From Pecten maximus (lineage: Eukaryota), in contig NC_047024.1 in NCBI RefSeq assembly GCF_902652985.1, forward strand, positions 24,986,001 through 25,050,000: a stretch of DNA of 64,000 nt, read 5' to 3'. Positions 1 through 64,000 of the stretch are shown here, piece after piece (the stretch's first letter is position 1; every line of letters starts with the position of its first letter). The notes beneath the pieces are model-generated. The model was not told where the DNA came from. It worked only from the letters and a program-made list of their open reading frames with translations, and searched no databases. The position numbers and the translations under genes were made by a program.

Positions 1-2721
1 CACATGGTCAGCCATACAGACTCTGGTATTTGATGACTTCAGTGTCTTAACTGACCATACAGCTGTCAGATTTTTACATTTTTAAAATCTGTGCTGATAT
101 ATATATAAAAAAAAAACAATTTGAAGAATTTTAATGAAATATCGCTATAAAAAATAATTATACATGTACTCTCACAAGTGTCTACGTCATCGAATCACAA
201 AATGAATACATGTATAAAAACTTTTAAAATTTTTAAATCTTAGCAACATTATTTGATAACATTCACACAACACATAACAGAACAATTTATAGCTATCTAC
301 ATGTATCTGTAGATCATTGATATCTATGGTTCTTCTGTAAAATGAATATTAACATACAATGATACACTGTATCGGTGACATGGAGCATTAGACAGAGAGC
401 CGTGTATCCACAATAGTGTGTTACTGATGTGTAGGGTCACTCCCTCCTCCAGGATTAACCTGTTGATTATTGATGACAACAAGCTTCTACACATGTTGTT
501 GTGTCAGTTGTAATTCCAATATCTGCATTTCACCTGACATGGTGGCGATACTCTCGAGACACGCTGTTAAATAATTTCATTGTTGTGCTAGTAGTCGCCT
601 CTTTTCTGTTCCTGAATCCAATATTTTTTTCCTTTGGTATTTTTTTTTCATGAAAATATTACTTTATTCTGATAATAATTAATTTTCCATTGTTTGTAAG
701 CAGAATGCGACTTTCTGATTGGTTGAGATTTTTTTTTTCATACTTCAATAAAAAAAAAATCGAAAATGGCACGAAAAATGTGACGTCGCAATACGGCCAT
801 TGATGTTGTGTATGGATTTGTGAAAAAAGAATCCATTATAAGATCAGTTAAATCGTACATAAAACATGTTAGTGTTTTGATAATCAATTTCAAAAATTAA
901 TTTTCAGCATTGATGTCAATTATTTTTTAGTTTCATAGTGGTATGAAAAAAATTTCATGATTAAATGAACCAATGTCTCTACAAATGGGGTAGATTTTTT
1001 TGTTTTTAAAAATGGTTTTACTTATATTTCTGGTTTGAAATTGATTTATATGATATTTAACCTGCCACAGTGTTATTGTATTCCGAAGTCAAATTTCCCA
1101 CTGCTAATCGGACCTGGTCATGTGACTTCATGAGTACAAGTGACCGTTTCCGGCTAAAAGACATAGTTCATTGAAAGTTCATTGAAACAAAAAAAAACAA
1201 AATCATGAATTTTATTTCAGAATTTTTACAAATCAGGATATCCACCTTTTATACAACATAACTGCATTAATTTTTGGCAGTTACATTGATTAAAGAAATA
1301 TATTTATATTATGTTCATTATAAGAAATGTTTTATGAACATATCCTACATTCTCAATTCTCCAGAATAATGACACACTAGATATTTCCTGTATTTTTAAA
1401 ATATTCAATATCTAAAACTATATTTAAAAAAGTTACTTAAATTAACTTGAATCAAAAAAATATTCAAATTACAAGTTTAACACACTTTCCATTCCATCTT
1501 TTAATATTTGTGTGTTTTTATTTTTCTGACTTCTTTTTTTTATTTCCATATTTTTTGCCCCTATAGCAACACTGAAGGTTTAAATAGTTATATGATGTAA
1601 TTTTAAAGTCATGATTCAGCATATATTGTTATTGTTGCTAGACTCATATTTCAAGATGCTATTCCGTTCGTTGCGTGTCATTTGCCAATCCTGATTCTGA
1701 GAATTCTCTATTCATACTTGCATCAGGTTTGAAATTTCTGTAAAAAAATGCCAAAACTATTATCCGATTGAGAAAAATGAATCATTGAACATACATGTGG
1801 GTAATTGGAATAAAACTGGCTTTGAAATGCCCAAGATTGGATTAAATTTGTTTATATTGCCCATGAAACAGGCAGTTAATGATAGGCCGTTATCACCCCA
1901 AGGGATGAAATGCATCACAATGGAGAAAACATTGGCGCCACCAACGTTTGGGACAATAGTATCATCCCTATTCCTTAGAAGTTATTATTTATACAAACTA
2001 GATCTGGTTGCATAGATGGCCGACAACTTTCACACGTTGGGTTTTGTATAGATTTTTTTATTTGAGAGCAGTGTATAATTTTCCAATTCACACAGTAAAG
2101 TTTTTCCAATAAGAAAATCCCAATAGGATTTCCGAATAACTCTTCATTATCGGATCACCAAATTAAGGGCCACACTGGGAGCTTTAAATGGTACAGTCAT
2201 TCCACATCAGAGCTGCAGAAACTTACAGCTTTTAATGGAATCCTCTAGAGAAGCAAAGAGTTAATTCAAATAAATTTAGTCCCACTTTGGGAGAATATTG
2301 CTTTCCCCAGGCTTTCAAAGACGCTTATTCGAAAGAAAATCTTCATAACAGCTAGAAAGATATCAAAACCTTATAAGAAAGATGTTCCATTAGCAATGAT
2401 GTAATTGGAAAATCAATATACGGAAATAAAACCTTATTATCATCAGTATTAATGTCAAGTTTTTAAAAGATCAAGGGACTAATTAATCTTCTGTTGCCAA
2501 GATACAAGCGTTTATTCAGATGACCTGGTATGTCTGAGCGAGTTGATGCAGTATTAGTTCTCCCAATATGATTATACACTTGGAGCAGAAATTCCACTTG
2601 ATAATTATTTCATCACGATATACATTGCATGTTGATCTATATCATATTATGTTAACTGTTGAAGTAATTATTTTTATCATGTTAATGATAATCATTACAT
2701 TACTTGTTCTATTTATAATAA

Positions 2722-2906
2722 TAAGTAAAGATGACCAGACAACATCCGCAGGAAGATCTTCAACTGGTTTAATGGTTTACATGTTTCGGCATACTAGGTA
2801 TGCCGTCCTAACCCTCTGAGGACGGCATACCTAGTATGCCGAAACATGTAAACCATTAAACCAGTTGAAGATCTTCCTGCGGATGTTGTCTGGTCATCTT
2901 TACTTA
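2722..2906. repeat. Perfect long inverted repeat (88-bp arms, 9-nt loop), probably a Penelope-like element terminus
   Basis: 2722-2809 is the reverse complement of 2819-2906. It contains a nested hairpin GGCATAC-CTA-GTATGCC and CTGAGGA...GAAACATGTA. Confidence 0.85.
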
Positions 2907-3524
2907 CACACTTTTTATGTACCGGACTCGTGTATTCCATGAGGAATCCATCCTAGGGAGACTATCGGACGCATAGAACTACCTACACCGGACGTTGGAT
3001 CTCATTTTCTTTGTATTGTTCTTTCTATGTATTATATTATGTAGCATTGAACGACCTTGGTGATGAACGACTTAGGGGCCCCAGTACATAGCATTGAATG
3101 ACCTTGTGGGGGTGGGCGGGGATACAGTGTTACCCATACCCCTTCCTGAATAAAGGACATATCTTGAGAACCCCTCAAAGATTTGGTTCATATTCTAAAC
3201 CGTTGTATCATAACATCGAGTTCTACACCTTATTGTGGTTGTCAAGGTTAAAGAGTGCATGGAATTGTGGCATATGAGCCGGGACATTCCTTTCTCTTAC
3301 CCTGGACAGGGATATCCACAATTTTATCCTAGAGTTGAGACTAGCTACAAATGCACTTTGCACATTCTCAACAATTGTATGATGTCACGGCACCAATACA
3401 ATGACGTCATGGCAACAATTCAATGACGTCAGGCCAACAATTCAGTAATGTCACATCAACATTATCTTGCGTTGATGTAATATCCGCATAAGATACATAA
3501 GAGGGTAAACAGAGTAAAAAAATT

Positions 3525-3678
3525 CATTCACCCTCATAGAAGTGAGACAGGGGGATCTCAACACTTGGGGATAAGATAATTAAGCTGCCAAACACTCGGC
3601 AAGCCTCGTGTTTGGCAACTTAAGAATCTTCCCCTTGGGTTGAGATTCGCCTGTCTCACCCCCGAGGGGTGAAAGATT
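3525..3678. mobile_element. Imperfect fold-back (MITE-like) sequence
   Basis: TTCACCCTC..GTGAGACAGG..ATCTCAAC..TTAAGCTGCCAAACAC pairs with GTGTTTGGCAACTTAAG..GTTGAGAT..CCTGTCTCAC..GGGTGAAA. Confidence 0.55.
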
Positions 3679-3736
3679 CTATTAGTCTTTCTGATTATTG
3701 TTCTAGTTCTTTGATGTTTTTTTTTTTTTTTTACAG

Positions 3737-6700
3737 GTTTTACAGACTACCTTCTATCAGGAGAATGTGATATATTTGATATGGAACAACAATCTGTATG
3801 TCAAGATATGACACAACCACTAAGTCACTACTTTATAGCCAGCTCACATAATACGTAAGTACTTCATAGCCAGCTCACATAATACGTAAGAACTTCATGG
3901 CCAGCTCACATAATACGTAAGTACTTCATAGCCAGCTCACATAATACGTAAGTACTTCATAGCCAGCTCACATAATACGTAAGTACTTCATAGCCAGCTC
4001 ACATAATACGTAAGTACTTCATGGCCAGCTCACATAATACGTAAGTACTTCATAGCCAGCTCACATAATACGTAAGTACTTCATAGCCAGCTCACATAAT
4101 ACGTAAGTACTTCATAGCCAGCTCACATAATACGTAAGTACTTTATAGCCAGCTCACATAATACGTAAGTACTTTATAGCCAGCTAACATAATACGTAAG
4201 TACTTCATAGCCAGCTCACATAATACGTAAGTACTTCATAGCCAGCTCACATAATACGTAAGTACTTCATAGCCAGCTCACATAATATGTAAGTACTTCA
4301 TGGCCAGCTCACATAATACGTAAGTACTTCATGGCCAGCTCACATAATACGTAAGTACTTCATAGCCAGCTCACATAATATGTAAGTACTTCATAGCCAG
4401 CTCACATAATATGTAAGTACTTCATAGCCAGCTCACATAATACGTAAGTACTTCATAGCCAGCTCACATAATACGTAAGTACTTCATGGCCAGCTCACAT
4501 AATATGTAAGTACTTCATAGCCAGCTCACATAATACGTAAGTACTTCATGGCCAGCTCACATAATATGTAAGTACTTCATAGCCAGCTCACATAATACAT
4601 AAGTACTATATAGCCAGCTCACATATTACGTAAGTACTTCATAGCCAGCTCACATAATACGTAAGTACTTCATGGCCAGCTCACATAATACGTAAGTACT
4701 TCATAGCCAGCTCACATAATACGTAAGTACTTCATAGCCAGCTCACATAATACGTAAGTACTTCATGGCCAGCTCACATATTACGTAAGTACTTCATAGC
4801 CAGCTCACATAATACGTAAGTACTTCATGGCCAGCTCACATAATACGTAAGTACTTCATAGCCAGCTCACATAATACATAAGTACTATATAGCCAGCTCA
4901 CATATTACGTAAGTACTTCATAGCCAGCTCACATAATACGTAAGTACTTCATAGCCAGCTCACATAATACGTAAGTACTTCATAGCCAGCTCACATAATA
5001 CGTAAGTACTTCATAGCCAACTCACATAATACGTAAATACTTTATAGTCAGCTCACATAATACGTAAGTACTATATATCCAGCTCACATAATACGTAAGT
5101 ACTTCATAGCCAGCTCACATAATACATAAGTACTTTATAGCCAGCTCACATAATACGTAAGTACTATATATCCAGCTCACATAATACGTAAGTACTATAT
5201 ATCCAGCTCACATAATACGTAAGTACTATATAGCCAGCTCACATAATACGTAAGTACTATATATCCAGCTCACATAATACGTAAGTACTTTATAGTCAGC
5301 TCACATAATACGTAAGTACTTCATAGCCAGCTCACATAATACGTAAGTACTTTATAGTCAGCTCACATAATACGTAAGTACTATATATCCAGCTCACATA
5401 ATACGTAAGTATATAGGATTATATACCGTATATTTATCTTGTTATAAGCTCGGGCGACAAACCGTATATCAAGATATGACACAACTACTAAGTCACTTCT
5501 TCATAACCAGCTCACAATTGCTTATTACCAGACACAGACTTATTACCAGGCATGGGCTTATTACCAGACATGTGCTTATTACCAGACACGGACTTATTAC
5601 CAGACATGGACTTATTACCAGACACAGACTTATTACCAGACATAGACCTATTACCAGACACAGACTTATTACCAGACACAGACTTATTACCAGACATTGG
5701 CTTATTACCAGACACAGACTTATTACCAGACACACCAGACACACACTTATTACCAGACACAGGCTTAATACCAGACACTGGCTTAATACCAGACACTGGC
5801 TTATTACCAAGCATGTGCTTATTACCAGACACAGACTTATTACCAGACACAGACTTATTACCAGACACAGACTTATTACCAGACACACACTTATTACCAG
5901 ACACACCAGACACACACTTATTACCAGACACAGGCTTAATACCAGACACTGGCTTAATACCAGACACTGGCTTATTACCAAGCATGTGCTTATTACCAGA
6001 CACAGACTTATTACCAGACACAGACTTATTACCAGACACAGACTTATTACCAGACACACTTATTACCAGACACACACTTATTACCAGACACACACTTAAT
6101 ACCAGACACTGGCTTATTACCAAGCATGGGTTCATTACCAGACACATATGGCTTATTACTAGACACAGGCTTATTACTAGGCATGGGCTTATTTGTAGAT
6201 AAATACAATAATACATGAGTATGCTATATGATATAAGATGATACATAAATATCAATACACTTTTTTTTTGCAAAATTCTGTTATACAAGATAATGTAATG
6301 CATTCATATGTTATATCTTCTGCATAATTTATGATTGTATAACTTATACAACCCTAAGTTAGCCGAGAAGCTAGCTAATGTATTATTACGAATTGGTTGT
6401 ATCTTTGAGTATTTTATATGTTCTGTTTCCACTAGACTTCTTTAATGTTGATTCCCCTAAATTTTTATTTCCATGCATAAATAAAATGACCCTAGATCTG
6501 TTTTACCCTTTTATATAGTAAACAGCATGACTAAATCTGATGTTGGAGGAGTATAATGGAAAAGCTACAGGGGTACAGCCATTCAGAATCTATCTTGATA
6601 TAAAATACCTGTACAGGCTGTATATAATATGGGGTGATAAATGATTTACCGTTTTTATTTTTCAGGTATTTAATGAAGGACCAGTTACAAGGCCCTTCCA

Positions 6701-9700
6701 GTGTAGAGGCGTACATTAGGGCTCTCAATAAGGGATGTCGGTGTGTTGATTGTAAGTTTTTTTTCTGTATTATTATACCATTATCAGTTACCTTAATATC
6801 AACAATTGACTTATATTGCCCCTATATTGGTTACTGCAAAAGTTGCGATTTTCATTGGGATTTTTTTTTTATAGATTTTGATCAAATTTAAATAACAAAG
6901 GCCAAATACAGGAATGCCTACAATACTATAATGATCCCAAGGTATAATAATATAATATAATATAATATAATATAATAGCCAGTTCAATTTCATTGTCTTC
7001 ATTATGAATTGACTTTAATCAAATAATTGGAAGTAAGTGATTAGAATACCTCAGGTTGGCTTGGAGTTTCATTCCTAAGGTCAAGGCTAATTAAGGTCAC
7101 AGCTATTACTATTAATAGAAAATATTTTTGTCACTTCTACAGCGGCTGTATTTCTAAACAAATTTTTCTACCATCATACAATACTTATAAAGAATGACAT
7201 GGACTTTCAACTTAAAATTTCTCAAGCTTGATAAAGTCCTGTTACTTCTGGGTGGCAAGGTCAAATCAACCATCATAAAGGTGACATACAGGTTAGAGCC
7301 AACCTCAAGGACAAATGTCCACCAGAAGTGTCTACCATCTGCAATCTCAAAAGATTTTACAAAAGATATTAAACCTTTCTATACAAATTCAGAGTAAGAT
7401 AGACTAAATTATTTGAACTGCATCATACAGCTGTAGATATAGAAATGGCCACAGGTACATTCTCGTTTTCTCAGACATTTTCTGGTTATTATGACTGCTC
7501 AGGTATGCCAGGTGTTGGTGATATCTACCTTGGAGGTGATGGATGAGATGTAGAGATAACCAGTTAATATCTCTTAAATCTAGGTATCCCTTGGGTGTAG
7601 TATCAGTTAAAAGTGGCTCAGCTCAATTAAATGGCCAAACGAGACTGAGCAGGGTATCTGTGACTATCACTAGAATCTATCCCTGGGTGAGGAATCAATA
7701 AAATGAAACAATGATAATGATGGCAGGGGACCTGTTTGACTACATCTGATTCACTAGAATCTATCCCTGGGGGGAGGTTATCAAGTGGCTCAGCCCATTA
7801 GCCATAATACAGGAACGGGTGGGGCAGGGGAGGGACAGGGGTGGGGCAGGGGAGCTACAGGGGTGGGGCAGGGACCTGTGACTACATCACTGGAATCTAG
7901 CCCCAGAGTGGGGATGTAAAGTGACCTAGACCAATAGCCAAGCAGGGGACAGGGCAGGGGTTGGGGCAGGGACCTGTGACTACATCACTAGAATCTACAT
8001 GGGGTGAGGTTATAAAGTGGCTCAGACATATAGCAAAGCAGACGACGGGGCAGGGGTCGGGGCAGGTGTCGGGGCAGGGGTGGGGAAAGAACCTGTGGCT
8101 TCATCACTAGAATCTATCCCCAGAGTGAGATTATAAAGTGGATCAGACCAGTAGCCAAGCAGGGGACGGGGACGGGGCAGGGGTGGGGAAGGAACCTATG
8201 ACTACATCACTTGCATCTATCCCCAGAGTGAGGTTATAAAGTGGCTCAGACCAGTAGCCAAGCAGGGGACGGGGCATGGGTCGGGGCAGGGGTCGGGGCA
8301 GGGACCTATGACTACATCACCAGTAGCCAAGCAGGGACATGTGCCTATATCTAGAACCTATCCTTAGTGTTAAGTACCAATAAAGTGATTTAAACAAAGA
8401 CATGAAATATTGAAGAAAATCTCAGGTTTACTTAAGGTTTTCTGCAATGTTTCATCCTGAAGGCACGATTCTGCTAATCAATACCTCAACCTCCAGAGAG
8501 ATTGTATCTCTCCTCAACCTAAACCAAAGAGGGTAAAATTCCTCTTGGTGTTCCAACCTGACCTAGTGTATGTTAACATGATGTCTGTTTACATTGACAG
8601 TGGACTGTTGGGATGGACCTAATGGGGAACCAATCATCAAACATGGCAGAACACTGACCACGAAAATCACATTTGTGTCTGTCATAGAAACCATCAACAA
8701 GCATTTATTTGATATATCAGAGTAAGTATGTAAGAATAAGTAAGTATATATAAGTATTAAGTAAGTATACACTCCTGAAGTGATATCACAAGGGACATAT
8801 TCACTCATTCTAACCATTCTCCTATCTGCTCTGGTTAGACATTGTGTTCTTTTTCGCTGTGTTAAGATGCGTCCAGTTCAGTTGATGCGACATCGTACAC
8901 CTTTCAGTAGCATTCACTGGTTTTAATGAGAATCAAACAAAAATTGTCAATAAGCATAAATTTGCATGCTGTTTAAAACCATTTCTTCAAGGAAGTAGCA
9001 CTTGAAAGATTGAGTTTCAATTTGAATTTCAAATAAGGTTTAATGCATTTTGTGTGAAAATTACACATGTGAAAATTTATTGTAAAGAAATCGGGCGCTG
9101 CATGTGGCCAAGTGGTTAAGGTGTCCTGACACTTTATCACTAGCCCTCCACCTCTGGGTTGCAAGTTCGAAACCCATGTGGGGCAGTTGCCTGGTAGTGA
9201 CCGTAGGCCAGTGGTTTTTCTCTGGGTACTCCAGCTTTCCTCCACCTTCAAAACCTGGCACATCCTTAAATGACCTTGGCTGTTAATAGGACGTTAAACA
9301 AAATAAACCAAACTAAACCAATGTAGAGAAATCTACACTCATTAAAATAATTTGTAGAGATAAGCTAACTTTTGACAATGAGTTGTGAAAACTATGCACT
9401 CATCAGAATCAATTTTTAAGAAAACAATGCAATGTATTCATGAGAATGAGTTGTTGATATAAAACCATTTTTGAAAATAGATTTTACAAAAACTCAAAAT
9501 AAGATTGTGTATTGTCAAAGTGACCAGTTTGTTGAAAACTTTCATTGAATGTTTTATTTTACAGCTACCCCCTGATATTATCTATAGAAAACCACTGTAG
9601 TATAAAACAACAGAAAATCATGGTTGAGTGTATGCAGGCTACGTTTGGAGATAAACTTGTCCTCTTACCATTAAACCATGAAGTACAAGATCTACCATCA

Positions 9701-12700
9701 CCAGAGAATCTCCGTGGAAAAGTTGTCATTAAGGTCAGTATGTTCAATATAATCAAGATGGACTGGTTTGTCTGCCATAGGTTTTCTGCTCTCTGCTATG
9801 ATTCAGAAAGAACTGTTACTAAGGGAGGTAACCCAGTCGAATAATCAGGGCCATCACTGGTATGTTATAATACCAGGGCCGTTTTCGTGTATCACGGTCC
9901 AAACAGTTGGACCGGTTAGACCAGAGTTGTTCGTTTATAAAACAAGGACAGACCAGATGATATTTTGTTGTTTTCAGACGAGCTTTGACAAAGACTTTTA
10001 AGGTCTGTATATCTGCAGGTCTGTCAATATATATTCCCGAAATACTACATTTGAAATGGACGAACCAGTTAGTCCACATAAACAAACGGGCCCCTGATCT
10101 GTCATGATTGGTTCACTTGGGTGCTCCAATCAAAGTTTCTCTTATGTTGATTAAATTTCCATTACCTAGATATCATATTGTTTGTTCTGTCTTTTGGTTA
10201 GATTAAATTCAGACAACATTCTTAACTGAGATACATCATTCAGTTTTTCAGTATCCTTTAAATGAAGTCTTTTACATTTTTAAATCTTACCGTTTTTTAA
10301 TTTGTGTTGACAGAGTAAGAAGCTGCAACTGGACTGTACTTTGGAGGAAGACTATGTGACAGACGAGGACGAATCATCAGAAGTGGAGAAGAAGAAAAAC
10401 AACAAGGCCAAAGTAAACACCTTTTCATTCTAATTTTGGTGTACTCATATATTACCGAATATCTTAATTTAAACAGATTCGCATGACAAGGAATTGGCAC
10501 TCTCACGATTGTTCTCGTAGAAAACAATAAACAGAAATGACAAGTGCGAGCATTATTTAGTGGAATGCTTTAAGTGTGAAAAGCTCTAAAATAAGAATAC
10601 CACCAAAAAATGAAAGTTGACAGTATTTCTTGTGATAGAAATTATAGGAAGGGTGAGCTAGAACACTGATTGCCTTCGATTATAATTCACAATCAAATAA
10701 TTATACCCCCGCAACGAAGTTAGGGGGGGGGGGGGTATACTGGAATCAGGTCTGTCCGTCCGTCCGTCTGTCTGTAGACGCATTTTGTCAGGACAACTCC
10801 TCCTAAACCGATGGGCCAATTCCGATGAAACTTCACACAAATATTAATGATCATGTGTAGATGTGCATGCCACTTTATTTTTCTCAAAATTATGGTTGCT
10901 ATGGCAACTGGTCACTATAAACAGGTTTTCTGATAAGAACCATAACTTTAAGTTTGTCCGGACAACTCCTCCTAAACTGAAGGGCCGATTTCAATGAAAC
11001 TTCACACAAATAAAGAGGACCATGTATAGATGTGCATGCCACTTTCTTTTTTTGCAAAATTATGGTTGCTATGGCAACTGGTCACTATATTAATGGGTTA
11101 TCTTAGTTAGCCTCTAATTAACAGTTCCAATTCACCATTGACTCGTGCAGATTGCGGGGGTATTAGTCAGCCATCCTGGCGACAGTTCGAGTTTTAATCC
11201 AGCTACTAATATTAAACTATTACTTAAGCTAATTATCAATTACTCAGATGAGGAGAATTAAGAGATTATGAATATTATAAAGTTATATTTGATTATAATG
11301 TTTATGTATAGCACTGACGGACATGATACCTGTTGATTATGAGTATTATAAAGGTTTATGTACAGTGTAGCACTGACAGACATGATACCTGTTGATTATG
11401 AGTATTATAAAGGTTTATGTACAGTGTAGCACTGATGGACATGATACCTGTTGATTATGAGTATTATAAAGTTATATTTGATTATAATGTTTATGTACAG
11501 TGTAGCACTGACGGACAGGATACCTGTTGATTATGAGTATTATAAAGGTTTATGTACAGTGTAGCACTGACGGACAGGATACCTGTTGATTATGAGTATT
11601 ATAAAGTTATATTTGATTATAATGTTTATGTACAGTGTAGCACTGACGGACAGGATACCTGTTGATTATGAGTATTATAAAGGTTTATGTACAGTGTAGC
11701 ACTGACGGACAGGATACCTGTTGATTATGAGTATTATAAAGTTATATTTGATTATAATGTTTATGTACAGTTGTAGCACTGACGGACAGGATACCTGTTG
11801 ATTATGAGTATTATAAAGGTTTATGTACAGTGTAGCACTGACGGACAGGATACCTGTTGATTATGAGTATTATAAAGTTATATTTGATTATAATGTTTAT
11901 GTACAGTCTAGCACTGACGGACAGGATACCTGTTGATTATGAGTATTATAAAGGTTTATGCACAGTGTAGCACTGACGGACAGGATACCTGTTGATTATG
12001 AGTATTATAAAGTTATATTTGATTATAATGTTTATGTACAGTGTAGCACTGACGGACAGGATACCTGTTGATTATGAGTATTATATAGTTATATTTGATT
12101 ATAATGTTTATGTACAGTGTAGCACTGACGGACAGGATACCTGTTGATTATGAGTATTATAAAGTTATATTTGATTATAATGTTTATGTAAAGTGTAGCA
12201 TTGATGGACATGATACCTGTTATAAAAATTAAATTGTTCCATTATTCCAGGATAGTCCAGCCAACAAACAGATTAAACTGGGGAAGGATTTGTCTGATCT
12301 AGTCACTTACTGTGTGTCTGTGAGGTTCCAAGACTTCCGAGTCTCTCAAGTAAATCGTAAGTTTGCCTCAGCATTATAGGGCGCACAAATCTACTGGTGT
12401 CCTATGGTCGTTACACGGCCCATTTATCTATTTGTCCAAATTACTTAGTAACACAGATTGTCTGTCCATCTGTCCACCTCCATACTAGCTACACAGCCTG
12501 CCTGCCTGCCAGTCTGTCCATCCACTTTACAATAATTACATACACTGTCTGTCTGTCTGTCTTTCTGTCTACCATGTAGTAGCCACATAGCTTGTCTGTC
12601 TGTCTGTATGCCCAATAACAGTGGCACAACTTGTCTGTCCAGCCATCCAGCCTATAGTTTCACAGGATTATCTCCAAATTCAAACGTTTAAGATTATTGA

Positions 12701-15700
12701 AATTCTGCATAAATTTTCAAATTGTCAAGGTCATTTTTTTAAATACACTGCCATCAACAAAAGCTAGACACATTCTTTTAACTTTTAACTTTAATATTAT
12801 CAGTGCATCACAAACTTAAGCTCTTGACGAACTTTAATTTGTGAATCACAATGGCAATTTTTTATGAAAATAACCCATCTCGATGAAGTTTCAGGGAGAC
12901 TCAAGGTAGGGACCTATTTTCCAAGATATTTAAAAAATGCTTAGAAAACTTTTTTTTTTAAAGATTTGTCATAATATTACATGGTATGAACTACCCTTTC
13001 AAAAAATTATATTATTCTTTGAAAATATGCTCTCAATTTTACAATATTTCCAGAAAGATGTAATATTGCAAAAATGTTGCATTTTGAGAACTTGTAGATC
13101 ATCAATAAGCTTATGGACTATATATTGACACAGAATATTGTCTGCATATTGTATGGGAACTGATATGGATGGCAGAAAGTACTAGGTAGATATACCAGTC
13201 CTTAAACATATCATTGGTCTGGTTCCTGTTAATCACCCTACTGTAATGACGTTTGATGAAAGTAAAGTTCTTTCCTTGACTTTTTATCTAACTATTAAGT
13301 AAAAGGCTTGTGTTGAATATGAATCTGATAATATCACTTGTAATGATTTCAGAAAAGTACTGGGAGATGTGTTCCTTCAGTGAGTCAGTAGCTATGAAAC
13401 TAGCCATGACTTGTCCGGAGGAGTTTGTAAACCATAACAAGCGATTCCTCAGTCGTGTGTACCCCAACAGTCTGAGGGTGGACTCAAGTAACTATAATCC
13501 CCGTGACCTCTGGAACTGCGGCTGTCAGATGGGTAGGTTTGGAACTGGAAAAATATCTATGATTATAAATTTTGATTTGATACTACTCTTCAGTTTAAAT
13601 TATGAGTTAATATGTTGATTACAGTTTCAGTACTGTATCTATCACTCAATAACCCTATGCCTGTAATGAGCCCATGATTTGTGTTCTTATTGTCGGGGGC
13701 CGCACTGTGGCCAATTGGTTAAGGTGTCCTGACACAATATCACTAGCTCTCCACCTCTGGGTCGTGAGTTCAAAACCCACTTGGGTAGTTGCCAGGTACT
13801 GACTGTAGGCCGGTAGTTTTTCTCCGGGTACTCCAGCTTTCCTCCACCTCGAAAACATAGTGCGTCCTTAAATGATCCTGACTGTTAATAGGACGTTAAA
13901 GATGGGGCCTGTTTATACACAAATGGGTTCGTCAGTTTTTAAATGTAATATTTCAAACATATATCTTGGCGGACCTGCAAATGTTAATACAGGCCTTGGA
14001 AGTGTTTATCACTCCAAAATAAACCAAACCAAACTTATGGTCTCCCTGTTGTTGTTGTCAGTGGCCTTGAACTACCAGACCCCTGGCCTGATGATGGACC
14101 TGTACAATGGCTGGTTCCTCAAGAACGGCAACTGTGGCTATATACTCAAACCGTCCATTATGAGGGAAGAGATTGCTTACTTCAGCGCTAACACCAAGGA
14201 AGTCATTCCAGGGGTTTCCCCACAAATTCTTCACATAAAGGTATAGTTTTGGTTGTCATAGATACCTGTATATTTATATCTGTTTGCTACAGCAAAACTT
14301 GTCATTTTCAAGATGTTCTATTGTTTGCTATTTTTCCAAGATAGAATGTTATTGCCTAAAAGAGAACTTTTGAAAAAAATATCAATAGAAAAATCAATAG
14401 AAAAACCACAAAAAATTAGAAGAAATTACAGTTAAGGTACAGCCAGCAGCAGCAAAATCGCATCACAATTGTTACTTTGACCTTTTTGACCATGCTTTAT
14501 TTGATAGAACTAAAACAAAACTTGTCAAATGTGGTAATTAAGAACAAGTCATATGATTTTCAAATCTTTCAAACATTTTCTCAATAACCTAGAGGCTAAA
14601 GGTCAGGATATCAGGCCATGCCAGTAGCACGCCTGAATGAAAGGCTAGCTTATAAAAGAAAGATAATTGAGTTTGGACCCATTCTTTAACTAAGTCTAAC
14701 AACAAAGTTGAACAGGCAAGCAATTCAGGCCCATTGGACCTCTTGTTTCTTTGTTAAATATATCTGGGTTTTTGGGAGGCACAGTGGTAGTACATGTACT
14801 TATCTTCCCTAATGGGACATAAAAAGGTATAGGGTCACATGCAAGACCATATGGGTTTTCTCGGGTACTTCAGTTTCCTGCATCATTAAGACCCCTTGCA
14901 TGCTTCCATCCAAGACAACAAGAGTGATTATTGATGAAGTTGATATTATTTGTTTCGCGATTGTTGTAAAATAAAGTTTACAGATTTAATATACACATAC
15001 CTGTTTGACAGAATGACTACAGGGAAATGTTGACCTTAAATGTTTACAATTACCCAAGTGAAGTTTTGATTTTTTATTTACTAGGTGATAAGTGGTCAGC
15101 ATTTCCCCAAGCCAAAAGGGTCAGGGTCACGAGGTGATGTCACTGACCCCTACGTTACCATAGAGATATCTGGGATACCTGCCGACTGTTCAGAGGAAAG
15201 GACCAAGACTGTGCCTCACAATGGTAAGTTTTAGATCAATTTTAAGATAGGAAGCTAAAAATGATTCACTAATAAGCCTTGAACCTTTACACTAGGGGAG
15301 GGAGCTTATTTGTGGATAAAAATGGCACTTAACATTAATTTCTAGGGTAGGGAGCTTATTTGAGGAAGAATATGTTGCTAAACTTTTATACAAGGGGAGG
15401 GGGCTGTTTGAAGATAAATATGGTTCTAAACTTTAACATTAGGGGAGGGGGCTTATTTGAGGATGAATATGGTATTAAATTGTCATACTACGGTTGGGGG
15501 CTTATTTGAGGATAAATATGGTACTTAACATTTACACTAGTGGAGGGAGCTTATTTTAGGATAAATATTGTACTGTAAATCAAATGTACATTGTGGTATT
15601 TTGTTGTAGAAATTGAAGCATGAAGATTGAATTGTTAGATATATAAACTTTCTTTTTCATGTTTGCAGGTTACTGTCCAATATTTGATGAGAGCTTTGAG

Positions 15701-18700
15701 TTCCAGATAAATCTACCAGAGCTGGCTCTCGTGAGATTCGCTGTTTTAGATGATGAATTTATAGGAGATGAATTTATAGCTCAGTACACTGTACCTTTTG
15801 AATGTATGCAAACAGGTAGGTGTTTTGTATATTTTCCATTGATTTATATAGAGTGCTCTTTAGAATTACAGAAACACACAGGTCATAACCTTAAAACTGT
15901 ATGGTAAAATTTTCGTAAGACAAACAAGATTTATACAAATTTCTGCTTTATGTGCAGTACATTGTAATCTCTGAATGTGGCTCAAACTTATTTATTTGAA
16001 AATTCTATAACAAATTTTGCATATAATGAACTACAGCATCTGGTCATATGGAATTTGTTATAAATAAGGTTTACTGTATAGAGAACATTCAAGGTTAAGT
16101 GTAAGAAATTATCATTCTTGAACTGATTAACCTCCCGTTGATTATGTAGTGAACACAGTGAAAGTTAAACAGTTTGAATATAAAAAGATGAACGTTCAAA
16201 ATGCCAAACAGAAAAAAATAGTGTTTAATAGCAAAATATAGAGTTATAAAATTACAGTTATGATGATGTTTATTGTATTATGAGCTGACTGTCAAGTGAT
16301 TGTATATCCTGTAGGTAATGCATGTATGTTGTCAAAATATGTGTATATTTATGTATAAAGTTGTATGTTGTCAAAATATGTCTGTGTATTTATCAGAATA
16401 TGTCTGTGTATTTATCAGAATATGTCTGTGTATTTATCAGAATATGTCTGTGTATTTATCAGAATATGTCTGTGTATTTATCAGAATATGTCTTTGTATT
16501 TATCAGAATATGTCTGTGTATTTATGTATAAAGTTGTATGTGGTCAGAATATGTCTGTGTATTTATGTATAAAGTGTTGATATATGTCTGTGTATTTATG
16601 TATAAAGTGTTGATATCTGTGTATTATATAGGATATCGTCACATCAACCTTCTGTCCAACACTGGAGACCCAATAGAAAACTGTACACTGTTTGTACATG
16701 TAGCGATAACCAATAAACGAGGAGGAGGGGTGAGTGTCATCGTTGTTGTTGTTGTCGTCGTCGTCGTCATCATCAATTTAAAATATCTTTTGGTCAAAAA
16801 AGTATAAGTAAAACGTATATCTTTATGTAACGACTTTCATGGTCCATTTATTTTGAAAATTTGGGATGCTGGGAAACTGGACTTAAAATGTTTAGGTCAT
16901 CTGTCAATCTTCTTACATTGTAATAGGACCATCACAGCCCACAATATAAATAGCTGTAATTTTGGAATATAGATCAGAAGAAGAAAAAGTTGTATATATG
17001 TTTGTATATCACTCAATGTTGGATGCCAAGATCCCTCTAGGATTTCTTGTTTGTGATTTTAGACTGCATGTTTCAACGTTGATGATTTTCCTGTTTGCCT
17101 TTTAAAATTTTTGCAAACTTGAACATTGTAGGAAAAATAACAACAAAAAAAGAAGAAAAAAACCCAATAGAACTACATTAAAGGTGTCACAATTTATGGT
17201 TAACTGTTTTAAAATCATCCTAGTCAGACAATTTAAACTGTCGTTTATGACCCAGCAGAGCCTCTTTTAACTGTCCATTCATTATTTGTATCCTACAGAA
17301 AGCTCACAAGAGAGGCATGTCTGTGAAGAAAGCCAAACGCAAAAAAGACTACACTACACCAAAAGCTGTCGGAGTAAAATGTATTGATGAAACATTTAAG
17401 GTAATTTAAAAGGACAAAATCGACTTTGAGGACAGTAAGTTCAGATATTTTTTTTTACTGAAGCAAACATCATTGTTATGTAAAATGTTCTGGTTGGAAA
17501 GTACAATTGTATATCACAACCAGTGTTGGATTGAAACGTGAGGTTTCCATGACTACACTCTTGTCTCCTTCATCAGACCATGTCAAGTCAACTACGCCTT
17601 GTTTATAACCTGATCATACATGTGCGAGGGCCATTGAGGAAAAAAATTGGATGAAAGGGCAAGTACAGCAGTCATCTTGAACATAAAGAATTATCTTAAA
17701 AAGCATCCACCTTGTACATCCTAAGGATAAAACACCCAAACAGGGTGCTGCAGAATGTTTATATAAAGTCAGATTCAAGAACTGTGATGTGTCATATATC
17801 AGAGCAACTGGGAGAAGATCTGAAATCCGTCCTCGGAAACACCAGAAAGACGAAGAAACCCGAAAAGGCAGGAAATTTATCAGATTATAACGGAAACAAT
17901 CAAGAGTCCCAGGTCAACAAATCAACAATCATAGATCATGCAGCGCAAACAAATCATGTAGTTGACTGGGACCAAAGTAATTGACAGAGAGAACAATATT
18001 TTTAATTGACTGGTGAACGAAGCCATTTGGACACCCGTAGTGGGCCAGTTCTAAACTGGGATGAGTTGAACCATAGACTCTCGCTCATCTTTGATCAGGT
18101 TATAGACAAAATATAATCAAATCGAATTCTACACAAGGCTGATAAAGTGTAATCACCGAAATGTCAGGCTTAAATCCAACTCTGGTTGTTATATACCTTA
18201 CAAACATTAAAGATGATTTCTGTTAGTAAACAGGAAAGTCTTGAGGTCTTTTTTAATCTCTAATCATAAACATACAATATGGATTTTGGTGAACTTAGAG
18301 CATAACTCCTGTGTATAAACGCCAGAGAGTAAAACATCAGATCGATCGACCTGTGTCCTATGGTGGAAATAGGAAGCCTTTCTAAATATGGCTGGAAAGA
18401 TTTTGATATAATTTGGTTTGAAGAATTCCAGGATATAGCAGGTTTTGTACAGAGAGTGTATTCCCCCTTTTAGTGGGAGGAACACTCCATAATAATAGTT
18501 AAATTGTATGGGAAAATTAAATAGTAAGGAAACATGAACACCAATATATATATATATTTTATTGAACATTTTTATTCAAATTTTCAACATATGATAACCC
18601 ACATGATACAAAAAACAAAGACAACTTTCATAGACACTTACATATACAAACTATATACTAGGGGTGTGTTGAAGCTTGAATACAATATAACTAGTAGTTG

Positions 18701-21700
18701 TGTTTAAAAGATAGCAGCATATACAGTATATTTAAACTCAAGATAAAGAGATACATGTAATTCTATGCTGACCATTGATTAACCAGGTAACTATATTTTG
18801 AAAAAGCCTCCATTTATGAATGAAAAAAGTTTGTTTACCGCTTATGCTTGAGGTATAGTTTTCCATATTGTAATGGTTCACAATGTTTCTTTAAACTCTT
18901 TCCAACAGGATATTGAGTATGTTTTCAGCTTGTGAGTTATTTGTGTGCAATTTAAGCATAAATGTCAATTGTAAGTAAATACAAAGTGGTTTATTTTAAG
19001 ATGATTCTATCTGTATTTCCTTTAGACATCAATCGCGCCGCTGAAAGAGTGTACGGACCTGCGAGAGGATGTACAGGTGGCCCTGTCAGAATTTAAGGAG
19101 GCATGTGGCCTTGGTCCAATCGCCAACATTAAACAGTGTATACGTCTACTGGCCACGCGTGTGTCCAACGCCACGGAGCAGTCCTCACTCTCAGTCGTTA
19201 TCAAAGGGGAGGTAAGCCATTTTAGCGTCAATTTGTACTTTAATATCTATATCAGTTTGAGTTTCAAGTAGCAGAGAAGAAAGAGCAACTTTGAGGTTCA
19301 TAAGGTTACCAAATAAAAGTCTATAAATGTATACATGTATTTGTAAAGATGTAAATCTTAAGGTTCTCAATTCTTCCCATAGAAGCTCTAAGTTATCAAG
19401 TTTGGGCTGGTAAGATTTAATTACGTCCATATTGATAGATTATATTTTTCTCTCCACAGTACCCGTCATTAGAAGCTCAAGGAAACCTTCCAGATGTGCT
19501 GAAAAAAGCTCTACAATCCTTTGCTGAAGTGAGTTAGATATGAAAATTGGTTTTTCTCTGAAGTAATAATAAGTTTCCACTGAACATTTTTACAACAGGT
19601 TATAGATAATGTTTTCAGATTGAAAGAAATACATTTATCAATCCTAAATTGCCACAAATAGTCAACTTACTGATGATTTAGAAATTAGTGTTGTTGAAGG
19701 ATATTAAGTTTATTTTGAAATGAATATTCTTCTTTCTTTGTAGTTGGTGACGGAATGTAAAAATTTGATGGATTCCGCAGATACTGTTCATGATCGAGTG
19801 AGTAATAGCAGGGTTATCACATTATGTGTAGATTTGTTTTTATCGCGACGTGTTCAACTCTGTAAAATGACAATGTCATAAATATCGAAAGACACGTTTA
19901 ATAACACTGTTGTGATGTCATAAATAATTTATGACGTCACATTGACTATATGATGCCTCTATAGAGAAACCCATACCATCCAAGTAGAAATATAGAAATC
20001 TATATATAGATCAGTTTGAGATCTTCCATTTATATTCTCATAGATATTTGTTATGTGATAAACAGAATCTTACACTCATGACTTTGTCATATTAAATTTA
20101 ATTATTTAATTATCATTCAAATTTATTTTTGTCAATTTATTATTAAACTCATTCAACAACTCAATATGCCACTCGCCTAAAGGCTCATGAGATATCAAAT
20201 GATTGAATTTTATATAGCAAAGCCACTCATGTAAGATCCTGTATTTAAATGTCCATCAAAATTTAACCAGAGTATTATTATAGGGTATTTTCTGTGTATC
20301 TTAATTTTCATCCATCTTTTTCAGGCTGTTTTCTTTTCTCTGAAGCTAAGAAGGCTTCATAATTGTGAAATGTAATTTGGTTTTCTAGAGCAATATTTTG
20401 ATTAAAATACTTTTGAAATAGATATGTCAATAATTTGTTTTTAAGTATTTTCAAGCTTGATCGGACTTTCTGAAGCAGCACTTTAAATTGAAAATTCTTC
20501 ATGTTATTTTCTACATGTCTACATTTCGACACAAGAATGTTAGGTATTTCGGGGTGGAATGGGTGTACATTGTTTTACCTTCTGTACTGTTAAATTCATT
20601 GTTTCATTTTGTTTATCTTTAGTTACTTCAATGTCAGAAGGCTGGCTTAGAATGGCATGAGGACTTGGAGAACATCTGTAGTCAGGCAGGGCTGAAAGGC
20701 AAGAAGATGTCAAAGGTTTGTAAGAATTTTTTTTTCTTTTTTTTTTCTCGAGTTTATCGCCTTGTGAACAGCCAGGGCCATTTTAAGGCAGATTTCCTTG
20801 TAGTAGCTGGTGACTAACTCACTGAACAACATACAGAAGCCCAATTGCATGCAATCCAGAGCAGTTAGGGTAAAGTGTCTAGCTCAAGGACACAACCTCA
20901 ACAGCACAGACTGCCCTGTTTCTCAGCTTCAGGAGAAACACAAACCAACACTGGTAGGGAGCGTCAGACCACACACCTTGGATCTGCACCTGAAATGACG
21001 TGGCTGGCGCTCTTACCAACTGAGCTATCGTGGCCCCCTGTGAGATTTTACACTAGGTATAACAAATACAAGCTTGTGGAAGTTGTGTGGGTATGTCACA
21101 GGGACTACAGTTTGTCTTATCAGCAGAGTTATTATATATTACACATAGAATTAGAAAATTGTCTTGAAAGCTTACCTGCTCAGATAATTGAAATCTAAAA
21201 TTTGCTTTATTATTTCAGAAAAAAAATAAAGAAAAAAAAAAAATTTATGCAAAAAATAACAATCCTTAGTGTTGTTCTCAATTTTCAGGCTACAGAAAAT
21301 TTTGCTTGGAATGTTCGTGTACTGAAGGGCCAGGCTACATTGATGCTACAGGCAAAGAAGGAATGTCAAGATTATTTACGACAGGTATGTAAAATAGATC
21401 GACCCTCATCGATACTGTCCAAGGGAAGCTTATATGTCCCCTGACACATCAGATATATCCCTTGGCTTTTCACCAAGGATTCCAACATTTAGTTTACAAG
21501 TACGTTTTAAGATGATGGAGAGATCTGCAGTAAAATAATATCACTGTGACCTATATTTAGAAGAAATCCTTAGATTGTCAAGATTCTTCTTTAACTGACA
21601 GATTTCTATCAAATCATCATGCTATAGATTAAGTTAAAACAAGACATGATAAATAACCTGCTTTGTAACACTGTTAATGATTTTAATGATCAGTCTGTAT

Positions 21701-21781
21701 TACTGATTGCAGATGAAGGAGGCCGCCAGTTCTTCAGGATTAGTAAAGGATGAAAAACAAAATGGTGTGGAGGAATCTTAG
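3737..21781 (+). CDS. PLCL: Phospholipase C-like protein (PLCL/PRIP family), gene A; 5'-partial multi-exon CDS covering end of EF-hand region, X box, Y box, C2 and PLCL C-terminal tail
   Basis: GT-AG exons with continuous frame: 3737-3854 ([24 protein letters not shown]), 6666-6751 ([28 protein letters not shown]), 8601-8721 ([23 protein letters not shown]), 9565-9733 ([16 protein letters not shown]), 10314-10412, 12251-12356 (LSDLVTYC), 13353-13532 ([22 protein letters not shown]), 14062-14240 (VALNYQTPG), 15085-15223 ([18 protein letters not shown]), 15669-15815, 16632-16729, 17299-17400, 19026-19211, 19460-19528, 19744-19797, 20623-20715, 21289-21384 ([14 protein letters not shown], typical of the PLCL tail), 21713-21781 (TAG). 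No upstream PH/EF exons were found in 1-3736. Confidence 0.93.
3829..5410 (+). repeat. 31-bp tandem array (about 50 copies) made of the exon end plus splice donor of gene A
   Basis: Unit TACTTCATAGCCAGCTCACATAATAC|GTAAG; the first copy is the real exon end (YFIASSHNT) and donor at 3855. Confidence 0.97.
5464..5516 (+). pseudogene. Degenerate partial copy of exon 3737-3854
   Basis: GTATATCAAGATATGACACAACTACTAAGTCACTTCTTCATAACCAGCTCACA versus exon GTATGTCAAGATATGACACAACCACTAAGTCACTACTTTATAGCCAGCTCACA. Confidence 0.8.
5520..6195 (+). repeat. 18-bp minisatellite
   Basis: Unit CTTATTACCAGACACAGA with variants; source of the spurious ORFs at 5476-6303. Confidence 0.95.
7700..8340 (+). repeat. Degenerate G-rich tandem repeat (roughly 110-140 bp units) with G4-type runs
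   Basis: Recurring GGGGCAGGGG(T)CGGGGCAGGGACCTGTGACTACATCACTAGAATCTATCCC. Confidence 0.75.
9092..9320 (+). mobile_element. tRNA-derived SINE (family 1)
   Basis: A box TGGCCAAGTGG, B box GTTCGAAAC, central GGTTTTTCTCTGGGTACTCCAGCTTTCCTCC, 3' CTGTTAATAGGACGTTAAAC plus (AAACC)n tail; second copy at 13695. Confidence 0.85.
9874..10096. mobile_element. MITE-like element with short terminal inverted repeats
   Basis: CAGGGCCGTTTT ... AAACGGGCCCCTG ends; a related inverted fragment lies at about 13903-14000. Confidence 0.5.
10701..11193 (+). mobile_element. Non-autonomous Helentron-type (HINE-like) element
   Basis: TTATACCCCCGC subterminal inverted repeat, (GTCC)n microsatellite, two internal core repeats of about 180 bp, GCGGGGGTAT plus short 3' hairpin; T-rich flank. 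Confidence 0.75.
11290..12222 (+). repeat. Tandem array with alternating units of about 59 and 77 bp, ending just upstream of acceptor 12251
   Basis: Unit GTTGATTATGAGTATTATAAAG(TTATATTTGATTATAAT)GTTTATGTACAGTGTAGCACTGACGGACAGGATACCT. Confidence 0.93.
13695..14034 (+). mobile_element. tRNA-derived SINE (family 1) with a nested MITE fragment in its tail
   Basis: Similar to 9092-9320; the tail GGACGTTAAA is separated from AAAATAAACCAAACC by an insert of about 115 bp. Confidence 0.8.
15285..15572 (+). repeat. Roughly 50-bp G-rich tandem repeat, same family as 62210-62960
   Basis: Unit approximately TTTACACTAGGGGAGGGGGCTTATTTGAGGATAAATATGGTACT. Confidence 0.8.
16325..16640 (+). repeat. 22-bp tandem array resembling the acceptor of exon 16632
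   Basis: Unit TCTGTGTATTTATCAG|AATATG versus real acceptor TCTGTGTATTATATAG|GATATC. Confidence 0.8.
17700..18200 (+). mobile_element. Degenerate Penelope-like retroelement 3' fragment (GIY-YIG endonuclease remnant plus hammerhead-like motif)
   Basis: Frameshifted peptides [25 protein letters not shown] and [33 protein letters not shown], followed by CTGATAAAGTGTAATCACCGAAATGTCAGG at 18139-18168. Confidence 0.7.
20748..21037 (-). mobile_element. tRNA-derived SINE (family 2)
   Basis: Minus strand begins GGGGCCACGATAGCTCAGTTGGTAAGAGCGCC and contains GTTGTGTCCTTGAGCTAGACACTTTACCCT; other copies at 26372, 30250, 37975 and 59100. Confidence 0.8.
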
Positions 21782-21809
21782 CAGATCCTGTACTGGATAC
21801 TGAGTGCTT

Positions 21810-23530
21810 CCCTGGCTGGTCCCCTATAATAGACATCTACCTGGCTGGTCCCCTATACAAGACATCTACCTGGCTGGTCCCCTATAATAGACATCTACCT
21901 GGCTGGTCCCCTATACAAGACATCTACCTGGCTGGTCCCCTATACAAGATATCTACCTGGCTGGTCCCCTATACAAGTCATCTACCTGGCTGGTCCCCTA
22001 TACAAGATATCTACCTGGCTGGTCCTGTACACAAGACACGTCACTGGCTGGTCCTATACACAAGACACGTCACTGGCTGGTCCTATACACAAGACACCCC
22101 ACTGGCTGGTCCTGTACACAAGACACCACACTGGCTGGTCCCATACACAAGACACCACACTGGCTGGTCCTATACACAAGACACGTCACTGGCTGGTCCT
22201 ATACACAAGACACCCCACTGGCTGGTCCTGTACACAAGACACCACACTGGCTGGTCCTGTACACAAGACACCACACTGGCTGGTCCTGTACACAAGACAC
22301 GTCACTGGCTGGTCCTATACACAAGACACTTCACTGGCTGGTCCCGTGCACAAGACACCACACTGGCTGGTCCTGTACACAAGACACCACACTGGCTGGT
22401 CCTGTACACAAGACACCACACTGGCTGGTCCTGTACACAAGACACCTCACTGGCTGGTCCCGTACACAAGACACCACACTGGCTGGTCCTATACACAAGA
22501 CACGTCACTGGCTGGTCCTATACACAAGACACTTCACTGGCTGGTCCTATACACAAGACACGTCACTGGCTGGTCCTATACACAAGATACCTCACTGGCT
22601 GGTCCTGTACACAAGACACCACACTGGTTGGTCCTGTACACAAGACACCACACTGGCTGGTCCTATACACAAGACACCACACTGGCTGGTCCTATACACA
22701 AGACACTTCACTGGCTGGTCCTATACACAAGACACCTCACTTGCTGGTCCTATACACAAGACACCCCACTGGCTGGTCCTGTACACAAGACACCACACTG
22801 GCTGGTCCTATACACAAGACACCTCACTGGCTGGTCCTGTACACAAGACACCACACTGGCTGGTCCTATACACCGACACCCCACTGGCTGGTCCTATACA
22901 CAAGACACCACACTGGCTGGTCCTATACACAAGACACCACACTGGCTGGTCCTATACACAAGACACCACACTGGCTGGTCCTATACACAAGACACCTCAC
23001 TGGCTGGTCCTATACACAAGACACCTCACTGGCTGGTCCTGTACACAAGACACCACACTGGCTGGTCCTATACACAAGACACTTCACTGGCTGGTCCTAT
23101 ACACAAGACACCTCACTGGCTGGTCCTATACACAAGACACCACACTGGCTGGTCCTGTACACAAGACACCACACTGGCTGGTCCTGTACACAAGACACCA
23201 CACTGGCTGGTCCTAAACACAAGACACCACACTGGCTGGTCCTGTACACAAGACACCACACTGGCTGGTCCCATACACAAGACACGTCACTGGCTGGTCC
23301 TATACACAAGACACCACACTGGCTGGTCCTGTACACAAGACACTTCACTGGCTGGTCCTGTACACAAGACATGTCACTGGCTGGTCCTATATACAAGACA
23401 CCCCACTGGCTGGTCCTATACACAAGACACCACACTGGCTGGTCCTATACACAAGACACCACACTGGCTGGTCCTGTATACAAGACACCACACTGGCTGG
23501 TCCTATACACAAGACACCACACTGGCTGGT
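21810..23530 (+). repeat. 29-bp minisatellite (about 60 copies) starting about 30 nt after the gene A stop codon
   Basis: Units ACCTGGCTGGTCCCCTATACAAGACATCT, then CACTGGCTGGTCCTATACACAAGACACCA. Confidence 0.96.
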
Positions 23531-26371
23531 TCATTCTATACTATAACTTACGACTAGTCAACATGTTGGTGTGGCTTCCTGGCTGGTTCCAGTAATGCTA
23601 CAGACATTCAAGTGTATTTTTGTGGAGACTGCATAATTTCTGCTTTGTTGTCACTCAATATTCTACTGAATCTCTGTAGGGGTTATATTCTGATGTAGCT
23701 GTTTTAATGTCTGTGGACTCAGTAGGTGAATCAGATTTGTATTTTACAACTAGATCCATTAACAAACCATGTTTATCTGCGGATCGGTTTCCTCTATGAT
23801 GAAATCTTTTGACAATGCCTTGTACATTTTACCCAATGATAGTAGCTATATCTTGTGCTATTAAGTAAAAACCAAACTTGTAGCCTACAGAAGTGTAATC
23901 CTCTCAGACAAAAAAAAATCTTTTTTTTTTTTTAATTAGAGCACATGTAGGAAAACCTGTATGGCAGAAATTACTTTTTTTTTTTATCATTTTTCAAACA
24001 TCAAAAAAATTTAAGTAATTTATTTTTTGAATGTATTACACAAATCAATTTTTTTTCCCGTGCAAGCGTTGTCATTAGCATATTCCATGAGTAGTTTCCA
24101 GCTGAAGGCCTTTTTAAAATTCTGCTACATATTGAGATCATAATTTTTGAATTTCAATTTGTCATTTTGAGGAAATTTTACCAAACGGGAATTGATTGTA
24201 GAAGCTTTTCTAATGAATTCATTATTTTTTTCTCAGACTGTTATATGGTATATACATCATAGGTTGGTATAAAAAAAAAGCTGATTCTTAACAAATAACT
24301 CTTTCAGCAATAAAATTTCTGTACATCGCAGAGGAACTATTTTTAGAATGCTCATAGAAAATTACAAGCATGTTATATGTATATGTGTACATAATGACAG
24401 ACAGACATGTTATTCTAAATGTATATATTGTATTAAAAAGTAACGGAATTTATCATAGAAAATGAATTGATATTCTAATATACATGTATATATATATATG
24501 TAAAAAGATAGAGATTCTATCATAGATGCTTATATATGATACTCCACTACATATGTATGTAACGAGAGACGGAATTTGTGTTATGTAATTATGAAAACTA
24601 GCATTGTGTAAATTTCCTACTGGTTAAAATGTGTTATTTGTATATAGATGTATGATGTAGATGTTTGTATGTTAGATATTTACAGAGTGCTCAAATTTGA
24701 GTTTCCCTCCATCATTTAAGGAGATCATATGTATAAAAGGATCATTTTGGTTAAGTATGGTAGATTTATATCGATATATACATGCATGCCGATTTTTAAT
24801 ATCCATCTGGTATAAACATCCTCATTTTAATTAGACCATGTCCAATACGACCATTTCCAATACCTCTTTTAATGTATAACATTGTTTAAGGACGCTACTG
24901 AGAGATATTACATAGGATTACCTGATGGTAAAATGTTTACACTTGTTCTAAGTACATGTACATGTATAGCTACATGTATCTAGGACACATTCACTCCACA
25001 CAATTTTTCTTTGTGTGAAATTATCATTTTCAAAACAAATCTGTCATAAATTGATCAGAAAACCAGTCATTAATTGTACTGGAATATATTTTCATTAGTA
25101 GGTTGTTTGTCCATCATATATAACTGTTATTATATAAAGTTTACTAGTGCTGTAAAATATGTCACTGATAATTACCCTTTTGAGATCAGATTATAGGGCT
25201 TAAGTCTTTGTAAGCTTTATTTTTCTTGAAACAGAAACTTAAACACTTTACATTAATTCAGAGTACTGTCCCTTTAAGCTTGACTTACTAAACTGTAAAC
25301 AGCATGGCATACAGTTTCAGGGCTATAAAGCTATTTCTGTATAATTAGTTTCTTCAAAACACTTTGTTGTTGCATAATTATAAGTCAGATGGTGAATCGT
25401 GAAAAGAATTACACAACACCTGTGTGTTTTGTGTCAGGTTATTGGTACTGTGCATCTCCTTAATTCTGATTGGCTATTAATAACTCGGAATATTTTGGGT
25501 ATTTTTTTGCCAAATATAATCAAAGCCTGTATAAAATAACCATCAAAAACTCATTTGTGATGATATTTACATTAACAATGTCTGTCATACTACCCAACCA
25601 ACATTTTCTAAAAAGTAGTTTGGGATTTCTCTCCATACTCAATAGTTGTACATGTTTCCATTCAATTTGGACCAGTGAACATTTTGTCATTAATGTTTTA
25701 TTGGTTTTTTTTTTTTTTACAAATGTGCAATTTGATTTTATATTTTCACTTTGTTTTTTCTTTGTGATGTTTAATAAATAAGTTGAAAATCAATGTCACA
25801 GCATGTTCTCCTGTCTTTGCTATGAGCTATAGAAATTTGTGTAATCTGGGTAGTATAAGCTCTCTGTACTAATACACTGTAATCTTTACTGTAAAACATT
25901 CACATGATGTCTGTTTAATGACTTTTAAGCACTGTGGTTACAACTATAAACATATTTGCTGATTAATTCTGAGCACATTTTTGCTACCGATTTTTTTTTT
26001 GTAATTTTAAAAATATGTTCATTTTACAATTCTTGCCATGGTTATTAGTTTTAAGTCTACTGCTGTTTTAAAAAGGATTTTCATTTCTCATTATTATTTG
26101 AAATGTTCGGATTGACTTTTATTTTGTAATATACAACACATCAAACTCCATTCAACAATCCAATTTTTTTAAATACGTGTCACATGTATTTAAAAAATTG
26201 ATTGCTGAATGGAGTTTCAACAAATGTAAATGTAAAAAGGATTTTGTTTCATCCAATTTCATCCTAATTAATCTGTGCTATCATATAGAATGACCAGCAT
26301 CCATTATAAAACGTCATCAAAGCTCGTCAGGAATATCCAATATGATTCAGAATTCATATTTAAAGTAGTTT

Positions 26372-26680
26372 TTTGAGTTTATCGATCGCCACTTGAACAG
26401 CCACTGTCATTTTGAGGTGGGGTCTCCTGTAGTAGTTTGTGACTACCTCACTGAATAACGTACAGGAGGATCTTTGCATACCATCCAGAGCAATTAGGGT
26501 AAATGTCTTGCCCAAGGATACAACCACAATAGCACAGCTTCCCGAGAAACACAACCACAATAGCTCAGCTTCCTGAGAATCACTTACCGATTTGGGTAGG
26601 GAGCGTTGAAATGTGCACCTCGGATTTTCACCTAAGGCTATGTGGGTGGCGCTCTAACTGAAAGAGCTATCATGGCCCCT
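26372..26680 (-). mobile_element. tRNA-derived SINE (family 2)
   Basis: Colinear with 20748-21037. Confidence 0.75.
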
Positions 26681-29600
26681 TTATCTAAAGTCGAGTTATA
26701 AGTATAGTAACCCTCTCAAGTGTTCAACAAAGATTGGCAGTATAAATGTATGACAGGTATAGTTCTGCTCTAACACATCAATCACAGTTACATCTGCCAG
26801 TGTACAAAACCATTGTGGCAGACTTCAAAAATTTCATATTCTGTTGTTCTTTTGAAGTGGATTTTATATTAGATTAGATATTTTAGATATGGTAGATATA
26901 TTGTGATCTACCTGGATCTCAACCTTACCCTGAAAATATTAGCATTGCACTGCCATTTTACTAAATACCTATTCAGGGTACCATTATTTTATCTCTATAC
27001 CCCAAAAGAAAGCCACCAAACAAGCATGTTACGATCCTCTCTAAAACGTTGATACAAGTTCATGAATGCCTTAGATAATTTTGGTATGTATCATCTCATC
27101 ATTAATTTATGTTACAAGCAGTCATGGGTTTAGTATGGAACTCTTTTTAAAAGGAGGTAGATTTTAAAATGAGGTAGCATGTATCCTTGAGCCACAAATC
27201 CCTAAATATATTGATCATAAACCTTGCTAATTTCAGATAATGATTTGAGTTTTCTTATTGCAATGGCTATACAGATGTACCTTAAGTTGTGTTGTGTGTT
27301 GTGCTTTTTTAACAAGATTCTTAAATGATAAGATTTTAATAGACCAAATATATTTATACAGTTTCACACCAAATGATTTGAGAATAAGATTGTAACCACA
27401 AGCCAAACAAACGTTTATTTTGGGTTCATCAGAATTATCAGCTAAGTGACAAAATATTATATTTAATGCCTTAAATGTTAATTTTAAGAAAGCTAGTTAA
27501 ATTGGCCAAACCAAACCGCTAGATTCTTAGAAAAAATAAATTGTATAAATATTGGTAATGTAGTTATGTGTTCAGCTTCAGTATGAAGCATTCTATATTC
27601 ATCTTGGTTAAGAGAATGTTTGAAAGGATTGTTTAAAAGGTATCAAGGTTTACAGCGATCACGAGTCCTTGGATGTTTCATTGTTATCTCCCTTAGTGAA
27701 AAGTGACTCGGTCAGCTGTCATTGACCAAACAAATTTAAATATATACACAAAGGAAGGTGATTCAAAATTATTAGTTTCAGATGGTCGAAATCAAACTCT
27801 TTCGTTCTGGATAGAAAGAGGAAGTATGTATTTTCATCGGAAACAACAAACATTAGATAAAATTTCTTACATGTGTAACAGCTGTTAGTTGAGCATGGAA
27901 TTTTTTTGTTTGTTTTTTTGATAGACATATATACAAACGTTTAAAAAGCTTTGTACAATTTATGTTAAACATACTGTATAATTTATGTTTATCATATTAT
28001 GTTGATGCTGATGTTTTTCTGCAAGATTTTCTTTGTTGTATGTTTATAGATAAATGGTTTGAGAGAACTGTGATACTTTCATTATGATTTTGTTGGTAGA
28101 TTTTACACTGCGGTTATACATTTTAGTGACTGATAGTCTAAATTTTGTGTCACAATGTTTACTACAGATAAAAAGAGAGTGATGTATAATGTCCAAACAT
28201 AGTCCAAAAATAAACAGTTTTCTCATACTGTGCTTAAAGTTTTAATGGAAAGCAAAGCCAGTAGTAATGTCAGAGAATGGAGATACTACTCCATGTGTCT
28301 TTACTTTACTAGTGGAAATTCTCAAAACCAGTACTTAATGTAAACTTGCAATTTTTGCACTCTCAAATTTAATTTTAGTATATTGTCAAATTTTAACGAA
28401 TTTCTGCAACAATGAATTGGCACATCCACAATGTTTGTATTTAATTGTGAATAATGTTTTAGTGAATTGTTTTCAGCAAGAAAGTGAGTAGATAAGATTA
28501 CTTTAAAAAATATATATGTACATTTACAGTACGCCAAAAATAGATTTTTCTCCTGCAAGTACTGTGGCCGTAGAATTTTTTAAGACAGATTTCATACCTG
28601 ATTAGATAACACCACTACTAAAGCATATTATATTATAGCAGTGTAGATGTCTTGGAAATTATCAAACGGGTATGGAGCCAGGTGGGTGTGTTCATCAGAA
28701 GATAAAATTCACTTCATCAATTCATTTCATCTTCAGCTACTCTCAATATACATATGTACCATGGGATATGATACTGGCTTGAATTTCTCCGCTTAACAAG
28801 AGTTGAAAATGATTACAAATCTGATCTATCACATGTAACTGTGGTGTAATATATATTCATCATTACAGAATGTATACTTTTGCTTATAAAAATATATAAA
28901 CAGAGCATGTCTGTGACATTGTGATGGTTTTACTACATATTATTTCTTATCAACGACCCTCCGAGTGATTCTATCAAAAGATATATATTTGCTGTACAAA
29001 GCATACCCCTATGATAACATTGAGGTATTTCTGCAGTTAGCAATAGAAATCTGTGATACTGGTTCTCGTGTAGATAGATACCCTTGAGCATAATTACCAC
29101 TTATATGTACAGCATGCATAATTGTTTATTTGAATTCAAAGGGCCAGGGATACTAAACTTTGTTGATCTGAATACACCTGTTTCATTGTGTGTGATATAT
29201 GTTTTAACTAAATCATGTCTTTGTTTGGATACAAATTCATCTTTTGTTTTTCATTAATCATGCATAACATTGTAGAAAAGGGAGTTTATTGTCACTCATG
29301 TGTGTATGAGAGAGTTTGTGTGTCACACGTGTGCACAAGAGTTTGTGTCACACATGTGCATAATGGAGTTTGCGTGTTACACGTGTGCACGAGGGAGTTT
29401 GTGTCGGACATGTATGCACATGCAAGAGAGTTTGTCACACATACCGGTACATATACATATATATACATGAGGGAGTGTGACACATATTTGTACATGAAGG
29501 AGTTTGTGTCACACATAAAAATATTGTATATAAGATAAAATGTGACCTTTCTAGTCATATTCAGGTCCTTGCCATTTTCTTTTTTTTTTCTTTTTTTTTG

Positions 29601-30249
29601 TTACATAGAGATTTTTACTTTCAGTCCCTTGCTCACTTAACTTTGGGGATAGTTGTATAAGATTGGTCTGTGTGATCGGGTGTGTCTGTAGAAATTGCTG
29701 AAGAGGGAGTTTAAGATACACCCCTGTAGGTTATTGTCTATGTATAGTATGTATTTGCAAATATAAAATATACTCTGTTTGAACTGGTTATATAATTATA
29801 ATGGTGTTTGGGGAGTATACAGACAGTGATATATACCATACAAACAAAACAGAATAAATACATGTATATATATATATATTGGTCATTGTTACTATCAGCA
29901 TTTATTTTATCTATCCTATTCTAGATTTTTAATCATTTTAACACATTATAGACCCTTTGCTGCTGTGCTGATGTTTTATTTACCTGTTATGTTTTAATTA
30001 TATTTGTTTGCGATATTTCTAAGAGAGGTTCTGCAGAAACATATGACAGCTAAGTGCTTTATATTGATACATATATGTAAGGTTAAATATCATCTCACTG
30101 TTTGACTGTCTAGAGGTAGCACATCCTGAAATTATTTACGGACCAATTCATTCAGTATGTATATGGCCTTTTACAAATCCTAATGAGAATTGTCGGGGGT
30201 CAGTTTATTCAACAAATGCTGTATACAGCCTGTTACCTATAAGAGATTT

Positions 30250-30512
30250 GTGATTTGTTTTCTGGGTTTATTTTGAGGCGGGGTCTCCTTGTAGTAGTTG
30301 GTGACTACCACAATATATGGGAGGCCTGTTGCATGCCATTCAGAGTAATTAGGGTAAAGTGTCTTGCCCAAGAACACAATAGCATAGTCCTGCCCATTTC
30401 TCAGCTTCCCAAGAAACACAAAAAGACAAGGGTAGGGAGCGTCAAACCACACACCTCAGATCTTCACCTGAGGTTACGTGGCCGACACTCTGACTGAGCT
30501 ATTGCAGCCCCA
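30250..30512 (-). mobile_element. tRNA-derived SINE (family 2)
   Basis: Colinear with 20748-21037 (AGGGTAAAGTGTCTTGCCCAAG..GGTAGGGAGCGTC..CTGAGCTAT). Confidence 0.75.
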
Positions 30513-31329
30513 TTAAGAAATTTGAGAATCAGGTTTCACTTCAGCTAGTCACAATGTATAAAAACATACTGCATAACATGAAATATTTGTGTGTACTTTC
30601 TGTGGGTGATTTTGAGCTTTCAAATTATATGTCGGTACAAACTTAAATGGTTAACCCATGCAACAATAATATAATAACATGCACAACTGTATTCATTCTA
30701 CTTACGGTATATTGGTAGTTCCACTTCAACATGAAAAAATAACTAAAGTCTATACACGTTTTATATTATAGTAATAATCTCCAATGTAGTTTCATTATCA
30801 TAAAATTGTCTGTTCAAAATGGCATTATCTTTGAGATTTATGAATCTAGTTTCATTTTAAGCAGTCTTGTAGAATAAAAAGGTAATCTTCCATATAGTTT
30901 CATAATCATGATTTAAAATGGCATAAGTTAACATAATTATTGAAAAAACTATACAACGATTTTTAATTGGAATAAAAGTCGTGAAGATGTATCCAAAATT
31001 AGTATCGTTGTGACCACAATGTATCTATACAAGCCTTTACCTGGCTTCCAATGATACAAACACAATGATACAGTGGTGTTTGTTCTCAGATTACCAGGAA
31101 TCCATGCCAACAATTACATGAAAAAAACAAATGTAGACACAAAATTTCCATCCTCTACATCTGTCCATAATCTCATTACACAGTCATGACTGTCGCCTTT
31201 ATAAAGTATATACTGTCAGGGCATTGGTGATGTCTCAAAAAGGTGTGTATCACACAATCATCATATGACAAAATGTTTAATAGGATTATCTTTAGCATAG
31301 TTTAAGCTGACCCTTTCAGGCCCTGTTAG

Positions 31330-31780
31330 AGTTGTCAGTTTGTGAGCAAGTACAGCAAGACTGGAGTCAGTTTGTCAGCGAGTCAGTTTGTCAGCGAGTC
31401 AGTTTGTCAGAGAGTCAGTTTGTCAATGAGTACAGTGAGACTGGAGTCAGTTTGTCAGCGAGTCAGTTTGTCAGTGAGTCAGTTTGTCAGAGAGTCAGTT
31501 TGTCAACGAGTCAGTTTGTCAGCAAGTCAGTTTGTCAGCAAGAACAGCGAGACTGGAGTCAGTTTGTCAGCAAGTACAGCGAGACTGGAGTCAGTGTGTC
31601 AGTGAGTCAGTTTGTCAGCAAGTACAGTGAAACTGGAGTCAGTTTGTTAGTTTGTCAATGAGTACAGTGAGACTGGAGTCAGTGTGTCAATTAACAACTA
31701 CAGTGGGACTGGAGTCAGTTTGTCAATTAAACAGTGAGACTTTAGTAAATTTTTCAACAATAAGACGAGTCAGTTTGCCA
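31330..31780 (+). repeat. 16-bp-core minisatellite
   Basis: GAGTCAGTTTGTCAGC with AAGTACAGCGAGACTG inserts. Confidence 0.9.
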
Positions 31781-31979
31781 GCCACTAATGCAAGACTGCA
31801 CTATGTACCAAAAGACAACTAAAATCCTATTCTTAAAAAGTGGTCCTCCCATGCGCTGGTATCGAAAAATTGAGAAAACGTTGTTGATAAAATATTTTAA
31901 TTCTAGCATTAATGGAGTCAGTGTGTCAGCGTGTAGAGCGAGACTTGATCATAAATGTGACCAGTGGTTAATGGTGTGA

Positions 31980-32460
31980 TTAATTTTCATTAGTATGATT
32001 AATGGGTAATAGAGTGTGAGAAATGATGACAATTAAGTATGATTAATGGATATGAGAGTATGAGAAATGATGACAATTAGGTGTGATTAATGGATAATAG
32101 AGTGTGAGAAATAATGACAAGTATGATTAATGGATATGAGAGTATGAGAAATGATGACAATTAAGTATGATTAATGGATATGAGAGTATGAGAAATGGTG
32201 ACAATTAAGTATGATTAATGGATATGAGAGTGTGAGAAATGGTGACAATTAAGTATGATTAATGGGTAATAGAGTGTGAGAAATAATGACAAGTATGATT
32301 AATGGATAATAGAGTGAGAAATGGTGACAATTAAGTATGATTAATGGATAATAGAGTGTGAGAAATGGTGACAATTAAGTATGATTAATGGATAATAGAG
32401 TGAGAAATGGTGACAATTAAGTATGATTAATGGATAATAGAGTGTGAGAAATGATAACAT
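31980..32460 (+). repeat. Roughly 44-bp minisatellite
   Basis: AGTATGATTAATGGATAATAGAGTGTGAGAAATGGTGACAATTA. Confidence 0.9.
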
Positions 32461-32958
32461 TTATGATTGATAGCTAATATAATGGAACTATTGTGATAAG
32501 TTGATATTAGTGTAATCAATGAATAAATAAGAGAGGTCAATAACTGAGTACTAGTGGGTAGTGATAGGTTCTAGAGTGCAGTTTGTGGCTTTTATTGTGA
32601 CTTATTCGAGAGGATTTGTAAGATATTAGGAAGCTACATATGACATTTTACTGTGTTTTGTATACAAACTAGATGTCCACTACAACTGTCTGTATGTAGT
32701 GTTAGCTTACACTGGAGATACTCACTACATTGTTATCATTTGTTTTGTATTAGTGACAGTGGAGAGCATTGTTATAGATGTAACCAATGAACGATCAGTG
32801 GATATTTAACCAATATCCCATATCTCATTAAAACAAGATATAACACCAACCAGGCTTTTGTTGTCAAATTGATTATTAGAGTCTAATTAGTCCCCCTCAG
32901 GAACCTAGGGGGACTTTATTTTTGTGTTGTGTCCGTCCTTTCATCCTTTCCCACTTTA

Positions 32959-33757
32959 TTATACCCCCCGCAACAAAGTTATTATACCCCCCACAACGAA
33001 GTTAGGGGGGGTATACTGGAATCAGGTTGTCCGTCCGTCCGTCCGTCTGTAGACACAACGATGTACCGGCTACTCCTTCTAAACTACTTATCCGATTTCA
33101 ACGAAACTTCATGACAATAACTCTTATACATTGTAGATGTGCGTAATCTATATAACATCGTAATTTTTTGGTTACCATGGTAACCAGGGCACAAAACTTA
33201 GTTTTTTGGTCTACTCCTCTTATGGTTACCATGGTAACCAGGGCACAGAACTTAGTTTTTTCATGACAATAATCCTTATACATTGTAGGTGTGTGTAATC
33301 TATATCACATCGTAATTTTTTGGTTACCACGGTAACCAGGGCACAAAACTTAGTTTTTTGGGCGAGTTTGATGCAACGATGTACCGGCTACTTCTCCTAA
33401 ACTACTTATCTGATTTCAACGAAACTTCATGACAATAATCCTTATACATTGTAGATGTGCGTAATTTTTTGAATAAATCCCATTCACACTTTACCTTTCT
33501 CATAACCTTTTTAATTTTTTCTTTGTTATAAATTGATCAATTGAAAAGATTTTCTCATGTGAAATCATTTCATAATGTCATGTACAACAATTTATTCATA
33601 ATATAGATAAAAAAAGAATGAGTGTAACCAAGAAAACTGAATACGACTAAGTGAGATTTAACTGTATATCTCGTTTATTGTATAAATGAACACATAGTAA
33701 CGATGGGGGTTGCAGGAGCGGGGGGTACGAGTTGGCCTTCATCTCTACACTACTTGT
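32959..33757 (+). mobile_element. HINE-like non-autonomous Helentron element, related to 10701-11193
   Basis: Duplicated 5' TTATACCCCCC(G/A)CAAC, then GGGGGGGTATACTGGAATCAGG, (GTCC)n, internal repeats and GCGGGGGGTA near the 3' end. Confidence 0.75.
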
Positions 33758-34939
33758 CACTGGAACTTCATACTTGGAGTACAGATTCACTTAGGTGTGG
33801 TGGTGTGTTAAGTATCGAAAGTAGGTCACTTAGACCTACACTTTGAACTCAGACTTACTGTACATCAAAGAAAAAACTTGTCTAGGCATGATTTCCTCTA
33901 CTACATGTTACAGGAACTTTATACGTGGAACGTGGTGTGTCATTTATTTATATAATTATCAGGTCTCCGTGTTCTTTATTTTGACATTTGACCTACATAA
34001 AATAAAACATTTTATCCATTCCGCACACAATTTCTCATTCGATGGGAGACTGTCACTTACAGAATGTTCTCGTTATTATTTCCCTACACTGTAAGGTATG
34101 GTATATAGAAGAAATTGAATGGTTTCCTGTGGAATATAACATATTTCACAAGTATGACAGAATATTGATATTTTTTATGAGGTTAAAGTGAAAAAGTATT
34201 GGTATATTCTGTCGAATAGGATAGATACTATATGTAGGAGTTGCCTTTTTGCAGATGATATTTAAGATAAAATGAACATGTACATTATTCACCAAATTTT
34301 CTGTTCTTGAAAAGTTATTTCAATCTCAGGTGTTTGAAGAGAAAATCACAATTAAACAAGTGTGAAGTATTGCATAATCAATTTTAATTGACCAATTATT
34401 TGATAATATCAGCTTAATAAAATCACAGCTTCAATGAGTATTGCAATAGATATCTCATTTGAGGTAAAATTAAGGTTTTGGCATATGACCAGTATTATGT
34501 GAAGTATCAATATTTTAGGTTATACAGAATAGGATTTTTGTTGCAAACATTGATGCTGCAACAATTCTCAGAAATGCATGTCATTACAGTATCTTTTTAC
34601 AACCTGAACATTATTTCCAAAATGAAGGCACTTAATTTAATTTTTCATCTAAGTGAACTGATTTGGTTCCCTCTTCCTTAAGTTACATGTTGCTTGGCAA
34701 GAAGTTATAAGATATAGAAACACCCCAGTTGATGTTAGACGGATTAGACTGAAAGAGTTTGGAGGAAAACTGCTATGATGAAGTATTTGTAACAACACTT
34801 CAGGTTTAAGCAGAAAAATTAACAAATTAAAACTTACAAACGTTAATTAAAAATTTTAAAAGTGACGACCAGTATCCTCCATATCAGATTAGAGATGATA
34901 ATTAGAAAATCTATTCCTGTTAGAATGACAAGTCTATTA

Positions 34940-36405
34940 TTCCTGTCTCAGAGGAAGAGTCAGACAGCTGTTCCTGTCTCGGAGGGAGACGAGTCAGACA
35001 GCTGTTCCTGTCTCGGAGGGTGACAAGTCGGACAACTGTGCCTGTCTCGGAGGGTGATGGGTCAGACAGCTGTTCCAGTCTCGGAGGGAGATGAGTAGAC
35101 AGCTGTTCCTGTCTCGGAGGGTGACAAGTCAGACAGCTGTTCCTGTCTCGGAGGGTGACAAGTCAGACAGCTGTTCCTGTCTCGGAGGGTGATGAGTCCG
35201 ACAACTGTTCCTGTCTCGGAGGGTGAAGGGTCAGACAGCTGTTCCAGTCTCGGAGGGAGATGAGTAGACAGCTGTTCCTGTCTCGGAGGGTGACGAGTCA
35301 GACAGCTGTTCCTGTCTCGGAGGGTGACGAGTAAGACAGCTGTTCCTGTTTCAGAGGGCGATGAGTCAGACAGCTGTTCCTGTCTCGGAGGGTGACGAGT
35401 CAGACAGCTGTTCCTGTCTCGGAGGGTGACAAGTCGGACAACTGTTCCTGTCTCTGAGGGTGACAAGTCGGACAACTGTTCCTGTCTCTGAGGGAGACGA
35501 GTCGGACAACTGTTCCTGTCTCTGAGGGTGACAAGTCGGACAACTGTTCCTGTCTCTGAGGGTGACGAGTCAGACAACTGTTCCTGTCTCGGAGGGTGAT
35601 GAGTCGGACAACTGTTCCTGTCTCTGAGGGAGACGAGTCAGACAGCTGTTCCTGTCTCGGAGGGTGACAAGTCGGACAACTGTTCCTGTCTCTGAGGGTG
35701 ACGAGTCAGACAGCTGTTCCTGTATCTGAGGGAGATGAGTCGGACAACTGTTCCTGTCTCTGAGGGAGACGAGTCAGATAGCTGTTCCTGTCTCGGAGGG
35801 TGACAAGTCGGACAACTGTTCCTGTCTCTGAGGGAGATGAGTCAGACAGCTGTTCCTGTCTTGGAGGGTGACGAGTCAGACAGCTGTTTCTGTCTCTGAG
35901 GGAGACGAGTCAGACAGCTGTTCCTGTCTCAGAGGGTGACAAGTCGGACAACTGTTCCTGTCTCTGAGGGAGACGAGTCGGACAGCTGTTCCTGTCTTGG
36001 AGGGTGACGAGTCAGACAGCTGTTCCTGTCTCTGAGGGAGATGAGTCAGACAGCTGTTCCTGTCTCTGAGGGAGACGAGTCAGACAGCTGTTCCTGTCTC
36101 GGAGGGTGACAAGTCGGACAACTGTTCCTGTCTCTGAGGGAGACGAGTCAGACAACTGTTCCTGTATCTGAGGGAGACGAGTCAGACAGCTGTTCCTGTC
36201 TCTGAGGGAGACAAGTCAGACAGCTGTTCCTGTCTCTGAGGGAGACGAGTCAGACAGCTGTTCCTGTCTCTGAGGGAGACGAGTCAGACAGCTGTTCCTG
36301 TCTCGGAGGGTGACAAGTCGGACAACTGTTCCTGTCTCGAAGGATCATGAGTCAGACAGCTGTTCCTGTGTTGGAGGGAGACGGGCTCGACATCTAGTCC
36401 TGTCA
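34940..36405 (+). repeat. 34-bp minisatellite (about 43 copies) just downstream of the gene B 3' end
   Basis: AGTCAGACAGCTGTTCCTGTCTCGGAGGGTGACG. Confidence 0.96.
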
Positions 36406-36430
36406 CTATATGTATGGTTATTATAGTATC

Positions 36431-36436
36431 TTTATT
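36431..36436 (-). promoter_or_regulatory. Candidate polyadenylation signal of gene B
   Basis: AATAAA on the minus strand about 45 nt after the TAG stop. Confidence 0.45.
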
Positions 36437-36479
36437 GCACCATTATATTTTCAATTAAAATCTTTAAAATGATCCAGTG

Positions 36480-39400
36480 CTAGGAACTGTCCATGTCTTC
36501 AATTATAGGAGATTCCTTCATCAAACCAGACACTGTCGCCGTCTCCTGAACCTGAAAAATCAATAAGATTGGTTCACTACCAGACATTTACCTGCGTTAG
36601 TGACTTTTCTTAATGGGTTTCCCCTCAGTTGGGATATATAGCACAGCTAATACCAAGGTAATTCTTATTTTACAATTAGTCCATTAGTCCCACCAGTTTT
36701 AACCTCAAGATTTTTTTTTAGATAATGATAATGTTGTGTTTGAAATTCAAAATTCATTGTAGGCCATTTATTATAAAGAAAACCAAACATTGAATAGATT
36801 AAGATGTTGTTAATGTTTGAGATAAAAACAAGAACATCATTACTCAAAAGATAGGCAGCATTCTTTAAGATTTGGACCTGTATTAAGGTAACTGTACTCT
36901 TAAGATGCTCAAATACACATTTTGTGCTCGGGCTCAAATGCTTCTGATGATAAATCAGATGTCTGATTAAATATTTTTTCAAAGATTTGAAGGAATTTCA
37001 GAAGGATTTTAAGAGAAATATTGTATTTTCAATGTTTAGATTTTTCTTTTCAACTGCTAAATTCATGATTTAAGCCAGTTTAAAGAAAGTTGTGTTGAGC
37101 ACAGATTCTATGTTTGACCATGAGAATGGTTTTCATGAATGTGTGTCCATGTGTTTCTCTTACTAGAATATATACAGAACTGGATACATTGTATTAGTAA
37201 CCTTGGAACTGACCACACAATTGACCACTCCCCTTTATTCAATTTTCAAATTTCAAATTTATTCTGTTTTACAACTTCAGTAAAGAAGCACCAAGGACAT
37301 AAAGTCAAAATTTAAGATTAATTTTCATTTCTGTGATAATAATATATGGTACATGTATTCGAAGAAGAGGTAAAATGGGCTTGTATTGGTCTGCTTCTCT
37401 TGTCTCAATTTCAAAGTCGGATAAGGTCATTTAAAGACAAAAGTAGATGCTAGAGGGACAGATAAGTTATTGCATTAGTTCACTCTTCCCTTCGGCTCGA
37501 TGGTCTAGAATTATAAATGCAAGTATCAAGCTACCAATATTATCAACATACCTGTCGTAGGTATTCCTCGCACTCCTGTGACGCCTGAAACAAAAGCTGT
37601 GCCTGGCCTTTCAGTACCCTCACATTCCACGAGAAGTTGTCTATTGCCTGGCAAAGTAAAGTATTAGCAGCCACGATTACATTCTGATAAGCCGTTACAG
37701 TTGATCTAGGACATTATAAGGATTATAATTTAATTTGAATATAACTGAGGACTAACCTGGATGATGTGCATCCTTATGTGATTTGTCTATGTCAATATTT
37801 ACCTTTTTTACTTTCTTTTCTCGCAGACCAGCCTTCTGGCAGACATCTGTCAACTCTTCATGCCATTCGAGACCTGCTCTACAGCAATGCAACAGCTGTA
37901 AAACAGAACATTATAACAGTTACACAACATGGAAGTTGGGGCAACACCCGAAAATAACAAAATCTTTCTATCAGTTTGTTTGTTGGGTTCATTGCCCAGT
38001 GAACAGCCATTGTCATTTTGAGGCAGATGGTCCTTGTAGTAGCTGGTAGATACCTCACTGAGCAATATATGGGAGGCCTTTCACATGCCATCCAGAGCAA
38101 TTAAGGACATAACCATGACAAAACAGACCAGTCTATTTCTCGGCTTCTCGAGAAACACAAATCACCACGGGAAGGGAGAGTTGAACCCTTGGTGGTTTGT
38201 GGTTTTCTTTTATTAGAATTTGAAGGATTGATTTATCTCTGCTATTCCTTTTTAGCCCAGCCCCTCTACCCGAGGAAGGTCGGACACTATCTGTTTATTC
38301 TTGAATTACCTTCATCCAGGGATATTTCAGACACATTAGGTCGGACACTATCTGTTTATTCTTGAATTACCTTCATCCAGGGATATTTCAGACACATTTT
38401 GTTTAGTTTTCACTTAGCTTTTCTGTACGAGTAGTTTTTTGAAGGAAGCAATTGATAAAGGGAAAACAAATGCTGTACCATGAGTGTAAGCCAACTGATT
38501 CTTCAGAAATTTTATTTTATGGGAAAATAGATTGACCTTTGACCCTTGGTGTGAAATTGAACTTTAAAAGATGGACACATGTGTGACCAGACATGGATAT
38601 TTAACCTTCTATAATGATAAAAATACTAAGATTTAGAAATTGAGGTGTAAATTAACAAGCAAGAAATCAAAATTTTTGATTTTCCGGCTGATACGTACCC
38701 TTTCATACACTTTCCCACTATTCTGCACCAATAATTTGCAACTTTCTAAAAACTGCAAAGAAAAAGAAAGAAGATGGATGAAAAGAAAAAAACAAAACCA
38801 CTTCTTTAGCATTACAAAATATAATTCTTCAGACACATGAATCTTTCACCAAGATACCAGGGTTACATTACCCAATTGGGGTGAAAAGGCATCGGATCAC
38901 CTGACTTTTCTGAGATTACAAAGATTCCCTCCCAGACAAAGACCCATATGTTCTATTAACTTGACAAAAACAGGTAATTGATATAAGATGGTAAAACTTG
39001 ATTATCTAAATGAATAATTTAAATTTTAATGATATGATCAAGATTTAATTACTGCATGTATACAAAAAAACTCACCTCCATGTTGTAAAAATTCATAGCA
39101 CTTTTTAATTTATTTGGAAGATCACCAACAGCTTCTATGATAGGGTAGAGTTGCTGGAAAAGATCAAAGTAAGAAAGTGGAGATTACAACACAAAACACG
39201 GAATGTTATTAGTTCTTATCAATGACCTAGATACAGGCTTACTTCAAAACAAGATGTTCATGACAAAAACTTTGAACAGTAGTGATCTGCTACTAATGGA
39301 TAATAATGCAGAAACATATTTTATTCTCCTTTCAAATATACATTGTACATGTACATGTGAAATTTTCATAACAACTTCTACCAACCTCACACTCTCTGAC

Positions 39401-42400
39401 CTCTACTAGCCTCACACTCTCTGACCTCTACTAACCTCACACTCTCTGACCTCTATTAACCTAACAGTCTCTGACCTCTACTAACCTCATACTCTTTGAC
39501 CTCTACAAACCTCACACTCTCTGACCTCTACAAACCTCACACTCTCTGACCTCTACAAACTTTATTCTCTTTGGCCTCTACTTACTCAATAACATATGAC
39601 CTCTACTTACCTCATGCTCCTTGGTGCAAATAAAGTAGATGGAAGCATGCTGGCTGGAGTTAGACACCCTGGTTGCTAGGAAACGGATACACTGCTTGAT
39701 GCTAGCTGTTGGAGACAAACTACACTTGTCCTTGAAGGCGCAGAGGTCATCCTGGACATTTTCCCTCATATCCATAGCATCCCTCAGAGGCTGAATTGAT
39801 ATCTATCACAAACAATATATATATATACATGTATATAATCTAGGTCATGGGTGTGACCCAGTAATAAATAGAATATAGTTTGAGTGTTTTACTCAGTTAT
39901 AAAAATAATCTAGGTCAAGTGTTTGACCCAGATATCAATATAATCTAGGTGGAGTGTTTGACCCAGATATTAATTTAATCTAGGTCGAGTGTTTGACCCA
40001 GATATGAATATAATCTAGGTCGAGTGTGTGACCCAGATACAAACATAATCTAGGTCGAGTGTGTGACTCAGATATAAATATAATCTAGGTTAAGTGTGTG
40101 AGCCATGCAGTTATGAATTTACAATCATCTTATCACAAAGACTTAACTGCCCACCTCCCTAGGGTACTTGTAATGTGTGAACTTTAAACCTTTAGCTTCA
40201 ATATCCATTAAAACCTTATCAGGCATATACATAGAATACAAGGTAACTAAACTATTGTGTAATATACATTAAATCTGACACCATTGATATATACCACTAC
40301 AATGGTGGCCTCGTGTCATTGATATATATACCACTACAATGGTGGCCTGGTGTCATTGATATATATACCACTACGTACAATGGTGGCCTCGTGTCATTGA
40401 TATATATACCACTACAATGGTGGCCTCGTGTCATTGATATATACACCACTACAATGGTGGCCTCGTGTCATTGATATATACACCACTACAATGGTGGCCT
40501 CGTGTCATTGATATATACACCACTACAATGGTGGCCTGGTGTCATTGATATATATACACCACTACAATGGTGGCCTCGTGTCATTGATATATATACACCA
40601 CTACAATGGTGGCCTCGTGTCATTAATATATACACCACTACAATGGTGGCCTCGTGTCATTGATATATACACCACTACAATGGTGGCCTCGTGTCATTGA
40701 TATATATACACCACTACAATGGTCGCCTCGTGTCATTAATATATACACCACTACAATGATGGCCTCGTGTCATTGATATATATACACCATTACAATGGTG
40801 GCCTCGTGTCATTGATATATATACCACTACAATGGTGGCCTCGTGTCATTAATATATACACCACTACAATGATGGCCTCGTGTCATTGATATATATACAC
40901 CACTACAATGGTGGCCTCGTGTCATTGATATATATACACCACTACAATGGTGGCCTCGTGTCATTAATATATACACCACTACAATGATGGCCTCGTGTCA
41001 TTGATATATATACACCACTACAATGGTGGCCTCGTGTCATTGATATATATACCACTACAATGGTGGCCTCGTGTCATTGATATATATACACCACTACAAT
41101 GGTGGCCTCGTGTCATTAATATATACACCACTACAATGATGGCCTCGTGTCATTGATATATATACACCACTACAATGGTGGCCTCGTGTCATTGATATAT
41201 ATACACCACTACAATGGTGGCCTCGTGTCATTGATATATATACACCACTACAATGGTGGCCTCGTGTCATTGATATATATACACCACTACAATGGTGGCC
41301 TCGTGTCATTAATATATACACCACTACAATGATGGCCTCGTGTCATTGATATATATACACCACTACAATGGTGGCCTCGTGTCATTGATATATATACACC
41401 ACTACAATGGTGGCCTCGTGTCATTGATATATATACACCACTACAATGGTGGCCTCGTGTCATTGATATATATACACCACTACAATGGTGGCCTCGTGTC
41501 ATTGATATATACACCACTACAATGATGGCCTCGTGTCATTGATATATATACACCACTACAATGGTGGCCTCGTGTCATTGATATATATACACCACTACAA
41601 TGGTGGCCTCGTGTCATTGATATATACACCACTACAATGGTGGCCTCGTGTCATTGATATATACACCACTGCAATGGTGGCCTCGTGTCATTGATATATA
41701 GACCACTACAATGGTGGCCTCGTGTCATTGATATATAGACCACTACAATGGTGGCCTCGTGTCATTGATATATACACCACTACAATGGTGGCCTCGTGTC
41801 ATTGAGGAGTAAAACTCACTTTGAATGTTTCGTCTACTGTCTTCACTCCTATGGATTTCATACTAGGGTAATTCCTGAGGGCTCTATTCCCAGGTACAAA
41901 CTTACGATGATTAGCAGAGATCTGAAGTAAAGAGAAACAATTGTTACCTACTATATAGTTTTTACAGAATGTGTGGTTATACACACGAGAATGTTGTATG
42001 ATACTGTATTTATCTGCAAATAAGACCCTGGTCTCTTCTTCATTTTGAGGATAAGTACGTTAACACAGTACTCAACCTATAGAGACTTGTACTCATAAGT
42101 AAATTGTACATGCTGTTGTTATTCTCGTTTGCAGAGAAATTAGAAAATTAATACTGATACACTGTGTTCTGTATTCGACATTGAAAATCTACTTCTTAGA
42201 GAAAAAACTAAAGTTATAAACTATCTCTTACCTGGCTGTTATTGTCATGTCTGTCCAACTTACCTGGTTATTGTTTTTGTTCGTTAGAGCTACATGGACA
42301 AACAATGAGCACTTTTCTATAGGCTGGCTGTTCTCCCCCAGCAAACTCACATGACGGTATCCTGTAGACAAAAGATGCTGTTAATAGATCTGATAATATT

Positions 42401-45400
42401 GTCTTATTCTTACATGTTTGTTACGCGAAAATGTTAATGACCACTGAATAAACTTGGCACAAAACATAAACCAAAAAAAATTGCTCAAAAAAATAAACTT
42501 AGCACAAAACATAAACTGAAAAAAATTGCTCAAAAAATAAACTTAGCACAAAACATGAACCGAAAAGTCCCTGGAACATGTCAAAAATTTGAAAAAATAG
42601 AAAGTATTCCTATCAGAACATCAATGCCATAAATTGGGATAACAACATATTATCTGATTTAACTGTAGATCACTTAAGAAACTTGCACCAAAATGTTGAC
42701 CAGTTCTTGAGGCTCAGACAGAGGTGGTACATATACTATAATATATATAGGTACCATAATATGTCCATCAAAGTTTAACAGGCATATAGTAATAAATGAT
42801 ATCCTCTCACCTGTCCTGATACAGGTAAATGGTATAATAAATGATATCCCCTCACCTGTCCTGATACAGGTAAATGGTATAATAAATGATATCCTCTCAC
42901 CTGTCCTTATACAGGTAAATGGTATAATAAATGATATCCCCTCACCTGTCCTGATACAGGTAAATGGTATAATAAATGATATCCCCTCACCTGTCCTGAT
43001 ACAGGTAAATGGTATAATAAATGATATCCCCTCACCTGTCCTGATACAGGTAAATGGTATTGTGTATTGCCCCAGCAGTCTGTCCTCTCCTATAAGGGTC
43101 TTGGCTCGTGCTTCAAATCGTACTAGTGCCAGCTCCGGCATCTTTATCTGGAGTTCAAATGTTTCCTCCTCAAACATTGTTGCGAATGACGAAACTACAA
43201 AAATAAATACCTGTATAACAATCCTATTTGAGTTCAAGATTGCCCATAACATAAATTTTGTTAGACACTGTAAATATATGTGTGACAAGGTATTGCTGAA
43301 CATCACTTTTGCCCTTTACCAGTTCACTGTCCAGAGGCTGTTTTGTTAGTTTCAGTAATGATAAAATTGACCTCTGACCTTAGCTTCTGATTTTGAAAAA
43401 AATCTATCATGAGCAAGCACTCATGTTGATGAGAGAAAATGAATTTTCAAATAGCAATCTCAAACAAGCTGTAGGGAATCACCGTGTGAGGTTTGAGTTA
43501 ATTAAGTCCAAGCGAACGTCAGTCATTGCACAAAAAAATGTTTTCAATTTCTATTTAAAGTAACAGTGACCTTGACATTTGACCTTTTGACTCCAAAAGA
43601 AGCAAACATTTCTGATAAGAAAATGATGAATCTGTGATTCATCCACTTTAACTTGCATTATTGTCCAGAAATCGTGATGTTTATGGATGGATGGAACGAC
43701 AGAATGATGGATTGTCCCTTTCCAATCGTTAATAGTTACACCTCGTGGAGCTGTGGTTGGCTGTAGGTCCCAATTGTCTAATTGTGCATGATGTCATATA
43801 CATGTCATATACATGTACATTGTGATGTCCCCAGAGAAAGAAGCAGGGCGTGATGATGTGGGCATTTTCAATTTATTATCAGCCTGAGTAAATGTTTTTT
43901 GAAAGTGTTTGTAAAAAAGTTTTGGTATAAACAGAATTATACATGATCTTCCATATCATATATAATTCATAAAACTAATCTAATCTTTTTTCAACATTAA
44001 AGAGTCACTGGAAAATGAACAAAAAAATCTGATTTGTTTCATGACTCTAACATAAAATGGAAACTCTTATAAAATCTTATATATTTATTTCATAATCTAA
44101 TAACTTCCAGTGTTATTTTAAAATAATCACACTTAAAAGTATAACCTGAAATTTGCCCTTGTTTTGGACATACATACTATACAATTGTGAAAACTGTTAT
44201 TGAATATTTTTAAACTTAAATAAAAACACACTATATCTTACAATACAATTTGAAATAGCTAATTACTGAATACATATAACAATTAGTATAAAGATGTCCA
44301 CTTTTTCACTAATATTAACATTTAAGCCTTTGTTTATGAGTACAGTATTCAAATTTTTCCATAAACTATTCCATATGACATTTATGCCCAGAAGATATTA
44401 TAATAAAGAGTTAGACATGAGAAATTTGTATAAAATGCTAACCTTCACCCTGGTGGGGTTTAGTCTGGGAGTTAGACATGAGAAATTTGTATAAAATGCT
44501 AACCTTCACCCTGGGTAGGTTTAGCCTGGGAGTTAGACATGAGAAATTTGTATGAAATGCTAACCTTCACCCTGGGTGGGCTTAGTCTGGTACATGGCCT
44601 CATCAGCTGGGATCCCAATAATTCTAACGGAGACATAGATCTTGGTACCTTCCATCCTCACTTTACAGTTGGAGAAATTCTGTCCACTCACGACCTGTAA
44701 GGAAAGGGAAATGTTTCACAAATATCCCAAGTCTAATATGATGACTTAACAGCACTGCCGAACACTAACCATTCCAAACATATACTTTTTCCACACCAGA
44801 AATATTTTACCATGCCACAACATGATGCCCCAAATCAAGTTAAAATTCCTTTACCAGTACTTTAGGAGTATGATTGTCAAGATTTACCTTCTAAAACTAG
44901 ACCCTAACAATTCTCAAAGCCTGTTAAATTTTAGTCAAAATCTCTTCAGCCATTCTTAAAAAGTAGACTTTTTAATGAAAAGAAAGATTGATGGATAGAA
45001 AACAAGAAGGAAGTTTAAGACACTGTACATTGTACCACAGCACATCAAAGCTCACCCATGGCCCTTCATACCTTACAATGGATCCCAATGGTTTGACCTC
45101 TGACCTCTGACAACTTACCATATAACCCCTATATCAGACTGGACATACCTTGATGTGAAGGTCCATTTGTTGACTGGTCAGTTCATCCTCTATATGAGAG
45201 ATGGTGTTGGATTGGCTAGGTTTTGGGGTGAAGTACGAGTAGATGTCGCGGATGACCTGTGGCTGGAGAACGTACCCACACTGACCGTTCTTCATGAAAA
45301 AAGCTGTGTTTAACTCTGTAGGAAGTCCAGGGGTCTGGTAGTTCAGGGCCACTAGCAAAACAACATCCGTACATTACACTCATACCATATTAATCCAGAA

Positions 45401-48400
45401 ATAAGTCTATTCCAATATTAAGCCAAACCATATTAAATGCTGTTCAATAAAATAACTAACAATCTTGTAATTTGCCAGGGTAATTGTCCTGTAATAAGCC
45501 CACCCCAGGACACTGAAGTCAGACATTTTATATTTGTGAGCCCTCTGCAGGATTAAAACTTTAGTACAGAGCGTTACTGCATCATCGGATACCTGGTGAT
45601 AAGTAGCGTAATATAGTGCAATTAATTGTGGGTATCCAACGATGGCATTACCGATATCTGGCTCAAAAGTCTTATTCTTTCCATGTTTATGATCAAAAAA
45701 TAATTCTATAAACTAAAATCTATGATGAATATACATATGTATGATGTAAATTACACATGGTTTAAACCAATGGCAGGTCAGCCCTGGATAGCTAGTTTTG
45801 TACAAGTGAGCCCTGGAAGCTGAATTATTATTTTCATTACAACGAAAAATCTCACCCATCTGACATCCACAGTTCCAAAACTCGCAAGGTAAAAAATTAG
45901 ATGAGTTGATTCTGTTTGCTTTTGGGTAAATTCTGGAGATGAATCTTTTGTTATAGTTGATGAACTCCTCAGGACGTTCACGACACAACATGGTGGCTTT
46001 GCTCTCTCCGAAGGAACACATTTCGTAGTACTTTTCTGTAAATCATCCATAGCCTTATTGACCAGGGTTTTATACTTGATTACACTTTAAGATGTTGAAA
46101 AATACATTTTAGTAGATATTTACTCATGTTGATAAGTAGAGCTTACTCTTATTAAGGACCCAGCTGTATCATGCATTGTTAGCTTAATCCAACAGTATCA
46201 ATTGTCATTAAAACTAACAATACATGTACAGAGATCAAATTTTCATGGGTATACAAAATATTTCAATAGACCAATAGATTTTTTGAATACAACTAAAACA
46301 CATATTTATAGGTTTTAATAATTTTATAATCTAATTAAATGTAATTAAGCTCTGTTTCTTTAAAATTATCATCAAAACTGATTTTTACAGATACAAAGAA
46401 ATCAATTATTTATTCTATAGGCACTTACGCTGCTGTATGGAGACTTCAAAGTCTTTAAAGCCTCTGGATGCGAAGTAGACAACAAGATCAGATAACTCCT
46501 TCGCTAACTTGAGCGTATGACTGCTGTCATCCTGTAATGGAAGGATTTTAGAAAATTTATTAATTTTTTTTGTAAACAATAAACTTTATTTATTTTACAA
46601 CAATTATGAATCAAATCATATCAACATATAATATCATATTTGTTGGCCCAGATGGAAGTGCTAGAGGGGTCTCACTGTGGGAGGAAACTGAGTTACACAG
46701 ATAAAATGGTCAGGCAGCTAGGTCATTTTTGCGTGTCCGATCGGGGAAACCAGGGAACAGTGAAATGCCCCCCTCACCCCAATTTTTATAAACATACTAA
46801 ATTAATATTTGTTTTTAAATGTAAACTTATTTATTTATTTTACTATAACAATTTATACAAACTTATATTTATCCCTCTTCATGGCCTGGTTGGATGCATG
46901 CAAGGGTCTTACTGTGGGAGGAAACTGTAGTACACTGGTGTCTAAAGGTGAAAGGCAAGTGTGTTACCACTGTGTCACCTGACTACTCCATTGTTTTAGT
47001 GTAATAGGCAGTTCTAATACATTTTTAAGTAAAATACTTAAGACTCTTTGACAGCAGACTAAAACATTACATTTAGTATTTATTACGGACAAAAACCTTT
47101 TTCTTCTTCTTTTCTTCTCCTTCTGTTTCTTCCTCCTCCTCATCTGATACCACATCAACATCCTTGTTGGCAGTCTTGGGCAGCTTTTTATTCTAAAGAT
47201 AATAAATATTTAATTTAAAATATTTTATATAAGGAAGATGTCTAGCTTTTATTTTATATATTCATACCAGTTTTAAATCAAACAGTAGTGATAATATCAG
47301 AGGTATCTTGTGTAAAGGATACAATTTAATGGGCAAGGGTGACAATTCAATAAGTAAGAGAGACAATCCTTCTGGCATAGGCATACAAATAAATTGCCAT
47401 ACCTCCCGGCGTGAGACAAAATCTCCCTTATTTTCAAGTCATTTATTTCCTCCCGGCAGGAGAGCCAAAATTCCCGTATTTTGTAATTCCCTCCGGTATT
47501 TTTGCCGACGCCATTTTTATTTACAATTCAGTGTTTTTCTCGCGAGATTTTGCTAAATTTAGCGATCACGTGATCCATCTGTGCAGAAAAAAACTAAAAG
47601 TAAGGTCAGATGTAGCAGAGATAATCATACAAGCAGGACTGTCAGTGCAACAGACAAGGAAGATAATCCAAAAGACAAGGGAGATAATCAACAGACAAAA
47701 AGACGATCAGTCAAGGGAGATAATCCAACAGACAAGGAAGAATACACAATAGACAAGGAGATTATCCAAAAGACAAAGCGATTATACAACAGTCAAGGGA
47801 GATAGGTCAATAAGCAAGTGAGACAATCCAATAAGCAGAGGAGACAAACAGACAAGGGGAGATTATCCAACATACTAGGAATATTATCCAACAGATAAAG
47901 AAGATAATCCAATAAGCATGGGAGACAATCAAACAGATAGGGGAGACAATTCAATAAGCAGGGGAGACAATCAAACAGGCAAGTCTGTCATTCCTTTACG
48001 CAGAGGTGATAAAGGTGGTGTTAGTCATCAGATAGGAATGACAATCTTTCAAAAAGGGTGACATTTATAAACATCCTGACACAGGTTTCATCTTCATTTC
48101 TTAACTTAAAACTTTCCATAGAAAATCTAGTTCAGGAGCTTTTTGTAAATAATTTCTTACAAGAAAATTGTTAAGTTAATAAGCTTCCCTGGAATATTGA
48201 TGAAACCTGGGTCCAGAAGGGGAGATAACTGTGGGATTTAGAACAACTCACCTTGATAAGAACTTTCCTTTTGAGCTCATTAGGTGAGGGCAATACTGTT
48301 CGTTGTGTGTCTGCCTCCTCATGATAGAGATTATCACCCAGAATTTGAAGTAAGAACTCGGCCATTTGTTTCTGGAACTTGGGACTACAGTGATTCTCTA

Positions 48401-51400
48401 AAGACAGCACAACTGGGTATCTGGAGAAAAACAATAATGGAGATATTTTTCATTGTGTGTTGGCTAATCAGATATTTATAAATAATAAGAAAGTATTCAT
48501 AATTATCCATTTTTCGAGTTTGATTTTAGACAACTTTTTCCATGCTTCAAATTTTGTTTTAGTTTTTAGCTCACCTGCCCGAAGGGCAAGTGAGCTTATG
48601 CCGTGGCGCGGCGTCCGTCGTCCGGCCATCCGTTCGGTGTCAACTTTTCCATTCAAGCAACTTCTTCTCAATAACCAAAAGGCCCAGAGACCTAATATTG
48701 GGCCTGTAGCATGCTGGGGTGAAGGGCTACCAAGTTTGTTCAAATGAATAACGTTGACCTTCATTCAAGGTCACAGGGGTCAAAAAGGCTAAAATCTTTA
48801 AAAGACTTCTTTTCAATAACCAAGAGTCCCAGGGAGTTGATATTGGGTCTGTAGCATGCTGGGGTGAAGGGCTACCAAGTTTGTTCAAATGAATGACCTG
48901 ATTTGTATGATGTATGTATGTGTGCATGTATTGTGTATGTATGTGTGATATGGGTCAATCAAGTGCGATTACAGGTTGTGAGTCAGTAATGGTAAGTGTG
49001 GATTTCCACGCTAGACCATAACACGACTGGCTCACAGCTGGTGATCATGATTGACCTATCCAACTATCATGAAGTGTATGTATATATGTATGCATGTATG
49101 TACATGTGTGGTATGTATGTAATTATGTATGTGTGATATGGGTCAATCAAGTGTGATTACAGGTTGTGGGTCAGTAGTGGTAAGTGTGGATTTCCACGCT
49201 AGACCATAACAAGACTGACTCACAGCTGGTGATCATGATTGAAGTATCCAAATATCATACGGTGTATGTACAGTGTATGTATGTATGTATGTGTATGTAT
49301 GTATGTATGTATGTATGTATGTATGTATATGCGAAATCAATGTGCGAGATGCAATCAAGTGAGTGACGTAATAATTAAATATGTATATATGGTGAGAGAA
49401 ATTATTTAGGAAGTAATGAATCCAGTGTATGAATGTGTGTAATACATTGAAAGAAAATAAAGGAATGAAATGTGTAAATGAATGTAAGGTGATGAATGAG
49501 AGCCCTCTTGTATGAGGATATATTTGTCAGGATACTGAATCCAGGGCCTCAACCCTGGCAGCAGTCCAAATTTTTAAATGTTCTGGGGCATTAAAATTTC
49601 TTGTACCTTCAAAAAAAAAAAAAATATGCTAAAAAAAAATTAAACGACTTCTTCTAAATAGCCGAAAGACCCAGGGACTTGATATTGGGTCTGTAGCATG
49701 CTGGGGTAAAGGGCTACCAAGTTTGTTCAAATGAATGACCTTGACCTTCATTCAAGGTCACAGGAGTCCAAAAGGCTAAAATCTTTAAACGACTTCTTCT
49801 CAATAACCAACAGTTCCAGAGACCTAATATTTGGCCTGCAGCATACTAGGGTGAAGGGCTCCCAAATTTGTTCAAATGAATGACCTTGACCTTCATTCAA
49901 GGTCACAGGAGTCAAAAAGACTAAAATCTTTAAACGACTTCTTCTCAATAAACAAGAGTACCAGAGACCTAATATTTGGCCTGTAGCATGCTGGGGTGAA
50001 GGGCTACCTAGTTTGTTCAAATGACTGACCTTGACCTTCATTCAATGTCACAGGGGCCAAAAAGGCTAAAATCTTTAAACAACTTTTTCTCAATAACCAA
50101 GAGTCCCAGGGAGTTGATATTGGGTCTGTAGCATGCTGGGGTAAAGGGCTACCAAGTTTGTTCAAATGAATGACCTTGACCTTCATTCAAGGTCACAGGA
50201 GTCAAAAAGGCTAAAATCTTTAAACGACTTCTTCTCAATAACCAACAGTCCCAGAGACCTAATATTTGGCCTGTAGCATGCTGGGGTAAGGGCTACCAAG
50301 TTTGTTCAAATGAATGACTTTGATCTTCATTCAAAGTCACTGGAGTCAAAAAGGCTAACATTTTTAAACAACTTTTTCTCAATAACCAAGAGTCCCAGGG
50401 AGTTGATATTGGGTCTGTAGCATGCTGGGGTAAAGGGCTACCAAGTTTGTTCAAATGAATGACCTTGACTTTCATTCAAGGTCACAGGAGTCAAAAAGGC
50501 TAAAATCTTTAAACGACTTCTTCTCAATAACCAACAGTCCCAGAGACCTAATATTTGGCCTGTAGCATGCTGGGGTAAGGGCTACCAAGTTTGTTCAAAT
50601 GAATGACCTTGATCTTCATTCAAAGTCACTGGAGTCAAAAAGGCTAACATTTTTAAATGACTTCTTATCAATAACCAAGAGTCCCAGGGAGTTGATATTG
50701 GGTCTGTGGCATGCTGCGGTAAAGGGCTACCAAGTTTGTTCAATTGAATGACCTTGACCTTCATTTTCAAGGTCACAGGAGTCAAAAAGGCTAAAATCTT
50801 GAAACAACTTCTTCTCAATAACCAAGAGTCCCATGGAGTTAATATTGGGTCTGTAGCATGCTGGGGTGAAGGGCTACCAAGTTTTTTCAAATGAATGACC
50901 CTGACTCACATTCAAGGTCACGTCAATCAAGTATGCTTAAATCTTTAAATGACTTTTAGTGAAAAGCCAAAGTGCAGAGAGACATTATATTGGTCCTGTA
51001 GCATGCTTTCAAATAACTGCAGGATCCATATTTGAAAAGATCACTGCATTACAGGTGAGCGATTTGGGCCCATTGGGCCCTTGTTAAAACTTACTCTGAT
51101 GTGTGAAATGCCCATTCTTTGACACATTTGATGACATCTTGAAACAAAATGGCTGATGTCAGACTTAATGAGCCATGCTTGATGATAGGGCCATCATCAT
51201 ATCCATCATAGCAGTCCACTGTAAAATAGACATACACTTTACAATAAACAAGTAAGTAAAGGAATATTTAACATCGATCTTTTCCCTTTTTTTTTTGCAA
51301 CCTGACAAAATTGTTCATTTTGAAGTTGCAAAGAAATATTTAATAACTTTCCCCTTTGCAGTGGAGTATTATCCTGCCAATTTTGATTTACAGAACCTTG

Positions 51401-54400
51401 ATAAGAAGTGAGAGACTTACATTCCACACAACGACAGCCGGCCAACAACACCTGTTTGTATTGGTCAACACTGGCCGGACTCTTCACTTGGTCACCGGAC
51501 AGGTATCTACAGTAAACACAGAAAGACTATAAGTAATTACATGTTAACATGATGAAATACAGGTAAACATTCTGTAACTACAGGTTAACATATACAGGAA
51601 ACAACTACAGGTATGTATCAGTAAGTTATATATTGAGGCAGAAGTGTCCAAGATTTTGTGAAAACTGGCTATGTAACTTACCTGTTGTGAAACGTGTTGT
51701 GAGAACTGGCTATGTAACTTACCTGTTGTGAAACGTGTTGTGAGTACTGGCTATGTAACTTACGTGTTGTAAGAACTGGCAATGTAACTTACCTGTTGTG
51801 AGAACTGGCTATGTAACTTATGTGTTGTGAGAACTGGCTATGTAACTTACGTGTTGTGAGAACTGGCTATGTAACTTGCCTGTTGTGAGATGTGTTGTGA
51901 GAACAGGCTATGTAACTTACCTGTTGTGAGATGTGTTGTGAGAACTGGCTATGTAACTTATCTGTTGTGAGATGTGTTGTGAGAGCTGGCTATGTAACTT
52001 ATGTGTTGTGAGAACTGGCTATGTAACTAAGGTATTATGAGAACTGGATATGTAACTTAAGTGTTGTGAGAACTGGTTATGTAACTCACGTGTTGTGAGA
52101 ACTGGCTATGTAACTCACGTGTTGTGAGAACTGGCTATGTAACTTACGTGTTGTGAGAACTGTCTATGTAACTTACATGTTGTGAGAACTGGCTATGTAG
52201 CTCACGTGTTGTGAGACGGGTTGTGAGAACTGGCTATGTAACTCACGTGTTGTGAGAACTGGCTATGTAACTCACGTGTTGTGAGAACTGGCTATGTAAC
52301 TTACGTGTTGTGAAACGTGTTGTGAGTACTGGCTATGTAACTTACGTGTTGTGAGAACTGGCTATGTAACTTACATGTTGTGAGAACTGGCTATGTAACT
52401 CACGTGTTGTGAGACGGGTTGTGAGAACTGGCTATGTAACTTACATGTTGTGAGAACTGGCTATATAACTTACGTGTTGTGAGATGTGTTGTGGGAGCTG
52501 GCTATGTAACTTATCTGTTGTGAGAACTGGCTATGTAACTTACGTATTGTGAGAACTGGCTATGTAGTAGTTGTTGATCGGATGATTCATTAAATCCTCA
52601 CACACTGTTTTTTCATCAGGGTTAAATATGTCACACCATTCATTGGAACACAGAAACTCTGTAAATCCTAGAAAACATGAAAATTATCAACAAAGATAAG
52701 TAGAATAAAAACTATGAAGATGCCCTTTATTACTCATGACATCATTCAGAGGAATGATTGAACATTTTCTAAAGTATGGTTGCTTCTCACATTTGTTTTA
52801 CTTTTTCTACAGTGAATATTGTGGGTACACCAATTAATCCATTATTGTGATAATGTGTTAAAATTTTTGTAATGGACTGTAATTTGATTTTTCCCAGAAC
52901 TAATGTATTAACAGTACTGTACTTAGAGGCTAAGACATCAAATTGTGTCCCAAAGTAGAGGCAGTACAAACAGCATTTGTTGGTATTTTGAGTTACAATT
53001 GAGATATGTGGGCTTATTACCAGGCCTGGACCTATTGATGGATGATTACGATATATATTGACACATTTATATAGACACTGATACCATAGTAGCATGTGAA
53101 ATGTCATTACAAATTGTTGTTTTGAAGACATTAACATGTAATATAAGACACTAATACTCCTGTAGGTCTAGGTTTTGTTATATTTACCATCTATTCCCAT
53201 CTGGCCCTGTTTGACATGCTCTGGTGACGGCTCAAAACTCTTGATTATGTACAGACAAATATCTTTGGTCACCCTGGACATCTGAAAAGGTGGGAAACAA
53301 GGGTTGTTTAACAGGGAAGGGTTATAGGCTAATTAACATTCTGTGTTTAAAGGGGAAAATTAATATCGGTTCTTTTTGACAATCTATGACTATGTCCATG
53401 ATTTTTTTCTAAAACAAACAGTTTATTAAAAAGGGCAGAGTGTTTAAAAATGAATGTAACCTAAGTAAAAAAAGCACAACACTGAAGAATTAAAAAAATT
53501 ACAACTAGTTCACCAGTTAAACAAATTTCAAAAATAGACACTTAGCTATATTGACATAAATCTGGTGATAACTGACAACATTTATTGATCAATTTAAGAT
53601 CAATGACATGAGGTATGATTAATTATTTTCCGTAGATCAGGAATGTCTTTGATCGCGATCATCTCTAGACCTTACCCCTTGTACTGATTCCATAAAGAGC
53701 AGAAGATCGTCTGTGGTGAGGTATGTACCATTACTAGCGTACCTGTAACAGAACATTTGGCTTTCCAAAAAAAACTACAACATATTTACAAAATCAATAT
53801 GTAAAAATCATCAAATCTTGGAAACAGTAATTTGATTTTAGCAGTTAACTACCCTTCAAAAATAAAAAAATCCAAAAAGATCGTTCCCGTGCTATTCCAT
53901 CCGGACTGTGAGTTTTCCGGACTATCGGCGTCCGGATTATCGCGGATCCACTGTATATAATTTCAACCAATACATTTGAAAATTTGACCTTTGAACTTCA
54001 GTCACAGCATCTTCAATAGAGCTTTGTCAAAACTTAAACGTTTACCAACTGATTTGAAAACTCTCACCTCTTATGTGATATTGCAATCATCATTTCTGAC
54101 CTTTTGGATTATCTTCAGTTGATTTATGATAACCTTTGATAAATTTTCCCAAGTCACCTAGACCTTTGACCTTTACAACTCTGTCCACCTTTACCTGGAG
54201 AGTAACTTACTGAATCATGAGGAGGTAGATTTCTGGCCGGGTAAACAGTTTCTTGTACAGAGATTTAAACTCCTCACATGTCACGTTTTCATTTCCTTTT
54301 GCTGATGCAAGTTCCTAAAATGAAAAAAAAAAGTAATTTTCAAGAATGACACATTACTGTAAATGCAATATTTTAGCAGTAATCATATTTTAGTTGTTTT

Positions 54401-57400
54401 TGCACTGAAAGCATTCCCCTCAATTTAGATTTCCCTAATTGCAGCCTCAGTAAATTGCTTTCTAGGGCAAGTAGTCTGATTACACCAATTAATCAATGTG
54501 CTTTAAATTCAGCATTGCGCTAAAACTTCAGAGCACAAAAATAAATATGCTTACAGTATTTAAGATTATGAAAACATTGTTAACCTCAGAAAGTTATCAA
54601 AGCTATATTCTAGCAATAGATGTATGTATCCCATGGGAGGACTCTTGAAATACAGAAATTCTATACATGGTGTTCTACTCATTATATGGTACTGTTTTAA
54701 TTTAATCACAATTGTTCTCAGTTCCTGTTCAACAAACCTGGATCCTCCCACTGGGTAGATATTCCTGGAATAGCTTTCAGTATAGAAGGTGATTGTATAG
54801 ATAAACTGCTGTGAAATTGATAGCTTACCATGGTGTTGACCCAGAAAGCCTTAACAAGCTTAATATTTTTTTTAGTACTTACTTTCAACTTTTGATTGAC
54901 ATGTTGATTGTGAAAGTTTTCGTTGAGTTTTTTCAGAAGAGCAGCAGCTCCTTTGCGGTCCAACAGTCCCGTATTTATGTCGGCTTCACCATTGAAACAT
55001 TCCTCCAACCATGTATAGATAGGTCAAGGTCAACAGAGGTCACAATACAAGGTAATCAACAAGAAAAATAGGTGTTAAGTACTAAGCAGGTCAACATGAG
55101 CTAAATTTTTTACCAAAAGTCAAATGAGTCACAATTTTAGTATTTTTGTACGACTTTTTAAGCCAATGTTACACTTTGAAGCATGTGCAGATCTATGAGG
55201 GAACAGATATGTTTATTATACAAGGCAGTACATTTTTCTTCCAATAAATTTACCATAAATACCAACAACTGCAAGATTAATATAAATTCCAACAGAAAAA
55301 ATTCCCAATAAAAAATATTTTTGTATATTTGTATATTTCAAAAGGATATCCCTCCCTTTCCTTGTCGGTATCAACAGGTTTTGAATCGGCTGAAATAATA
55401 AAAATATTAAGATTCAGAGACCAGATATATTATTAACTAATATCAGCAAAAAACTATATTTCACAAGTAATGTTAAACTATTTTATGATTTCTTCATTTT
55501 TTTACTGACTGGCAAGATGGAAATATCCCACATACATGTACCAGTCCTTAGTCATCATTAAATACATAAATGTACCTACATGTATATTCAAAATACCTCG
55601 CCAACCTTTACAGCAAACTGATAAGATCTTAATGATAAAATGCGCCCCTAATGAGATTTTATCCTGAATCCATGATATCAATGTTTAAAGCATTTGTATA
55701 ATTATATGTAAATATGAATATCAGGACTCTATTAACAGCAATATGTCTAGTCATGTCATGATTTATCAAAATTAAAAAAAAAAAAAAAAATATTATTATC
55801 CGGCAACTCTGAGATAAGTTAGCCTACAATTACCCTAAATTTATCATACCATATAATACAGGAAAGATCAGGAACACTAGAGGGTGGCCTCGTAGGGTTG
55901 AGGTGAACATTTATATCTGAGTGGTGTTGGAGGAACCACAGTAAGACACAATCATACAGAAATGGGTTAGTACACAGGCACAGTGAAAGAAATTATTTAC
56001 AAGTGATATTCATCAGGAAGGGGAGGTAATTTACAGGCGTTTTTCATCAGGAAATGGACATAATGTACAGTTGTTTTTAATCACTAAGGGGAGATATTTC
56101 ATAGATATCTCCTATCAGGAAGTGGATATAGTTTTCAGGCATGTTATATATTATATCAGGAATGGGAGAAATTTTAAGGACAGTAATTCAGAAACAGGAG
56201 ATAATTTACAGGTATAATTCAGCAGGGATAATAAATTAGGAAGGGGAGATAATTCACTGGTGTAGTTTAACAAGGACAATAAATCAAGAAGGGGAAATCA
56301 TTTATAGGTAGAATAAATTAGGAAGGGGAGACAATTTACAGGTATAGTATATCAGAATGAGAGGAGAGTAAATTAAGAAGGGGAAACAATTTGCAGGTGT
56401 TTTCACTTCAAAGGATCAGAAAGGCCAGAGGTTTATTACAAGATTATTATATCAGGAAGGGGAGATAACTAATATGTTTAGTAGATGTGAAAAGGGAGAT
56501 AACTTACATATATATCATATCAGAGAGGGGAGACAATTTACAGATATATCATATCAGAGAGGGGAGATAACTTAAAGTTTATCACATCAAGAAGGGGAGA
56601 TAACTTCAAAAAGACCAATTGTAGTACACCAGGGAAGAAACAACATTTGTTGGCATACTAATCTAGCTAGTAGGACTAAAAATACTTTATATAATATATG
56701 AAAATAATAAAGAGATATTTCTAAACTTCTGTGTTACAGGGTAATGATTGGAGAGTTGGGGACGTTATCGAACTCAAATTTGATGTATAACTAGATCATG
56801 ATTTGCTGAATTACATATACATGTATTTTTTAACCCATATAAAAGTGTGTTTTTTAAGTACACATCTTCTTTGCATTTATACTGTCATTGTGACTTTATC
56901 CTAGAATTGTCAAAAAACAATATGTTCACTATTCATATTCTTCCAGGCATGCATTCATTACACACATTGAATAACTGCAGTGTGACTTGAATTTGTGTCC
57001 AGTGACCTAGTTTTGACCCACAAAGAAGTGAGAATGAGGAGGACAGTATAATGATATATGGATGGCAATCAACACGAGGTGAGAAGAACAAATTGGTATG
57101 CTGTCCAACTACGACATCTTACCTTCTGGGGCAGGTTCCTCTGAAGAGTAACGCAAGAGGTGTTACCATGGTAACCATGGTTTTACTGGCAGGGGCCAAA
57201 GACTAACAATATCATGTCATCTACTTAAACGTGCTTTATCACACAACTGACATGTTCTGTCGTGTCATATGACCCACGACATCAATATTGTTAGACGTAT
57301 GTGTTAATATATCCTTATAGGTGATAAATAAATAATGTCATGATGATGTCACAATTTTTGTAGAGAAAAAATTATCGCTGAAGTTGAAATTAGACAGTCT

Positions 57401-60244
57401 TATAAGGAAATCAATTTGACAGTTTTCATAAAATTATCTATGTGATAAATAGAATATCACACTCCTGGCTATGCAATAGGAAATTTATCGAACTTGTTAA
57501 ATACATTATTATGTCATTCACGTAAGGGCTTGTGACATCTAAAATATTTAAACTCATTTAATAAATTTCAAACTACATTGACACTCCTTAAAGATCCCTA
57601 GTTTTAATCAATTGATTATTCAAGTTATGGATAATTGATATACATATACATGTATATGTTTCCTAGAGTAAATGTGAAATTTGTCTTTGGTAAACAAATA
57701 TGTTAGAATAGTATGGTGAATATAACCTATGGTAATTTGTTATGGTAATTTGTTCAGCATGGAGGAAGCCAATTCCATCAACTTTAAGAGTAAATAATTT
57801 CGTACCTGTTTTCTGAAATCTAATGAGTGCTGTTATGCCAGTGATCCACAGAGCTGCCGTTTCCTCACAGTCAGCTACCAGGTAAAGAGGTTTACTGTCA
57901 CTGTTGAACTTGATGGTGAAACACTGATTGGCGTTCTGACAAAGATGATTTACTTTCTTATGTTTAAATGCATCAGCTGTGTTTCCAATGACAAGTTCCT
58001 TAAAACTGGCAGTGGGCACTGAAACAACAGATATACTCAGTCATTGGGCACTGAAACAACATATATACTCAGTCAGTAGGAAATGAAACAACATATAGAC
58101 TTAGTCAATGGGCACTGAAACAACAGATATACTTAGTCAATGGGCACTGAAACAACATATATACTCAGTCAGTAGGAAATGAAACAACAGATATACTTAG
58201 TCAATGGGCACTGAAACAACAGATATACTCAGTCAATGGGCACTGAAACAACAGATATACTCAGTCAGTAGGAAATGAAACAACATATATACTCAGCCAA
58301 TGGGCACTGAAACAACAGATATCCTCAGTCAATGGGCACTGAAACAAAAGAAATAATCAGTCATTGGGCACTGAAACAACACACAAATATTCAGTCAATG
58401 GGAAATAAACCAACAGAAATACTCAGTTAATGGGAAATAAAACAACAGAAATACTCAGTTAATGGGAAATAAAACAACAGAAATACTCAGTCAATTGGCA
58501 CTGAAACAACAGATATAATCAGTCGATGGGCACTGAAACAACAGATATACTCAGTCAATGGGCACTGAAACAACAGATATACTCAGTCAATGGGCACTGA
58601 AACAACAGATATACTTAGTCAATGGGCACTGAAACAACACACAAATATTCAGTCAATGGGAAATAAACCAACAGAAATACTCAGTTAATGGGAAATAAAA
58701 CAACAGAAATACTCAGTCAATTGGCACTGAAACAACAGATATAATCAGTCGATGGGCACTGAAACAACAGATATAATCAGTCGATGGGCACTGAAACAAC
58801 AGATATACTCAAGCAATGAACACTGCAACAACAGCTTTACCCCATCAGTAGGCTAAACATTTTTCTACTTTATGATAGCTGGAATCTTAATGGAATAAGA
58901 TAGAATCATACCTTCACCGCCATGTTTACTTGGCTTCCACTTTAATGCCATTCTGTCATCACTCAGACAGAACGTCTTATCGAGGTGGACCTGGCCATTC
59001 CTAATCTTGGCCAGTTTTGAACCTTTCTGCATGAATAACCAGGCTTCTTGTGCTGAAACAAAGACAACAGAACAGAACTTTCATAGGTGACTCTTAGCAG
59101 ATTGTTTGTTTGGTTTATCCCCCTGTGAACAACCAGAGTTTGAGATGGTGCCTCTCTGTAGTAGCTGTTGGCTATCTAACTGTATGGCATTTACATGTAT
59201 TACTGTTAAAGCTTTTTCTGAGCAAAAAGACATACTTTTGTCAAATGATACACTACCCATTTATTGTTCTTCACAGTAAAAAAGACAATGAGACAATTTG
59301 TAACTTAAATTCATTCTCTGGACCTTTACTAGAATACTAGAACAGTTATGTCTCAAAATGGTCATTTTGTTATATGAATGACATAAAAAAGAAAACATCA
59401 TATCTGTTAATGTTGATAAGTAAGGGATGTTTTTATTGTTTTATGTCCTATAAACACAATGAGATCATTTAAGAATGGGCCCCCGACGGATGCTTATAGT
59501 GTTATCATACTGAAATGCCACACCTGGACTAATGTGTCAAATAATACTGACGAATGAACCAGACCTTCCAGTGTAACTTTTGACCAGAACGTCAAGAGCA
59601 ACTTAACAGAAAGCATTGATTTCATAGATTTTGGTTTGTCTCGACCAAAGCCTTCCTCACAGGGGCGAGCACTCAAGTAAAGGCCAAATGTGAGGCAGTG
59701 TCAAGGAAGACATTAAGAATTGAAAAGTTGCTTAGAAGGAAGAGAAAAGGATAAGATCCATAATTTAGTCACCCATTACAAATCATATAACAGAGAGCTG
59801 CAGAACAGATACAATTATTATCAGCTAAAGAGGTTCATCATTTTTATTTAAACATAAGATTTGAGACTGTATCAGATCTATTAAGCATAATTACATTTGT
59901 AAAAACATGAAAGGATGTGGTTAATGAAACCATTCTTAGAGAAACTAAGGTTGAAAAATAAATGAAAAATCATTTGGAGAGAATTAAATCACTCTTTCAC
60001 TTATAGTTTTTTAGGAAACAAATCACTGTTCCAATCAGTCTTATGGTGTTTCAAGAGAATAAATACTGTATTTTAATCACCTACCTCTGATTTCGTTGAT
60101 ATGTCCGTCAGTCGAAGACGATAACCGCATACTAGATCCAAACCCTCCAGAGTTGCGCTTCATACTCAAGCTGGACCCAACTCGTCTCATCTCGGTAACG
60201 GACGGGGAATTGTTTAACGTCAGACTTTGTGACCTCCAGGCCAT
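36480..60244 (-). CDS. PLCL: Phospholipase C-like protein (PLCL/PRIP family), gene B; apparently complete 27-exon CDS of about 1041 aa (PH, EF, X, Y, C2, C-terminal tail)
   Basis: Exons in minus-strand order: 60244-60085 (ACAACAATGG start), 59052-58912 (AWLFMQKGSKLAKIR, PH), 58018-57806, 57140-57123, 55389-55350, 55012-54883, 54314-54211, 53742-53676, 53281-53188, 52667-52544 (YYIASSHNT), 51506-51421, 51218-51095 (LDCYDG..IIKHG), 48420-48252, 47192-47097, 46531-46429, 46035-45856, 45351-45149, 44694-44565, 43194-43036, 42361-42264, 41921-41820, 39802-39611, 39153-39076, 38752-38699, 37895-37803, 37647-37552 ([13 protein letters not shown]), 36551-36480 (TAG). The sum of 3126 nt is divisible by 3. 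Many exon lengths equal those of gene A (86, 169, 180, 98, 102, 54, 93, 96 nt). The first exon, the micro-exon and the donor at 47096 are the least certain parts. Confidence 0.9.
37975..38190 (-). mobile_element. Truncated SINE (family 2)
   Basis: GTGAACAGCCA..CATTTTGAGGCAG..CTTGTAGTAGCTGGT..CATGCCATCCAGAGCAATTA shared with other copies. Confidence 0.65.
39383..39615 (-). repeat. 25-bp tandem array resembling the donor of exon 39802-39611
   Basis: Minus-strand unit TGAG|GTTAGTAGAGGTCAGAGAGTG versus real donor TGAG|GTAAGTAGAGGTCA. Confidence 0.8.
39835..40100 (+). repeat. Roughly 35-bp degenerate minisatellite
   Basis: TAATCTAGGTCGAGTGTGTGACCCAGATAT recurring. Confidence 0.8.
40282..41805 (+). 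repeat. 37-39-bp minisatellite (about 40 copies) filling most of an intron of gene B
   Basis: CATTGATATA(TA)TACACCACTACAATGGTGGCCTCGTGT. Confidence 0.96.
42790..43060 (-). repeat. 45-bp x6 tandem array of exon end plus donor (gene B, C2 exon)
   Basis: Minus-strand unit ATACCATTTACCTGTATCAGGACAG|GTGAGGGGATATCATTTATT; reads IPFTCIRTGEGISFI in frame. Confidence 0.95.
44409..44590 (-). repeat. Roughly 61-bp x3 tandem array of exon end plus donor (gene B)
   Basis: Minus-strand unit CCAGACTAAGCCCACCCAGGGTGAAG|GTTAGCATTT..CTCATGTCTAACT. Confidence 0.92.
48563..51085 (+). mobile_element. HINE-like element carrying a satellite-like internal array of about 145-bp units, interrupted by an insertion at about 48900-49640
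   Basis: 5' TTTTTAGCTCACCTG..GTGAGCTT, CGTCCGTCGTCC microsatellite, alternating units (..TGTAGCATGCTGGGGT(G/A)AAGGGCTACCAAGTTTGTTCAAATGAATGACCTTGACC..), 3' CAGGTGAGCGA plus GGGCCCATTGGGCCC hairpin and TTGTT. Confidence 0.85.
51660..52567 (-). repeat. Roughly 29-bp tandem array made of the exon end plus splice donor of gene B (same intron position as 3829-5410)
   Basis: Minus-strand unit TACATAGCCAGTTCTCACAA(C/T)AC|GTAAGT; the first copy is the real YIASSHNT exon end. Confidence 0.96.
55013..55349 (-). other. U12-type (minor spliceosome) AT-AC intron in gene B
   Basis: 5' splice site ATATCCTTT starting at 55349; branch-point-like ACCTTGAC at 55030-55023; terminal AC at 55014-55013. Splicing joins ..KEREG|WLEECF.. 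in frame. Confidence 0.88.
57123..57140 (-). CDS. Putative 18-nt micro-exon of gene B (EEPAPE)
   Basis: TTACTCTTCAG|AGGAACCTGCCCCAGAAG|GTAAGA on the minus strand; phase 1-1 and frame-preserving, between the PH and EF exons. Confidence 0.6.
58014..58832 (-). repeat. 32-bp tandem array of acceptor plus exon start (gene B, PH exon)
   Basis: Minus-strand unit ATTGACTGAGTATATCTGTTGTTTCAG|TGCCC; the last copy is the real acceptor at 58019. Confidence 0.93.
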
Positions 60245-62209
60245 TGTTGTGCGGTGAAGTTCTATGCACTTTTCTCTATAACGTACTGGTCCCTAGTTAT
60301 ATAATTGCACACATTTTACCTGTGATTTTTTTTTATGTTTCTACGACTCCTGCACAAACATTTATAACAGGTAATGTTGCAACGTTAATCCACTCTCCTT
60401 TAGATTATCATGTTGTAAAGATATTTACTCGACTTCGTAGGGTAGGAATGTACACAACAGCTCTACGTTAATTTCTGTCAAGACATCCCTCTCCTACTCA
60501 GTAATGATTAGTCATACCTTGAAATCCCTCTACAAACAACAGAAATCGAACTTTAAAATACATATCAACATACAGTCTAAACTTTTCACAAAACAGAGAA
60601 CGACCCACATAACTAATCCGTTAATGTAAACAAATATCGGGGTACAATGGTATCTGATAAATTATACCTGGGGTATTGTCAATATTCCAATATATGATTT
60701 CTTTTCCAATCTTCCAGTGATGAATTTTCTGATTACAGTCACCAATGTCAATACTTTAGCCAGTAGTGATGTATACACCCTTACATTCAATACCCTTACA
60801 GCTCTCCCTTTAAATAAACCCACAGGGAAATATATTAATGACCTCAGTGACATCCTGCTACATACTATCCTCTGGTTACTTACATGTACCACAAATAAAA
60901 TCTATTATGATATGAATAAGCCTTTTATAAGTGTACAGTTGAAATCTAGATTACCATCAGAGAAAAGAGAAAAAAAATTCCTTGTCTACACCTATTCAAT
61001 TAAATATACCGGTAATCATTTACGGTAAAAATGTAATGATTGGTACTTCTAATTAAGTCCAGAAAATAATGACTCAGGTTTATTTAGGTATTCTGACTAT
61101 GACCTTGACATTGTATATTGGGTCTGTACATGTGCATGCATATGATAAATCTGCATATCCATGACCTTGACTTTTCATTGATGGTTATAATTGAGACTTT
61201 ATCCTTGAAGGTAAGATTCAGTCTGTCACCTTTGACCTTGTGGTGAGAATTCTTGACCTTGACCTTATGGTGATGATTCTTATAGAAACCATGACCTTGT
61301 GGTGAGGATTCTGATTGTCACCTTGACCTTGCGGGATTACATTTTTGGCCTTTAATTTGATGTCAGGAACTTATGTAACCTTTGACCTTGTCTTTAAGAT
61401 TAAAATTGTGACCTTTGCTATTTTATTGAGGAATCCTATAGTGATCTTTGACATTGTGATGTGGGTTCTTATTGTGATAAAGATATTGTGATGAGGAATT
61501 TTGGTGACCTCTGACCTTGTGAAGTTTATATTTTACCTTTGACTTTACGGTCAGGATTTCTTTTTTTAGTCCTGACCTGTGTTTAAATTCTAAAAAAAAT
61601 AACATTTAAATAATGTATTCAAACTTACATTTAACCCCTATAATGCCTAACAATTACTTTCACAATGACTGTAGCAACTTTTCAAGTCCCTGTGCTAGAA
61701 CAAACATTAGTAAATTGTTGTATCACATTGTATATACACTTGTCACTACATGTGATTGAAAATTTATTGGTACAGTGATGCTCCACTAAAATTGATTTAC
61801 TACCATTTTCTTTTTCTTTTTTTGAAACTTTGTCCTGATATCTCATGTCAGGTACCGAAGTGTTTATATCCATGATTTCACCCTAATTTCAAATGAATAT
61901 TGATGAGTTTACTAGATAATGGAGACATATGACAGTTATACAGGTACTTTAAAAGAAGAATCCAAAGATATGCAAATTCATTACAACATTTCAGTCCCTG
62001 AGTTTATTATACAGAGCTACTTCATATAACTGTAGTTTCTCTATAAATATTTCATTATGCTAATTAACCCATACAGATCAGCACCATATCTATATGCAAA
62101 CAAATACTATAAAACCCCTTCTATGTTTTTCAGAATAATCAATTTTTCAAATAGTAATTTTAAAGTGGTTCACAAATAAGCCCGCCTAAGATTTCAATAC
62201 TACACTTTT

Positions 62210-62960
62210 CAGAGTTTAATTTGAGGATAAATATTTTACTTAAGTAAGTACTTAAATTTTACACTTGGGAGAGGGGGCTTATTTGAGGTTAAATATCGTA
62301 CTAAACATTTACACTTGGGGAGGGAGGGGGGGGGGGGGGGGGGGGTATTTGAGGATAGATACAGTACTAAACTTTTGACGCTAGGCTAGGTTATATTTGA
62401 GGATAATTACAGTACTTCAAGTTTTACACTAGGGGAGGGGGCTTATTTGAGAGCAAATATGATACTACACACTTAAACAGAGGGAGGGGGTCAAATTTGA
62501 GGATAAATGCAGCACTTAAGTTTTACAATAGGGGAAGGGGCTTATTTGAGGGTAAATATGGTACATGTACTAGGCATTTACAATGGGGGGGGGGGGGGGC
62601 TTATTTGAGGGTAAATGTTGTACTTGGCATTTACAATGGGGGAGGGGGCTTATACAGCACTAAAGTTTTACATTAGGGGAGGGGGCTTATTTGAGGGTAA
62701 ATATGGTACTAAACAATTACAATGGGGAGGGGGCTTATTTGAGGGTAAATATGGTACTAGACATTTACAATGGGGGAGGGGGCTTATTTGAGGGTAAATG
62801 TGGTACTAAACAATTACAATGGGGGAGGGGGCTTATTTGAGTGTAAATATGATACTAGAGATATAAAATGGGGAGGGGAGGGGACTGATTTGAGGGTAAA
62901 TATGGTACTAGACATTTACAATGGGGAGGGGAGGGGACTGATTTGAGGATAGATATGATA
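62210..62960 (+). repeat. Roughly 50-bp G-rich tandem repeat upstream of gene B
   Basis: TTTACAATGGGGAGGGGGCTTATTTGAGGGTAAATATGGTACT; same family as 15285-15572. Confidence 0.88.
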
Positions 62961-64000
62961 ACTATACATCATAAACAGTATATTTTTTTCTGTTAACTTT
63001 ACACACATACCTTGTCTGTTGAATGGCCATAATTGTGGATATAAAACCAGTTAAATGATTAAATAGATGTACAAATTCTTCTTAGTCATTATAAATGATC
63101 TATTATTACAGGTAACATGATTATTATATACAGTATAGGTGTTTACCTGTCACCAATAGGTACGGTGACGTTACTGTGATGGTACCAACTATAATCCCGT
63201 ACCTTGAGGTGTCTGTAATGTTTCCGATACTAGCTCTACCAATCAGCGTGTACACCAGGTAACCTCGGGGTCAGTTTTAGTGTTTATAATGGAGACACAA
63301 TAAAGTAACAAACAATTATATTGACCCTTGCTCACAATGACTGGGAGTTTCATTTATTTACACCAGATTTGCCATCTAACATGTGTTAGCTCTGGGTTTT
63401 TATCTTTAATTCTTAATCATGTTAATATTGGAAAAAAACATTGACCTGGCATTACTAGATGTATAAGAGGTAAAAGATGTTTATCAATATTTTTGAAATA
63501 TTGAATGTAAGATGCACATCTTTGTAATGTGAATAAAAAATATATATGGGGTTAACAAGTAGAGTCTGTCTAACTCTGGTAGTATTTCTGTGAAAAAAAA
63601 GTAATTTCAATGTTGATACTGTTTGATACTTTGTAAGTTAATGTTATGCATTAAGACATAGCATACAATTATTAAGTGACCTATGCTAACTGACCACCTC
63701 TGTAAAGTGACCACCTCTATTAAGAGACAACCACTCTTTATGACCACCTCTGTCATCCATTAACTGACTAACTTACAACATAAATTAACAGTAAGTTGAA
63801 GTTGGAGAGACATAATTGTTCTGTTTGACTATTGTAACATAACCATCTGTATGATTCAGATCTGTGAGCCAGACAGAATTGTCCAGTCCTAATATACATA
63901 GGGATGTCTAAGTCTGATGACCAGGAACTCTACGTCTGATGGCCAGGAACCTATTTAACAATATTCTGACACACTGTGGGACACAGTATATTGGTAGATA

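Follow-up and report, generated by a model that had tools for sequence, protein, structure and literature searches.

Two paralogous phospholipase C (PLC)-like genes of the scallop Pecten maximus carry, at the donor of the same homologous intron, a minisatellite that matches the exon-intron boundary of its own gene. Does this co-occurrence reflect a property of the site, a function of the repeats, inheritance from a common ancestor, or chance? The genes lie in a window of 64,000 nucleotides (contig C10:24986001-25050000 of the 918-Mb genome), which is the whole stretch of DNA analysed and whose first letter is position 1 of all window coordinates. The first-pass annotation, based on the letters of this window, proposed that the arrays arose independently or are continually regenerated from the exon, and took their shared position to indicate a site-specific hotspot or a selected function.

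The protein nearest to one exon of gene A is P0003, named 'inactive phospholipase C-like protein 2', from Ylistrum balloti (79% identity on that exon). A tblastn search with P0003 places gene A on the plus strand and gene B, convergent with it, on the minus strand:

3737..21781, plus strand: the part of gene A inside the window, ortholog of the scallop PLC-like protein P0003.
37552..59052, minus strand: gene B, a PLC-like paralog with 23 coding exons mapped by tblastn, junctions and Pfam.

Gene A comprises 25 exons, seven of them upstream of the window, with mostly 75-100% identity to P0003 by tblastn. Gene B exons are mostly 27-68% identical to the same protein and follow an exon structure nearly equal to that of gene A, and both genes can be aligned to P0003 exon by exon. 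Pfam PI-PLC-X and PI-PLC-Y match single exons. The features by which membership in the PLC-like (PLCL/PRIP) group was judged are present, namely PH, EF-hand, X, Y and C2 in this order and a nearest relative named PLC-like; gene B is a predicted member of the PLC-like branch from similarity and shared exon structure only. It retains HN, RCVE-VDC, IIKHG and LSLENH (51421-51506, 51095-51218 and 48252-48420, minus strand), which we take to be the motifs holding the PLC catalytic residues, and gene A has RCVD where gene B has RCVE. Judged from sequence, the paralogs may differ in activity.

Over four exon pairs of equal length, 92 of 174 residues are identical between A and B (53%), and only 6 of 27 four-fold degenerate third positions agree, so that synonymous sites are saturated. 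These two counts indicate that the A/B duplication is ancient. Both paralogs also have, at the same place, an intron with the donor ATATCCTT, a CCTTGAC branch-like motif and an AC acceptor, which by the consensus is presumably of the U12-type AT-AC class. In gene B, this intron revealed a 40-nt exon at about 55389-55350.

55349-55013, minus strand: presumed U12-type AT-AC intron of gene B.
About -15044 to -14679 in window coordinates (upstream of the window), plus strand: presumed U12-type AT-AC intron of gene A.

The two minisatellites sit at the intron that interrupts SSHNTY. The features around it are as follows, with a slash marking the exon-intron boundary here and below:

3737..3854, plus strand: gene A homologous exon ending YFIASSHN-T(AC), 81% identical to P0003 372-418.
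3829..5411, plus strand: gene A donor-spanning minisatellite, 31 bp x 51.1, unit of 26 exon nt + GTAAG.
5464..5517, plus strand: second copy of the gene A exon end, older and longer but lacking the donor; by eye, about 48 of 53 nt agree.
6666..6751, plus strand: next exon of gene A, ...RCVD, 100% identical to P0003 412-439.
52544..52667, minus strand: gene B exon ending YYIASSHN-T(AC), with its final 23 nt forming the exon portion of the repeat unit (tblastn with P0003, junctions, RNA-like contigs of runs X6, X8 and X11).
51656..52566, minus strand: gene B donor-spanning minisatellite, unit of 23 exon nt + GTAAGT.
51507..52543, minus strand: gene B phase-2 intron of 1037 nt within the Thr codon of SSHNTY, donor TAC/GTAAGT (contigs of three runs).
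51421..51506, minus strand: next exon of gene B, YLSGDQVKSP...RCVE (tblastn, junctions, loose-end letters of contigs).

Position and phase of the boundary are identical in the two genes, which confirms that one homologous intron carries a junction array in both; the junction itself lies inside the Thr codon and not between T and Y, where the first-pass annotation had placed it. The characteristics of a donor-spanning minisatellite are found in each gene: the edge unit lies across the boundary (26+5 nt and 51 copies in A, 23+6 nt and 28 copies in B), the unit is that of the gene itself, and many copies keep the GT. Gene B has the exon copy and 27 intronic copies, of which 17 are 29 bp long, nine are 41 bp long with an internal 12-bp duplication in the CACAAC part, and one is truncated. 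The 29-bp unit reported earlier is thus correct for the 17 copies, and the nine longer ones had gone unmentioned.

Over the final 23 bases of the exon, only five sites distinguish A from B. At these, the B base is present in 27, 26, 25, 26 and 26 of the 27 gene B copies, and the A base in 41, 14, 49, 49 and 49 of 49 gene A copies. Each array therefore carries the alleles of its own exon, as had been claimed, although the match is not complete: at one synonymous site in each gene, most copies have another base than the present exon, with AAC in 26 of 27 gene B copies against AAT in the exon, and TTC in 35 of 49 gene A copies against TTT. The older gene A exon-end copy (5464-5517) has TTC, as in the array. 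Directly behind it lies an 18-bp array (window 5521-6177) with a faint resemblance to the 31-bp unit.

Two further observations concern the gene B intron. Just 5' of the acceptor (window 51510-51620, minus strand), short TACCTGTA-like repeats that neither of our detectors called could represent an acceptor array in decay. In run X4, from another sample, a DNA contig passes at window 52516 from array sequence into letters that match a place on C2 (L283:1502-1530) and not this window; it is either an insertion allele in the array or a contig artefact.

An origin of the two arrays in separate events is supported by their own-exon alleles, their different breakpoints (26+5 against 23+6 nt) and the agreement of only 6 of 27 four-fold sites between the paralogs, in line with the first half of the earlier proposal. 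Its second half, in which the exon keeps regenerating the array, is disfavoured: in both genes most copies differ from the exon at one site, so that exon and array are not undergoing homogenisation at present. Spread of an array from another locus was rejected, as the 21-nt core of the gene B unit occurs 16 times genome-wide, always within the gene B array.

We also considered a single array older than the A/B duplication that each exon went on re-seeding through conversion or unequal exchange. Within the units, intron sequence is limited to the consensus donor, from which shared ancestry would be unreadable, and paralogs can inherit arrays. Two neighbouring SLC6 paralogs (C13:25977863 and C13:26043386; L240 and L242) have 39-bp donor arrays, similar by eye, of 23 and 35 copies at one homologous intron, a pair that was probably inherited from one ancestor. 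The saturated synonymous sites of A and B, the differences in unit length and at both breakpoints, and the one-site divergence of most copies from the present exon all speak against such a history for the PLC-like genes, and we consider it very unlikely. When metagenomes were scanned with P0003 for orthologous introns of other molluscs, 22 pattern matches emerged, of which none was confirmed.

Whether independent arrays at one donor call for a special cause depends on how often junctions carry arrays at all. Genes A and B have several others:

58013..58834, minus strand: gene B acceptor-spanning junction array, 32 bp x 25.6.
44408..44590, minus strand: gene B donor-spanning junction array, 61 bp x 3.
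42790..43060, minus strand: gene B donor-spanning junction array, 45 bp x 6.
39377..39616, minus strand: degenerate 25-bp array behind a gene B donor, detected by a word test only and not by the TRF test, probably junction-derived.

Gene A has a second donor array of 52 bp x 19 (L024, window coordinates -14564 to -13500), the exon-nearest copies of which lack the donor bases.

The background rate was estimated by searching the genome for PI-PLC-X, myosin head, kinesin, ALDH, SLC6 and SNF2 families and fetching the DNA around the matches. For myosin, kinesin and ALDH, 166 of 233 listed matches were used, namely those within the fetched DNA, with small-scaffold duplicates and long multi-stop matches excluded; SLC6 and SNF2 are represented by the covered part of their 116 and 60 matches, and four SLC6 matches were shortened by hand to one exon. 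Junctions are predictions by GT/AG scoring near match ends rather than annotation, and those below 3 bits were dropped. A junction array was defined as a TRF array with a period of at least 10 and at least 5 exon bases that starts within one period of the junction and runs into the intron; a looser word test served as second detector.

By this definition, junction arrays occupy 9 of 208 donors and 3 of 166 acceptors in non-PLC genes, 5 of 47 donors and 1 of 48 acceptors in genes A and B, and 5 of 32 donors and 2 of 32 acceptors in other PLC genes (a third acceptor call, inside a donor array, was dropped). The pooled donor count is 19 of 287, and adding the word test raises the non-PLC donors to 14 of 208. 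The same rule applied at 4481 intronic points, 100-1000 nt from junctions in steps of 50 nt and hence not independent, gave 132 first-unit matches, or 2.9-3.7% depending on whether all points or the 3550 outside arrays are counted; the other 931 points, about a fifth of exon-near intron positions, fall inside arrays. Non-PLC donors do not differ from this intronic control (Fisher p 0.29-0.58). Arrays are more frequent at donors than at acceptors (19/287 against 6/246, p 0.024; with the discovery pair left out, p 0.055), a difference that a lower tolerance of decoy acceptors would explain. Arrays may be more frequent at PLC donors than at non-PLC donors (8/77 without the A/B pair against 9/208, p 0.09). 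TRF arrays make up 27% of the 200 kb contained in twenty evenly spaced 10-kb stretches, and in 1.14 Mb of DNA centred on genes their share is 23%; published scallop genomes are likewise described as rich in tandem repeats, at 21.7% (PMC10225492) and 11.3% (PMC5700196).

The chance that two such genes share at least one donor array among about 23 homologous donors is 4% at the non-PLC rate of 4.3% and 10% at the pooled rate of 6.6%, and it rises to 25-32% when calculated from the genes' own counts (two donor arrays in A, three to four in B). The pair was singled out for its match in a genome with many paralog pairs, and given this selection and a chance of 4-32%, coincidence is sufficient. The first-pass annotation had itself named a high genome-wide frequency of junction arrays as the circumstance in which co-occurrence is expected by chance, and this is largely what was found, with arrays at 9 of the 208 donors in non-PLC genes, at 19 of 287 in the pooled sample, and with four clear ones in gene B. 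A hotspot or a selected function is accordingly not established by the shared position. We regard it as fairly probable that each array had its own origin in a short tandem duplication of the ordinary kind that then expanded, that both are neutral, and that they share their intron by coincidence, such arrays being common. Counted against coincidence are a lowest chance estimate of only 4%, duplications at two of three further PLC donors, breakpoints 5-6 nt into the intron, the second exon-end copy in gene A, and the possible excess of arrays at PLC donors.

These points bear on a possible sequence-driven hotspot of tandem duplication at the HNT exon end (CAYAAYAC followed closely by the donor) that recurs in paralogs without function. 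HNT is a catalytic motif of phospholipase C. Five other PLC genes, with class names assigned by similarity, were read at this exon end. The beta-like gene at C3:23.6 Mb and the epsilon-like gene on C12 have no intron at the SSHN-T point. The PLC gene at C10:3.2 Mb has, in the same intron, a two-copy 30-bp duplication at the donor, missed by TRF, and a 22-bp x 36 array at the acceptor. The gamma-like gene has a clean donor here and a 74 bp x 16 array at the next one. In the beta-like gene at C3:17.08 Mb, the donor lies 10 nt further on and has a 25-bp x 32 array whose unit starts at the HNT codons. The C10 gene, a third PLC gene, has three clear junction arrays among 16 junctions checked (3205981-3206927, 3208123-3208354 and 3214172-3214387), the SSHN-T acceptor included.

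Counted loosely, two of three PLC donors outside A and B are duplicated against a background of 4-10%, with a probability of at least two of three of about 0.012 at a rate of 6.6% and 0.028 at 10%. Four of the five PLC genes with a donor here then show a duplication (A x51, B x27, beta-like x32, C10 PLC x2), and the three large arrays (A, B and beta-like) all break 5-6 nt into the intron, compared with at least 14 nt in the other resolved donor arrays, one 2.7-copy SLC6 donor array being left unresolved in this comparison. The 12-bp duplication of the CACAAC part in nine gene B copies and the second event in gene A, the copy at 5464-5517, also favour a duplication-prone site. On the other hand, the beta-like donor belongs to a different intron and was added after the fact; among strict homologs the count is one of two, which is not significant, and that one has only two copies. 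Among 383 array units, CACAAC shows slight enrichment at most (15 against 7.9-9.1 expected; uncorrected p 0.016), and ACGT shows none (33 against 32). Folding does not distinguish donors with arrays from those without (19 against 268, p 0.72), and it is weak in the seeds of A and B (rank 0.77). Homologous SLC6 donors, with arrays in 2/15, 0/7, 0/8, 0/12 and 1/17, show no clustering beyond the one neighbouring pair.

A hairpin of Tyr codon and donor as the cause of the breakpoints was rejected on the same folding comparison, and neither this comparison nor the enrichment of CACAAC and ACGT gave a sequence or structure that explains them. A general splice-like core of minisatellites was rejected as well: ACAGGT and CAGGTA are about 3-fold enriched in the 383 units, mostly from junction arrays, since CAGGT is scarce elsewhere (of 87 purely intronic arrays, 6 have it in sense and 6 in antisense orientation; 6 of 48 arrays of the evenly spaced stretches). 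The two further PLC genes thus offer a weak hint, and a sequence-driven hotspot at this exon end is a possible, if doubtful, account. The broader form of the idea, in which the catalytic-HNT exon end of PLC genes is a long-lived duplication hotspot where four of five genes were duplicated independently, three of them breaking right behind the donor hexamer, we also think rather unlikely. If it were true, a conserved protein motif and the splice consensus would jointly set where minisatellites arise, and the PLC site would offer a handle on how they are seeded.

The preferred reading, independent and neutral arrays, also has to accommodate the splice signals that the copies keep. Runs X6, X8 and X11, from three studies, are RNA by guess, and their contigs do skip the 520-nt upstream intron. 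In all three, contigs cover the gene B exon, leave it at 52544 and go on with the letters of the next exon, so the main gene B transcript uses the authentic first donor in three of three RNA-like runs, an observation that concerns gene B only. Reading into the array, examined over its near 170 bases, has no depth in X6 and X11 and a single 71-nt piece at depth 2 in X8; contigs lose rare forms, and minor use of the array donors would escape them.

This first donor, TAC/GTAAGT, is weak. On a matrix from 266 sampled donors it scores 6.7, the 8th percentile of a set that was pre-filtered for splice score and so biases the percentile low, and 10 of the 266 have C at -1. Among the 26 gene B pseudo-donors are CAC/GTAAGT (6), CAC/GTGAGT (5), CAG/GTAAGT (4), CAT/GTAAGT (3) and CAC/GTGAGC (1), and 7 without GT, four of which read ATAAGT. 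It had been noted that some copies are closer to the consensus than the real donor and others dead, and this is borne out: 18 of 26 outscore it, and all four CAG/GTAAGT copies lie more than 600 nt from the exon. Comparison of donor scores with the contigs, a check that the first-pass annotation had suggested, shows that the three runs use the first, weak donor despite these stronger copies. Read-through of the donor gives ACG TAA at once, as predicted.

In five of 15 donor arrays, a decoy is stronger than the true donor. GT is gone from only 18 of their 322 pseudo-donors, and the first copy is dead in just one of the 15; these last two counts indicate that decoys are not generally purged. The pattern is as expected if position rather than strength decides donor choice and the copies are neutral. 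Selection against strong decoys within gene B was considered and rejected, GT being lost in 3 of 7 CAG copies against 4 of 19 others (p 0.34).

The arrays could instead be kept by selection, if additional U1-binding sites make a weak donor easier to recognise or adjust expression by way of unproductive splicing. The low score of the authentic gene B donor, in the pre-filtered set, and the retention of GT in 47 of 50 gene A and 19 of 26 gene B copies are compatible with this. Yet the gamma-like and C10 PLC genes have weak AC/GT donors here without large arrays, arrays occur on donors of all strengths (scores 6.7-14.1), gene B copies lose GT freely (7 of 26), and the near array is read in X8 only, by the one shallow piece. 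We find no support for the selected function proposed earlier and consider it very improbable.

For independent, neutral arrays, we propose the following course. The array would be seeded when a short segment spanning the donor was duplicated in tandem; at its distal end the gene A array reads GTAAGTA and its unit starts with TA, a 2-base microhomology, and in gene B the distal end is truncated. To judge from the anatomy, such a duplication would keep the first copy as an intact exon end and let the array grow only into the intron. Expansion of the unit may then be accompanied by local turnover that spreads drifted copies. The TAT/GT, CAT/GT and /AT variants (5 TAT/GT and 3 TAC/AT of 50 in A; 3 CAT/GT and 2 CAC/AT in B) would stem from C-to-T or G-to-A change at the CpG of the AC/GT junction, and the CAG variant may reflect a single change that turnover spread over the distal part of the gene B array. 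Splicing takes the first donor in gene B, at contig level, and would do so in gene A. Use of a later copy would put ACG-TAA into the message and would be expected to expose leaked transcripts to nonsense-mediated decay.

Similar arrays have been described in other animals; our literature search found no genome-wide count of junction arrays in molluscs and no paralogs with arrays at one homologous intron. In amphioxus, 'mirage' minisatellites are reported from Adh3, the globins BflGb6 and BflGb9, troponin C and PGBD5, at donors or acceptors and with units of 10-160 bp (PMC3087553, PMC3902484). As described by Ebner et al. 2010 (PMC3087553) and in the PGBD5 paper (PMC3902484), they leave splicing intact. 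The scallop arrays resemble mirages, as portrayed there, in their tandem copies across an exon-intron boundary, the many splice signals kept, concerted turnover and normal splicing. They differ in occurring in a mollusc, in two ancient paralogs at one homologous donor, and with a measured background rate; length instability is demonstrated for mirages, and contigs of short reads do not reach across the scallop array.

Human donor-spanning VNTRs are described for F7 intron 7 (37 bp), CBS intron 13, 6-16, lamin B2 and PDGF (PMC1557585), and according to Borensztajn et al. 2006 (PMC1557585) the most upstream of the repeated F7 donors is chosen. As in these accounts, the first scallop unit lies across the boundary, the donor is reiterated, and the most upstream one is used though pseudo-sites are equal or better. 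Intron sequence dominates the F7 unit (33 nt, against 4 of exon), whereas exon sequence dominates the A and B units (23-26 nt, against 5-6 of intron). For 6-16 and CBS, use of the nearest pseudo-sites is described as well; minor use of this kind is beyond what the gene B contigs can show. The arrays of genes A and B are thus a real, further example of known donor-spanning minisatellites. As a single case they add little to the known mirages; decoy arrays at 4-7% of scallop donors, extrapolated from 287 donors, suggest thousands of natural tests of first-donor choice and, by the same extrapolation, of the duplication model of intron gain.
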